The notes under the pieces were generated by a model that saw only the letters and a program-made list of their open reading frames with translations, did no database searches and had not been told where the DNA came from. Of a DNA stretch of 50,950 bases, positions 1 through 50,950 are shown piece after piece. The position numbers were made by a program, and so were the translations under genes. Every line of letters starts with the position of its first letter. Position 1 is the first letter of the stretch. Origin of the DNA: a virus (Duplodnaviria > Caudoviricetes); the IMG/VR virus record IMGVR_UViG_3300025864_000004, positions 1-50,950 of that record, one strand, 5' to 3'.

Positions 1-127
1 CAGCTTCTCTAGGCGCGGCATTTCGATACCGTCAAGAGTCCTCATGCGCTCATCGAAAAACATCCCGAACTCCTGCTTCTTCAGGTGCGTGGCCATATGC
101 CCAAGCGTCCCCAGAACTGTGTCGGAG
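1..127. repeat. Terminal direct repeat, copy 1 (circular assembly overlap)
   Basis: Bases 1-127 are identical to 50824-50950; 127 nt is a common assembler k-mer, and the overlap lies inside an open reading frame. Confidence 0.97.
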
Positions 128-3100
128 AACTTTTTCGGCAGGTAGGTGAGGGCGTTCATGGCGGGGTTGCGCTCGATAGAGTACTGCACGGGGCCGTAGA
201 TGTTCTGCACGGTGGCGCTCTTGAGGTCCTTGGGGTCGATCTTGCCGGTGCGCAGGTGGCGCTCCGTTACGTTGTGGCTCATCATGGCGTGGATTTTACG
301 GTTGTACTCATCCTGAATACTCTTTATCCACGGCTTGTTGTCCAATCCCTGGGAAAGGAGTAGCGGGTCGAAAGCGTCGGGGTTGCGGGTGGGGAGCAGG
401 CCGGTCAGCTTGCGCCCGTCCGCACCAATGCCGCCGATGTAACGCGGATCGTTGTGCATCATGCGCCCAAGTTCTGCGTCGGCCATAGCTGACGCCTTGG
501 CTTTGTGCAGAGCAATCTGGTCGCGCTCGCTGAGGATTGGGGATGGTGCTGGCTTGGTTTTGTCAAGACTGCTGAGCGGGACGGACTCTTTTGGTGATCC
601 GGCTTTGAGCCGAGCGATTTCGGCCTCTATCTCCGACATTCTATCCATCGACGCCTTGACTTCGGCGGCGGGAAGGGTGACCGCCGGTCGAGTGGACCTC
701 TTCCCAAGAATCGCCACAAGATCGTCGGGGGATAGCTCAAGTCCGAAAAACTCATCGTTCAACAGCTCGGCCATAACGTCGATGTCCACCGGCTGCGGCC
801 TCTCCTGCAATTCTCTGACCGAGACGTTCTTCGTTCTCCTGCTCTTGAGCGTCCCCCCGAAGATTCCCTGCTTCCCTGCCAGCGGCATGTCCTCTTCGAC
901 GTGCCCCGCTACGGACTTGATGTCTATGCCGCCCATTTCGTTTATCCGCGCGATCAGGTCCTTGCGCGACTGGCCTTTGGTCAGGTCGGCAGGGGTTCTG
1001 TAATCCTTCCAATCCTGGTGTGCCGATGCGTCTCTGGAAAGAGTGTCGTAGCGGGAAAGATATTCCTGCTGAAGGTCAGCTATTTGCTGGTCCACACCGA
1101 CGCCCGGTGCTACATCGCCCGCCTTCGGAGGAGTAAGGTCCGACTTGTTGAGCGCCACCACTCGCCCGGACTCGGGACCAATATCTCCTGCCGCCTTCCT
1201 TCCCGTTACCTCACCAAACGTTGACTCGTAGACCACCGGGCTGGACCCGTCTTTAACCGCCTTCCGACGAGCATACTCCATGGCCTCTTTATAATCGTTG
1301 GTCCAGTTTTTCCCAGCGGATACGGCCCCCCCGGGGGCCTCAGCCGAAGTCGTTCCATGGTAGAGTTTGCCTCCAGAACTATCGACCTTCGGCGGCTTCA
1401 CCGTGACGGGAATCTTCGTCCGCTCGGCATCCGCCACAAGATCGGCGTATGCTGCGTCTCGCACTTCAAGCCAGTCTTTGACCGGCATGGACGTTTCGGC
1501 ATTGAAGGTCTTCAGTGACTGATGTACGCCCAGGTTCCGCGTCGTTACATCAGCAGCATCGGGGCCGATCTCGCCCCAGTCGGTCGCCCTCCCAAAGTCA
1601 GTGATGTCAAGGATGTTTGCACTGGTTTGGGGGCTACGCAGAACTGCCTCGGCAGCGTCGGTAGACATCGTGCTCTCAAAGCCGGGTAGCTTCTTCAGGC
1701 CCTTGATACCACCGACGGGGTTGACGCCGTTCAACATTCCTCTGAGCATCTCATCGGAGCCGATGATGGTGAACATGGTGCCCATTCGCGAGAGCCACAT
1801 ACGCTTGAAGGCAGAGTTGATGTCGGTGAGGTGGAGCCGTTTCTGGAGGATGGCCCAATCTTGCATACCCTTCCCACCGGAGAAGATGGCCAGTTCGGTG
1901 GGAGTGTAGTCGGGTGAGAAGGTCTTGCCGAACTGTGCCTCCGTGGCGGCTGTCGGCATACCGACAACCTGCGGGTCCATGATGTTGAGTTCGTGGATGG
2001 CGGCGTCTATGGAGGTCTGGGCACTCACCCGCTTCGCACCAAGAGAAGCGGCAGTCTTGGCGTCGGCCCCTACGAGCCGCTTATCAATGTCCTCCATGAC
2101 CTTGGTGGCGGCTCGCACCTTAACCAACACTGGTTCGGTGAGTTCCACCGGAAGACCAAGCGAGCCTTCCTCAAGACGGCCAGCTATAGTATCAGAGGGG
2201 TGGAGAAGGTAGCCGACTCGCGTGTCACGATTCTCTACCCCCACTCCCTTTCCACGGAATCGGCGCAGGAAGGAGTTCAGTTCATCGAGCTTCGTAGCCG
2301 CCCCTTCCTTGGGGACATGGGCGTTCTTGAGTGATGCTCGGGCACCCCTCAAGGCGGTCCCCACATCGCTCATAAGGCCAGGTCCCTTCAGCATCACGCC
2401 CGGAGCGGTAACTGAAGCTCCCTTGAAGAACTCCGCTGACACAGGCTGACTCCTGAAGTGCTTCTCAATGAGAGCGTTGAAGCCGGTCTTCTTGTGCGTC
2501 AGATAGCTGCGCACAGCCATCTCAGGGAAGTCAGCAGCGTCGAGGCGGGCCTTTATCATGCCGTCCACAAAGTCGTGGGCAACCTTGGAGTCGAGGCCCG
2601 CATAGCGCAGGGTACCAAGGACCTGATGCTCGGTGTCCACAACGGTGTCGAACACGCCCTCCGGCAGCGGTGCCATGAACGCCCTGTACCACGGAGCTAA
2701 CTTTGTGTCGCCGGTCATCTTGACGCGCAGGTTCTGCGCGACAGAGCGTGCGGTGAAGTGCGTATCGGGGTCGAAATACTTGGCCCCGAACTTATCGGGA
2801 CCATTCAGTTTTAGCAGCATCTCGTCAACGTTGTTAATCCCAGCGAGTTCTTTAGCCGCTCCGGGAGTGACGTTGTAGAGTTCCATGATTCGGGATGGAC
2901 TTGTCGCCGCCGTTAGAATCTCAGCGTGACTATTCACACCGAACGCCTTGAGTGCGGCGAGTGCCGGTGTGCTTTTTAGTACCCCACCGACTATCGCAGC
3001 CGAACCCGCCTGAAGGGGGAAGGTGAGTCCCGTGTCAATCCCGAACTGACCCCAAGCGGCGACGTACTCGTGTTTGGCCGGGTCCACCCCTATGTCGGAG

Positions 3101-5136
3101 AGATATTGGTACCAGAGACCGCGACCCTCACTCATCTTCCATGCCTTCGCGGCAGTCTCCAACATACTAGCATAGCCGTTGATGTGGTCCACAGCGTCCT
3201 GGTTGGGAAAGGTCTTGCCTGTCGGGTCGAGAGTTCCCACTAACTCCCCAGTAGACGGGTCCTTCGTGACCATGGGCACCCCAGGTTTGCCCGGCTTATA
3301 ATTAGGGTCAATCTTCAGGAGACTATCGATTCGATATGCAGCCGCAGCACGATTTGCTTCGGCGATGGTCCAAGAAACCCCCGCATTCAACTTCGCGAAC
3401 TGCTCACTCACGCCACCCTTGGTGCCCTTGATTATGGGACCGACTACGGGAGCTGTCTCGGGGGCGTTCCACATCCAATCCGCAGCCTTGCCGACGCCCT
3501 TGGCGTCGTAGGACATCCCCTTGGTAACGAAGTCGCCCAGCTTGCCCGAGGTGGCGATAAGGTGCCACACGACCTCGGGAGGGGCCTTCAGTGGGGCAAA
3601 GAAACGTGAGATGGCGGTACTCTTGCTAAGGCCCTGAGCCCCCGCCTGTTCGGCCTGCGGGAGGTTGACCGTGCCCCACTTCTTCGCATACCAGAGCGCA
3701 AACCCCGATTCGCTCACGCCAACCGGACGGGCCATCATGGAAGACTTATAGACGAAGGTGAGGAACTGGTCGTCGCCTATGCCCCCCATGTCCTGCGCGA
3801 GCTTCCCGGGTTCAGTCCCACCACCCTGTACGTTGGTGCGCTCCAATATCGCGCTGGCCTCACCCTTCTCATGGGGGTCTTTAGAGAACATTGCTGCCGC
3901 AAGGTTGGAGCCGTAGACGAACTGGTTGACCACGGAGACGTAGGGTAGGGCGGAGCCGATGGTGGGAATCACTCCGCTCTTGATCGGGGCGTACCCCCTC
4001 TCGGCAAGCGCCTTCTCTACTTCCTTCTTCTGCGCTTCGTCACGGCTCATGAACCAATCAAGATCACGAGCGCCCTGATAGACAGCCTCTGGCTTCTTGC
4101 CGAGGTACTCGTCCGGGTTCCACGCCACGTCCCTCGATCTTTCCATGGCCCCAGCAAATTTCTCGGGGAGATGCTTTATTTGGTTCCAAACTCCACCCGT
4201 ACCGAAACTCCAGAAGCCGGGATGGTTGCCCGTATCCGGGGGTGGAGCCTTGGAGAGGTCAGCCTTCTTGAACATGAGGTCAGCCTGTTCGCCCGTGAGT
4301 GCGATTGGCTGGTCTGTGGGGGGCGGAACTTTCGACGGATACTTATGCGTCTCCTGCATAAACTTCATCCACGCATCTGCACCGGGGGTACCAACTCCTG
4401 CCTGTAGTACATAGGGGGATGTGACTGAGGGATCAAGGTCGGTCATGGAGAGTCCGGCAGACAGTAGGTCTACCATCTTCTGCGGGCCGGGGATCGTGCC
4501 GGTAGCCTGCCACTGGCCGAGTGCTATGTCTCTGACTGGAGTGTCTGCGGGGGGCACGGGTAGGTCGGAAGTCCGCGGGGTAGGCGGAGCGGTGGCGGGG
4601 GTGGCCTGGTCCAAGGCTGTGGGCAACGGAGGGGCGGAGAGGATGTCGCTGCCACCGTTCTGAGCGTAGGAGTCGAGTACGCCCTGATACTTCTTGGTCG
4701 GCTCGGCCACGTTCTGCTCGTGAAAAGCGTGGTAGTCGAGTCCACCGGCACCGATGTTGACCTTCGCGCCGCTGGCATTCGGGACTGTCATGCCACCATG
4801 CTTCTTCAGTCCGTCAATCCAAGTTCGGGCGGTGTCGATAGCCTTCGACATCTCTTTGGCTTCCGGCTTCTTAGTCGTCCACGACAGGCGTTGCATGTAC
4901 TGAACGTCTTTGATAGTGAGCGACTTGCCCGCTTGTGACTTTTTCGCGATAGCCTTGAAGGGGGCGATGCTATTGACATGACCAGATACGCGCGGAGCCG
5001 CGTGCGGAGCGGCGGGTCGTGCTGCGGGCTGCTTCTTTGGAGGTATTCTCGCCCAGCCGTCCAGAGGAACCGCAGGCTTCTTCTTTTTCTTTGGGGGTCG
5101 GTACGCCTGTGGACCATGCGGACCAATAATCGCCAT
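1..5136 (-). CDS. Giant internal-virion/polyvalent protein, N-terminal part (continues across the junction to 48583; ~2,458 aa total)
   Basis: ATG at 5136 follows the TGA of 5138..5515 (MAIIGPHGPQAYRPPKKKKKP...). Segments translated by hand are stop-free, and the frame matches ORF 48583..50919 through the 127-nt overlap. Contains an LYHGT...WTND...A..YA ART-like motif. Confidence 0.88.
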   Translation of the reverse strand, partial: MAIIGPHGPQAYRPPKKKKKPAVPLDGWARIPPKKQPAARPAAPHAAPRVSGHVNSIAPFKAIAKKSQAGKSLTIKDVQYMQRLSWTTKKPEAKEMSKAIDTARTWIDGLKKHGGMTVPNASGAKVNIGAGGLDYHAFHEQNVAEPTKKYQGVLDSYAQNGGSDILSAPPLPTALDQATPATAPPTPRTSDLPVPPADTPVRDIALGQWQATGTIPGPQKMVDLLSAGLSMTDLDPSVTSPYVLQAGVGTPGADAWMKFMQETHKYPSKVPPPTDQPIALTGEQADLMFKKADLSKAPPPDTGNHPGFWSFGTGGVWNQIKHLPEKFAGAMERSRDVAWNPDEYLGKKPEAVYQGARDLDWFMSRDEAQKKEVEKALAERGYAPIKSGVIPTIGSALPYVSVVNQFVYGSNLAAAMFSKDPHEKGEASAILERTNVQGGGTEPGKLAQDMGGIGDDQFLTFVYKSSMMARPVGVSESGFALWYAKKWGTVNLPQAEQAGAQGLSKSTAISRFFAPLKAPPEVVWHLIATSGKLGDFVTKGMSYDAKGVGKAADWMWNAPETAPVVGPIIKGTKGGVSEQFAKLNAGVSWTIAEANRAAAAYRIDSLLKIDPNYKPGKPGVPMVTKDPSTGELVGTLDPTGKTFPNQDAVDHINGYASMLETAAKAWKMSEGRGLWYQYLSDIGVDPAKHEYVAAWGQFGIDTGLTFPLQAGSAAIVGGVLKSTPALAALKAFGVNSHAEILTAATSPSRIMELYNVTPGAAKELAGINNVDEMLLKLNGPDKFGAKYFDPDTHFTARSVAQNLRVKMTGDTKLAPWYRAFMAPLPEGVFDTVVDTEHQVLGTLRYAGLDSKVAHDFVDGMIKARLDAADFPEMAVRSYLTHKKTGFNALIEKHFRSQPVSAEFFKGASVTAPGVMLKGPGLMSDVGTALRGARASLKNAHVPKEGAATKLDELNSFLRRFRGKGVGVENRDTRVGYLLHPSDTIAGRLEEGSLGLPVELTEPVLVKVRAATKVMEDIDKRLVGADAKTAASLGAKRVSAQTSIDAAIHELNIMDPQVVGMPTAATEAQFGKTFSPDYTPTELAIFSGGKGMQDWAILQKRLHLTDINSAFKRMWLSRMGTMFTIIGSDEMLRGMLNGVNPVGGIKGLKKLPGFESTMSTDAAEAVLRSPQTSANILDITDFGRATDWGEIGPDAADVTTRNLGVHQSLKTFNAETSMPVKDWLEVRDAAYADLVADAERTKIPVTVKPPKVDSSGGKLYHGTTSAEAPGGAVSAGKNWTNDYKEAMEYARRKAVKDGSSPVVYESTFGEVTGRKAAGDIGPESGRVVALNKSDLTPPKAGDVAPGVGVDQQIADLQQEYLSRYDTLSRDASAHQDWKDYRTPADLTKGQSRKDLIARINEMGGIDIKSVAGHVEEDMPLAGKQGIFGGTLKSRRTKNVSVRELQERPQPVDIDVMAELLNDEFFGLELSPDDLVAILGKRSTRPAVTLPAAEVKASMDRMSEIEAEIARLKAGSPKESVPLSSLDKTKPAPSPILSERDQIALHKAKASAMADAELGRMMHNDPRYIGGIGADGRKLTGLLPTRNPDAFDPLLLSQGLDNKPWIKSIQDEYNRKIHAMMSHNVTERHLRTGKIDPKDLKSATVQNIYGPVQYSIERNPAMNALTYLPKKFSDTVLGTLGHMATHLKKQEFGMFFDERMRTLDGIEMPRLEKL

Positions 5137-5137
5137 G

Positions 5138-5515
5138 TCAGCCCTGCATCTTGAAGAACGGTGTGTCCGCCTTTACCTTGACGGCAATAGCCTGATACCT
5201 TTGTGCGGCAACGCTGGCGTAGTATTTGAGCCACGGCCCTGCGTCGGGAGCAGCAGCCTTCTGGGAGAGAACTTGAGCCGTCTTCATGGCCCGTGCCATC
5301 TCGCTCATAATGTTCTGGTGTTCCAGTGGGACGCCGGGGGTGGGGACGGGTGATCCGGACGGGGCCGTCCCACCCCCTCGCTGCCCCTCAAGGGGCTTCG
5401 GATTCCCCGTCATCGGAGTTGTAGTGGTGGCCTTCTTTAGGCGGTCGATAGTCGATACGTCGCCGTATTGTTTCGTTTGATTCACGCTAATTGGCGAGGA
5501 ACCTACTCCAGCCAT
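5138..5515 (-). CDS. Small virion/ejection-module protein, hypothetical
   Basis: 125 aa, coupled (TAATG) to the upstream gene, between portal and giant protein. Confidence 0.7.
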   Translation of the reverse strand: MAGVGSSPISVNQTKQYGDVSTIDRLKKATTTTPMTGNPKPLEGQRGGGTAPSGSPVPTPGVPLEHQNIMSEMARAMKTAQVLSQKAAAPDAGPWLKYYASVAAQRYQAIAVKVKADTPFFKMQG

Positions 5516-5748
5516 TATGCCTGCTTTGTCCCGTGAGGATCGCTATACCACGGCATCCTGACGGTTCTACGCTTCCTACCCGCATTAGGAATCCCCCTCT
5601 GAGGGGGGGGTGGGTCTTCCTTGGACTGCTTGTAGGTCTTTGGGACCGTATCGTAATCCCTCAATTTGGGTTTAGCCGGTGGCTTGTTGGGGCCGGGCAT
5701 ACCCGGCGGCGTGTAGTGAAGTTTGCTACCTTTTATTTTGGCCATCAC
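5515..5748 (-). CDS. Small basic Pro/Lys-rich protein, hypothetical
   Basis: 77 aa, overlaps the portal stop, GGAGG upstream. Confidence 0.65.
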   Translation of the reverse strand: MMAKIKGSKLHYTPPGMPGPNKPPAKPKLRDYDTVPKTYKQSKEDPPPPQRGIPNAGRKRRTVRMPWYSDPHGTKQA

Positions 5749-7988
5749 TGACCACCTCCTACCAGTGCAGCGAGTTCAGGCGGAAGTCCGCCGGGAGATG
5801 GACCAGCAGGTGGTGCCCCTCCTTCGGGGGGCGTTTGTGGGGGTCCGTTAGCAGTGGAGCCTGTTTGTTCTCCGCCCGCCACCTGCGTCGTCTGTTCGTC
5901 AGGACTAGGAGCGCCCTGCTTGAATTGGAGGTGCCCATAGACCTCGGGTACCTTCTCGGCAGCCCGCGTGATGGTGCCCTGGTCCTGCGGGTCTGTTATC
6001 CAGACCGTTACGGTCCAGTTGTCGGATGCGAACTTCTCGGGAGCTATGAACGGATCGCCGCCGAACCAGACGCTACCCTTCAGCTTGGGGATGCCCCGGA
6101 AGAACTCTTCGAGGATGCTGATGAGTTGATTGGTCGGGTCGGTGCTACCGTTCGCGCCCGCCGTGGCCGGAGGAGCTGCGCCCTCGGGGCTTGGGGGCGC
6201 TCCGGTCTCGCCCATGAAGCCGCGCTCCAGACCGTAGTTGGTCTGTTGCTGGTCGGCCAGCGGACTGTTGGCAGTCATCCCACTATTAGCGACCTGTTGA
6301 CTCATGGCGAGACCCTCAGCCTTCCACTTGCGGTCACGGTCGATAGCGGCACGGGTGCGCTTCTTGTTGGTGATCTGTGGGAGATCGTCGGCAACGGAGT
6401 CCCAGTCGATGAGTTCGTTCTGGTAGAGCTGCATCAGTTCCACGGCGTTGCCCTGCCGGTCCATGTAGCTCTGAGCAGCAAGGTAAACTTCAATCTCAGT
6501 CCACATCTGGCCGTTGACAACGAAGTCGGCGGGAGTGGCCTCGATGTAGTATGTGACCTTGTTCTTTGAGCCCGAGAGCTTCAGCGTGCCGCTGGCACCG
6601 GGGAAGTCCTTCCACATCATCAGCATGTACTTGATAACCTGCTTCCACGCACTCATCACAATGTCGAGGCGAGTCTGCATCCGTGCGGCGATGGGACCGA
6701 GCTGGGCGTTGAAACCCTTGCCCGTGATGATGGAGCCGCCACCCTCAGAGCGCAGGACTGCGGGGTTGTCGGCAATCAGGTCGAACCACGACTGGAGAGT
6801 GCTACCGAGCTGCCAGAAGGCGTTGGGCAGTGCTATGGGGCCGAGCACCTCAGCAGCGCCGTTGGGTCCCATCGTGGCCACGCCGCCCTTTCCGATAGCA
6901 AGGTCCGGGGGCACGTTGAGCGGGTCCTTGATAACGATGGTCGGCTTGACCATCGCGGAGGCCATCTCGTCAGTCAGACTCATATGGTAGTTGATTTGCT
7001 TGGCGACGGGAATGGCGTCCTTCATCTCATTACCGCCAAAGATCATGCCGGGGAGGCCGAGAGCACCGACGCAGACGATGGGCACGATTCCCATGAGATT
7101 CTTGACCGGGTTATGCGCCCACTCCTTACCGTCAAGGACGGTGTAGAAGTTCTCCTCGTCGATCATCTGGATTACCTCTACGTCGTTCCTGCCAATGTAC
7201 TTCTTGTTGCCCCAACGTGCCTCGATGTCGTTGCCGTTCATAACCTCCATCCACAGGGCTTTGGTCAGTTCCAGTCCGTCCACGTCGTAGGACACTGGAT
7301 AGAAGTCTTGAGGAGTCCTCGTGAAGATGCGCGGGCACTCGTGCCGGAAGTCGGGCCACACACCGATAACAGCTCCGTCCATAGCGCACATGGACCACGC
7401 GATGTCACGGCAACGCTTGGGCATGTTGCTGAAGGCGAGGAGTGAGGAAATGGCCTGTTCCAGCCGGTCGGCAAAGTCGATACCCCAGTCCTGCCCGGTG
7501 TCACCCGTGGAGGCAGCAATGCCGGGAGGAAGTGGTCCGGGGGGCGCTGGGCCGATTGGGCCAGCAGGCATAGCCTCTGGACCTGGAGCCGGTGGGCTCG
7601 CACCCAGGCCCCCCGGAAGTGCTGTCAGGCTCGGAGGACCTGACGTTGCTCCAATGGCGCTGGGGGAAGCACCCGGAGCCAGTTGCGGCGGCGGCTCGAT
7701 AACTCGTACCGTGGGAGGCAGTGCGAGGAACGCCACCTTATTCTCGATAGCAGGCTTAATGAGGTTGATCGGAGTGGTGAGCTGAGTATCCTCTTCCCCC
7801 TCTTTGGGAGTGAAGACCGAAGAGAGAGCCTTCTGGATACCGCTCATGAAACCCTGCTTCTTCGTCTCATTGAGGGTGGAACCGGCATAGAACTTGAGCA
7901 CCTCGTCGTAAGATGAGTTACGAGCTGCATCGCGCTCCTTGAGCTGCCCATACAAGTCTGTAACCATCTTAATGCCACTAGTCGCCAT
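5745..7988 (-). CDS. Portal protein
   Basis: 747 aa directly after TerL; PINLIKPAIENKVAFL N-terminal motif, NLMGIVPIV, helical C-terminal half; Pro/Gly-rich insertion and tail. Confidence 0.85.
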   Translation of the reverse strand: MATSGIKMVTDLYGQLKERDAARNSSYDEVLKFYAGSTLNETKKQGFMSGIQKALSSVFTPKEGEEDTQLTTPINLIKPAIENKVAFLALPPTVRVIEPPPQLAPGASPSAIGATSGPPSLTALPGGLGASPPAPGPEAMPAGPIGPAPPGPLPPGIAASTGDTGQDWGIDFADRLEQAISSLLAFSNMPKRCRDIAWSMCAMDGAVIGVWPDFRHECPRIFTRTPQDFYPVSYDVDGLELTKALWMEVMNGNDIEARWGNKKYIGRNDVEVIQMIDEENFYTVLDGKEWAHNPVKNLMGIVPIVCVGALGLPGMIFGGNEMKDAIPVAKQINYHMSLTDEMASAMVKPTIVIKDPLNVPPDLAIGKGGVATMGPNGAAEVLGPIALPNAFWQLGSTLQSWFDLIADNPAVLRSEGGGSIITGKGFNAQLGPIAARMQTRLDIVMSAWKQVIKYMLMMWKDFPGASGTLKLSGSKNKVTYYIEATPADFVVNGQMWTEIEVYLAAQSYMDRQGNAVELMQLYQNELIDWDSVADDLPQITNKKRTRAAIDRDRKWKAEGLAMSQQVANSGMTANSPLADQQQTNYGLERGFMGETGAPPSPEGAAPPATAGANGSTDPTNQLISILEEFFRGIPKLKGSVWFGGDPFIAPEKFASDNWTVTVWITDPQDQGTITRAAEKVPEVYGHLQFKQGAPSPDEQTTQVAGGEQTGSTANGPPQTPPEGGAPPAGPSPGGLPPELAALVGGGQ

Positions 7989-8040
7989 GCGGGACCCCCT
8001 GCTTCAATAAGAACCTCCAAGAATGTTTACTTTCTCATCT

Positions 8041-8050
8041 ATTATACCAC
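8041..8050 (-). promoter_or_regulatory. Extended -10 promoter (GTGGTATAAT) upstream of portal
   Basis: TGnTATAAT in intergenic space; the same 10-mer recurs at 10824, 38279 and 48569. Confidence 0.65.
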
Positions 8051-8068
8051 AGGTCTGAATAACGTAGG

Positions 8069-9835
8069 TTAGTCGAACGCAGGGTTGTGGATCATTGTCC
8101 CACTACCCCCCTTGGTAAACCATGACTTGAAGTCCTTGCTAGCGTCGCGGATGGGAACCTGCGCCAACCATAGGCTCATCACAAGGTCGCAGGTACCCTT
8201 TGGATACATGAGCATCTCACCGATGAAAGTCTCTGCTTTTGCCTCGTCTGCCGGTGTAGCGTAGGGGATTCTAAAGCGTCCGTTCTGTAGCATCTCTCCC
8301 ATGGCGAATACCCCAGACTCCGGGTCTGTCTTGTTGTTTCCCGTATATGATGGCCGTATAAGGTTCTTGTCTACATATGGCTTCATCCTATCGTTGTCGA
8401 TAATCCACTTTCCGAAAGCATTCTTCTCTACGGTAGCCGTTGCGTAGTGGTATTTCGCATAGAATCCGGGGATGCCGTACATGGGATTACCTTCAAGGAG
8501 ATGGTCCAGCATTCTGTCAAAGTTATCCTGCAACTTGAGGTAGTCAATGAGGTAGATTCTACGTTCTGGGTCGGTCTTGTCATGTCCCAGCACCACATAT
8601 GCCGCATAGGCACTCCATCTAGACTTAGAACCGCTTGCAGGGTCGAATCCAAGGAGTATCTCCCATCTTGAGTCGGTTTCTCCAAAAGAGCGGTCTGTAT
8701 CGAGACAGCCGGGATGACTGATGGTCTGCCCGTTGACCTCTTCGTCGTGCCCGCGAATCCAAGCCTCACGGAAAGCCATCTCTTCCTCATTGAACGAAAT
8801 GTTCCGAAGGCGTTTATTGTACGCGATGGTCCCAAGAGATAGGCGCAGCGAGTCCAGAGCCGCCGGTTTCAGCATCTTGTCGGATAGCGAGATAGAGCAC
8901 TTCTTGTCTTTCCAGCAGTCGAACTTGATACAGGTGAACGTGGGGTCGCGCATAACCATCGCGTAGAAGGCTTCGGGGTGAAAGATCGTCCCAACGATTC
9001 CCGTGCCCCAGTACCGAGCCGTATTTGACCAAGTGAGTCTCTGGGGCACCTTAACCTGATCGTTCTTATCGCGCTCCCAAAGTGGCCGGGCAGAGGTGAG
9101 TGGACCGATGCGCACCCACTCCAGGAACTTGCCCCGCATATCTGGGGTCCGGGCGGTATCGGGGGTCTCAACGTCGTCGATGTAGACCTGATCGGATCGC
9201 TTGCCAAGTTCAGCGTGGGAGTTGGTACCGTAAAACTCGAAGTTCTCCCGAACATCGCGCCACTGGCGCTGCTGGACGGAGAATGCGTTGTTACTCCACG
9301 GAACCGCCTTATCCACTGGCATGAACTCCCCAAAATCCTTGACTAGACGTGGATTGGTGAGTTCCCTGCGGATGCTGGTTGAGAAGCTGAAAGCCTCAGT
9401 TTCGTTCTTTCCGATAAACTGTAGGCGAGCGTTCGGGTTATCACAGATTGACATGACGGGGATGGCTCGCGTGGATACCACGGTCGTCTTCCCAAACCCC
9501 GCTGGCCAGAGTATAAGCGCATTAGGTTTCCCCATCTCTCCGGGTTTGTCGAAGTAGTAGGGTGAGAAGCCGGGTTTACCGGCGTGCTGTATCCATCCGT
9601 TCTCGAAGAGCCACTCCATCTTTGCCTCATGGATGAACCGATATGCCTCTTCCTCGGTACGGAAGCGCCCTCGCAACACCTTCATAGAAAACACTTGGTA
9701 GGGGTCTAGCTCCAGATCGAGGTATTGGCGGGCGAACAGCTCCTCTGCGTTGTCCGAGTCGAGAAGCATGTACTTGTAGAGCTTCTCGTCGTCAATATTT
9801 CTCAGGGCAACGTCGGGGTCCTTGCTCGTGGGCAA
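8069..9835 (-). CDS. terL: Terminase large subunit
   Basis: Walker A WPAGFGKTT, Walker B VYIDDVE, GTIFH coupling motif, nuclease GFDPA and C-terminal CDLVMSLW. Confidence 0.93.
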   Translation of the reverse strand: MPTSKDPDVALRNIDDEKLYKYMLLDSDNAEELFARQYLDLELDPYQVFSMKVLRGRFRTEEEAYRFIHEAKMEWLFENGWIQHAGKPGFSPYYFDKPGEMGKPNALILWPAGFGKTTVVSTRAIPVMSICDNPNARLQFIGKNETEAFSFSTSIRRELTNPRLVKDFGEFMPVDKAVPWSNNAFSVQQRQWRDVRENFEFYGTNSHAELGKRSDQVYIDDVETPDTARTPDMRGKFLEWVRIGPLTSARPLWERDKNDQVKVPQRLTWSNTARYWGTGIVGTIFHPEAFYAMVMRDPTFTCIKFDCWKDKKCSISLSDKMLKPAALDSLRLSLGTIAYNKRLRNISFNEEEMAFREAWIRGHDEEVNGQTISHPGCLDTDRSFGETDSRWEILLGFDPASGSKSRWSAYAAYVVLGHDKTDPERRIYLIDYLKLQDNFDRMLDHLLEGNPMYGIPGFYAKYHYATATVEKNAFGKWIIDNDRMKPYVDKNLIRPSYTGNNKTDPESGVFAMGEMLQNGRFRIPYATPADEAKAETFIGEMLMYPKGTCDLVMSLWLAQVPIRDASKDFKSWFTKGGSGTMIHNPAFD

Positions 9836-9843
9836 CTTGGTCG

Positions 9844-10011
9844 CTATTTCGACTCCCAGAACGAACAGTAGTCATCATCGGACACGAATACATCGAATAT
9901 TGAGCAAATCGTGTCCTCAATACTCACGAGTTGCCCCTCGAAGTCCTCGATACGGACCATCTCTCGGTCTTGGAATTTGCAGTCCCTACATAATCCCTTC
10001 AATTCCCTCAC
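9844..10011 (-). CDS. Small Cys-rich protein (55 aa, below ORF-track cut-off)
   Basis: Hand translation MRELKGLCRDCKF...ICSIF...DDYCSFWESK. Confidence 0.6.
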   Translation of the reverse strand: MRELKGLCRDCKFQDREMVRIEDFEGQLVSIEDTICSIFDVFVSDDDYCSFWESK

Positions 10012-10155
10012 TTCTGCTCACGTTCTAGGAGGTGATTGTGGACTATAGCCACTAGCCAAAGAGCACGCTCAATCTGAGAACTATCCTCTGCCCCGATGTC
10101 CAGTGTCGGATCGTCCAGAATCCTGTTCAGTGCCCAGACGATCTCTTGAGTGTCG

Positions 10156-10815
10156 TTACTCCAGATGGTCGGCCCCCTTGTGAGCAAGGTCTAAGGCGTC
10201 GATACGGTCGCGTTCACGTTCAAGAGAGGCCCTGTAGTCGTCCATTAGCTTCTGACGAGCAATGGGGTCCTGTACGGATTCGAGCAGCTTGTCGGACTTG
10301 ATGTCGGGCTCCTCCCCCATTTTCGACAGGGTGATCCCAGCGTCGAGCACCACTTTGACCATTTTCAGGAGTTGTTCGGTACTCAGTGAGTGAGGATAGT
10401 ACTTGACCCGCTCATATAGGCTGCGGAGTGCCTCTCCGCCCACTTCTCGCCACAAATGGTGCTCGTAGTCACGGCGAAAGAGGGGATCGGTGCGACGAAT
10501 CCGATAAAGTTCGACCTGTTCCCAGAAATAGTCGTCGTTATCGAGGTATTTGTTGAACATTTCGCAACTTTGACCGCGATAACCAGCGCGGCGCATGACT
10601 TCCGTCTTGTTCGGCACGATATTGCCATCTGAGTCGTGCTGTTTCCGCGTCCCAGGACCGTAGACCCACTCATCTGCTTCCATGCAGACGTAGGCCGCAG
10701 CAGCCATTTCGGTAGAAACCTTCTTCTTTTCCCGTTTCAGTGCAGTCGGCTTCCCAATAGGCCGCTTTGCTGGGGTCGGGTAATCGTCAGAGGTATTGGT
10801 GAGTTCTCTAGGCAT
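10156..10815 (-). CDS. Probable terminase small subunit
   Basis: 219 aa upstream of TerL; NKTEVMRRAGY HTH-like motif and coiled-coil C-terminus. Confidence 0.6.
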   Translation of the reverse strand: MPRELTNTSDDYPTPAKRPIGKPTALKREKKKVSTEMAAAAYVCMEADEWVYGPGTRKQHDSDGNIVPNKTEVMRRAGYRGQSCEMFNKYLDNDDYFWEQVELYRIRRTDPLFRRDYEHHLWREVGGEALRSLYERVKYYPHSLSTEQLLKMVKVVLDAGITLSKMGEEPDIKSDKLLESVQDPIARQKLMDDYRASLERERDRIDALDLAHKGADHLE

Positions 10816-10823
10816 CTGTAAGC

Positions 10824-10905
10824 ATTATACCACGAATATTTGTTTAGTCTACCATCCTTCAGCCAGAACACGGATGGTTGCGCTTTTCCAAGAGTTTGCT
10901 ATACT
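10824..10905. promoter_or_regulatory. Back-to-back divergent promoters (GGATGG class)
   Basis: Minus: GGATGGTAG-N19-TATAAT (10857-10824). Plus: GGATGGTTG-N19-TATACT (10872-10905). Both have TGn. Confidence 0.75.
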
Positions 10906-10954
10906 GCTCTTAGGTAAGAGCCCCTTAAGAGCTTAAGCATTACAGGAGGTATGT

Positions 10955-11314
10955 ATGAAGTTCTTTTCACCCCTTTCTATTTCCCGGTTACGCTATGCAG
11001 TCTTCTTCTTACTCTCCTTACCGCTGCTCTTGCTCTTGCTTAAGTACTTAATGGAGGGTTTTGCACGCGCGCGCGTTCCGGCGGCAGCGTCAACGAAGGA
11101 CTGGGAGACCCTGGACGATCTGAAGGACGATCTGAAGTTGCAGCGCGCCAGACGGGCCATGGAAAAGGTGAGGCTCGACAGTTCAGCCTTCAGGACGGTG
11201 GCGGCGCTTACCGGGAAGGAAGACAGAACACACCCCCTGTCGGAGGTGCTCTGGGATGCGGGATACGACATGTGCGCCAAAAAACCAGCCACCTGGGCCA
11301 TGTGGTTCACATGA
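10955..11314 (+). CDS. Hypothetical protein, hydrophobic N-terminus
   Basis: AGGAGG RBS after the promoter. Confidence 0.55.
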   Translation: MKFFSPLSISRLRYAVFFLLSLPLLLLLLKYLMEGFARARVPAAASTKDWETLDDLKDDLKLQRARRAMEKVRLDSSAFRTVAALTGKEDRTHPLSEVLWDAGYDMCAKKPATWAMWFT

Positions 11315-11374
11315 CCGTCCTCTACGTCATCCTCGCCCTACTCGTGACTATTTTCATCTTGGGGGTTGTGAACA

Positions 11375-11659
11375 TTGACTAGTTATCGGGACCGCTGTGA
11401 AGCCGAGTCGCAGACTGGGTACCCCGCCTTCCCCTGTCCGCGTTGTGGTTACGACGACTGGTGGGTCCATCGTCCATACCGGAAGTCAAAGCGCGACCGT
11501 CCACCACTGTGGACAGCGGAATGTTGGCACTGTCACGTCATCGAGACGGCCCACCACGTCGATGGTGGTTGGCTCTACATGCACCAGTACAGCAAGCATC
11601 CCGGCTCTTTGCACGACTTCGTACAGGAACACTCAAAATATCTTAGGGAGACGACATGA
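11375..11659 (+). CDS. Zn-ribbon protein
   Basis: CPRC...CWHC; overlaps the next gene (ATGA). Confidence 0.65.
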   Translation: MTSYRDRCEAESQTGYPAFPCPRCGYDDWWVHRPYRKSKRDRPPLWTAECWHCHVIETAHHVDGGWLYMHQYSKHPGSLHDFVQEHSKYLRETT

Positions 11660-11889
11660 AACACAAAGACCGCGTTCGCATAAAGTTTGGCAAGACCGAC
11701 CTCGACAATCTGGCACAAGTCATATACGACGAGTTTCACGGTCACGACGCATTCTCCACCGGGTACGGCCCGCCCTGGAAACTCTATTCCAAGGAGAAGC
11801 ACGACGTTGTGGTTGAGGAGTTCCGCACTGCTGCCGAAGCCGCAATCTTAGCCTTCAACGACGGCGACCTGTACGAATACGACTTTTGA
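11656..11889 (+). CDS. Hypothetical protein
   Basis: Coupled on both sides. Confidence 0.65.
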   Translation: MKHKDRVRIKFGKTDLDNLAQVIYDEFHGHDAFSTGYGPPWKLYSKEKHDVVVEEFRTAAEAAILAFNDGDLYEYDF

Positions 11890-12410
11890 CCATCTTCCTA
11901 ACCTCAGACCTCCATTTGGACCATTGGGCCGAATGGTTGCAAGAACAGCGGTATGAGTTCTGCACCGCCGGCGAGATGAATGGCGTCCTGATCGGGAACA
12001 TCTTGGAGACGGTCAAGCCGACCGACGAACTGTATGTCCTCGGTGATTTCGCGTTCAACCCCAATACATTCGACGCCTACGCATCTGCACTTGAGAGCGC
12101 CTGCACGGTCAAGTGGATTCACGGGAATCACGACCCCAAGCGGCGGCACGACCCGCTGGCTGATGATTTCCGGCACAACAGACGCCACTACTACGTCTGC
12201 CACTATCCGTGGCAGTCATTCAGGCCGAATACAGTCATGCTGCACGGCCACACACACAACGGCCCGGTTGAACCGTCAAGGGATTCAAGACAGTTGAACA
12301 GGTTCGACGTGGGCGTGGACACGGTTTGGGACGGACGCAGGTATTACCCAGTGTCGATTGAGCAGATCGAAACGCGAATTCAGAACTCCTACTTCGAGCA
12401 TTCCGAATGA
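11886..12410 (+). CDS. Calcineurin-like metallophosphoesterase
   Basis: SDLH, LGDF, GNHD, CHYP, HGHTH, DVGVD motifs. Confidence 0.92.
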   Translation: MTIFLTSDLHLDHWAEWLQEQRYEFCTAGEMNGVLIGNILETVKPTDELYVLGDFAFNPNTFDAYASALESACTVKWIHGNHDPKRRHDPLADDFRHNRRHYYVCHYPWQSFRPNTVMLHGHTHNGPVEPSRDSRQLNRFDVGVDTVWDGRRYYPVSIEQIETRIQNSYFEHSE

Positions 12411-12853
12411 CCGTCACGGAGCAGACCAAAACACGACAGGTTGCCAACAGGCTGTACTACGCGCTGAATCGCGAGAGCGTACGGGCACAGCAGCGTGCCT
12501 ACCACGAGCTGCACGGGATTATTCGATGGGACAGATGTGCCCGGCGATACAAGTGGTACAAGGCCAACCTGAACATCCTGAAGGCCGCGCAGGGTTGCGA
12601 CGACTGCGGCACTCATGTCAGACGGCTCAACCACCACCACACTGACCCGACTACCAAGAGATATGACGTGTCGTCGATGTATGGTTACTCGGTTGAAGTC
12701 TTTCTCGACGAGGTTGCTAAATGCAAGGTCCTCTGTTACTCGTGCCACATGCGACTCCACCGAAACCCGTGTTCAGTCGGTGTTCAGAGCACGCAAAAAA
12801 GTACGTGTTCAGGCACGTCGTCAATCTCAGACGGGGGCACGACCACTCGGTAG
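12407..12853 (+). CDS. HNH endonuclease
   Basis: GCDDC...HHHTDP..KRY...KCKVLCYSCH. Confidence 0.8.
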   Translation: MTVTEQTKTRQVANRLYYALNRESVRAQQRAYHELHGIIRWDRCARRYKWYKANLNILKAAQGCDDCGTHVRRLNHHHTDPTTKRYDVSSMYGYSVEVFLDEVAKCKVLCYSCHMRLHRNPCSVGVQSTQKSTCSGTSSISDGGTTTR

Positions 12854-12922
12854 CTACTGAACCTCGACAACGCCAAGCGCGCCGGGGTGGCTGCTATTGT
12901 GTCCACAAAGTGTTCAGTCGGT
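12769..12922. repeat. Candidate attP with integrase arm-type repeats (GTGTTCAG x4)
   Basis: GTGTTCAG at 12769, 12780, 12805 and 12910; GTGTTCAGTCGGT exact at 12769 and 12910; located at the 3' end of the integrase. Confidence 0.55.
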
Positions 12923-13898
12923 TAACAGCGTCATCCTGCATGGAGGGGATTACATGGCAATAGATCGCGAGTGTGGTGCCGATGTGGGCGTGCCCGAGGC
13001 GTTCCTGTATGACGCGAGGGTTGACGCCTGCGGCCATGAGCATTGTGGCGTGACTGTGCCGCAGTCCATGAAAAGTGATTGGGATGCCAAGGTTTCTTGC
13101 AAGTATAGTGAACTGGTGCGTGACGGTTTCAGGAGCCATGGGAACCACAGGCTCGTCTGGCACCCCCCGATCACCGAGATAGCGGAGGGTGATGAGAGGG
13201 AAGGGTACGCGACGTGGCCTGCCGGTCTTGGGGGGCTTCCATATTCCCCGCCAAAGGGACCCAGAAACCGTTATGACGCTTGGGCCTACATCACGCCACC
13301 GCAGCCCGCAAACCTCCCCGCGTCTGAGACCACATGTGGCTGCAAGGACGATAGCCCTCTGAAGAGCACCCTCGCTACCATCAATGAGACTCTGAATGTC
13401 ATCGCGGCCAATAACCGCCATATCGAACGGTTGATACTTCGGTGCAGTTACCTTATCGAGCGGATTGAAGGCGAATACCTCTCGCTTGACCCCATCTCTG
13501 AATGAGGCCCGCATAACGTGATGATGACTACTCAGAGTTGCCGTGCTGTACTGCTTCTTGCTCGCGTAGTAGTGCTCAAAGACGGTGGGGGTCAGGTCCC
13601 TGAGTTTGAAGTGTCCAAGGTCGGGTTTGAGATGCTTGTTGACGACGGAGCGGTAAACCGACTCAGTAGCGGGAGCAAGACGCAGTGACGCAATCCATTC
13701 ATCCAGCCAATCAGCAAACAACATATCGGAGGTGTGATGCTTATTAGAAAGCTCACGCGTAATCCATTCGTTGGCCTCAAACTTGGTCCGAAAGGTCTTC
13801 TTCTCCCGAATCGGTACCCGCTTGCCATCGTCCATCCGGGAACCAAGGTAAAGACGAGCCTCCCACTTCCCACCGAACTTTCTGACCGAACTACCCAT
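12894..13898 (-). CDS. int: Tyrosine integrase
   Basis: GLRRGE, HGLRH, LGH and IYCH catalytic motifs; N-terminal arm-binding and SAM-like regions; start placed at ATG 13898 after AGGAGGAG. Confidence 0.95.
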   Translation of the reverse strand: MGSSVRKFGGKWEARLYLGSRMDDGKRVPIREKKTFRTKFEANEWITRELSNKHHTSDMLFADWLDEWIASLRLAPATESVYRSVVNKHLKPDLGHFKLRDLTPTVFEHYYASKKQYSTATLSSHHHVMRASFRDGVKREVFAFNPLDKVTAPKYQPFDMAVIGRDDIQSLIDGSEGALQRAIVLAATCGLRRGEVCGLRWRDVGPSVITVSGSLWRGIWKPPKTGRPRRVPFPLITLRYLGDRGVPDEPVVPMAPETVTHQFTILARNLGIPITFHGLRHSHATMLMAAGVNPRVIQERLGHAHIGTTLAIYCHVIPSMQDDAVNRLNTLWTQ

Positions 13899-13911
13899 GA
13901 CTCCTCCTAGT

Positions 13912-13945
13912 GGATAGTGGCGTTGTTTCCGACTCATGGTATAAT
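13912..13945 (+). promoter_or_regulatory. Promoter, GGATGG class
   Basis: GGATAGTGG-N19-TATAAT with CCGACTCATGG. Confidence 0.65.
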
Positions 13946-13979
13946 TAAGTTACAGGAAAAAGCAAGGGAAGGACACATA

Positions 13980-14090
13980 GTGGCGAAAAAGAAGGATGCG
14001 ACGTGGACCGGGAAGGCTAACCCGTTCGCCAAGAAGGTCGAGCAGAAGACCATCAAGTGCCCGAAGTGCGGCGCGACGATCAAGGTTTGA
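13980..14090 (+). CDS. Small basic CxxC peptide (36 aa)
   Basis: MAKKKDATW...IKCPKCGATIKV with AAGGA RBS after the promoter. Confidence 0.6.
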   Translation: MAKKKDATWTGKANPFAKKVEQKTIKCPKCGATIKV

Positions 14091-14458
14091 GTAAGGAGCG
14101 TGACATCACCAGTACCCTGCGCAAGTTTGCCGATGGCATCTACGTGGGCTCCTCGGTGGACATCAGGCTGGGAGTGACGACCATCGACGTGCGCAGGCTC
14201 CCCGAGTCGCCGTGGCACGCCGCAGACATCAAGAAGTCTGTTGTCGATATGTTCATGCGCGCCATCCACCAAGCCGTACAGGATGGTGAAGTTCTCATCT
14301 CCTGCACCTACGGGGTCAACCGTGCTCCCTGCGTTGCCAAGCTGTACTGCATCGGAGCGGGACTGGAATTCAACTGGGCAGGCTCTTTCCCCAACAAGTC
14401 GTGGCGGGAGTACGTCCAGAAGAACTATGACTACTACCAGAAGAATGCGTGGGCATGA
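14087..14458 (+). CDS. Dual-specificity/tyrosine phosphatase-like protein
   Basis: CX5R P-loop VLISCTYGVNRAP; GIYVGS N-terminal strand; start codon uncertain. Confidence 0.75.
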   Translation: MSKERDITSTLRKFADGIYVGSSVDIRLGVTTIDVRRLPESPWHAADIKKSVVDMFMRAIHQAVQDGEVLISCTYGVNRAPCVAKLYCIGAGLEFNWAGSFPNKSWREYVQKNYDYYQKNAWA

Positions 14459-14459
14459 C

Positions 14460-14493
14460 AGATGGCAGCGTTATATCCGACTCATGGTATAAT
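14460..14493 (+). promoter_or_regulatory. Promoter, GGATGG class
   Basis: AGATGGCAG-N19-TATAAT; CCGACTCATGGTATAAT identical to 13929-13945. Confidence 0.7.
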
Positions 14494-14522
14494 AAAGTGA
14501 CAAGACAATCAAGGAGGTCAAC

Positions 14523-14783
14523 ATGACGGATACGAAGGTGTGGGAGAAAAAGGCTCTCAGCCCAGACCAAGCGGTACAAACAGAAAAGAAGTGGCCGGTG
14601 AAGGAAGAGAGGAAGGCCCCAGTCGCCCCAGAGAAGAATGAGCGGGTGGCCCTCTCTCCCGATCAGGCCGTGAAAACCGTGAAGAAGTCAGAAAAGCCGA
14701 AGAAGGTGACGTGTCTCTCCTGTGGAGACTCATACTCAGATGATCGCGAGACCTGTCCCGCGTGTGGGGTGCAGAAGAACTAA
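14523..14783 (+). CDS. Basic protein with duplicated ALSPDQAV motif and C-terminal Zn ribbon
   Basis: AAGGAGG RBS; CLSC...CPAC. Confidence 0.75.
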   Translation: MTDTKVWEKKALSPDQAVQTEKKWPVKEERKAPVAPEKNERVALSPDQAVKTVKKSEKPKKVTCLSCGDSYSDDRETCPACGVQKN

Positions 14784-14924
14784 GAACCGTTGCCGGTCGC
14801 TACCGGCGTGGACGGCGAATGCCGTCGCGGGGCGGTTCCGAAGTTGCTCGGGGCCGCCCCTGCTTCTTCCCCTCAGAGTACACCTTTTCCCACGAATCAG
14901 AGACCTTAGCCGAGACTTCAGCGC

Positions 14925-15335
14925 TCACGAGGGTACGGGTAGCCTTGAGCCGTTTTCCTCGCTCAACACACTACCTTTCACAACTCCCTCACCCGCAACT
15001 ATGGTGGCGTGCAAGTTGTCTGCCCCACCACCTACTCGACCACGCCTAGCCTTGCCCGCACAACTCATGGAGCAGTACTTGGAGCCCTGCTTCACCTGTT
15101 TCATAGTCAGCTTGTTGAAGCAGCCCGATCTTGCACAGATGGTGTCGGAGTAGGGTCCCTTGCGGAGTATTGGCCTCTTATTTCCAGTTAACGACACATT
15201 ATCGACCGGCGGGGTAATAACTTCTGGTGATGACGCTTCCGGGCTAACCTTAACGACGGGCTGCCCAGCAAGTACGGTTAAGGCATTCCTCACCTCTTCC
15301 GCAGTTCCTCTGAGATGAATGACTACTTGTTCCAC
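14925..15335 (-). CDS. Hypothetical Zn-finger protein
   Basis: GTG after AAGGGAG; CARSGC...YCSMSC. Confidence 0.5.
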   Translation of the reverse strand: MEQVVIHLRGTAEEVRNALTVLAGQPVVKVSPEASSPEVITPPVDNVSLTGNKRPILRKGPYSDTICARSGCFNKLTMKQVKQGSKYCSMSCAGKARRGRVGGGADNLHATIVAGEGVVKGSVLSEENGSRLPVPS

Positions 15336-15356
15336 GGAGTCTCCCTTAGTTGAGAT

Positions 15357-15390
15357 GGATGGTAGAGAGTTGAGTGACTCATGGTACAAT
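15357..15390 (+). promoter_or_regulatory. Promoter, GGATGG class
   Basis: GGATGGTAG-N19-TACAAT with GACTCATGG. Confidence 0.7.
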
Positions 15391-15420
15391 AAGTAGGGAA
15401 AAATAGTCAAGGAGATCATT

Positions 15421-15708
15421 GTGAGCGAACTCGAAGATGCGCAGCGTGAGTACGTCAAGAACTCGTATACGACGGAGGACGGCACACCCATTGTCACTAA
15501 GGCGTATGCTGATGACTACATTGCCGCTCTGGAGGCTGAGAACGAGGGGCTGAAGTGCTGCGGGAACTGCGGCAACCTTGACTGGGACGACTGCGACATG
15601 GACGGCATGTGCCACTTCAGCCGCGAGCATGACCACGACATCGAGATGGTGAGGCCGTGGCTATCCTGCCACTTTGCCCGATCCCGCTGGGCGAGGAGGA
15701 AGCCGTGA
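15421..15708 (+). CDS. Coiled-coil/Cys protein (IAALEAE family)
   Basis: AAGGAG RBS; YIAALEAENEGLKCCGNC. Confidence 0.75.
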   Translation: MSELEDAQREYVKNSYTTEDGTPIVTKAYADDYIAALEAENEGLKCCGNCGNLDWDDCDMDGMCHFSREHDHDIEMVRPWLSCHFARSRWARRKP

Positions 15709-15807
15709 ACCCCGACTCAATTGAGTTGTCCAAGAATATCGGATAACTGCCACAAAAATATTTTCAGAAAGAGGCACTCATCTTACATAGTCAAGGAGGA
15801 ACAAGTA

Positions 15808-16077
15808 ATGCGCTGGTACCCTTTCGATCCAGCCAGGGGCTACAGGCAGAAGCGCCCACCCGAGAAAAGGGTCGTCCTCTGTTGCATACCACAAGGCCGA
15901 GGTCTCCCTCCGGTACTCGCCGCTGGGTATCGGAAAAATCATGCCGGTGAGAAGTCTGAGCCGTATTTCGTCATCCCGGGCCTGGGGGGAGTTCCCACAG
16001 CTTGGTGTGACTGTCTGCCAGATGCGGAAGCGAGCGAGTTCTGGGGCACCCAGAATAACTCCCCAAAAAATATATAG
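15808..16077 (+). CDS. Hypothetical protein, DUF551-like
   Basis: AAGGAGG RBS; MRW...PP..VL...G...TAW pattern. Confidence 0.55.
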   Translation: MRWYPFDPARGYRQKRPPEKRVVLCCIPQGRGLPPVLAAGYRKNHAGEKSEPYFVIPGLGGVPTAWCDCLPDAEASEFWGTQNNSPKNI

Positions 16078-16319
16078 AAAAGGACCACCCTTCCTACCAC
16101 TGGGTTGCTCCTAAAGAGTAGGGGGGGTCTGAGTGGATGCTGAGTTGCCGGGGCTGTGGCCGCATCCTCGGGGCTGTGGCTTTGCCCATGTTCCCCGGGG
16201 GGAGGGGCGGACCGCCAGCTAAAGCACCCCGCCTCTGTTGTTGCGTGTGTAATCACACAGAATATGTGCATGTGCAGGTAGATCGTGCCCGCGCTTGCTG
16301 GTGGGAGCCCCCCCTCCCT

Positions 16320-16402
16320 AATGCATTAGTGCAATGTATGTATGCATAGTATTGTGTGCATGTGTGTGATATGCATGTGCTATTGTGTGCATGTATGTGT
16401 GC
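16320..16402. repeat. Alternating purine/pyrimidine ATGCAT/TGTG-rich tract
   Basis: TATTGTGTGCATGT exact at 16350 and 16381; multiple ATGCAT/TGCA. Confidence 0.7.
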
Positions 16403-16405
16403 TTA

Positions 16406-16443
16406 GTTAGGCAAGCCTAACGCATATGGTTAGGCACACCTAT
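16406..16443. promoter_or_regulatory. Two tandem DtxR/IdeR-like boxes
   Basis: TTAGGCAAGCCTAACGCAT and TATGGTTAGGCACACCTAT; inverted repeat GTTAGGC-AA-GCCTAAC. Confidence 0.5.
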
Positions 16444-16539
16444 GCATCACGCCCATGCCCTATGCTACTGCCTTCCCTGCTACATACGGGACAAGGGTAG
16501 TAAGAGTGGGTGCGACTCGGGCAAGCGCATGCAAGATCG

Positions 16540-16634
16540 CCCTATATGGAAGCCCTATATAAGGCCCCTCTATAGAAGGCCCCTATAGGAAGGCCCTATA
16601 TAAAGGCCCCTATATGGAAGCCTTTCTATAGAAG
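16540..16634. repeat. Tandem array of seven quasi-palindromic CC(C)TATA..AAG(G) units
   Basis: 12-15-nt units directly abutting, non-coding. Confidence 0.9.
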
Positions 16635-16792
16635 ACTTTCCCTGTCCCGATTCGCTTTCTGAGTCATTCCTTAACAATCCCGTTTCTGCTAGGCTCGACT
16701 TATGCAAGATTGGATTTGCTTATACAGTCTAGGAGATGTACTATGTGGGCAGACTTAAGCTAAAGAAATCAAACGCAAACAGGAGGAAGATC

Positions 16793-17017
16793 ATGAACAT
16801 ACGACGCAATCTCTGGCAGGATGAACGCATCGCCTATCGGTCGGCAATCTACCGCCGCGCTACGTTGCGCTCCATGATCAACGATCACAATGCAGGCACA
16901 TTCGACCTTGACGGCCCGCACTTGAATTATTGCATGGACGGTATTTGCGCAGAGACACAAAGCGCACGGAGTATCCTCTACCGCACCCGCGCCCGTGTTC
17001 TCGGGTACAGCCGCTAA
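16793..17017 (+). CDS. Early hypothetical protein
   Basis: AGGAGG RBS; first gene after the non-coding region. Confidence 0.7.
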   Translation: MNIRRNLWQDERIAYRSAIYRRATLRSMINDHNAGTFDLDGPHLNYCMDGICAETQSARSILYRTRARVLGYSR

Positions 17018-17094
17018 CCTCATCACATACGAAGCCCACCGGCTCTTGAGGGAGCCTTTGGGCTGCCAAGACCCACCCAGCCAAGGGAGCAGCC

Positions 17095-17280
17095 ATGACA
17101 GCACAGCACAAAGCCGAGAAGACCGCCCGGCAGCTAGCTTTTGCAGCCGCGCTCGCAAGCTGGCAACGGCTCGACGGTACGCGAAGCGACCTAGGCTCAG
17201 CCATGAGACTTGCAGCGATCCGCAACAACGGAACCACGCACACAGCAGCCCCGCTTGTCGTCAACGAAACTCGGAACTAG
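17095..17280 (+). CDS. Early hypothetical protein
   Basis: Preceded by the ACCCAGCCAAGGGAG repeat. Confidence 0.6.
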   Translation: MTAQHKAEKTARQLAFAAALASWQRLDGTRSDLGSAMRLAAIRNNGTTHTAAPLVVNETRN

Positions 17281-17358
17281 GAGGATGCCGTGATTTGCCC
17301 AAAAAGACCACACAAACAATGCCCGTTCTGTCAAGGTCACCACTAAGGAGCAGGGAAC

Positions 17359-17625
17359 ATGACTGAGAATCAAAACACCATCGACCCCAAGCGCCGCGCC
17401 GAAATACTCGCCAGAGCTTCAGGCAACGATACGCACGCACTACCGAATCACTGCGCTACCTGCGGGCATTACCGCGAATGGCACCGCTGCCTTGTTGGCG
17501 GCGTAAGCAAGCCCCGTAAGGCTGCCGACATCGCTTGTCACCTCTACACCACCGAACGTGCTAGCGACATGATCGACGACGGTTACGGCATCAGGGCGCG
17601 CGGTGGGCTGGTGTACTTCGGGTGA
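17359..17625 (+). CDS. Early Cys-containing hypothetical protein
   Basis: AAGGAG RBS; CATC...C...C. Confidence 0.65.
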   Translation: MTENQNTIDPKRRAEILARASGNDTHALPNHCATCGHYREWHRCLVGGVSKPRKAADIACHLYTTERASDMIDDGYGIRARGGLVYFG

Positions 17626-17793
17626 TGATTGACGCACCCCTACATATCTTCGACACGTCCGAGTACATCGGGCAGGGTAAGCAGGCTACGCTAGATATAG
17701 CCATTGATGAGAGTGCGACGCAGGGCAGGGCTGAGGCTCCTCAGCAGAAGGCTAAGCAGATGCCCGGGCAGACGGAAATGGAGAGCTGAGAAC

Positions 17794-18051
17794 ATGCGCC
17801 AGTATTCCAAGGACCCCATGGGCGCAGAGTTTGTATACGCCATCGCGGGAAAACGCGAAACCGACCAAGCGACAGTAGGTGTCCGGGTCACGTTCGCAAG
17901 TGACGTTTATTACACGACGTGGAGGATCGACGGGAGCACCGTATACCGTCGCCAGTACAGCGGACGCAACCTGCGACACCTAAATCAGGTAATAACCGAC
18001 CTCCGCGAGGGTTTGCCGAGCTACTCAGAACAGGGAGCGTGGAAGACGTGA
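17794..18051 (+). CDS. Early hypothetical protein
   Basis: GGAG RBS; overlaps the next gene (GTGA). Confidence 0.6.
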   Translation: MRQYSKDPMGAEFVYAIAGKRETDQATVGVRVTFASDVYYTTWRIDGSTVYRRQYSGRNLRHLNQVITDLREGLPSYSEQGAWKT

Positions 18052-18260
18052 AGCAATCACGGCACGTATACGGCAGGCACATAAGAGACACCGAAGCAGA
18101 ACGCGCGTGGAGCGTGGCCACGTGCCACGACGAAGGAACAGCGGCCCTGATAGCTGCGCTCCTGAACGCTCACGCCGAAGACAACAAGAGTATGGTGGTC
18201 CGTTACGGCACAACGTCACTCAAGCTCGCACCATTCAAATACGACGGAGGAGCGTTCTAA
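18048..18260 (+). CDS. Early hypothetical protein
   Basis: Coupled GTG start. Confidence 0.55.
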   Translation: MKQSRHVYGRHIRDTEAERAWSVATCHDEGTAALIAALLNAHAEDNKSMVVRYGTTSLKLAPFKYDGGAF

Positions 18261-18323
18261 CCAACAGTAAAGACGGTGAATCTGTCAACAGGCTTTGCCA
18301 AACGCGAGACAGGAGTACGCACC

Positions 18324-18650
18324 ATGAGCGAAGACACCAGCACACTGAGAGGATTGCTAGCAGACTTCCGAGACACACTCGAAACGGACCGCGATAACAT
18401 CCTAGAATCCTCCGAGCCCGAAGACGTGTTACACGAGTACGCCGACTCCGCCGTACCGGTCTACACGGCCGACCTCATGCGACTGGCTGCTGATGATATC
18501 GGGCTGGCAACAGCCGAGCCCGAGTGCGGCCCTGCGTTTGACGGCTCACCTACTCCCGCGAACATTATCACAGCGAACGTGTATGAGGCCTTGCTCGCTG
18601 AGGGGTACGAATGGCTGCGCGAGGTGCAGGACGAGGACGACGACGACTAA
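18324..18650 (+). CDS. ocr: Ocr-like (T7 gp0.3-like) DNA-mimic anti-restriction protein
   Basis: Very acidic, 108 aa. LHEYADSAVPVYTADL aligns to T7 Ocr IHMAADNAVPHYYADI; NIITANVYEAL to RILQARIYEQL; acidic tail. Confidence 0.85.
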   Translation: MSEDTSTLRGLLADFRDTLETDRDNILESSEPEDVLHEYADSAVPVYTADLMRLAADDIGLATAEPECGPAFDGSPTPANIITANVYEALLAEGYEWLREVQDEDDDD

Positions 18651-18657
18651 CTGACGC

Positions 18658-18687
18658 TTGACTACGCACCGCCATCGGGTGTAGGAT
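18658..18687 (+). promoter_or_regulatory. Sigma70-like promoter
   Basis: TTGACT-N18-TAGGAT, intergenic. Confidence 0.55.
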
Positions 18688-18713
18688 TGACCAAAGGCTA
18701 ACGGAGGGACACC

Positions 18714-18860
18714 ATGCGCGCTATAGAGGATATGGAAATCAAGGAAATCATCCGCCTAATGCTCACCGATTGGGACAGGTTCACCGATCAAGAACGTGAA
18801 GATGCTATTACCGAAGCCGCAACCGAGTTTCTAGACCGCCGCCATCGGGTTGCCGGGTAA
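18714..18860 (+). CDS. Small acidic hypothetical protein (48 aa)
   Basis: GGAGG RBS; MRAIEDMEIKEIIRLML... Confidence 0.6.
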   Translation: MRAIEDMEIKEIIRLMLTDWDRFTDQEREDAITEAATEFLDRRHRVAG

Positions 18861-18870
18861 ACTGGAGAGT

Positions 18871-18900
18871 GAGGGTCGGGGGTTCGCGCCCCCGGCCCTC
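18871..18900. other. 12-bp GC-rich hairpin
   Basis: GAGGGTCGGGGG-TTCGCG-CCCCCGGCCCTC, intergenic, no U tract. Confidence 0.6.
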
Positions 18901-18958
18901 CGTCCACCCAGCCAAGAGCAGACCGAGACAGTGTACACCCAGCCAAGAGGAGACACAA

Positions 18959-21703
18959 ATGAGCGATACTTGCAAAGCCTGCGGCCTGCCCATTACTGGC
19001 ACACGCGGCGAGACGACGCACACACTAGAGCACCGTGACGGCACACGAACCGTCGCAAAGGACCCCGGCCCGTATCACTACCCCGCTTGTATGCCACCTA
19101 TCGCGTGGAACCACGTGCGGCCCGTATCGGTGGTGCGCAATGTTTAGGATCACAAGCGCAGCCGATGTCATCGCGTGGTGTCTGTTCACCACCGCCACCG
19201 CCGTTATCCTGCTCGACCTTTGCATACTGTTCTGGCTGGCAGCGCCATGACTGCCACCGCCACCCAGGAGTTGTGCTGCCCAAATTGCGGAGCTGACTCC
19301 CACTGCTCCCGCCTTTGTGACGAGCGAGGAGACTGGGGAGCTGCCGATCAGGTAGTCACCTGCAATATGTGTGGGAACGTGTACGGTCACGCCGTGCCTG
19401 TCAGGTACATCATCGAGGCTTGGAAGGTAGGGACACCATGAGCACAATCGCTTGCCCGCGATGTCTAATGGCTATGCGTGCGCCGTCGTTTGTGGATAAC
19501 GGCGCGTGGCCTTGGGTTCTGTGTGCTACGTGCGCTGCCAAGCTGGACCCCGACGGTTGGTATCTTGAGTCGGGCGACCAAGAGTTCGACTCCGAGGGGA
19601 GCACGACGTGAGCACTATCAACAGGGAAGAGGCCGGTGTTTCCGTGCTCCCTTCCGACATCAGCGAGGTCCACGTACACGTCACGACGACCGACGCTCAC
19701 ATCCTGCCGTTCTGTGGCGGTATGAGGCTGTACTTTGACATCAACTCCTCGGAAACGCTTGACGACTTGATCGAGTCACTTATCGAGGCTCGCGCACTGG
19801 TCACGGTTGAGGCTAACAGGAGATGGACGGAAGAGATCAAGATCGACGCAGACAGCGAGTTAGTGGGCAATCCGAGGGAAGAGGCAGCATGAGTGCTGTT
19901 GACGAGTATGAGGCCGTGAGGCATGACATCAACCACAGCGGGTTCCCGCCATTCAGCGGGGAGCAGATGTCTCGTATTCGTGACGCTGCCGACGCCGCTA
20001 TCGCTCAACTGACGTGGATGCTGGACACCTTTATGCACAACCGGACAAGGTACATGAAGATTCGGGGCGGGTACGCCGACATCTTCAATCTCGTGAAGCA
20101 GGACTTAGCGGACGATTACGAGAGGCGATTCGATGATGACTGACGAAGAACGCGACTCTTGGGAGTGGGACCGTTACCAACAGCACATGCACCAACTGGA
20201 GGTAGAGGAAGCCGAGAAGGATCGCATCATAGATGAGGCGTTTCTGGCCTACGAGGCTGAGGGTTTCGAGGAAGAGGTGGAGGTGCCCGCATGTTGACCT
20301 GTGGATCATGCACGGATAAGGACTGCCCCGATACTGGGACCAGCCACACGGCTTGTGACGTATTTACCCAAGACGACATCGAGGAAGCGCTCCCAGACTG
20401 GCAGCCCACGCTAGCAGACTTTGAGAAGCTTGAGAAGCTTTACATCGAGAGCCTGGACGAAGTTACCCGACTTGAGGCTCGTATCGCAGGCTTTGAGAAA
20501 GCTATAGCCGAGCTGGTGCGCTGGGCGCAGGATGAAACGCCATGAGCGCCCCATGGGGAGACAATAGCAGACCCGACAACGGTTGCGGCTTCTGCTCCGA
20601 CTTCCAGCGCATGAAGGACGACCCCGAGGTTTGCTGGGGATGTCCCCACGACCCCAGTGAGGAGGCTTCAGCGCTCGGCTACTCCGAGTTCGAGTGCCCG
20701 GTGTGTGGCGCTCCCGGCAGGGGCTGTACCACCTGCCTAGCCGAACTGAGATGCGACGTAGCATGATCTGGATATACGCAGCCATACTAATTATAGGCTG
20801 GCGCATCTTCGTCGGCCACTACCACTAACCCAGCCAAGGGAGCAGACGTGGAAACCATGTACAAGACGGCACCGCCGATTGAAGAGACAGAGCTAGAGTT
20901 CTGGCGTCGCAAGGCTCAGGACCGCGCAACCTTCATCGCTGAGCAGGAGGCCACGATCCTCAAGCTGAGGGGCCTATTTGATGACATCCGTGATATTTGC
21001 GAAGAGGAGATTGGGGAGCCGCTCCGATGAGCGCGCTCGACGAACTGCGGGATGCGATGGTCGGCCTCGCTCTCGACCTCACGCAGTCACACAGCGATGC
21101 GGGGTACGCAGAGCGCTTTGGCTGCAACCGCTGCATCGCCCTGCTCGACGCCTTCGAGGCCGTGCATCCGGGGCTGGTGGATGGGACGTGGAAGTGTTCG
21201 TGCGGCTCCGTGTATAAGCAGTACAGAGCCCTGTCCCAGGACGGTAGCGGGTTCACTACTTGCTACGCTTGCGCCAAGGAGTCGAAATGAGGGAATCGCT
21301 ATCGTCCACGCGGGGCAAGATAGGCGGGAGCAGGTACAGCCCGCTAACGGCTACTTCGATCGCACGGGGCGGCGCAAACGTCCAGTATGTGCCCATCGAG
21401 CGCCGCTGCGCTTGCGGGAACCTGCTAAGCGGCTACAACCTAGAGCTATACTGTGAGGTGTGCCTGAAGAAGCGGAGCCTTGCTGAGACGGCACCCAGGC
21501 CCAAGGGTGGCTCCATCGTGCCGGAGGTGCGGGAGCGCCTGCTCAGTCACCCCGACTTCACCGACTACTATGGATACTATCGGAGTCTGGGCTGGTCACA
21601 CAAAAATGTGGACTGCGCCATGAGCGCTGCTAGGCGGTATTTCGCCCGAAGAGGTGTGATGCTGATAAGCCAGCGGGGCAAGGGGTACAGGCTTGACACC
21701 TAG
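18959..21703 (+). other. Array of mostly coupled small early genes (starts 18959, 19140, 19247, 19438, 19608, 19889, 20291, 20542, 20848, 21027, 21287)
   Basis: Overlapping ATGA/GTGA junctions; many CxxC motifs; one short membrane peptide (19140-19250). Confidence 0.7.
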
Positions 21704-21722
21704 CAGCCGCCAGGACTACACT
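21693..21722 (+). promoter_or_regulatory. Sigma70-like promoter for the excisionase-like gene
   Basis: TTGACA-N18-TACACT, followed by GGGAGG RBS. Confidence 0.6.
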
Positions 21723-21756
21723 ACGCAACGATAATAGGCGAGAAGGGAGGTTTGTC

Positions 21757-22044
21757 ATGCCTAGGCCGAAGGTAACGGTAGACGATGTACCCGTTGAGCA
21801 ATACTACAGCGGGGCCGTGATCTGTGAGACGTTCGGATTTGGTGCCGTGTACCTATCGAAGTTGAAGCGAGAGCCAGGGTTTCCTTATCTACCGCTGCCC
21901 GGTGGAGAGGCACGCTATCGCATCAGCGAGCTTGAGGAATGGTTTCGAGCACACGGTAGAGATGGCGAAGGTAAGAGGCACGCGGCGCAGGCTGCCCGCG
22001 CCAAGGTTGCGCGCGCCGCAATCGGGAAGAACGGCAAGAGATAG
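21757..22044 (+). CDS. Excisionase/AlpA-like winged-HTH protein
   Basis: ...GFPYLPLPGGEARYRISELEEWF pattern of MerR/Xis-type HTH. Confidence 0.7.
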   Translation: MPRPKVTVDDVPVEQYYSGAVICETFGFGAVYLSKLKREPGFPYLPLPGGEARYRISELEEWFRAHGRDGEGKRHAAQAARAKVARAAIGKNGKR

Positions 22045-22201
22045 GAGGGAGAGCTTGCCAACCACCGCCTGTATGCACTGTGGCACTGAGGAGGGTTTGG
22101 AGCCCGTGGTCACGTTCGAGGGGTACGTCTGTGAAGACTGTAGAACGGACCCGGCACTAAGGGACGGAGCGGTGCTGAGAGAGACGCTCGCAGCTTAACG
22201 A

Positions 22202-22238
22202 GAAGAGGGGGCTAGGGTATTTCCCCGGCCCCCTCTTC
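22202..22238. terminator. Hairpin between convergent transcription blocks
   Basis: GAAGAGGGGGC...GCCCCCTCTTC, between stops at 22198 and 22239. Confidence 0.75.
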
Positions 22239-22514
22239 CTACCTACGGGAACTCATCGGGCGCTCATCGGGGCGGGCACGGAGGTCTGCAAGCACCATCT
22301 CGTCATCGACGATGAGGTCTATATCTGCGACTCTGCGATACTCACCTACCATCAAGAGCAGCATCCGGTCCCGCTCCGCCAGCGCGGCCTCCAGCTCGGC
22401 GATGGCCGCGTCAGCTGCGTTCATGCCGCGCAAGACATCCTGGAGGTCTAGCGTTCCGGTGCCATCTTTCCACGCGGCCCACGCCATCGCCGCTGGTCCC
22501 TGTTCCGTGCTCAC
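22239..22514 (-). CDS. Coiled-coil protein (IAELEA family)
   Basis: GTG after GAGGAG; AADAAIAELEAALAERDR. Confidence 0.65.
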   Translation of the reverse strand: MSTEQGPAAMAWAAWKDGTGTLDLQDVLRGMNAADAAIAELEAALAERDRMLLLMVGEYRRVADIDLIVDDEMVLADLRARPDERPMSSRR

Positions 22515-22651
22515 GTCGTGCTCCTCTGATTGATTTGCCTGTGGTAATCTATCCTCATGTTCAACCTCGCTGATAGCCTGTTTCAAGTGCGTGAGCGGTC
22601 GGTGGCGGCGCTGAATGCGGCGGTGGTGGAGGCGGGGAAGCGGGCAGAGGG

Positions 22652-23023
22652 CTAGTCCCTCTCTGCGTCGTACCCCTTCATAGCGGCGGCGATGACAGAC
22701 TGCAGCCGCTTGGCCTCCGACTCGGCCTTCAGTTTTGCCCTGCAGTATTGGAGTATGAGTTTCCCGGCGTTGACCTCAGACGCTTCGTGCAGCCGTTGTT
22801 CTTCAGCCAGCTCGCCCTCGGCCTGCTCCTTGTTCCCCCGCTCGTGGTACATCGTCGCCATGGCTTCGTCGCGCTCCGCCTCCAGCTCGGCGATGCGGGA
22901 GTGGATGCGGCGCAGCGCACAGTACGGGCACTTGTCCTCCTCCACGTCTTGCGGGTGACCCTCGGCTGGTAGGTAGTCGTAGACCAAGCCGAAGTCTTCT
23001 TCCTGTGGCGTCAGGTCGCTCAC
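22652..23023 (-). CDS. Coiled-coil protein with CxxC (IAELEA family)
   Basis: CPYC...RIAELEAER. Confidence 0.7.
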   Translation of the reverse strand: MSDLTPQEEDFGLVYDYLPAEGHPQDVEEDKCPYCALRRIHSRIAELEAERDEAMATMYHERGNKEQAEGELAEEQRLHEASEVNAGKLILQYCRAKLKAESEAKRLQSVIAAAMKGYDAERD

Positions 23024-23199
23024 GTCGTGCTCCTCTCGGTCTTCAGGGCCGCCAGTTCGGACTCAGCCCGTTCGGCGCGTTCTATTTGTTCGGCAAGGGC
23101 GGCTTTGGCGGCAAAGGCCACCGCTCCAGCGGTCACTCTGAAGCAGAAGGACTCTCTCACTAGGCTTTGGAACGCTTGCCAGGCCGGGTACTCGCTCAC
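23020..23199 (-). CDS. Small coiled-coil protein
   Basis: Coupled GTG start; ERAERAESELAALK. Confidence 0.5.
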   Translation of the reverse strand: MSEYPAWQAFQSLVRESFCFRVTAGAVAFAAKAALAEQIERAERAESELAALKTERSTT

Positions 23200-23279
23200 G
23201 ACAGCCTCCATATCTCCACCGCGCAGCAGAAGATGAAGACTCCGGCAACGATGCCGATGATCTGCGCCAAGACAATCAC
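23196..23279 (-). CDS. 27-aa membrane peptide
   Basis: MIVLAQIIGIVAGVFIFCCAVEIWRLS, after a duplicated RBS unit. Confidence 0.5.
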   Translation of the reverse strand: MIVLAQIIGIVAGVFIFCCAVEIWRLS

Positions 23280-23345
23280 GTCGTCCCCCTCTGATTGATT
23301 TGCCCTCTGAGATACGCTCCAAGCACTCTGTACCCTCTGAAGCCA

Positions 23346-23684
23346 TCAAGTCACCTTAGAGGTGCTCGAAACGGCCACTTTTGCGGCTCCTGTGGGCCTA
23401 AAAGTAGGTGCTCGTCCAGTGCGAAACGGGAAAAGATAACAGGTGGTGGCAGAACACGCTTTTACCTCGTCGTAAGGCCGGTTTGCCTTCTCAACGCTTC
23501 CGTCGCTCAGCCGCCAGTCAGACTCGTGCCCGCCCTGACAGGTCCAGCAGAAGTGCCGGATCGCCTGTCCACGCGTGAGGGTCTTCCCCGTCAGGTTCCC
23601 GTAGCCTGAGCTAACGGAGTCAAAGTCCTCAACAACGTAGCCAGTGGTGACTCTCACCTTGGGCTTGCGTGCTCGCGTTGCCAT
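23346..23684 (-). CDS. Four-Cys phage protein
   Basis: AIRHFCWTC...EVKAC...CYLFPFRTG. Confidence 0.7.
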   Translation of the reverse strand: MATRARKPKVRVTTGYVVEDFDSVSSGYGNLTGKTLTRGQAIRHFCWTCQGGHESDWRLSDGSVEKANRPYDEVKACSATTCYLFPFRTGRAPTFRPTGAAKVAVSSTSKVT

Positions 23685-23911
23685 TCCCTTGCTGCTCCTT
23701 CCATGCTAAGACTGGAATACACGTCCATCAAATCCAGCATGTACGATAGCTTCTCAACCTGACGCGCAAGCTTGACTATGCGAGTCTCATAAGCAAGCTT
23801 AGAGTAGCCATCATCCATGTGATGCGTTATGCACTGGTGCCCATCACGATTAAGAACCACATTGGGCCAGAGCATAGGTGGCGACCCGCCGACTGGTGAT
23901 GCCTTGTTCAT
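23654..23911 (-). CDS. Hypothetical protein
   Basis: In coupled operon. Confidence 0.55.
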   Translation of the reverse strand: MNKASPVGGSPPMLWPNVVLNRDGHQCITHHMDDGYSKLAYETRIVKLARQVEKLSYMLDLMDVYSSLSMEGAAREWQREHASPR

Positions 23912-24186
23912 GTCGCCACCTTCAGGCGGCTCTGTAGACCAGATTCAATGCGGTGCAGGCTGCTTTCTTCCCCCCGGATCAACTTCATCGTGTATTCCAA
24001 ATCTGCCATCTCCTCTTCATCTTCGCACTCACAGAGCGTCATTCGCAGGTTTCGCTTCGTTAGGTAGAGTTGCATCAGCTCCCCGATCACGTACCCCAAC
24101 GCCTTGTCCGACTGGTCGATTGACGCCGACGCAGAGTCCTCGGGCGTCATGTATCCGTTTAGGTTCTCCCGATCAGTTACAGGCAT
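23908..24186 (-). CDS. Hypothetical acidic coiled-coil protein
   Basis: AAGGAG RBS, coupled. Confidence 0.65.
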   Translation of the reverse strand: MPVTDRENLNGYMTPEDSASASIDQSDKALGYVIGELMQLYLTKRNLRMTLCECEDEEEMADLEYTMKLIRGEESSLHRIESGLQSRLKVAT

Positions 24187-24451
24187 GATTCTCCTTTACC
24201 ATCTTGTGAAGCAGGCGTATGAAGTCGTGGTAGACCTTCCCCGCTGCCTCTAGCTGGGTTAGTACTTGATGGTCACCCTCGTGGGCAAGATTGTGGTGCG
24301 TCCTGCACAGGGGCACCATCTCCAGCAGGCCATCCCCCGCACCCTGCCCCTTGCGCAATGGCCAGTGATGGGGATCACAAGGCGTGTAGCCGCAAAGCAG
24401 GCAACTCCTAGCGCGGGTCCACTTCCTATTTGCTATGTCCGTAGATGTCAT
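24173..24451 (-). CDS. HNH-fold protein (DUF968/Ref-like)
   Basis: CLLC...DPHH...VPLCRTHH...H. Confidence 0.7.
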   Translation of the reverse strand: MTSTDIANRKWTRARSCLLCGYTPCDPHHWPLRKGQGAGDGLLEMVPLCRTHHNLAHEGDHQVLTQLEAAGKVYHDFIRLLHKMVKENHACN

Positions 24452-24750
24452 CGCCACCATCCCTTCTCCTTTCCGCAAACTAGAAACTCCTCGGTGCTGT
24501 GTATGATCCAATACAGGCTGCCGTTCCGCGTAGCACTCTGCTCAAAGACCCTCTGCGGCTCGGACTGCTTGTTCCTGTCAACCTTTGTTTCTACGTATAA
24601 AGTAGTATTGTGTCCAAACAAAACTAGGTCTGCGTGTCCTTTTTTCATGTAGGTTTTGGGCTGGCTTCGAGTCTGGTTGACCGGCCACACCTCGAAGCCC
24701 AGCCTCTCGGCGTACTCGGCCAGCTCTGCGCAGAACTTGGATTCACTCAC
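24448..24750 (-). CDS. VRR-NUC-type nuclease
   Basis: SE...KGHADL...YVETK...SEPQ motif. Confidence 0.8.
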   Translation of the reverse strand: MSESKFCAELAEYAERLGFEVWPVNQTRSQPKTYMKKGHADLVLFGHNTTLYVETKVDRNKQSEPQRVFEQSATRNGSLYWIIHSTEEFLVCGKEKGWWR

Positions 24751-25132
24751 GGGCGCGCCAATCATCGAAGATGCCGAGTGCAATTGACAGCCCCTCCCAC
24801 TCAGCACTGTCTCCATACAATGCCGCCTCTTGCTTTCGCCTGACGATGGATAGCCTGAAACCCTCAAGCCGCCTGTCCCGCTCCGCCAGTGCGGCCTCGG
24901 CCTGCTTCAAATCTTCTCCCGCTTCCTTGACGACGCTTGCAAGTCCCGAGATGATGCCGTTGTCGGTCTTGTTCTCCGCCTCCAGCGCGGCGATGCGGGC
25001 TTTCAAAGTCTCTGTCTCTTTGCAAATGGCACCCAGCGACTCGAACGCCTCAGCCTGGTCGCCTGTCAGCGGAACGACCGCATGGACCTCGTCCATGAAT
25101 TGAAAGTGCCTGCCTACTTTGCGAGTGCTCAT
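24743..25132 (-). CDS. Coiled-coil protein (IAALEAE family)
   Basis: RIAALEAEN, EAALAERDR. Confidence 0.65.
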   Translation of the reverse strand: MSTRKVGRHFQFMDEVHAVVPLTGDQAEAFESLGAICKETETLKARIAALEAENKTDNGIISGLASVVKEAGEDLKQAEAALAERDRRLEGFRLSIVRRKQEAALYGDSAEWEGLSIALGIFDDWRARE

Positions 25133-26397
25133 CAGAAGTTCTCCAATCTGCAAAAACTAGGAAGCCAGAGTAGGTCCACCGATCCGGTACGACCATGCCG
25201 GTTCTTCGCCACGTGAACGGAGATCGTCTTCGCTCCGCCTTCTTCTTGGGGCTGGGACAGCAGAAGAACCGTGTCGGCGTCCTGCTCAAGAGAACCCGAC
25301 TCACGGAGCTGGGAGAGCTTTGGCTTGCCGTCACCGAGGGGTGACTCAGACTCGCGGTTGAGCTGGGAGAGTGCCAGCACCGGACAGTGCAGCTCCCGAG
25401 CCAACGCCTTCAGCTCTCTGCTAATTGACGACACCTCAACGAAGCGTGACTCCTGCCTACTACCGTGAGTGAGAAGCTGAAGGTAGTCAACAACGATCAG
25501 CCTGACCCGCTTACGGGCGGCAAGCTGCCGGGCTCTGCTCTTGAGTGATAGCAGGGTGAGTGAGGGGTTGTCGATGATCTCCATGTCGAGAGCCGAAAAC
25601 ACGTCGTGACTCTTCATGAGCCTAGATGTCTGCTCATGCCCGAGGTTACGGGAGCGCACGCAGGTGAGGGACACGTTGGCGATGGCGCACAGTATCCGCT
25701 CCGTCAGCTCGGCTTTGCTCATTTCCAGGCTGAAGAAGGCCACCGTGCCCTCGCTCGCCACGTTACGGGCGATGTTGAGGGCAAGGCTGGTCTTCCCTAT
25801 GCCGGGCCGAGCCCCGATGAGCATGAGGTTGCCGTTGTACATGCCCGTGGTCTGTTCGTCCAAGGCGGCGAAGCCGGTACTCACGGTGTCTGGTGCCTTC
25901 TTCTCAATACACTCATCGATGATGGTCGCAGCCACGCTCTTGAGCGACTCCGTATCGGATGCCACGTTGGGCCTCAGCCTGTAGACCCTGGCCTCAGCCG
26001 CGTCCAGCAGAATCCCCGGCTCGTCACTCGTCTTGTAGCCCAGCTCAACGATCTCGTGCCCGGCACGAATGAGGTCACGCTGGGTAGCCGTAGCCTTGAC
26101 AATGCCCGCATAGTGGGTAGCGTTTGTAGCCACGGGGCAGGACTCAGCTAGTGTGTGGATGTAGCCGCCATCATCGGGGAACTTGGCGCTGATCGTAACC
26201 GTGTCTGCGCTCCCGGTGTTGGAAGTCCAAGCGCCCAGGATACTCTCAAAGATACTCCCGTTGATGTCCTTGTAGAAGTCCCTCGCAACGACCATATCGC
26301 TGACCACGCCTATAGCATCCGGGTTGACCAGCATGGCACCTAAAAGTGCCTGCTCCGCCTTCAGATCGTGCGGCGGGACCAGGGTCGTGGTTGTCAA
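25132..26397 (-). CDS. dnaB: Replicative DNA helicase
   Basis: PPHDLKAEQALLG, GARPGIGKT, FSLEM, VDYLQL, LSQLNR, LRESGSLEQDAD, KNRHG. Confidence 0.97.
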   Translation of the reverse strand: MTTTTLVPPHDLKAEQALLGAMLVNPDAIGVVSDMVVARDFYKDINGSIFESILGAWTSNTGSADTVTISAKFPDDGGYIHTLAESCPVATNATHYAGIVKATATQRDLIRAGHEIVELGYKTSDEPGILLDAAEARVYRLRPNVASDTESLKSVAATIIDECIEKKAPDTVSTGFAALDEQTTGMYNGNLMLIGARPGIGKTSLALNIARNVASEGTVAFFSLEMSKAELTERILCAIANVSLTCVRSRNLGHEQTSRLMKSHDVFSALDMEIIDNPSLTLLSLKSRARQLAARKRVRLIVVDYLQLLTHGSRQESRFVEVSSISRELKALARELHCPVLALSQLNRESESPLGDGKPKLSQLRESGSLEQDADTVLLLSQPQEEGGAKTISVHVAKNRHGRTGSVDLLWLPSFCRLENF

Positions 26398-26897
26398 GCC
26401 GTCTCCCTCTTCTCCATCTCAGCCTTCGCCAGGTTCTGCTCCGTGAGCCACAGTTTTGCCTGCGCTTGCGCCAGTTCGGCCTCGGCCTGCTCGGCACGGT
26501 GTAGCGCATCTCCCGCCTCCAGCAGTGGGCCGAGCGCCTTGACCGCCTCAGTTTCCATCGCAGTCAACGGTGCGACTACGTGGTTGAGTTCCTCAATCCG
26601 TGCATCCAGCTCGGCGATGCGCCTCATCAACTCATTCTCCGGTCGCTCTTCGCACTCTTCAGCGTGGGCCAGCATGACGTTGATGTCCTTCTCCATCGTG
26701 GTCCCGCAGAAGATGCAGATGCTCGTTTTGGCTGCCGCCTCCAGTTCGGCAATGTACTCCCCCCGAGACTCGTACAGCTTATTGGTGCAGTGCAGCGTAA
26801 GGGCCTGGGCCTTGGCCTCCGCATCCAGCGTGGCAATGCGGGCGAGGAGCCCCTCCTGCTCGCGGAAACCCCTTCGGGAAGCTGCTGCGCTGCTCAC
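26394..26897 (-). CDS. Coiled-coil protein with CxxC..H..C (IAELEA family)
   Basis: Three IA.L(E/D)A units; CIFC...HAEEC. Confidence 0.7.
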   Translation of the reverse strand: MSSAAASRRGFREQEGLLARIATLDAEAKAQALTLHCTNKLYESRGEYIAELEAAAKTSICIFCGTTMEKDINVMLAHAEECEERPENELMRRIAELDARIEELNHVVAPLTAMETEAVKALGPLLEAGDALHRAEQAEAELAQAQAKLWLTEQNLAKAEMEKRETA

Positions 26898-27796
26898 GAG
26901 ATCACCACCGGATGTAGCATCTCTTCAGCATGAGTCTCTCCCCACCGCGACAGCTTCTCCACGTCGGCAGCCTTCTTCACAGTCCAACCATGCAGCTCGT
27001 CGAGCACGGCCCATGTGCTCTTGCTCGTGTCGGGCTTGCAGGTGCCCGCGTAGTCACAGTAGCCACACTGCCAATCAGGCTCACAGCTTATGGTTTTTCC
27101 GTAACTCCTTAGCTGTAGCACCTTGTCGAGCTTCGGGGGCAAGTGACCCACGCCCTCAAAGGATACGTAGGCGCGGGCCTCTTCCAGCTCGTCCATAAGC
27201 GCTGTCATCTCGGCTTTGACAAGGGGCACCGCGTACTCGTTCGGCTCGCCAGAGCCATCACGACTCACGTACCACAGTAGTGGCATGGCGTCCAACTCGT
27301 ACTCCTTCACCAGCTCCCAGTGGTAAGAAGATGCCTGATGGACATGGGGCACCTTGGGGAGCGTGTAGTTGGATGCGTTTCCCCGGTGTGTTTTGACCTC
27401 GGTGATGCGCCGGCTGCCGTCAAGCTCCACGATCAGGTCGGTGCGGCCACCCCAGTTCTGACGACCCGCAAACGGTACCGGAGTCTGGTGGGAGATGAGC
27501 CATCCCTTCCACATGAAGGCAGCGGTCAGCATGGCCTCGATAAACTCAGCAACGTCGTACATGCGAGCTGCGTTACGCTTAGCCTCTGGAGATTCATAGT
27601 CCTTGGTGGTGGAGAGTAACCGATAACAAACTTGCCTCGGGCACTTCCCAATATCTGTTGCATACAGGCGAAATGGGTCCCGAACCTTTTCAACTTTAGG
27701 CTCTAGGAAAACATTGTAAAAACACAATCCAGCTTCCTTGTCTCCAGCTTGCCGCGCTTGGAGAAACTCGTCATAAACATTTGCGAGGAGAGTCAT
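26894..27796 (-). CDS. Cas4-like PD-(D/E)XK exonuclease
   Basis: CPRQ, GRTD, EVKT, QASSY, CGYCDYAGTC (Fe-S type Cys pattern). Confidence 0.85.
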   Translation of the reverse strand: MTLLANVYDEFLQARQAGDKEAGLCFYNVFLEPKVEKVRDPFRLYATDIGKCPRQVCYRLLSTTKDYESPEAKRNAARMYDVAEFIEAMLTAAFMWKGWLISHQTPVPFAGRQNWGGRTDLIVELDGSRRITEVKTHRGNASNYTLPKVPHVHQASSYHWELVKEYELDAMPLLWYVSRDGSGEPNEYAVPLVKAEMTALMDELEEARAYVSFEGVGHLPPKLDKVLQLRSYGKTISCEPDWQCGYCDYAGTCKPDTSKSTWAVLDELHGWTVKKAADVEKLSRWGETHAEEMLHPVVIS

Positions 27797-28251
27797 ACGG
27801 ACACCCACTTTTTTCCACAGACAATGAGGCTAACCATTGATTGAGATACGCCATACAGCGTGGCAATTTCTACCTGCGTAAACCCAGCATTCACAAGGTA
27901 TCGGATGGACCGAACGTTTTCGCTGGAGAGCTTGGCCTGTCCGTGCCGCTCGCCCCTTATGTCGGGGACCACACCCCGACCCTTCCCATTCATGTCCCTC
28001 ATGTTGTCGGCTTGAGTACCAAGGAAAAGATGTCCGGGCTTCACGCAGCCAGGATTGTCGCAACGATGAAGGACGCACATGCTCTCCGGAATCTCACCCA
28101 CGAATAGCCCATACGCCACTCGATGAGCATATTCAGCCCTGCCGTTGCCATCGTAGATGCTGCCATAGCCCGATGCATACTTACCGGCAGTCCACTCCCA
28201 GCAGTCGTCGCCTATGAGAACCTTCTCTGCAAACCTCTCAAGCAGCGTCAT
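27793..28251 (-). CDS. HNH homing endonuclease
   Basis: CWEW, AHR, VLHRCDNPGCVKPGHL..GT..DN, C-terminal HTH. Confidence 0.92.
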   Translation of the reverse strand: MTLLERFAEKVLIGDDCWEWTAGKYASGYGSIYDGNGRAEYAHRVAYGLFVGEIPESMCVLHRCDNPGCVKPGHLFLGTQADNMRDMNGKGRGVVPDIRGERHGQAKLSSENVRSIRYLVNAGFTQVEIATLYGVSQSMVSLIVCGKKWVSV

Positions 28252-28378
28252 TTTTTACCCCACCCTTTCTTCTTTTTCTTGACCGGCTTTGGGAACGCAA
28301 CTCCGCTGTAGTCCATCTTCGGACCCTCAACTATCTTCTTGGGAAACTTCTCCGGCAGCTTGTCGGGTACCTTCTTCA

Positions 28379-28849
28379 TCAGAACTCCCGGTCGCATTCG
28401 TATCGTGCCGGTACGCCGGTGCCGAACACCACAACTGCGCTAGGGAACGGGGCTCTGTCTGTCTTGCCTTCCTGCTGGAAGTAGACTCGCCCGCGGATGA
28501 ACGTCACGTCACCCTTCATACAGTAGTCGTGCCACCATGCCGTATCCGTGCGGCTCGGGACGAGACAGACAACGATCTCTGCGTCTCCACTGGAACACGA
28601 CTCGTAGGCTTTGCGAAGCCACTTTCCAATCTGCCTTCCATATGGCGGATTCATAAACACCCGCCCGGTCCACCGTTGCGATAGGCCATCCTCAATAGCG
28701 GTGAAGTGCTCGTCGCACTTTGTGTTGTAATCGGTGCAGCACGGGTCAAGCGTGAAGGGACCGTATTGTGCATTCAACTCGCCGAACAGACCGTGTGGGG
28801 TCGCCCACTCACTCGTGGTGCTACTCATCATGCCGGGGTTGATACTCAT
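28379..28849 (-). CDS. Phage DNA N6-adenine methyltransferase (Dam-like)
   Basis: EWATP, LDPC, NPPY, LVPSRTDTAWW. Confidence 0.93.
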   Translation of the reverse strand: MSINPGMMSSTTSEWATPHGLFGELNAQYGPFTLDPCCTDYNTKCDEHFTAIEDGLSQRWTGRVFMNPPYGRQIGKWLRKAYESCSSGDAEIVVCLVPSRTDTAWWHDYCMKGDVTFIRGRVYFQQEGKTDRAPFPSAVVVFGTGVPARYECDREF

Positions 28850-29103
28850 ACCAGCCCCTTCTCCCCGAGCTTCCATTGCAGGCTTGCCACCTCGGCCACG
28901 ACCTCGCTCGCCAGAATCACCGGGTCGTCGCAAGGTCCACCCCCAAGCTCGCTCAATGTGGCGCGCATGACATTGTCGACGGAGATTCGTTCAGCCTTCA
29001 GCCGCTCGTTCTCCGCCTCCAGATCAGCGATGCGGTCGTTGGCAAGGTGGCACTCCAAGGCGGAGAACATCACCTTGTGGAATGGCGGTAGCAGATTGCT
29101 CAC
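28846..29103 (-). CDS. Coiled-coil protein (IADLEAE family)
   Basis: AAGGAG RBS; RIADLEAENERLK. Confidence 0.7.
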   Translation of the reverse strand: MSNLLPPFHKVMFSALECHLANDRIADLEAENERLKAERISVDNVMRATLSELGGGPCDDPVILASEVVAEVASLQWKLGEKGLV

Positions 29104-29127
29104 CGTGTGCTCTCCTTCATCTTACTA

Positions 29128-29745
29128 TCAAAATGGTATGTCGTCATCGTCGCTAGCAGCAGGGGCCTGCATATCAGCGAGGCTCACAGGGGCTTGGCTG
29201 AGAACACTTCCATCGCCTGCTCCAGTAGTATCTGGAAAGGTGGCGGCCGGAGTCATGTCTGCCCACGCCAGCACCTTGTCACAGTAGGAAAGGAAGTCGT
29301 CTTCTGTCGGCGCGTTGCCGGCGTAAAGCGTGGCTACCGCAGAAGCGATCTCCTGACGTTGAATCTGCACGGGGGTACGGAACTGACCCTCCTTGCTGAA
29401 GGACGCGCTGCCGCCGGTGCTGCTGCCGCTGCTGTCGCCCGTCCACTTCTCCTTCTGCGGGAACGTGTAGGCTTCTCCGGGCTGGGCGGGCACGGCCTCA
29501 TTGATGAACTTCATCATGGTGCCGGGATGGTTGGTGGACTCAACCACGTCGTAGCTGATCTTGATGCGAGCACCGATGGTCATAATGGCGGCGCAGTTGA
29601 CGTTGCCCTGCTTCGCATTGTAGTTCCACGTGAACTGACTACCGCAAGTGAGCTTTACCTTGGTCGGGGGGTTCCCGCCCTGAGTTATCTGCACGTTCTC
29701 AACGCTGATGACGGCTATGGCGTTCTTAACGGGCTGAAAGTCCAT
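29128..29745 (-). CDS. Probable single-stranded DNA-binding protein
   Basis: Beta-rich N-terminus, acidic tail DDDDIPF, AAAGGAG RBS. Confidence 0.65.
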   Translation of the reverse strand: MDFQPVKNAIAVISVENVQITQGGNPPTKVKLTCGSQFTWNYNAKQGNVNCAAIMTIGARIKISYDVVESTNHPGTMMKFINEAVPAQPGEAYTFPQKEKWTGDSSGSSTGGSASFSKEGQFRTPVQIQRQEIASAVATLYAGNAPTEDDFLSYCDKVLAWADMTPAATFPDTTGAGDGSVLSQAPVSLADMQAPAASDDDDIPF

Positions 29746-29804
29746 CTCTCTCCTTTGGCTGGGAAAGCCCGCCGTAGCGGGCCTCCCGTTAGTCTTCTGT
29801 AAGC

Positions 29805-29838
29805 ATCCTAGCACACTAAGTGATGTCCGCTACCATCC
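29805..29838 (-). promoter_or_regulatory. Promoter of the replication operon, GGATGG class
   Basis: GGATGGTAG-N19-TAGGAT with TGc. Confidence 0.7.
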
Positions 29839-29841
29839 TCT

Positions 29842-30045
29842 TTACGGCTTCGCGTTGATAATCTCCATAAATTTGGCCAGCGCAGAACGGAATCCAATGG
29901 ACAGAGCACCGATCTGAACAATCAAAAGGCCCAGGTGGTCCGGGTTTGGTACGATCTTCTCGTAAGCAAGCACGCCGTAGACAATGGAAACCACGGCGAT
30001 GATGTAGGTCTTGTTGCCGGACAGAAAGTCGGACAATTGCTTCAT
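29842..30045 (-). CDS. Holin-like membrane protein
   Basis: Two hydrophobic segments; LSGNKTYI motif; downstream of the amidase. Confidence 0.6.
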   Translation of the reverse strand: MKQLSDFLSGNKTYIIAVVSIVYGVLAYEKIVPNPDHLGLLIVQIGALSIGFRSALAKFMEIINAKP

Positions 30046-30326
30046 TTTCTCACCCCCCACCACGGATCGTTGGAAACGAGTACCCCATACAGCGCTACCT
30101 CCAGCGCCATGATCGTGTCGTGCCTGAGTTCTAGGTACATAGATGCGTTGATGGCCTCAATAACCTCGTGCAGAAGTACGGACGCCTGAGTTTCCGGATG
30201 CTGGTCGGGGTCGATGGTGATGTCTTGACGACAGTTGCAGCAGGCCCCCGTGGCATCGTCGCCCATGGGCTGCACGGTGACGGTGTACACCCTGTCGCAT
30301 ATCTTGACGGTAGGCGGGAGCCCCAT
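30042..30326 (-). CDS. Zn metallopeptidase-like protein (HExxE variant)
   Basis: G.C....Q.I.I......SVLLHEVIEAI. Confidence 0.65.
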   Translation of the reverse strand: MGLPPTVKICDRVYTVTVQPMGDDATGACCNCRQDITIDPDQHPETQASVLLHEVIEAINASMYLELRHDTIMALEVALYGVLVSNDPWWGVRK

Positions 30327-30624
30327 CAGGCTGTCTGCATCGCTGGGAAGTAGCTGATGCACGCGCAGACACCCTTGCCCAGGTGCTCCGCTGCCGGGCA
30401 CCCATTCTGTCCGTGCCGACAGGTGCGGCACACGTCAGGGTCCTTGACGTAAGGGCGGGGCCTGGGTTTTGCTACACTCTTCACTCGTTCACCTGTTCCT
30501 TGCGGAGATAGTCCTTGGTACAGCCGTGCCACGCTAACCTACACTGCTTGGTGACTTCGCATTTGCCGATAGGCCGTTCCTCCTGCTTGAAATACATGCA
30601 TGTCAAGCACTCTTTACGCTTCAT
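30326..30624 (-). other. Two small Cys-rich ORFs (30481-30624 and 30326-30484)
   Basis: MKRKECLTC...; VKSVAKP...CRTC; coupled. Confidence 0.5.
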
Positions 30625-31448
30625 AGTCGGCCCTCCACGTGGACTTTGTTCCGAATAGGCGTAAAGACGAGGCGGGGAGTGAGCAGGACCGTGGGGCTGT
30701 AGTCCTTGGCCTCGCCGTAGCAGTTACGATCTTTGGCGTAGGTTTGTAGGTACGATGCTGAGTGGCAGACCCAGCTCACCCGGTCCACGAGGTCCTCTAC
30801 ATTCTTACGTCGCGAGAGACTGGCAACGGGCTGCAAGAAGCAGCGGTGAGAGTGGCCCCTGACCAACAGGTCAACATCCTTGAAGTGCGTGAGCTTCTTG
30901 GTCATGCTGGTGATCCCAGCCCCGTCTGACTGCGGCACCGCCGACCCGTGAGCACTGTTGATTACGAACTCGGCAACGTGCTTGTTCTTGTCCTTGAACT
31001 GGAGCGTCGTGGTACACATTCCTTCGCTATATACATCCTCGATGCCCATTCGCTGACACATGTCACGACCCACCTCGGTGCCGTTCCACTTGTCGAGATA
31101 CTCCTCGTGGTTGCCTCGGTGGAATACCAAACACTTTCCGGCAATAGGACCGAAAAACTCTGCTCCATCACGCTTCACCTCGTCACTCATTTTGTCGGTT
31201 CGCTCTGGGGGGATGATGCTGTAGTCGATGGCCTTGCTGTCCCAGCGGCGTGAGTCCTTCGGATCAATGCAGTCATGGGAATCACCCGCCTGTATCCAGA
31301 GAGCGTGGGAGTCGCTCAGGATGGAGTCGCGCACCATGTTCATGCGACCCTTGTCGGCGTTGACGTTGCCCCTGTGCTGGTCCCCGAACAGGGTGAGGGT
31401 GAAGACATCTCCGGGCTCATAGTTGATTACTTTTGTGATGAACTTCAT
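30621..31448 (-). CDS. Metallophosphoesterase
   Basis: GDQH, GDSHD, GNHE, AHG, GHSH. Confidence 0.88.
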   Translation of the reverse strand: MKFITKVINYEPGDVFTLTLFGDQHRGNVNADKGRMNMVRDSILSDSHALWIQAGDSHDCIDPKDSRRWDSKAIDYSIIPPERTDKMSDEVKRDGAEFFGPIAGKCLVFHRGNHEEYLDKWNGTEVGRDMCQRMGIEDVYSEGMCTTTLQFKDKNKHVAEFVINSAHGSAVPQSDGAGITSMTKKLTHFKDVDLLVRGHSHRCFLQPVASLSRRKNVEDLVDRVSWVCHSASYLQTYAKDRNCYGEAKDYSPTVLLTPRLVFTPIRNKVHVEGRL

Positions 31449-31642
31449 CAGTCGAAGTCGCGACCAGCGACCATCTTCTCGGGCCGTGGCTTTCTACAAG
31501 CCGGGTCCTGATGGTCAGTAAAGAACGCACACTCCATAGGGCTGGGCTCCCCCCAAAGCTCGCGATACCCACGCATGGCAAGCACTATGAACGCGCACTT
31601 GTGGTGGTGGGCGCAGCACTGCTCACAGTGGATTAAGCTCAC
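31448..31642 (-). CDS. Small Cys-rich hypothetical protein
   Basis: Coupled; CEQC...C...C. Confidence 0.5.
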   Translation of the reverse strand: MSLIHCEQCCAHHHKCAFIVLAMRGYRELWGEPSPMECAFFTDHQDPACRKPRPEKMVAGRDFD

Positions 31643-32346
31643 TGCGTGATCTTGCCGAAGTGATAGAACTTTCCGGGACACGCCGTGCTGTTCCCGCTCA
31701 TGTTCTTGTGCTGCCAGTCAGGTCGTCCGTACTTCTTGTTCAGGTAGCGGTGGACTGCCTGCGCGGCCTTGAGCTGCGCGGTCGGCATGTCATCGTGTGC
31801 CTCGTAGTTCCCCTCAAGACAGACGCCGATGCAATCGTTGTGGCCGAGGCAGTGAGCGCCCATGGTGTTCTCGGGGCGACCGGCGTAGACCTTGCCGTCG
31901 CGGCGGATGTAAAGGGTGTAGGCGATGCCGCGGTCTCCAATCTTCACGTGGTAGGCGTGAATCTCCTCGGGGCTACCAAATCCGGCGGCGTGATGCCAGA
32001 CGGTGCCCGGAGGACCGCCCCGCCGCGCGACCGGCGCACCGTTCCATTTGTAGTCCGGATGGATGATGTGGAGCGGAGGAAGCAGGTTCGGGAACAACTG
32101 GGCCACCAGCTCCTTCGTCTTCTGCGTCGACTGCAACACCGGCTTGCCGTGCTTGTGCATGTGTCCAGAGACACGCCATGCTAGCGTGCGCTTCCCCGTG
32201 CCCCACACGGGGACTAGCGTACTCACCTTGGGTACGGCTATCGTCCCCCGCGTACACCCAAGGTGGTTCTCGGCATAGATCAGCATCTTCTTCGTTGTGG
32301 CAATGTTCGTCGGCACAAGCATCCTCCCTCTAGTTTGTGTTGACAT
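31639..32346 (-). CDS. Endolysin, N-acetylmuramoyl-L-alanine amidase (Amidase_2)
   Basis: WHHAAG, YIRRDG...GRP, GAHC, IGVCLEGNY, HK...TACPG. Confidence 0.92.
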   Translation of the reverse strand: MSTQTRGRMLVPTNIATTKKMLIYAENHLGCTRGTIAVPKVSTLVPVWGTGKRTLAWRVSGHMHKHGKPVLQSTQKTKELVAQLFPNLLPPLHIIHPDYKWNGAPVARRGGPPGTVWHHAAGFGSPEEIHAYHVKIGDRGIAYTLYIRRDGKVYAGRPENTMGAHCLGHNDCIGVCLEGNYEAHDDMPTAQLKAAQAVHRYLNKKYGRPDWQHKNMSGNSTACPGKFYHFGKITQ

Positions 32347-32647
32347 TCAGAATTTTGTGGCGAGCCTTGTGACACGGCCTGCACAGGACAACGCAAGCCT
32401 CCAGCTCCTCTTCGAGTGAATCGATGGAGAAGTGATACATCCGGGATATGTTGTATCTCTTGGTGGACGGATCGACATGGTGATGTTCCAGCAAGCCCTC
32501 GTGCGTCTCGCAGTCCTCGCAGCCGCTGACAGTTCTCAGTATCTGGAGCCATTCGGCGAACTCTGCGTACTCCCCCTTGTCCTCCTCCCGGTGTTCTACG
32601 CGATAGGCTCTACTGTAAGCACGATGCACTACGCTACACTGTGGCAA
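32330..32647 (-). CDS. HNH endonuclease
   Basis: GCEDC...HHHVDP..KRY...CVVLCRPCH; paralog of 12407 and 44296. Confidence 0.8.
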   Translation of the reverse strand: MPQCSVVHRAYSRAYRVEHREEDKGEYAEFAEWLQILRTVSGCEDCETHEGLLEHHHVDPSTKRYNISRMYHFSIDSLEEELEACVVLCRPCHKARHKILNVNTN

Positions 32648-32683
32648 GGCTTCCCTCCACTTCTTCTAGTTTACCCTAGCCTT

Positions 32684-32728
32684 ATTGTAGCATGAAAAAG
32701 GGCCGCGTCAACCATCCGCAACCCCTTT
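32684..32728 (-). terminator. Intrinsic terminator overlapping a GGATGG-class promoter of the lysis block
   Basis: AAGGGGTTGCG-loop-CGCGGCCCTTTTT; GGATGGTTG-N19-TACAAT at 32717-32684. Confidence 0.7.
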
Positions 32729-32734
32729 GTAGAG

Positions 32735-32806
32735 CTAGATATGTCTTAGCAGAACGACCGCGATAACTACGACAACGAGTACGATGAGTACGGTCTCAAG
32801 AGACAT
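32735..32806 (-). CDS. 23-aa single-TM peptide
   Basis: AGGAGG RBS; MSLETVLIVLVVVVIAVVLLRHI. Confidence 0.65.
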   Translation of the reverse strand: MSLETVLIVLVVVVIAVVLLRHI

Positions 32807-32816
32807 GGAGCACCTC

Positions 32817-33173
32817 CTATTGGCTGAGCAGGATGATGATCGTGACTGCGGCGGCGGCGGTGGAGATGGCGAACCCAACGCCGTAGAGGGTGGCCTTACT
32901 ACCCTCTCCACGACCCGCACCCTTCTCCGCGCGGGTACTTAGGTCGCTGATCCGTTCGTCCTGTTGTGCTGAGCGAGCGGAGGCGAGAATCTCAGCCTTG
33001 TCGTTGGCCTTCTCTGCCGCCGTGAGGGCGAGGCCGGTGGCGTCCTCCTGAGCCTTGAATCGGTCCTCAATGCGAGCCCATTGAGCCTCGGAAACGTCCT
33101 TGAGCGCTTCTACCGCAACCACGAGCGATGCCACCCGCGCGACCATCTCTTCTCTGAATGCCTGCTCCGTCAC
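32817..33173 (-). CDS. Coiled-coil protein with C-terminal TM (lysis-associated?)
   Basis: Heptad-rich with hydrophobic C-terminus. Confidence 0.7.
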   Translation of the reverse strand: MTEQAFREEMVARVASLVVAVEALKDVSEAQWARIEDRFKAQEDATGLALTAAEKANDKAEILASARSAQQDERISDLSTRAEKGAGRGEGSKATLYGVGFAISTAAAAVTIIILLSQ

Positions 33174-35137
33174 GACTGCTCCCGAACGACGATCTTGGCC
33201 AAGCCGCTCGGACCCTCGGAGGAGGAGGTGGGCGCAGGCGTGAACTCCACTGTCTCGATTGCTCCTTGGTAGACACCGGCGAACCTATCCTCAAAGGTGG
33301 CCCGCTCGTTGGCGGTGGCGTAGAGGAACCTCAGCGCCGTCTCTGGGTCCCCCCCCCACTTACCAGCGTTCGCCCCGCTCCTGCAATCAAGAGAGTAGGT
33401 GTGCTTCTTGTTCTTTACGAAGTTCCAGATGACGTTGATACCGTGAACAAGCGGAGAGATAGCCTTGGTGTAGTCAGGGGTCATCCCCATAGTCGTCTCG
33501 ATGGAGTAGCCCTGTTGGTCAATCGGGAAGCGGGTTTCCTGCGGACTGTAGGCTTGTCCATTGGCTGTACCGTACACACCGTCTATCAGCCAGCTCATAG
33601 GTCTGACGGTAGCCCCGTCTGGAAGTACGTCGTGCGACACTGAGACGTACCTGAAGTCCTTCTTCATTGAGCCGGTGTGGAATGTGGTCGGTGACTGCGT
33701 GATCCAGCCGATGTCGTTGTATCCACCAGCGGTTAGCGCCCAGCCGACACTGTGGTTGTAGAGAACCAGGCCCGCCGTCCCGGCAGTCGTCACGTTGACG
33801 GGGATAGAAAAGGTCGTATCGCTTACCCTCGTTGCCACGTATGAGCCGTTGATGAGGGGCACGGAGCCCACGCTTCCAGCTATCACTACCACCTGAGCCG
33901 TGGCGGCTGGAATGCCGTGGGCTGCTGACGTGGTGACAATGGTTGGGTTAGCCAGAGTGTTGCCCGTGATGGTGAGAATCATGGCGTCCTCACCTTTGGA
34001 GTACGGAGCAAATAGCCTTCCCGCTCGATAGGCGAGTGAGGGGCGGAAGATACTCGTGCTTAGTGATGGAGAAGTCGCGACAGCATCGGCAGTCTTATAG
34101 CGTATGATAACGACGCCCGAGCCACCCGCACCACCGGCGTACTGCGCACCCGTCCCGCCACCCCCACCTCCGGTATTGATGATTCCTGGGTTTCCCCAAC
34201 CCTCATACGGACTTCTACCCGCACCCCCGCCGTGCCGTGCCCCACCACCGGAACCCACGCCGAACATACCGCCGCCGCCGCCGCCTGCGTAACCCACCAT
34301 TTGACCGGACATACCGCTGACAAATCCAGTCCCACCGTCACCAGCTTTTCGCGGAGTGGTGGAGAATGTGCCATTGGGGCTGTAGGCGGTCCCATTCGCA
34401 TTTGTTGCATACGCCCTAACGTAGTAAAGCGTGGATGGTTCCAGTCCGGTCTGAGTAAATGAGAACTCTCCAACCCCCCCCGCACCCCCAACGGTGCTTG
34501 CCCCCGAGTTCGGAAATTTAGCGACACAAAAACCCACGGCTGAAATAGCCGATCCCCCATCGCCCCCAACATTTCCCGCCAACGAAACAGTCGTAGATGT
34601 CGCTCCAGAAAAGGTGACATTTACTACATTCGTCGGAACAGTTGTTCCATTGGGAGCCGGAGGAGGGGGAGGAGCTGGAGCGACGTAGGGCTCATACGTT
34701 ATGCTGACCGTTATCTGGTCAATATGGACGTTGACCGCTGCTCCTGTAGTTCTGCCGACATCCACCCCGAGGCTTAGATAGCCCGGATCATTCGCCTGTG
34801 CGGGGGTACACAGGGTCCTGTAAGCGCCATCACTTACCCATCTTCCCGATACGGCACCCGTATCGTAGGCGATGGTCGACCCTTGGAGACTAAGGTATAT
34901 GTAACTTCCCGTATTACTTCCCCACCAATAAGCAGCCCCAGAAATCCCAGTAATGGTGGCGTTGAGGGGTATGGAGAAGCCGAAGTTGGAAGAGATCGCA
35001 GTGTTCGCTGCATCACCAGCCCGAAGATTGCAGGTAGCGAGATAGGAGTCTCTATTCTGAAGGAAACTTGGGCTGAAGTTGGTCCACCGTGAACCGGGAA
35101 TTGTCGAACCAGCGGTCCTAGTTACCGTTACTGACAT
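33170..35137 (-). CDS. Tail protein: domain X + FN3-like + Gly-rich C-half + probable nozzle C-terminal part
   Basis: WTN/FGFSIP domain; YYVRAYATN..GTAY; GGSGVVIIRY; FCCH-like insert; GWITQS...KKDFRYVSV. Confidence 0.8.
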   Translation of the reverse strand: MSVTVTRTAGSTIPGSRWTNFSPSFLQNRDSYLATCNLRAGDAANTAISSNFGFSIPLNATITGISGAAYWWGSNTGSYIYLSLQGSTIAYDTGAVSGRWVSDGAYRTLCTPAQANDPGYLSLGVDVGRTTGAAVNVHIDQITVSITYEPYVAPAPPPPPAPNGTTVPTNVVNVTFSGATSTTVSLAGNVGGDGGSAISAVGFCVAKFPNSGASTVGGAGGVGEFSFTQTGLEPSTLYYVRAYATNANGTAYSPNGTFSTTPRKAGDGGTGFVSGMSGQMVGYAGGGGGGMFGVGSGGGARHGGGAGRSPYEGWGNPGIINTGGGGGGTGAQYAGGAGGSGVVIIRYKTADAVATSPSLSTSIFRPSLAYRAGRLFAPYSKGEDAMILTITGNTLANPTIVTTSAAHGIPAATAQVVVIAGSVGSVPLINGSYVATRVSDTTFSIPVNVTTAGTAGLVLYNHSVGWALTAGGYNDIGWITQSPTTFHTGSMKKDFRYVSVSHDVLPDGATVRPMSWLIDGVYGTANGQAYSPQETRFPIDQQGYSIETTMGMTPDYTKAISPLVHGINVIWNFVKNKKHTYSLDCRSGANAGKWGGDPETALRFLYATANERATFEDRFAGVYQGAIETVEFTPAPTSSSEGPSGLAKIVVREQS

Positions 35138-36891
35138 TAGCTTGCCTGCCCCGCTTGTCCAGCAGCACCCTTGCCGCCGCCTCCACCCGCAGGATACGGT
35201 GCGACGATGCTGCCCGAGCTACCGCCCGCGTGGCCCTCAGTGGCAGCGCCACCAGCATGTTGCGCGGCGCTATCGGCACCGCCACCTCCGCCGGAAGCAC
35301 CCGCACCACCCTGCGCTGCATTCTTGCCACCATACCCCCCGCCATTTGCGGTGTATGTACCGAAAACGCTGGCGACCCCAACAGTCCCATTTGCAGTCAG
35401 TACCGCGCCACCGGCACCACCGTCACCAACAGTAACCGTCATACTCCCGCTGACTGCCTGTACTCCCGAGAGGACACTGCCCCCGCCGCCGCCACCAGAG
35501 GAGCCCCCGCCGCCGCCGCCGACCACAAGAACCTCTGCGTTGATGGGGGATAACAGGTTGCCGTACTTATCAACACGGGGAGGACATACCAGCGTCCCCG
35601 AACCAGTAAAGGTGTGAATCGTGTACTCTCCAACGGTTGTGATGACGCCTCCAGTTGGAAGTACGTCGCTTGCCGTCTCGGTGGTGATTCGCGCATCGGA
35701 CCCCGCGCCGATGAAGTCGAAGACGTGGGAGTGTCCACCGTCGTCAATGTCCCAGCGATAGCAATCCCTCTCGGTGAGGAAGTACTCGTCCTTGACGCCG
35801 ATACATGCCGCCCTGATCCTGTTGTCGTTGCTAACGTCTGTGGGAATCTCCGTCTTCTCGGGCTCGTCGCCGATCTCAAACAGAAGGGCCGACATTCCAC
35901 CGGCAAGTCTGTAGACAGCTCCCTTGCCCACATTGGGGATTTGGCTCTCGAAGTATCCGCCAACATCAACGTTGCCAAGGTAGCCCACGGCACAGGTAGC
36001 GATGTAGCTGGCGGGGAACTCAGCACTCTGTTCCGTGGTCATGGTCGAAGCCGCCGAGTCGTAGGTCAGCTTGTAGACATACGACCTACCATTCTGTGCG
36101 ACTACCCAGTACACGGCGTTCCCAGCCGACACCAGGGCGATAGACAGGTTTGTGCCGTTGAGGAAGGCGGGCGTCTTCTGCGTGTAAACCCCGGTTGTGG
36201 AGTCCACCAGTCCCGCCCCGAGGGCTGTCGCACCGAAGAGGAAGCCTCCGTTATAGGCCAGATGTTCGATGGGAGAGGTCGTGCCGGTGGTCCCGAACTT
36301 CGCGAAGGTTCCGACCCCCGCGCCTTTGTTGGACCAGATGCCCGTTGATGCACCGCCGGGAACACTGAAGTAGAGGCTTGTGCCGTCAGTAGTAAACCCA
36401 CCTATCGTAGAACTGATCGCGGTACCGCCAATGGTGGCGCTACTCCACGTTGCGCCGTCATCGGGGGTGTATTTGAGTGTGCCGAGAGAGCCCCCCAGCC
36501 AGATGTAGCCTATGGCCGAGAAGATAGGACCAGCGGTGTTCATTGCCTCGGTGCTCACCACGGGACGAAGCAGCTTGAGCTGCCCCTTTGTGGAAACGTC
36601 AACGTAGGAGCTTTCAAGGTATCGGGAGTATACCGAGGACTCTGAGTCTAGGGTCTTCTGGCCCTCACCCTGAATCCAGTCAAGGTGCGTAATGGCCTTG
36701 TCACCCTCCGTGTCCCTTACGTCGTACTGCCCACCCGCCTGAGTTGGCGTGGACATAGCGGCATTGAGGGGAACATTGGGGGAGGTTGCGGCATGGACGA
36801 CGGCAGGCTGAGTCGGATCGAACACGTAGTCGACGGACGTATCGTCCTGGTCCGTGATGCGGAGGTCGGCACCCCTAAGCGTGTCGGTCAC
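35137..36891 (-). CDS. Tail nozzle-like protein, N-terminal part, plus Gly-rich domain N-half
   Basis: DWIQGEGQ, VDVSTKGQLKL, propeller-like repeats; then YTIHTFTGSG...VLVVGGGGGG. Confidence 0.75.
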   Translation of the reverse strand: MTDTLRGADLRITDQDDTSVDYVFDPTQPAVVHAATSPNVPLNAAMSTPTQAGGQYDVRDTEGDKAITHLDWIQGEGQKTLDSESSVYSRYLESSYVDVSTKGQLKLLRPVVSTEAMNTAGPIFSAIGYIWLGGSLGTLKYTPDDGATWSSATIGGTAISSTIGGFTTDGTSLYFSVPGGASTGIWSNKGAGVGTFAKFGTTGTTSPIEHLAYNGGFLFGATALGAGLVDSTTGVYTQKTPAFLNGTNLSIALVSAGNAVYWVVAQNGRSYVYKLTYDSAASTMTTEQSAEFPASYIATCAVGYLGNVDVGGYFESQIPNVGKGAVYRLAGGMSALLFEIGDEPEKTEIPTDVSNDNRIRAACIGVKDEYFLTERDCYRWDIDDGGHSHVFDFIGAGSDARITTETASDVLPTGGVITTVGEYTIHTFTGSGTLVCPPRVDKYGNLLSPINAEVLVVGGGGGGSSGGGGGGSVLSGVQAVSGSMTVTVGDGGAGGAVLTANGTVGVASVFGTYTANGGGYGGKNAAQGGAGASGGGGGADSAAQHAGGAATEGHAGGSSGSIVAPYPAGGGGGKGAAGQAGQAS

Positions 36892-37397
36892 GAGCCCGCC
36901 TCATAGGTCGCGGTAAACGATATACCGTCTCCAACCCCAAAAGTAAACGGATGTGTAGCATCTACAACCGAGTGGTAGTTGTAGGTCGGTTCTTGGTAGA
37001 TTAGTTGGAACTCTTTGTTCACTCCGTCATCGTGGTTGATTAAGAGTGCGCCCGTCTGGGAACTACTTCCCGAGTTAAGGAGGTAGGCGGTCCCGGCCAG
37101 AATAGGTACACCACTGGATGGAGCAGCAACGGGGGCCGAAAGGCCAACAGTCCCACTGATGGATGTGCTGCTACCAAGGACCAGGGTGAGATATGCGTGA
37201 ACTAGTTTCCCAATCTGTGTATATCGAGCAACTAGAGTACCGTTACCCAGTGTTAGGTTGGTCCATGTGGGTGTCCACGCCTGAAAGACGCCGGGCACGG
37301 TGGGTGTCACCGGAATGGGGTTCCCAACATATCCATGGGCGGGGCAAATCTCCCCGGCGAGGGGGCGTCCGCAATACTTGCACTTCTCGTTGCTCAC
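36888..37397 (-). CDS. Fibre/receptor-binding-like protein with N-terminal Zn ribbon
   Basis: CKYC...CPAH; WTPTWT...ARYTQIGKLV...ISFTATYE. Confidence 0.7.
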   Translation of the reverse strand: MSNEKCKYCGRPLAGEICPAHGYVGNPIPVTPTVPGVFQAWTPTWTNLTLGNGTLVARYTQIGKLVHAYLTLVLGSSTSISGTVGLSAPVAAPSSGVPILAGTAYLLNSGSSSQTGALLINHDDGVNKEFQLIYQEPTYNYHSVVDATHPFTFGVGDGISFTATYEAGS

Positions 37398-38227
37398 CGA
37401 CTCATCCAAGGCGGCATACGACTGGCGGCAATCTGCAACTGGTAGCGCATCATCCATGCCTGCGTGCCGTCAGCTATCTGACGCGGCGAGAGTGTTCCGA
37501 CGCCCTGCGTGTTGACGGCAATGTCGGAGCGGATACGGGGAGCTATCTTCTGAGTCAGGAGGTACCAACATGCGTAGGAGATGATCGGGTCCTTAGCCCG
37601 CGTCGGCAGACCGGCGGTCGTCTCTAGTGTGCTGGTGGTGGCGGTCAGTAGGGCGGGGCGGTTGATGCAGCGCACCCGCATGAACCCGGTGGGGGCACCG
37701 AAGAAGCGCAGTGTCAGATGGTCCCCGTCGCCCAGCCATTCGTACTTGCTACGCGCCATCTTCGTGTAGGCCCCGGTGGCGTCGGCGCGAGTCTCAACGG
37801 CGGTGACGAACTGCGTCGCCGGGTCCAGCGCATACTCATAGCTGTCGGGCACGATGGCGATACTGGTGTCAGCCTTGGCTGTGTAGAAGGCTGGAAAGAG
37901 GTTGTCGATAGCGGCGTTGATGGCCTGTTCCACGGTACGGGTCCGCCAGTACAGGTACTTGTAGGTTACGCGCACGGTGACGCCACCAGACGGAGCAGCC
38001 GTGAACGTGATGGTGCCCGTCTCGTAGTCCATCGTGAAGGCCGTGGTCACGGCGTCATCGAGCGTAACGACCAGTGTGCCGGTAGTGTCCGAAACTACGT
38101 AGCCCATGGGGGCGATGAGATAGCTGCTCGTGGTACCGTCTGCCACCGTCTCCGCTAGCCCGTTCATGGCGACATTCTCAAGCTCATCGTTCACCAGACT
38201 AACGAGGTCGTTTCGAGTTACACTCAT
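37394..38227 (-). CDS. Head-tail adaptor / tail tubular A-like protein
   Basis: Helical ends (TRNDLV, QAINAAI, IISYAC) with inserted beta domain; position before nozzle. Confidence 0.65.
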   Translation of the reverse strand: MSVTRNDLVSLVNDELENVAMNGLAETVADGTTSSYLIAPMGYVVSDTTGTLVVTLDDAVTTAFTMDYETGTITFTAAPSGGVTVRVTYKYLYWRTRTVEQAINAAIDNLFPAFYTAKADTSIAIVPDSYEYALDPATQFVTAVETRADATGAYTKMARSKYEWLGDGDHLTLRFFGAPTGFMRVRCINRPALLTATTSTLETTAGLPTRAKDPIISYACWYLLTQKIAPRIRSDIAVNTQGVGTLSPRQIADGTQAWMMRYQLQIAASRMPPWMSR

Positions 38228-40395
38228 ATCTTCGCGACCCCCTTGTTTGGTAATAATTCTATTTCGTTGCTTATGTCTATTATACCACGACTATTCGTAA
38301 GTGGTCTTAGCGTACCCGCTATATCCATTCCACCTGCACCGCCTATTTTCTTGTGCGGCCTAAAGTGTGTGAAGACGGTACCGCTACCGGCTACCGAGGT
38401 CTTCGCCGTGGTCACTACACCGATGCCAAGGCCCGGTGGGCGGCCAGTGCCGATCACACCAGCAGCGCCCGTGGTCAGCGAGCCGATGCCGTGAACCCCT
38501 TCCCTGCCAGTCCCGGCGGTGGCCATGGCGGCAGTGCGGAGTGAGCCCGCGCCCGCGACCTTCTCTATCCCCGTCCCGATAGCCCTTGCCTTGGCAGTGG
38601 TGACGACTCCTACACCGTGATTCTGGAGATGGCCCGTACCGACGATTCGTGGTGCGCCGACCGTCAGCGCTCCGGTGCCGCTAGTCTTCTCGCTGCCGAT
38701 GCCCGCGATGCGAGCGGTACCCGTCGTGAGTGCGCCGACGCCCTCTGTGGACGACGTGACGGTGGCCTCGCCTACGCCAGCAACAGCAACCTTGCCCGTT
38801 GTGACGGTGCCCCAGCCCGAAACATCGGTACCGTCCCCGAAGAGGTCGAAGCCGTCAGGGATAACCAGCACGTCGCTTATGTAGTAGATGCCCTCGGGGA
38901 AGTAGAGCTGCGTGACACCGAGCGACACTGCTGCGGAGACAGCATCCTCGATGGCCGCAAGGTCATCAGTCGCACCGTCGCCAACAGCGCCGTAGTCCTT
39001 GACATTGACGGCATCGAGCCCGATCCCGGCGAGACTTGTCGCACCGACCCTTAGCGCACCGGCACCCGATATTGCGCCGGGCTCCGTCGCCGCGCCAGAG
39101 CCCGCAACCCGTGCGGCTCCGGCGGAGAGAGCGCCCGTACCAACAGCCCTGAGCTTCCCGACGCCCGCAACAGCCGATGCCGCTGACCTGAGCGTACCGC
39201 TGCCGACGAAGTGCGCGCTGCCGACGCCGGTAGCCTTCATCGCCGCAGCGGTGAGCGCACCCGCACCCGCAAAGTGGACCGCGCCGCTGCCGGTGGCCGT
39301 AGCCGTCCCGGTCGTCGCGGTACCAGTGCCGATGTTCCTGAGCTTGCCTGCCGCGCTGAGGCGAGCGGCCCCAGTCATCAGCGTGCCGCTGCCCGCCGTC
39401 TTCTCGCTGCCAACGCCTGCGGCCGTGGCCCTGGCTGTCGTGAGCGCACCAGAGCCGGAGACCTTCGGCGTGACGGTACCAGCCCCAGCGACGGACGCCT
39501 TGCCTGTCGTCAGTGCTCCCGTACCGGAGACGACCAGCTTTCCCGCTCCCGCCACAACCGCAGCGGCTACCAGCAGCACGGCAACGCCCTTGATGATGTG
39601 CTTGCCTGTGCCTGCGGCCTTGGCCGCGCCTGCGGTGAGCGTGCCCGTGCCCGAAATCTTTACGGTGCCGCTACCCGCTATCGCCGCAGCCCCGGCAGTG
39701 ACGGCACCGCTGCCGCCCGGCGTACCCCCTATTGTGTCGAAGTCGAGTTCGTCACCGTAGGCGGTGCCGCTAGAGTTCGTCGCGTAGGAACGGACGTGAT
39801 AGGTGGTGTCGGCGTCGAGCCCGGTCAGCTCGCTGGCGAAGTTGACGATGACGTTGCCGGTTCCCGCAATTGCAGCCTTGCCGGTGGTGAGCGTCCCGCC
39901 TCCGCCAAGGATAGTGTAGGTGACGGTGACTCTCACGAAGTCCAGCGACCACACCCTAGATGTGGTGGCGCTACCGGTGGCTGCTCGCGTCCTTACTCTC
40001 AGGCCTGTCGACCCGGTGGCGTTCAGTTCGCCTGCGGTCGGCAGGCTGGTGGTAATGGTCTGCGTGACCGTGTACTCGGTGTTGGTAGCAGCCGGTGTGC
40101 CCGTCGCCTCAGTACCTACGGCGGTAGTGCCGCCCTTGAAGAGCTGCACGCCGAAGACATTGCCTGTGATGAGGGCGCTGATCTTGTAGATGGACGCAAC
40201 GGCAACCTGGCTGATGATTGCGCCGGTAGGAATGGCGAACCCGAAGTCGGAGTAGTAGTTGAGGTCCGACTCATTCCTGACTACTGAGGTGATGGTGGCG
40301 AACGATGTGTCGTCAGCGTACCCGTAGGTCGGGTTCGTCCAGGCGACTGCCCCAGACTGGTATCCGGCTGGATAGTTGGGGCCGACGCTAGCCAT
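38224..40395 (-). CDS. Gly/Ala-rich repeat fibre protein with embedded half-domains
   Basis: ~20-aa G.G.LT.G.A...AG.G repeats; domain X; FN3 C-half; NVKDYGAVGDG segment. Confidence 0.8.
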   Translation of the reverse strand: MASVGPNYPAGYQSGAVAWTNPTYGYADDTSFATITSVVRNESDLNYYSDFGFAIPTGAIISQVAVASIYKISALITGNVFGVQLFKGGTTAVGTEATGTPAATNTEYTVTQTITTSLPTAGELNATGSTGLRVRTRAATGSATTSRVWSLDFVRVTVTYTILGGGGTLTTGKAAIAGTGNVIVNFASELTGLDADTTYHVRSYATNSSGTAYGDELDFDTIGGTPGGSGAVTAGAAAIAGSGTVKISGTGTLTAGAAKAAGTGKHIIKGVAVLLVAAAVVAGAGKLVVSGTGALTTGKASVAGAGTVTPKVSGSGALTTARATAAGVGSEKTAGSGTLMTGAARLSAAGKLRNIGTGTATTGTATATGSGAVHFAGAGALTAAAMKATGVGSAHFVGSGTLRSAASAVAGVGKLRAVGTGALSAGAARVAGSGAATEPGAISGAGALRVGATSLAGIGLDAVNVKDYGAVGDGATDDLAAIEDAVSAAVSLGVTQLYFPEGIYYISDVLVIPDGFDLFGDGTDVSGWGTVTTGKVAVAGVGEATVTSSTEGVGALTTGTARIAGIGSEKTSGTGALTVGAPRIVGTGHLQNHGVGVVTTAKARAIGTGIEKVAGAGSLRTAAMATAGTGREGVHGIGSLTTGAAGVIGTGRPPGLGIGVVTTAKTSVAGSGTVFTHFRPHKKIGGAGGMDIAGTLRPLTNSRGIIDISNEIELLPNKGVAKI
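38279..38288 (-). promoter_or_regulatory. Extended -10 promoter upstream of adaptor gene
   Basis: GTGGTATAAT ~50 nt upstream of 38227. Confidence 0.5.
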
Positions 40396-41276
40396 CAGTC
40401 GCTCGTGTGGCTATCTGCGATGGTCGGCGTGCCGGTCGTGTTCCAGCAGACTCCACGGGCGGTGATCGTCGCTCCGCCGTCGCTAGTTATGCTGCCTCCG
40501 CTGGTGGCCGAGTCGGCGGCGATAGCGCTGATGGCCGTGGTGGTGAGGGTGGGGGCGCTGGAGTCTGTGCTGGCAGCGAGTACACCGGCTGCGTAGTTGG
40601 CCGCCACGTCGCCCGACGTGAGGGCTGCCGAGTAGAGGCGCAGGGTGGCCGTTGAGTGAATGCAGTAGGTGAGCCAACCGGCATTGGCCCCAAGAGCACC
40701 CTTGATGAAAGCGGCTAGTGTCCCGCCCCCGATAGCAGCAGGTGTGCCAACCCCGGCACCGTCCACATACGCAGTCCAGTAACCGCCGCCTGCCGTGACC
40801 ACGATGTGGTGCATCGCGCCGTCGTCTATTGCTGCCGTCCCGTTCACGATGGCGTCAGTGCTCGCCACCACGAAGTGCGTCTCTAGATGATGCGAGGTAA
40901 CGCGGATGTCGACGGCGTTGGCGTAGCTGGAATCACACCAGCCCAGTATGCCGAGGCTTCCACCTGCGTTGGACGGTAGCGCCGACCACGTTTCAATAGA
41001 GAACGTCTTGGTCGCGAACGTGCTGTTGAGACCCAGGGTCAACGGTACGTCGTCGTTCGTGGCGTCGAACACCATCCGGTAGGGATCGCCAGATGTGCCG
41101 GACCCCGCCCATCCCGAGGAAGTCGTCCAACCGAATGTCGTAATCGAGCCGCTGTCGTAGCTGCCCTCCAGGTCGTCCCACACACTCGTTGGGTCGGCGT
41201 TGTTACCGGGCGCGGTACCAGCCTTAGCGAGCCTGCCGACGTACTCGGCGACCAGGTTGGCAGTGACGAGTGCCAT
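40395..41276 (-). CDS. LamG/ConA-like domain protein ending in an FN3 N-half
   Basis: FSIETW, HHIVVT, YVDG, LRLYSAALT; ends SDGGATITARGVCW...SHTSD. Confidence 0.8.
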   Translation of the reverse strand: MALVTANLVAEYVGRLAKAGTAPGNNADPTSVWDDLEGSYDSGSITTFGWTTSSGWAGSGTSGDPYRMVFDATNDDVPLTLGLNSTFATKTFSIETWSALPSNAGGSLGILGWCDSSYANAVDIRVTSHHLETHFVVASTDAIVNGTAAIDDGAMHHIVVTAGGGYWTAYVDGAGVGTPAAIGGGTLAAFIKGALGANAGWLTYCIHSTATLRLYSAALTSGDVAANYAAGVLAASTDSSAPTLTTTAISAIAADSATSGGSITSDGGATITARGVCWNTTGTPTIADSHTSD

Positions 41277-42535
41277 CAGGGGCTCACGGTGTTGCCTGAG
41301 ACGGTGTTGCCTGAGCCGCTGACCGTCCAGTTGTCGGTGGGATCGCCGCCGGTCACGGTGTTGCTGGTGATGACGCAGTTGTCGCCGGTCGACTGGAAGA
41401 CGTAGGCACCTGCGTCGGCGGAGTGCGTGATGACGTTATCGGTGATGGTGCAGCCCGCGCCGCCATTGTTGACGAAGTAGGGCGACCATGAGCTGTGAAC
41501 GATGCTGTAGGGATCGTCGGTGCCGTCGATTGTGCAGCCGTGCATGGTGTTCGGGCCGGGAGCCTGGAAGTAGACCACCGCTTCCCTGCCGTCCGAGAAT
41601 GTGCAGTCCTGAACGATAACGTTGGCGGCACCCTTCTCTACGATGACGTTACCGTTCCACTGCGGGCTGGGACCGTAGCCGTGCCCGTAGAAGCGGCAAT
41701 TCTTCACCGTGCTGTAGCCTCCGCTCGGTGCCCCGTTGTCGGTGCGAGCCATGCCCGAGTAGTCGATGCTGGCGCACTCCCCGGGGTAGAATGTGCAGCC
41801 GTCGAAGTCGATGTTGTAGAAGGCGTTCTGGCTGCGCGTCGCGTTGGTGTAGTCGACCCACATCTCAATGGCGAAGTGGTGGCCGTCGATGGCCCACTCG
41901 CAGTTGTTGAAAGCGATGTCGTGGACGCTGGTCTCGCCGGATAGGGGGCTGGCCTTGATGGCCACGTTGACAAAGTTGTCCGCCTCATGGCCGCTGGCCG
42001 GTGTGCCTGCGTTGGCCTCGAAGTAGCAGTTGTCGAAGGTAATCCCAGAGACCGTCCAGTTCACGCCCTGCCAGGGGCCTCCGATGCAGACCATGATTGC
42101 GGGGTTCGGGTTATTCCCACCCACGTCCGTGCCCCCGCCCCCCGTGAATCGGCATCTCGCAAAGGTAGTGCCGCTGATGGTCTTGAGGGAGAAGCATTGG
42201 CCCGTCGCCCCGAGCTTGAGGTCGGTGAACGAGCCGTTACTGCCCGCGCTGATGGGACCCTTGATCCAAGCCGTCGATCCTGAGCCGATCAGGTTGGCAT
42301 AACTGGGAACGGTGAGCCGCGAGGCCAGATAATAGTCGCCCGGCGGGAAGTAGACGGGAGCGCTGCCAGCCGCCGTGATGGCGCTCTGGATGTGGGCCAC
42401 GTCATCGGTCGTGCCGTCGGCGTGCGCCCCGTAGTCCATGACGTTGAAGAACGGCACGAGTGTGTCGATGATGATGTCGGTGAACGTGCAGCCAGCGCCG
42501 TACTCCACGGTCCCGGCGATCCGTGATAGTGCCAT
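41276..42535 (-). CDS. Right-handed beta-helix (pectate-lyase-like) putative depolymerase
   Basis: NVMDYGAHADGTTDD, VYFPPG.Y, repeated I.F.NC.F / ITDN.I coils. Confidence 0.85.
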   Translation of the reverse strand: MALSRIAGTVEYGAGCTFTDIIIDTLVPFFNVMDYGAHADGTTDDVAHIQSAITAAGSAPVYFPPGDYYLASRLTVPSYANLIGSGSTAWIKGPISAGSNGSFTDLKLGATGQCFSLKTISGTTFARCRFTGGGGTDVGGNNPNPAIMVCIGGPWQGVNWTVSGITFDNCYFEANAGTPASGHEADNFVNVAIKASPLSGETSVHDIAFNNCEWAIDGHHFAIEMWVDYTNATRSQNAFYNIDFDGCTFYPGECASIDYSGMARTDNGAPSGGYSTVKNCRFYGHGYGPSPQWNGNVIVEKGAANVIVQDCTFSDGREAVVYFQAPGPNTMHGCTIDGTDDPYSIVHSSWSPYFVNNGGAGCTITDNVITHSADAGAYVFQSTGDNCVITSNTVTGGDPTDNWTVSGSGNTVSGNTVSP

Positions 42536-42879
42536 TACGAAGTCGCTCCCTGGAAGTGTGTATTGGCGGGCACCTGCAATGTGCTGCCCAGTTTGTAAAT
42601 ACCTACGGGGAAGAAAACGACTGCGCCCAGCGCCGCAGCGACGGTCGCGCGTATTGCAGACACGTCGTCGCTCACGCCGTCACCCCTGGCTCCGTAGTCC
42701 TTGACGTTGCATCCGACGGGGGTAGGCGTGGGCGTTGGGGTAGGGGTAGGCGTCGGAGTGGGGTGCGGCGTGGGGTGCGGCTTCTGGGGCTTCGCGGACG
42801 CAGATGCCCCGAACGCCGCAACGCCCCCGACGACGATCCCGACGTAGCTGATGAACTGCCTGCGCGTGATGCAGGCCAT
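42535..42879 (-). CDS. Tat-signal protein with PT linker and truncated pectate-lyase-3 cap
   Basis: TRRQFI + hydrophobic core + ASA; (PT)n; NVKDYGARGDG. Confidence 0.75.
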   Translation of the reverse strand: MACITRRQFISYVGIVVGGVAAFGASASAKPQKPHPTPHPTPTPTPTPTPTPTPVGCNVKDYGARGDGVSDDVSAIRATVAAALGAVVFFPVGIYKLGSTLQVPANTHFQGATS

Positions 42880-42882
42880 GCC

Positions 42883-43323
42883 TTACGCCTGGTCTATAGG
42901 CACACTCAGGGTGAGGGCAGTGATGTCGACCTGAGAACCCGTGGCGATGACGGCGCTGTTGAGCACGAGGTCGTCGCCCGCTGTTCCGGAACACGTGCCC
43001 TGTAGCACGACGGCAGCCGAGCCGTTGATGACGCGGAAGTGGGTAGCGGCTGAGGCGTTGCCGGTGGCGTGCGGGTCGGAGACCGTAGCGGTGAGGGCGG
43101 CGTCCGAGGTGTGCGTGCCTGCCGTGTAGGAAGCAGCACCCCAGAATGCGCCTGCGGCGGCGCATGTGGCGACTTCCGTCGCGGCTGCGTCGTTGGCGTG
43201 GGTCGGCTCGGCGCCGGTGTAGATGACGAGAGTGCCGTTGCCGCCGGAATCGGCGAGGTCGGCGATGGTGTTGCAGGCAGCAGTTGCAGCAGCCTGGCTT
43301 ACTCTACAGTGGTGGGCGGCCAT
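42883..43323 (-). CDS. Virion structural protein, hypothetical
   Basis: AAGGAG RBS; LVIYTG..P, ATHFRV pattern typical of small phage structural proteins. Confidence 0.65.
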   Translation of the reverse strand: MAAHHCRVSQAAATAACNTIADLADSGGNGTLVIYTGAEPTHANDAAATEVATCAAAGAFWGAASYTAGTHTSDAALTATVSDPHATGNASAATHFRVINGSAAVVLQGTCSGTAGDDLVLNSAVIATGSQVDITALTLSVPIDQA

Positions 43324-43445
43324 TATTTATCACTCTCCTTTGAGTTGTCTGTCTTCGGCGGCGTGACGATTCCCACGCCTTTCATCTTTACCTTGAAGCC
43401 CCCAAAAAGCGGGATCACCGGGGCCTCTTTCTTTTCGTCTGCCAT
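43323..43445 (-). CDS. Small hypothetical protein (40 aa)
   Basis: MADEKKEAPVIPLFGG...; coupled by TAATG. Confidence 0.5.
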   Translation of the reverse strand: MADEKKEAPVIPLFGGFKVKMKGVGIVTPPKTDNSKESDK

Positions 43446-43446
43446 G

Positions 43447-43782
43447 TCAGCCCCTTCCGATGAAGCCGCCGACCGTTACGAAGGCGCCCACGCTGGCACC
43501 ATCGCTAGTCAGGGTGAGAGCCGTGTTCGAGGCCAGCTTCTTGGGAGTCTTGAACATGACGTTAGACGCGCCGTTTATGCCGAGAGCGAGTTTCCACTTA
43601 GCGGTGGTGGTGCCCTGTTCAAGGGTGAAGGTTCTGGCGGTCGCCCCACCGAAGACCCCGATGTCCGTAATGTAAATCGCGAGACCCGTCCCCGGAGCGG
43701 CGACGAAGCTGGTATCTGCCCAAGCCGTGTCCTGTCCAAGCTCCACGCTGAACTCGTTGTTATTCCCGTGCTGTTGACTCAT
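43447..43782 (-). CDS. Small beta-rich virion protein
   Basis: AAGGAGG RBS. Confidence 0.7.
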   Translation of the reverse strand: MSQQHGNNNEFSVELGQDTAWADTSFVAAPGTGLAIYITDIGVFGGATARTFTLEQGTTTAKWKLALGINGASNVMFKTPKKLASNTALTLTSDGASVGAFVTVGGFIGRG

Positions 43783-43845
43783 GTTCCCTCCTTGAGACCC
43801 TCGCGCTGGAACTTCTCAGCACCAGCAGGGTCGAGTTGAAGTAGT

Positions 43846-43874
43846 AGGGCGGGGAGCTTTACGCCCCCCGCCCT
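43846..43874 (-). terminator. Hairpin after the capsid operon
   Basis: AGGGCGGGG...CCCCGCCCT. Confidence 0.6.
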
Positions 43875-43881
43875 TGTAGTT

Positions 43882-44292
43882 TCAGTAACCGATTGCGAAG
43901 CCGGTCACAACGAAGCCGTCAACGACCTCGGTATCGTCGGCCGTCTTCACAAGGCCGGTAGTGCCGGCCGCAGCGTAGGTGGCCGCATAGACGTGGATCA
44001 CTCCGGTCGCTGGAGCGCCGTTTGTGGCGGGAATGTAGACTGCCGGATATGCCAGGTCGCCAGTAGTCCGCGCCGGATCGTGGAGCGCACTAACAACAGC
44101 CATAAGCACCTTGTTGGGAAACAGCGCCGACAGGTTGAGAGTAAATCCACCAACGGGGACCCTCCCCGTACCAGCGGTAGCCGTGAATGCCTTGATGGAA
44201 GCGCCAGGCATGTTCTTGATGCCGCCACAGGACTGGACCAGCTTATTGCTGAGACCAGTAACCTCTGCGACTGTCAGGGTAGTGTTAGCCAT
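43882..44292 (-). CDS. Probable capsid decoration protein
   Basis: 136 aa beta-rich, after MCP, before terminator. Confidence 0.55.
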   Translation of the reverse strand: MANTTLTVAEVTGLSNKLVQSCGGIKNMPGASIKAFTATAGTGRVPVGGFTLNLSALFPNKVLMAVVSALHDPARTTGDLAYPAVYIPATNGAPATGVIHVYAATYAAAGTTGLVKTADDTEVVDGFVVTGFAIGY

Positions 44293-44295
44293 GAC

Positions 44296-44613
44296 TCAGA
44301 CCTCCACCTTCATAGTATTCATAGTGCCAACCTCCTGTTTTGAATGGTATTCAGCGTGACAGTTTCTACAAAGCACAATGCACTTTGCTATTTCTCTGTT
44401 CAGCTTTTCCCAACTTACGTTGTTGTTCACAAGAACAGAGACAGCCTTGGCCTTCTTCTCGTCGCCCGTGTGGTGAAAGTCGAGGGCATCCGAACAAGCC
44501 TCGTAACCACACCACACGCACCCCGATTCCATCTTTACTTCCTTGATGTAAGCACGGCGAAGCAGTCGTCTTTCGTTGTTTGCAGCGCTCTGCTTATCCG
44601 AAGGCCAAGGCAT
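44296..44613 (-). CDS. HNH endonuclease
   Basis: GCVWC...LDFHH...EIAKCIVLCRNCH. Confidence 0.85.
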   Translation of the reverse strand: MPWPSDKQSAANNERRLLRRAYIKEVKMESGCVWCGYEACSDALDFHHTGDEKKAKAVSVLVNNNVSWEKLNREIAKCIVLCRNCHAEYHSKQEVGTMNTMKVEV

Positions 44614-44623
44614 AAACTATCTG

Positions 44624-45925
44624 CTAAACCCAAGTAATATACTGGAGACTAGCGTGGCTCTTGGCACCGTCGAGAACCTTGACGCCCAGTTCACCGAGGT
44701 AACGCTGCTTCCAAGCATCGGTACCGTCAGGAGTGCTGGTGTCAATGCCCCACTCCATCTTCACGAAGGGACGGAACTCAGTCAGGAACACCTTCTTGGT
44801 GTTGATGATGAAGAGGTCCGACCTGGAACAGTTCATGCAGGGAACAAGCTCCATCTCGACGCCGAGGTCCGTTTCAAGGGACTTCAGCGCGCGACCCCAC
44901 TTGGTCTCCGCCTGCGTAATACGCACCTTGTCGGCACCGAACCCAGAAATGGTACGGATGTTGTTGGGATGAGAGACCAGAATAAGCGGGTCACTCATGT
45001 CGTTACCCACACTCATCAGGTTAGCAATAAGCTGACTGATGGCGCTCTCGGTGACCACCTTGGTAGCATAGTCAACAAGACCGTTCGTGTATGAGGCAGC
45101 AACGTTCTGGAACTGCTGGAAACCCTTCGTGGTGCGGGCGTAGGCGTCAGTACCCTGCCAGGCGTCAGCCTCGGTATCTGCACCCTGAGAAGCGGAGGCA
45201 CCGGGGTTGACGGCCCCATACAGAAGCATGGACTCAATCTCGTTCTTCAGCTCAACGAGCCTATTATCAAACTGACTCTGGAGAGAGTCGGCAGCAATAA
45301 GACGCTTGCTGGCGAGCTGTGAGCCAGAGACAGTCAGGTAGAAGTCCATGATCTGCGTGTAGTTAGCCGCAAGGGTAACGTCCGTGTACTTGTTCTCATC
45401 CGGCGAAGAACCTTCTTGCTTCGGAGAGGCAAGAATCTCGTAGGTGTCCGTCGCGGTATGAGCGGTGCTGCCCTCGTCGACTGTAGAGCCAACGGGCTGA
45501 GCGTAGTTACGTTTGACGGTAATGTCGCCAGCGGCCCCGGTGCCTACGGCCACCGTCACCCGCATAATCTCGTTAGCACCATAGGTGCCGACGGGAGTAG
45601 CTCTGGAGACGTTTCGGATCAGCGAACCAGCCTGAATCGTCAGGCCGATGCCGCTGGTGTTGCCACCGATTTTACCGGCCGTAGCAGAGCCGACAATCGC
45701 CGTGCCGCCCGTACCAGTGGGGGCATCGGAAACGAAGGTGCGGCCACGGGTGTTCGCCGTTTCCCACTCGTACTTGGTACCATCGACAGGCACCTTGGGG
45801 AAGCGGTCAACGAGCTGCGACTTAGCGCAGATCATCGGGTAGAGAACGCTGTCGATGTTTCGTGAAAAGGTGTTGGCAGTCTTATCGTAGGACGCTACAT
45901 CAACACCCGGAGTTGGATAGGCCAT
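44624..45925 (-). CDS. Major capsid protein (SU10-like HK97 fold with insertion domain)
   Basis: KYEWET, EGS, NYTQI...VSGS, ELKNEIE..LLYG, GELGVKV; strong AAAGGAGG RBS. Confidence 0.88.
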   Translation of the reverse strand: MAYPTPGVDVASYDKTANTFSRNIDSVLYPMICAKSQLVDRFPKVPVDGTKYEWETANTRGRTFVSDAPTGTGGTAIVGSATAGKIGGNTSGIGLTIQAGSLIRNVSRATPVGTYGANEIMRVTVAVGTGAAGDITVKRNYAQPVGSTVDEGSTAHTATDTYEILASPKQEGSSPDENKYTDVTLAANYTQIMDFYLTVSGSQLASKRLIAADSLQSQFDNRLVELKNEIESMLLYGAVNPGASASQGADTEADAWQGTDAYARTTKGFQQFQNVAASYTNGLVDYATKVVTESAISQLIANLMSVGNDMSDPLILVSHPNNIRTISGFGADKVRITQAETKWGRALKSLETDLGVEMELVPCMNCSRSDLFIINTKKVFLTEFRPFVKMEWGIDTSTPDGTDAWKQRYLGELGVKVLDGAKSHASLQYITWV

Positions 45926-45934
45926 AGTTGATGA

Positions 45935-46106
45935 CCTCCTTTGTGTGCGCCAATTCGGCGCTTCATTGGTTCATGCACTGCGTGTTGCGAGCGACTCAGC
46001 ATGAACTCCAAAGGAGGAGATTCGCTTACGTAATGTTACTCAAGCAAGGACCGGCATTGAGCTAACAATTACTTCGTCGTGTAAAGCTCTATCTCTATTA
46101 TAACAC
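45935..46106 (-). promoter_or_regulatory. Capsid promoter and structured 5' leader
   Basis: TGtTATAAT at 46105-46097; three hairpins and a 9-nt anti-SD. Confidence 0.6.
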
Positions 46107-46118
46107 AACTATTTGTGA

Positions 46119-46682
46119 CTAACCGAAGAGCGGACCTCCCAGCCTATCACCGTCCATAAGTGCAGCCAGAGCAGCTCGCGAGTCACCCTTGGCGATCTTG
46201 TCCGCGATAATCTTCTCTTCGTCGGTGGGAGCTGGTGCGACTACGCCAACGGGAGAACCAGAGACGCCCCAAGCAACTCTCGCCTTAGCGGCAGCGTCAA
46301 CCTTTGCCTCCTGCTCATACTTCTCCATCTCTTTCTGCATGACCTTGGATTTTTCCCTGACCATACCGGCCATGCGAGCAAGTGACTCCATGTCTTTTAT
46401 GTCTGCGGAGACTGTCTTGAAGAGGTCTTTCTCCAGCTCGTTCGCACCGGAAAGGAACTTCTCTTTGGCGTTCTGCACCATCGTAGTGTCAAACTTCTTC
46501 TGCAAGTTATCTACACGAGCAGACAGTTTCTTTGCGAGCTTGTCTTCCTTCTCGGCCACCACTTCGGCCTCTTCCTCTTCCGCTTCGTATTCCTCAGCGT
46601 CGTCTTCCGGCTCTTCGATTCCGAGAACGCTCCAAATCGACTCTTCCTGCTCTTCTTCTGGCTGGGCTGCTTCTTCCGTCAT
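46119..46682 (-). CDS. Scaffolding protein
   Basis: Acidic N-terminus, coiled coil, directly upstream of MCP. Confidence 0.7.
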   Translation of the reverse strand: MTEEAAQPEEEQEESIWSVLGIEEPEDDAEEYEAEEEEAEVVAEKEDKLAKKLSARVDNLQKKFDTTMVQNAKEKFLSGANELEKDLFKTVSADIKDMESLARMAGMVREKSKVMQKEMEKYEQEAKVDAAAKARVAWGVSGSPVGVVAPAPTDEEKIIADKIAKGDSRAALAALMDGDRLGGPLFG

Positions 46683-46691
46683 GGTATTCTC

Positions 46692-48539
46692 CTAGACCTT
46701 CTGAGTGATTAGACCTGAACCTTGCTGTTCCTGTGTTCTGTAGGGGGTGGCATTGGACTGTAGGTAAGCTTTCTGTTGTGCCAGAGCATCTTGCATCTTC
46801 TTCCTAAGCAAACCTCCCTGGGTCTTATCAACCAAATCCGTAGCGGTGGCAACATCTGCCTGCTCGCCACTCTGCCAGCCGTATGCTTCCTTTTGTTGCG
46901 CGAATTGCTGTACGTGTTGCGTGAAGTCAGTCACCGTGTTACCGCTGTGGAGGAAATCCCTCTCAAGGTCTTGAGGCATTTGCAACCCCGCGTCCGCAAA
47001 GGCGTTCACGAAACCCGTCTTGTACTCGTTGTAGAGAAGTGGGTCAGTCATAGCCGCGTTGCCCGCTCCCTGCTGTCCCGCCGCGAAGGCGTCCCAGTTA
47101 CCGTACTGACTCTTGAACTCGTTGGTATTCTTCACTTGGTCGAATAGTTGGATGGGGTCCGTATATGAGCCGGTGGCGTAGACGTTCCGAAGAGACTCAT
47201 CGGGCACTGCATTCTCCCCAAAGGTTTTCTTCCAATAGAGGTCGAAGCTAGCCGTGTCATTCCGGTAGGCGTCGGTGAGCCTGTATTGCCCGTATTCCTT
47301 CTTCACGGTCATATTGAATAGGGCGTCACTCCAGTTGCCCTCGGTGGCCCTCTTTAGTAGTGCATCAGAAATAACTGCTCCAGTGTCACCGAGTATCTCC
47401 TTCCAGAGCGTGCCGTATGTATCACGGGCCGCACCCTGTTCCGCGCGGTAGGAGAGGATATTTACCTTCTCCTCGGGAATACCGCTCTCACGTTGCTTTG
47501 TTTCCCACGCAGCATAGTCGGGGTTCAGTTCCATGAACGCCGGTAGGTCCTTCATGTCGGTGTTGCTGAATGTGGCAAAGTCCATGCTACCGACACGGTA
47601 CTTGGACATCAGGGCCTCGTCATACTTGCCCTGGTACTTGGTCCCGGCAAAGATGGAGTCCCAATTCGTCTTGAACTCATCGTCGCGCGGCTTACCCATC
47701 GTAGTCTTCCAGGCGTCGCCAGAGGTTAGGTTGAGTGTGAACTGAGTCTCGTCCCAATTGCCCTTGAGGGCGGCGAGAATAAATGCGTCGTCCACGATGT
47801 TGGTCTTCATGTCGGCGCGGTACTTCGCCTCTAGGGTCGACTTGGCGGTCACAAATGCACCGGCAGCCTCAAGGGATGACTTGAATGTCTGAGTGTGCTG
47901 CGCCAGAGCGAACCACTCGTCGAAGCCCTTAAACTGCTTATTGAACGACTTACTCTTGGCTACGACTTTGCCAAAGAACTTGGCCTCATCGTTCTTCTCG
48001 GGATCAGCCAAACCAAACTTGGTAAGCAGCCCCGGCATATCCTTCATGGACTTGTAGTCTTGTCCGAGAAGGGTTTTCAGTTGGTCTCCAAGGCTCTTCA
48101 CTCGGTCGTAGAAGAGCTTAGTGTCCTTGTAGTGCTTCGCGTCGTTCTTGCGTACCCATGTCTCTAGGGCGTCAGTGGAATACACGCCCTTCTTGGATAT
48201 GATGATGTCGAGAAGCGCCTTGGGGATGCCCGATTTGCCCCTTACGAGATCCTGGTAGGCCCGCTCCCAGCGGTCCTTCCAACCCTTCTTCTGATCAGCC
48301 TTCGCCTTTATCTCAGCAGCAGAGGGACCACTCGGCTTGGCGGGAGCGCTCGGGGCATGTCCGCCGCCGCCGCTTGGAGCGGGTGACCCGCCACCACCGC
48401 CGCCGCCTCCCGGGGAGCCGCCGCCGCCAGTGCCGCCACCGGGGGAGGCGGGCGATCCACCACCGCCACCGCCCCCACCGCCTGTGCCGGGCTTTTTGGT
48501 ATAGTGTGCGCCAATCATGGGCCATTCAAGAAATCTCAA
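46692..48539 (-). CDS. Internal virion/ejection-like protein with Gly-rich N-terminus and helical repeats
   Basis: GGAGG RBS; repeated A..GNW....F and (F/Y/W).(A/E)(W/F) units. Confidence 0.75.
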   Translation of the reverse strand: MRFLEWPMIGAHYTKKPGTGGGGGGGGGSPASPGGGTGGGGSPGGGGGGGGSPAPSGGGGHAPSAPAKPSGPSAAEIKAKADQKKGWKDRWERAYQDLVRGKSGIPKALLDIIISKKGVYSTDALETWVRKNDAKHYKDTKLFYDRVKSLGDQLKTLLGQDYKSMKDMPGLLTKFGLADPEKNDEAKFFGKVVAKSKSFNKQFKGFDEWFALAQHTQTFKSSLEAAGAFVTAKSTLEAKYRADMKTNIVDDAFILAALKGNWDETQFTLNLTSGDAWKTTMGKPRDDEFKTNWDSIFAGTKYQGKYDEALMSKYRVGSMDFATFSNTDMKDLPAFMELNPDYAAWETKQRESGIPEEKVNILSYRAEQGAARDTYGTLWKEILGDTGAVISDALLKRATEGNWSDALFNMTVKKEYGQYRLTDAYRNDTASFDLYWKKTFGENAVPDESLRNVYATGSYTDPIQLFDQVKNTNEFKSQYGNWDAFAAGQQGAGNAAMTDPLLYNEYKTGFVNAFADAGLQMPQDLERDFLHSGNTVTDFTQHVQQFAQQKEAYGWQSGEQADVATATDLVDKTQGGLLRKKMQDALAQQKAYLQSNATPYRTQEQQGSGLITQKV

Positions 48540-48568
48540 GCGTACACCTCCATAAGTAAGTCCTTATC

Positions 48569-48578
48569 ATTATACCAC
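48569..48578 (-). promoter_or_regulatory. Extended -10 promoter
   Basis: GTGGTATAAT, intergenic. Confidence 0.6.
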
Positions 48579-48582
48579 GGCT

Positions 48583-50949
48583 TTATTTACTCGTGTCCAG
48601 CAAGTCATAGGCCAAGTTTCCACCTGCTGCCTTATCAGCTTCATCCCACTGCTGCTGGAAGCTCTTGCTGATAGGGGCCTTGGGATTGCTCCATGCGTGC
48701 AGGTTTTGTTTCACCCATCCCTGCATTTGGGTTCCAAACTTGGACTCTATCGTCCAGCCCTTGTACCAGCCGTAGGGGTTGTTCGTAGCCAGCAGCGACT
48801 TTCGCCCGCTCTCCGCAATGCGGAAGGTGAAGTCCCATCCAAGAGCACGCACGGCCTCTGGCCAGTTGGCCTGCAACTCAAGTGAAGCCTTCTGCTTGAG
48901 TTTCAGGATGGTCGTCGCCTTGACGACGCCGGGAGTGTTGTAGAGTGTGGTGCGCATCTTCTCCCACTCAGCCATCGTCTTCGGCTTCACGTCAACGAAA
49001 GCAGGTTTGTCGAGAGCGAGTTGGCCCGTGCCCAGGAGCTTGGGGGCGGTTGCCCCGATGTAGGGCGCGAGAACGGGGTTCTTCGTCTTCACGGTGTGAA
49101 TGTAGTCCTGTACTTTGTAATACTCGGCTTTGTATTCCTTGGTGGCGAACGTCAGCTTCTTTAGAGCCGCGCTGCGCTTGTCGATCTCGGTGAGAAAACC
49201 CAGCAGTTTGTTGCCAAGAACCTTGGGGTCGCGTCCCCTCTCACTCCAAGACTTATCGAAGAGCGTCCAGTCGTCAGCGTGGACGCTACTCTTGTATGGT
49301 GCCAGAGCAGCAGTGAGGAATCGGCGCTGCATATCGGCGATCTCCTTCTTGCGCATCCCCACATACTGATCGTAGCGCCGTGAGCCCTGCACAAGTTCCT
49401 TGCCGTAGAGTAGGCCCGAGCCCTCCAGCCGCTTCATTCCTTCGTAGTCACCCGGGCTGAGTTGCTGTTCATTCGTGCGGCCCAGCATGTCGGGGAAGAG
49501 GTAGGGGTTGGCAAAGAGGTGGGTCTCATGGGCCTGCTTCAGAACGGTGGTGTGCTCCCTGAGGCCCACGGCCCTGTTGTCCTTCAGTAGAAGGCGGTCC
49601 ATCTCGGCCTTGTGATCTGCATAGAACTTGGCCTGAAGCGGCTTGTAATACCAATCAACGAAAGGCATCTTCGGGTCGTTTACGGCATCCTTGGCCTGAC
49701 CCTTGCGTGCCTTGTACTTCGCCGCAAAGCCCTTGTCCCATATCTTCTTCTGCGCCTCGTATTCACGAGAGAGCACGTACTTATCAACATCGTTGTAGCG
49801 AGCCTTCATGTCGATGGCAACCATTTCCGCAGAGAGCGGTTTACCGGGTGGCGTAAGAATGGTTGCGTCCTTGGGAGCAGATTCATTCCGTGGACTGACA
49901 AGCGGGATGACCCAGCGATTCTTAGAGAGGTATTCGAGCTGCTTCTCGCCGTGAAGCTCCCACGACTTCTCAACGGGGCCGTACTCCGGGTAGTCGATGA
50001 GCACCTGGGCTTTGGCCTCGGGGGTGATGGCGGATAGGTATTTCCACTGCGCCTCCGCAATGCGGCCCATGTCCAGCGTCATCTTGTACCCCGGAAGACC
50101 GAACTGTGGCGGAATGTCTACCGTGGTCTTGGCCTTCGTTGCGCCCCAGCTTCCCGGGAGGGTCCACTGGAGGCCGCTCTTCCCAGCCTCCTGCACCCTG
50201 GCGGACTTGGTAGCGGCAGCAGCATTGATTCCCTTACCATCCGTCGTGACCGCCTGCACAACTATCTCCGCTACAATGCGCTTCTTGCGAGCAACGTCGA
50301 TCTGCGCGCTACCCGGATCGGGAATACCAACCTTCTTTTCCATGTCGTAGAACGTGCTCCCCACCGCTCCGTAGATTAGCGAGTCGAGCCAGCGCATCTC
50401 AGGGCCACCCGGCTCAAATCCATTGTTCATCTTCTTGTAGAAGGCGACCGCCTCGGGGTTCCCAGAGAATTGAGCCGCCCATTCGAAGGGCACGCTGATC
50501 GTGGGGGCCACCGGCGGCAGCCAGCTCTGACCGCTAGTGCCGCTGATTCCGGCAAAGAAGTTCATCGACTGCGGGTCCACCTGATTCCCCCCGATTATGG
50601 GAACACTGTCTGGGATTCGCACCGGGGGGACGGACGAAATTGCCTTCATCAACTGATGAGTACCGAAGGGGTGGGTTGCGAAACGCTTCGCCCACCACGT
50701 CAGGAACTGGCGGTAGGCGGGGAGGAACATGACGACGTTGCGCATGTTCTCTTCGACAAGTGTGCGACCGGAGAGGTAAGAGAGTTCGTCCGTCTTCGCG
50801 ACAGCGTACTTGCGGGACACATCCAGCTTCTCTAGGCGCGGCATTTCGATACCGTCAAGAGTCCTCATGCGCTCATCGAAAAACATCCCGAACTCCTGCT
50901 TCTTCAGGTGCGTGGCCATATGCCCAAGCGTCCCCAGAACTGTGTCGGA
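48583..50949 (-). CDS. Giant internal-virion/polyvalent protein, C-terminal part
   Basis: In frame with 1..5136 through the terminal overlap; FLPAYRQF-type C-terminal region. Confidence 0.88.
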   Translation of the reverse strand, partial: SDTVLGTLGHMATHLKKQEFGMFFDERMRTLDGIEMPRLEKLDVSRKYAVAKTDELSYLSGRTLVEENMRNVVMFLPAYRQFLTWWAKRFATHPFGTHQLMKAISSVPPVRIPDSVPIIGGNQVDPQSMNFFAGISGTSGQSWLPPVAPTISVPFEWAAQFSGNPEAVAFYKKMNNGFEPGGPEMRWLDSLIYGAVGSTFYDMEKKVGIPDPGSAQIDVARKKRIVAEIVVQAVTTDGKGINAAAATKSARVQEAGKSGLQWTLPGSWGATKAKTTVDIPPQFGLPGYKMTLDMGRIAEAQWKYLSAITPEAKAQVLIDYPEYGPVEKSWELHGEKQLEYLSKNRWVIPLVSPRNESAPKDATILTPPGKPLSAEMVAIDMKARYNDVDKYVLSREYEAQKKIWDKGFAAKYKARKGQAKDAVNDPKMPFVDWYYKPLQAKFYADHKAEMDRLLLKDNRAVGLREHTTVLKQAHETHLFANPYLFPDMLGRTNEQQLSPGDYEGMKRLEGSGLLYGKELVQGSRRYDQYVGMRKKEIADMQRRFLTAALAPYKSSVHADDWTLFDKSWSERGRDPKVLGNKLLGFLTEIDKRSAALKKLTFATKEYKAEYYKVQDYIHTVKTKNPVLAPYIGATAPKLLGTGQLALDKPAFVDVKPKTMAEWEKMRTTLYNTPGVVKATTILKLKQKASLELQANWPEAVRALGWDFTFRIAESGRKSLLATNNPYGWYKGWTIESKFGTQMQGWVKQNLHAWSNPKAPISKSFQQQWDEADKAAGGNLAYDLLDTSK

Positions 50950-50950
50950 G
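50824..50950. repeat. Terminal direct repeat, copy 2
   Basis: Identical to 1-127. Confidence 0.97.

Follow-up and report, generated by a model that had tools for sequence, protein, structure and literature searches.

Can a protein domain that is divided between two phage genes come together again in the tail, or are half domains beside a gene boundary the residue of recombination? The question is raised by the window analyzed here, a stretch of 50,950 nucleotides (50.9 kb) that is a complete phage genome with an integrase gene. A sequence-only reading had proposed that three virion-protein domains, one FN3-like, one Gly-rich and one a beta-helix cap, are broken at overlapping stop and start codons, and that their halves refold in trans to fasten modules onto the virion. 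By synteny, the genes of the candidate nozzle pair, 584 aa and 655 aa, come after those for the major capsid protein and a candidate adaptor of 277 aa; the features of interest are:

42535..42879, minus strand: 114-aa ORF; signal, Pro/Thr linker, beta-helix cap and first rung; its stop overlaps the next ATG (TAATG)
41276..42535, minus strand: 419-aa beta-helix protein of tailspike/depolymerase type, with its own complete cap and helix (PF12708, Beta_helix)
40395..41276, minus strand: 293-aa protein; Laminin_G_3 domain, then the FN3-like N-half; TGATG junction
39901..40395, minus strand: WTN domain of the 723-aa protein (residues 1-165), an N-terminal beta-sandwich, from alignment
39733..39852, minus strand: FN3-like C-half in the 723-aa protein (residues 182-221), from the HMM; proposed 'socket'
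38224..39732, minus strand: remainder of the 723-aa protein; two 21-residue repeat arrays and a beta-helix cap fragment
35137..36891, minus strand: 584-aa protein, predicted N-part of a split nozzle; N-domain and first two thirds of Gly_rich_2; TAATG overlap of its stop with the following start
33170..35137, minus strand: 655-aa protein, predicted C-part of the split nozzle; WTN, FN3-like domain, last third of Gly_rich_2, middle domain and C-domain

An FN3-like domain cut in one loop

The FN3-like domain was described by an HMM of 98 positions built from 19 intact copies. With this model the proposed break is borne out: the C-terminal end of the 293-aa ORF corresponds to positions 2-54 (i-E 1.2e-17) and residues 182-221 of the 723-aa protein to positions 57-96 (i-E 5.5e-12), the cut falling in a single loop and each half being recognized over its own part of the model only. 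A separate N-half profile located the N-half at window 40398-40556 (E 1.8e-26), where it ends exactly at the stop. The intact paralog announced in the 655-aa protein is indeed there and covers positions 5-96; Pfam fn3 scores 21.2 bits on this protein, under its cut-off of 25. The domain type can be recognized as GVCWNTTG ... YYVRAYATN, and no PDB relative of it was found by sequence at E <=1.

Residues 85-225 of the 293-aa protein form a lectin-like Laminin_G_3 domain. No close LamG relative of this protein keeps an N-half, which is absent from L046 and L047 (33% identity). The 723-aa protein opens with a beta-sandwich (residues 1-165) for which 'WTN' is our working label; stand-alone viral clusters of this domain, 163-192 aa long and without a Pfam family, exist in the Atlas. 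Its 21-residue repeats form two arrays (17 motif matches, spacing mostly 21), interrupted by a cap fragment at residues 463-525 (window 38821-39009; PF12708 positions 2-65, 56.1 bits). We regard the 723-aa protein as a candidate rope or scaffold.

The same loop is cut in other phages

Orphan N- and C-halves co-occur in five phage lineages (the window, L002, L007, L009 and G001), and the cut lies in every case from HMM positions 54-55 to 57-60. In L002 and G001 the match of some C-halves begins earlier (position 20 or 41-42), with repeats aligning loosely. No uncut lone half was found at any locus examined. The cargo differs among the four other lineages that share this split, and the N-half is always terminal: it forms the N-terminus of beta-helix proteins in L002, L007 and L009, and the last residues of a protein in the window and, twice, in G001, which holds two N-halves and three C-halves. 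The C-halves of the window, L009 and G001 sit within repeat arrays. A 2-nt spacer is present at the FN3 junction of L002, and hundreds of residues or whole genes separate the halves in L007 and L009. In L041, a 65-residue insertion occupies the same loop within one chain, indicating that this loop tolerates insertions.

The arrangement in G001 is the closest to ours, as its 264-aa protein ends in ...ADSHTHD, with a stop overlapping an ATG (TAATG), and is followed by a protein with WTN, 21-residue repeats and a C-half in the same order as in the window. The 293/723 junction is thus found in a second complete phage, homologues ending at the same residue, and the 1389-aa G001 homologue of the 723-aa protein shares the 21-residue repeats. 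Identity between the window and G001 is 57-70% for the halves, 32% for WTN and 24-28% for the cargo domains; by this sequence measure conservation is higher in the FN3 halves than in the neighbouring domains. A tree groups the four split N-halves weakly (support 38/0; 40% of bootstrap trees).

A candidate tail nozzle in two polypeptides

The two proteins that share the Gly-rich domain are organized as follows:

35692-36891, minus strand: beta-propeller-containing N-domain of the 584-aa protein (residues 1-400)
residues 401-584 of the 584-aa protein, minus strand: first two thirds of Gly_rich_2
34688-35137, minus strand: WTN domain of the 655-aa protein, a distant copy of the 723-aa WTN
34352-34645, minus strand: intact FN3-like domain of the 655-aa protein
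34082-34351, minus strand: last third of Gly_rich_2 in the 655-aa protein, ending in a GVVIIRY strand
between the last third of Gly_rich_2 and the C-domain, minus strand: small middle domain of the 655-aa protein
33173-33772, minus strand: C-domain of the 655-aa protein

The claim that this domain is split holds, both from Pfam and from an unsplit relative. Residues 451-583 of the 584-aa protein match positions 16-148 of 226 of Gly_rich_2 (PF21722) with 36.5 bits (cut-off 24.3), and the 655-aa protein matches positions 68-226 with 23.0 bits, just under that cut-off. The close relative P0177 (980 aa) has a complete Gly_rich_2 in one chain, without WTN or FN3, and is 65% identical to the 584-aa and 48% to the 655-aa protein; the window pieces map onto it end to end, abutting at about P0177 residues 567-574 with no overlap and no loss.

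A search with the 584-aa N-domain among 1.84 billion representatives returned 104 matches, most of them 800-1143 aa long with the domain N-terminal. Four of the 35 matches at E <=1e-30 (P0070, P0073, P0074 and P0085; 580-607 aa) stop inside the Gly-rich domain just past P-A-G-G-G-G-G, as the 584-aa protein does, and split proteins only 43-54% identical to its N-domain still terminate at this motif. Proteins of the partner type were also found (P0171-P0176, P0178). Contiguous homologs, which the sequence-only reading had suggested looking for, thus exist for both domains: the 19 intact FN3-like copies and, in addition to P0177, the single-chain proteins P0001 (1054 aa), which joins the 584-aa N-domain (47% identity) to the 655-aa C-domain (44%), and P0067, which is 67% identical to the 584-aa protein over residues 4-398 of the latter and whose C-terminal 300 residues align by eye with the 655-aa protein. 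Against four relatives, dN/dS was 0.17-0.30 for the N-part of the Gly-rich domain and 0.25-0.41 for its C-part; both pieces are therefore under purifying selection.

The nozzle fold, in which a beta-propeller is accompanied by platform and tip domains, was tested on P0067, standing in for the window's two chains. Its AF2 model (pLDDT 79.6, pTM 0.71; only 30-55 pLDDT in a central mini Gly-type domain) matched in a Foldseek search of the PDB the Pa223 tail (9nwi_Y, E 1.2e-10, TMt 0.58), T7 gp12 (9jyz_P, 7boy_s), P22 gp10 (8u10_1, TMt 0.56) and Sf6 (7sg7_S); in BFVD its matches included proteins annotated as P22 Gp10 and as tail tubular protein B. From this model and the homology at both ends, the 584-aa and 655-aa proteins are predicted to make up a podovirus tail nozzle in split form, equivalent to T7 gp12/P22 gp10.

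A duplicated beta-helix cap

The third case stood only in part. The 114-aa ORF does end in a cap, since residues 58-112 (window 42544-42708) hold the cap and first rung of a pectate-lyase-type beta-helix, matching PF12708 positions 3-61 of 213 (47.1 bits). As read from the translation, it begins with a signal at residues 1-29, in which we take a twin-arginine-like motif to be present, followed by the Pro/Thr linker. The supposed continuation in the next gene amounts to residues 1-28 of the 419-aa protein, which weakly resemble the rung expected after the cap; it rests on one 18-nt repeat (16/18 matching), collinear with two cap repeats at a spacing of 255 versus 263 nt (repeats D1, D6 and D19: 263/263/255 nt). 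The 419-aa protein, whose relatives are P0032-P0035, has its own PF12708 match (positions 1-165) plus Beta_helix. Because the PF12708 parts 3-61 and 1-165 overlap rather than complete each other, we rejected this pair as a complementary split: it is a tandemly duplicated cap, the first copy of which is cut by the gene boundary.

A complex predicted from two FN3-like halves

Structure prediction of the 293-aa/723-aa pair gave the result that the sequence-only reading anticipated, one FN3-like domain rebuilt at the interface of two chains, with an ipSAE of 0.73 (runs 0.74, 0.73 and 0.72) against 0.01 for the best of three controls. Among solved complexes 58 of 80 attain this mark, among mismatched pairs 2 of 110, counts that hold only roughly here because our own alignments were used as input, that of the partner drawing on N-halves of intact domains. 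The runs share at least 76% of contacts, with a partner pLDDT of at least 78. Residues 181-224 of the 723-aa protein face partner residues 9-64, and the tightest contacts are between the F strand (199-207) and the C strand (42-51), which is the native C-F strand pairing. Such a model may nonetheless put together whichever two halves of a well-known Ig/FN3-type fold it is given.

Gene junctions

The overlaps described at the breaks are present, TAATG at 35137 and 42535 and TGATG at 40395 and 41276, but they are ordinary: eight of the nine consecutive junctions from 43323 to 32817 overlap, including that at 41276, which splits nothing. Stop/start overlaps here are ordinary translational coupling. 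As the genome was assembled from a metagenome, the junctions might be assembly indels or chimeras; the chance of this is negligible, since a Logan contig of run X1 (7258 bp, depth 22.8) spans 38000-43400 with no differences and no gaps, and contigs of run X2 also show no differences over this interval (both runs may be source samples, which makes this an independent assembly, not independent data). Moreover, the stop overlapping an ATG at the 584/655 junction is kept, as TAA or TGA, in all six related loci that span it, and the 293/723 junction is kept in G001. The FN3-like and Gly-rich splits are real: the coding sequences of these domains were divided within the domain, and the division has been inherited. 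The sequence-only reading also raised the alternative of a single chain made from both ORFs by a programmed frameshift (-1 or +2) at their overlap, and at every TAATG/TGATG junction the downstream frame is indeed shifted by -1/+2 from the upstream frame. We consider it highly improbable, as an in-frame X XXY YYZ slippery heptamer occurs within 60 nt before the stop at none of the nine junctions, upstream sequences differ among relatives, and the stop varies between TAA and TGA while the overlapping ATG stays. The spacer in L002 and the non-adjacent positions or genes of the halves in L007 and L009 also argue against it, and a fused chain would still hold the inserted domains inside the split domain.

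A proposed plug and socket, and alternatives

Sequence and modelling together make it probable that the halves of the FN3-like and Gly-rich domains reassemble non-covalently, by fold complementation, and hold tail parts together. Trans refolding thus gains computational support for these two cases (paired halves, conservation, selection, complex model) and loses it for the cap; what is shown is how the halves are built, that they recur and are conserved, that an unsplit relative is modelled with a nozzle fold, and that the complex model rebuilds the domain, and from this we infer binding in the virion. In the nozzle, a loop of the peripheral Gly_rich_2 domain would have received a cassette that held a beta-sandwich and an FN3-like domain together with a stop/start junction. 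This insertion would leave the 584-aa protein without the last third of the domain, including the closing strand, both of which the 655-aa protein would supply; the N- and C-terminal parts of the nozzle would likewise need to pack against each other, a packing that relatives achieve inside a single chain. The FN3-like domain may be a portable connector. Its plug would be the N-half, with three strands in about 54 residues, placed right at the end of a cargo protein, a lectin-like LamG protein here and a beta-helix tailspike elsewhere; its socket would be the C-half, some 40 residues lying within a tail-associated scaffold, the 21-residue-repeat 723-aa protein here and the N-terminus of a nozzle elsewhere. 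Pairing would rebuild the domain and hang the cargo on the tail, and the overlapping stop/start codons would let a single mRNA give both partners.

Complementary halves are the automatic result whenever a domain receives one insertion, so finding them together does not by itself show function. The half domains could accordingly be scars of boundary-carrying cassettes inserted or recombined into permissive loops, the halves being tolerated but unpaired and attachment occurring via other surfaces: comparison with P0177 reveals precisely this kind of insertion at the Gly-rich break, the FN3 loop of L041 accepts one within a single chain, the G+C content of 63-65% at 38-44 kb versus 53-60% elsewhere suggests recent acquisition, and the cap fragments look like scars. 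We find this unlikely, given that a junction made of D, a stop overlapping ATG, and WTN is common to the window and G001, the halves being far closer in identity than WTN, that selection acts on both Gly-rich pieces and that diverged split proteins still end at the same motif. Unpaired half beta-sandwiches would also expose hydrophobic cores and should be lost, and the complex model passes its controls. It is conceivable, but rather improbable, that each half docks onto another partner, the N-half onto the 21-residue repeats or the C-half hairpin onto a small fibre protein. The location of C-halves inside repeat arrays and the unequal numbers of halves in G001 would fit, and rope-type docking by beta-sheet augmentation is documented (PMC13730344), fibre dimers of phage A1002 extending the rope beta-sheet in this manner. 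Against such docking, one and the same loop is cut every time, the two pieces add up to exactly one domain, and the best-scored modelled contacts are the native C-F pairing.

Comparison with known systems

The pairing of halves that we favor has counterparts outside this genome. In chaperone-usher pili (donor-strand complementation) and in engineered split domains, of which SpyTag/SpyCatcher is one, strands contributed by another chain fill out an incomplete fold of Ig-like or beta-sandwich type, and CBA120 and G7C have branched receptor-binding protein systems. Pili donate one strand, whereas about half the domain would be supplied in the FN3 case; no chaperone or covalent bond is implied, and the setting is a phage tail.

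According to PMC13352976, the podophages KP32, K11 and KP34 of Klebsiella have branched receptor-binding proteins built on a branching domain and a conserved docking peptide. The likeness lies in a secondary receptor-binding protein hung on a tail-bound primary one via a short conserved terminal element, and in exchangeable cargo. In that account, however, the peptide binds a complete folded branching domain, whereas the window partners would each hold part of one domain, and neither FN3 part should fold alone.

The sequence-only reading knew of no described phage system of this kind, a position now outdated. According to a report of November 2026 (PMC13730344), the nozzle of Pseudomonas podophage A1002 is made of two proteins, gp42 nozzle-base and gp39 nozzle-rope, which fill in each other's missing beta-strands and so complete each other's beta-sheets. 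A1002 and the window (the latter judged from sequence and the model of an unsplit relative) would share a nozzle of two polypeptides, a mid-chain break between N-terminal platform/propeller/tip and C-terminal propeller/platform, and a second protein that opens with extra domains; beta-sheet completion is described for A1002 and proposed for the window pair. The window genes are adjacent, in N-to-C order and with overlapping stop/start codons, whereas gp39 lies upstream of gp42 with fibre genes between, and the break in the window interrupts a Gly_rich_2 decoration domain at the point where a WTN+FN3 cassette is inserted.

The same report (PMC13730344) presents chain-like fibres on rope proteins in A1002 (gp39 with gp40/gp41), GP4 (rope protein with gp80) and VP1. 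If the 723-aa protein acts as a rope, the likeness would be a long scaffold with many docking sites for small proteins by beta-sheet augmentation, and small virion proteins of 111-146 aa encoded beside the array. The A1002 rope has 11 sites in about 270 residues, by our own arithmetic about 24 residues per site, and the window repeat has 21 residues; the FN3 halves differ in kind from rope-strand docking sites as that account gives them. The model of the 146-aa protein matches not GP4 gp80 but the tail-fibre chain 9rkv_A of phage 7-7-1 (E 1.5e-5, TM 0.68/0.70).

An FN3-like domain divided between neighboring genes

The split genes sit in a minus-strand string of virion genes extending from the head gene to position 33170 of the window, itself a complete IMG/VR virus record of 50,950 bases with direct terminal repeats. 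Landmark genes are:

8069-9835, large terminase
12894-13937, integrase
31639-32346, amidase endolysin
44624-45925, major head protein

In the GenBank phage collection, no match was found to the region 33170-43323 (megablast) or to the 584-aa and 655-aa proteins (tblastn; proteins are named here by their length). A sequence-only reading had proposed that three domains are split across gene junctions in this string; this holds for two of them, an FN3-like domain cut between the 293-aa and 723-aa proteins and a Gly-rich domain cut between the 584-aa and 655-aa proteins, and not for a beta-helix cap.

To describe the first case, an FN3-like profile was built from 19 intact copies taken from IMG/VR loci. 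Profile positions 2-54 match the last residues of the 293-aa protein and positions 57-96 match residues 182-221 of the 723-aa protein, while the 655-aa protein carries the full copy that had been cited as the intact paralog. A separate N-half profile places the first piece at 40398-40556, exactly the coordinates given in the sequence-only reading. No sequence relative of the domain was found in the PDB.

Residues 1-265 of the 723-aa protein were modeled in complex with residues 230-293 of the 293-aa protein. The pair scored 0.73 and the highest-scoring of three controls 0.01. In the calibration, a score as high as 0.73 was obtained for 58 of 80 solved complexes and 2 of 110 mismatched pairs; the model used our own alignments and may rely on general knowledge of the fold. 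Contacts agreed by at least 76% between runs, the partner pLDDT was at least 78, and the interface sets the C-half against the N-half with a native-like C-F strand pairing. The model supports binding of the FN3 halves by one another.

Five phage lineages carry the same split

When all fetched loci were scanned with the FN3 profile, orphan halves were found in the window, in loci L002, L007 and L009, and in G001, a second complete phage of which locus L053 is a repeat.

Position of the FN3 halves in the five lineages
The window: N-half ends the LamG protein (293 aa); C-half inside the 723-aa repeat protein
L002: N-half opens a 552-aa beta-helix protein; C-half opens the first half of the nozzle
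L007: N-half opens a 409-aa beta-helix protein; C-half closes the following 461-aa protein
L009 (an otherwise unrelated, podovirus-like contig): N-half opens a beta-helix protein; C-half two genes away, within an 827-aa array of 22-residue repeats
G001: N-half ends two proteins; C-half present three times in a 1389-aa repeat protein

The cut loop is identical in all five lineages, and no uncut lone half was seen among the loci scanned with the profile. The halves of the window and those of G001 share 57-70% identity, versus 24-32% for the neighboring domains. In a tree, four split N-halves cluster (0 of 500 shuffles were as low), with weak branch support. Judging from this distribution, the FN3 split is a recurring device. 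We hold the chances to be evenly balanced that some phages possess a natural, portable two-piece connector, in which an FN3-like domain is cut at one loop, the N-half acting as a plug on exchangeable receptor-binding cargo (lectin-like proteins, beta-helix depolymerases) and the C-half as a socket, in one or several copies, in rope-like repeat proteins or on the nozzle.

No description of a split FN3 connector was found in the literature on tail-fiber strand complementation, on split fibronectin type III tailspikes, or on phage fold complementation (the last by title, among the matches listed). In IMG/VR, a pattern scan for the 723-aa protein and for the LamG part of the 293-aa protein brought up no close relatives, and one metagenome scan returned two loci at 33% identity, both without FN3 halves.

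Two further observations concern these proteins. Among several tandem FN3-like domains encoded at L041 5203-7467, one copy is interrupted by an acidic insertion of 65 residues, precisely at the loop that is cut in the split copies. Different beta-helix proteins of related phages (L002 1758-2912, L006 6777-8624, L008 257-1882) share an opening peptide, MTARLT(A/S)(R/P)R, directly before the cap; it may be a conserved docking peptide, and thus a second mode of attachment in the same lineage.

Nature of the junctions

The stop/start overlaps claimed for the breaks (TAATG, TGATG, TAATG, TGATG) are present. By ORF coordinates, however, such overlaps occur at eight of the nine junctions of the gene string, and they are therefore a mark of translational coupling, not of the splits. 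The sequence-only reading had offered two explanations for the divided domains. Complementation of the halves in trans is supported computationally; the alternative, that recoding at the overlaps joins the ORFs, we consider highly improbable, since no slippery heptamer lies ahead of any of the nine junctions, the sequences upstream of the junctions vary among relatives, and the halves lie far apart in L007 and L009.

Misassembly would be another origin of interrupted domains, and here the evidence argues for real junctions. Contigs built independently from two public sequencing runs match 38000-43400 with 0 differences, although these two runs may be the source samples of the record; a third, X3, held only small shares of this stretch, and no support is drawn from it. 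All six related loci that span the 584|655 junction retain it (protein identity across the set of related loci is 71-83%), its stop being TAA in some and TGA in others while the ATG overlap is constant. The 293|723 junction recurs in G001 (61.6 kb), where a 264-aa protein ends ...ADSHTHD, its stop overlaps an ATG (TAATG), and the next protein has a beta-sandwich domain, 21-residue repeats and the FN3 C-half, the same order as in the window.

In run X1, from the same peat metagenome, a 1200-bp contig (depth 7; record 2) combines the N-half motif with the motif at the end of WTN, our working label for the beta-sandwich domain that opens the 723-aa protein, at a distance of 472 nt; in the window these motifs lie at 40417-40454 and 39914-39951, 465 nt apart. 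This contig may represent a further diverged copy of the 293|723 junction.

A split tail nozzle

The division of the Gly-rich domain was likewise borne out: positions 16-148 of Pfam Gly_rich_2 (PF21722) end the 584-aa protein, and the remainder, up to the closing strand, corresponds to residues 263-352 of the 655-aa protein. A literature search with PF21722 found no papers. A single PHROG family of 1183 positions spans both proteins. Among 1.84 billion representatives, the 584-aa protein's N-domain found 104 relatives, mostly single proteins of 800-1143 aa. The protein P0001 joins this N-domain and the C-domain of the 655-aa protein within one chain. The AlphaFold2 model of P0067, an unsplit relative (pLDDT 79.6), matches the solved podovirus tail nozzles of Pa223, T7 gp12, P22 gp10, Sf6 and PhiM1; it gave no usable structure for the central domain, residues 401-511. 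The 584-aa and 655-aa pair is thus a split nozzle, with its fold as predicted for the unsplit P0067.

In P0177, a close unsplit relative of 980 aa with a complete Gly_rich_2, the 584-aa and 655-aa pieces align end to end, whereas in the window they are separated by the stop/start junction, a WTN domain and an FN3-like domain, which argues that the fission and the entry of a cassette into a loop coincide. WTN stands alone in viral clusters and has no Pfam family, and two other partner proteins, P0176 and P0178, have a different first domain ahead of the same FN3 and Gly C-part. We also considered WTN cassettes as mobile units but dropped this idea, evidence for it being absent. The nozzle split is old, since the upstream half has four diverged representatives with the same terminal motif. 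All segments are under purifying selection (dN/dS 0.08-0.45). The truncated locus L008 (3264-4553) reads the same as P0177 over its last residues; split and unsplit nozzles therefore coexist in closely related phages. Scans of IMG/VR with P0085, one of the diverged split forms, and with P0034, a relative of the 419-aa beta-helix protein, found no relatives, and one with P0070, another diverged split form, found nothing beyond contigs already known.

In Pseudomonas phage A1002, the split nozzle proteins gp42 and gp39 fill each other's missing propeller and platform strands, and gp39 continues into a rope on which small fiber dimers dock at 11 sites by beta-sheet augmentation (PMC13730344, November 2026). 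The window has a second, independent example and a second kind of split nozzle: its two genes adjoin each other in N-to-C order, the break falls in the Gly-rich decoration domain, and an unsplit sister form is at hand, which shows the origin of the fission. Relative to the kind of split nozzle described in 2026, the one in the window is a new variant; the split FN3 plug and socket was not found in print in the literature searched.

Significance for tail assembly

The way in which receptor-binding proteins attach to tails determines which modules phages can exchange, and so affects host-range evolution and engineering. Known fastenings are folded adaptor domains and docking peptides. The most recent is beta-strand complementation in one split nozzle (PMC13730344). 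If the FN3 connector is real, a dedicated split domain would serve as plug and socket for the differing cargo of five uncultured phage lineages, and tail assembly would have a rule that is both new and simple. Exchanging genes that carry the plug at their end or beginning could then give tails new equipment, and the connector would be a natural, non-covalent equivalent of engineered split-domain tags and a ready-made handle for phage host-range engineering.

Repeat proteins and a small virion protein

The 723-aa protein has a strict 21-residue period and a homologue in G001. These repeats are old, since Tandem Repeats Finder did not detect them in the DNA. Long arrays of repeats of 21-23 residues, rich in Ala, Gly, Thr and Ser, follow receptor-binding-type genes in several unrelated phage contigs:

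Long repeat arrays
Window 38224-40395
G001 27454-31500 (L059)
L009 6444-8924
L046 2851-3792
L047 5127-5927

By analogy with A1002 and GP4, these may be rope proteins for chain-like fibers. The period, the G001 homologue and the similar arrays that adjoin small virion proteins in L009, L046 and L047 suggest a rope-type scaffold of that sort for the 723-aa protein. That its cap fragment is a socket for a capless beta-helix was considered and dropped, evidence being lacking.

The model of the 146-aa virion protein (42883-43323; phrog_3758; pLDDT 70.3) has one good PDB match only, 9rkv_A (E 1.5e-5, 27% identity, TM 0.68/0.70), a chain of the tail-fiber entry of Agrobacterium phage 7-7-1. That entry contains long fibers, short fibers and small homodimeric garland proteins, of which chain A may be any (PMC12796354).

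The beta-helix cap and the surrounding block

In the third case, a beta-helix cap (PF12708 positions 3-61) does close the 114-aa ORF, but the 419-aa protein owns a complete domain, and the supposed continuation in it amounts to 28 residues of weak likeness. Cap and first rung form a tandem duplicate (spacings 263, 263 and 255 nt), and an old one, given that the DNA identity of the copies is about 70%. The first copy is preceded by a twin-arginine-like signal and a Pro/Thr linker, an architecture also found in the bacterial relative P0033, and P0034 too has a cap fragment ahead of a full cap. We read this case as a scar left by capture or duplication, and our confidence in a function for it is low. 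At 42793-42879, the start of the ORF encodes TRRQFI, a hydrophobic stretch and ASA, which we take to be a twin-arginine-like signal peptide, and then the linker; it looks like the 5' end of a gene for a secreted bacterial polysaccharide-degrading enzyme.

G+C content is 63-65% at 38001-44000 versus 53-60% elsewhere in the genome, which suggests that the block with the 114-, 419-, 293- and 723-aa genes came in from a source of higher G+C. Between a 277-aa candidate adaptor gene and the nozzle gene lies a 189-aa ORF (36888-37457) with a Cys-rich start followed by a beta-rich domain; it shares its first 64 nt with the 277-aa gene, and it is missing from that position in L003, L004 and L006. The tail-gene block is flanked by two small ORFs (32330-32647 and 44296-44613) whose translations contain paired Cys/His motifs, presumably of the HNH-endonuclease type.
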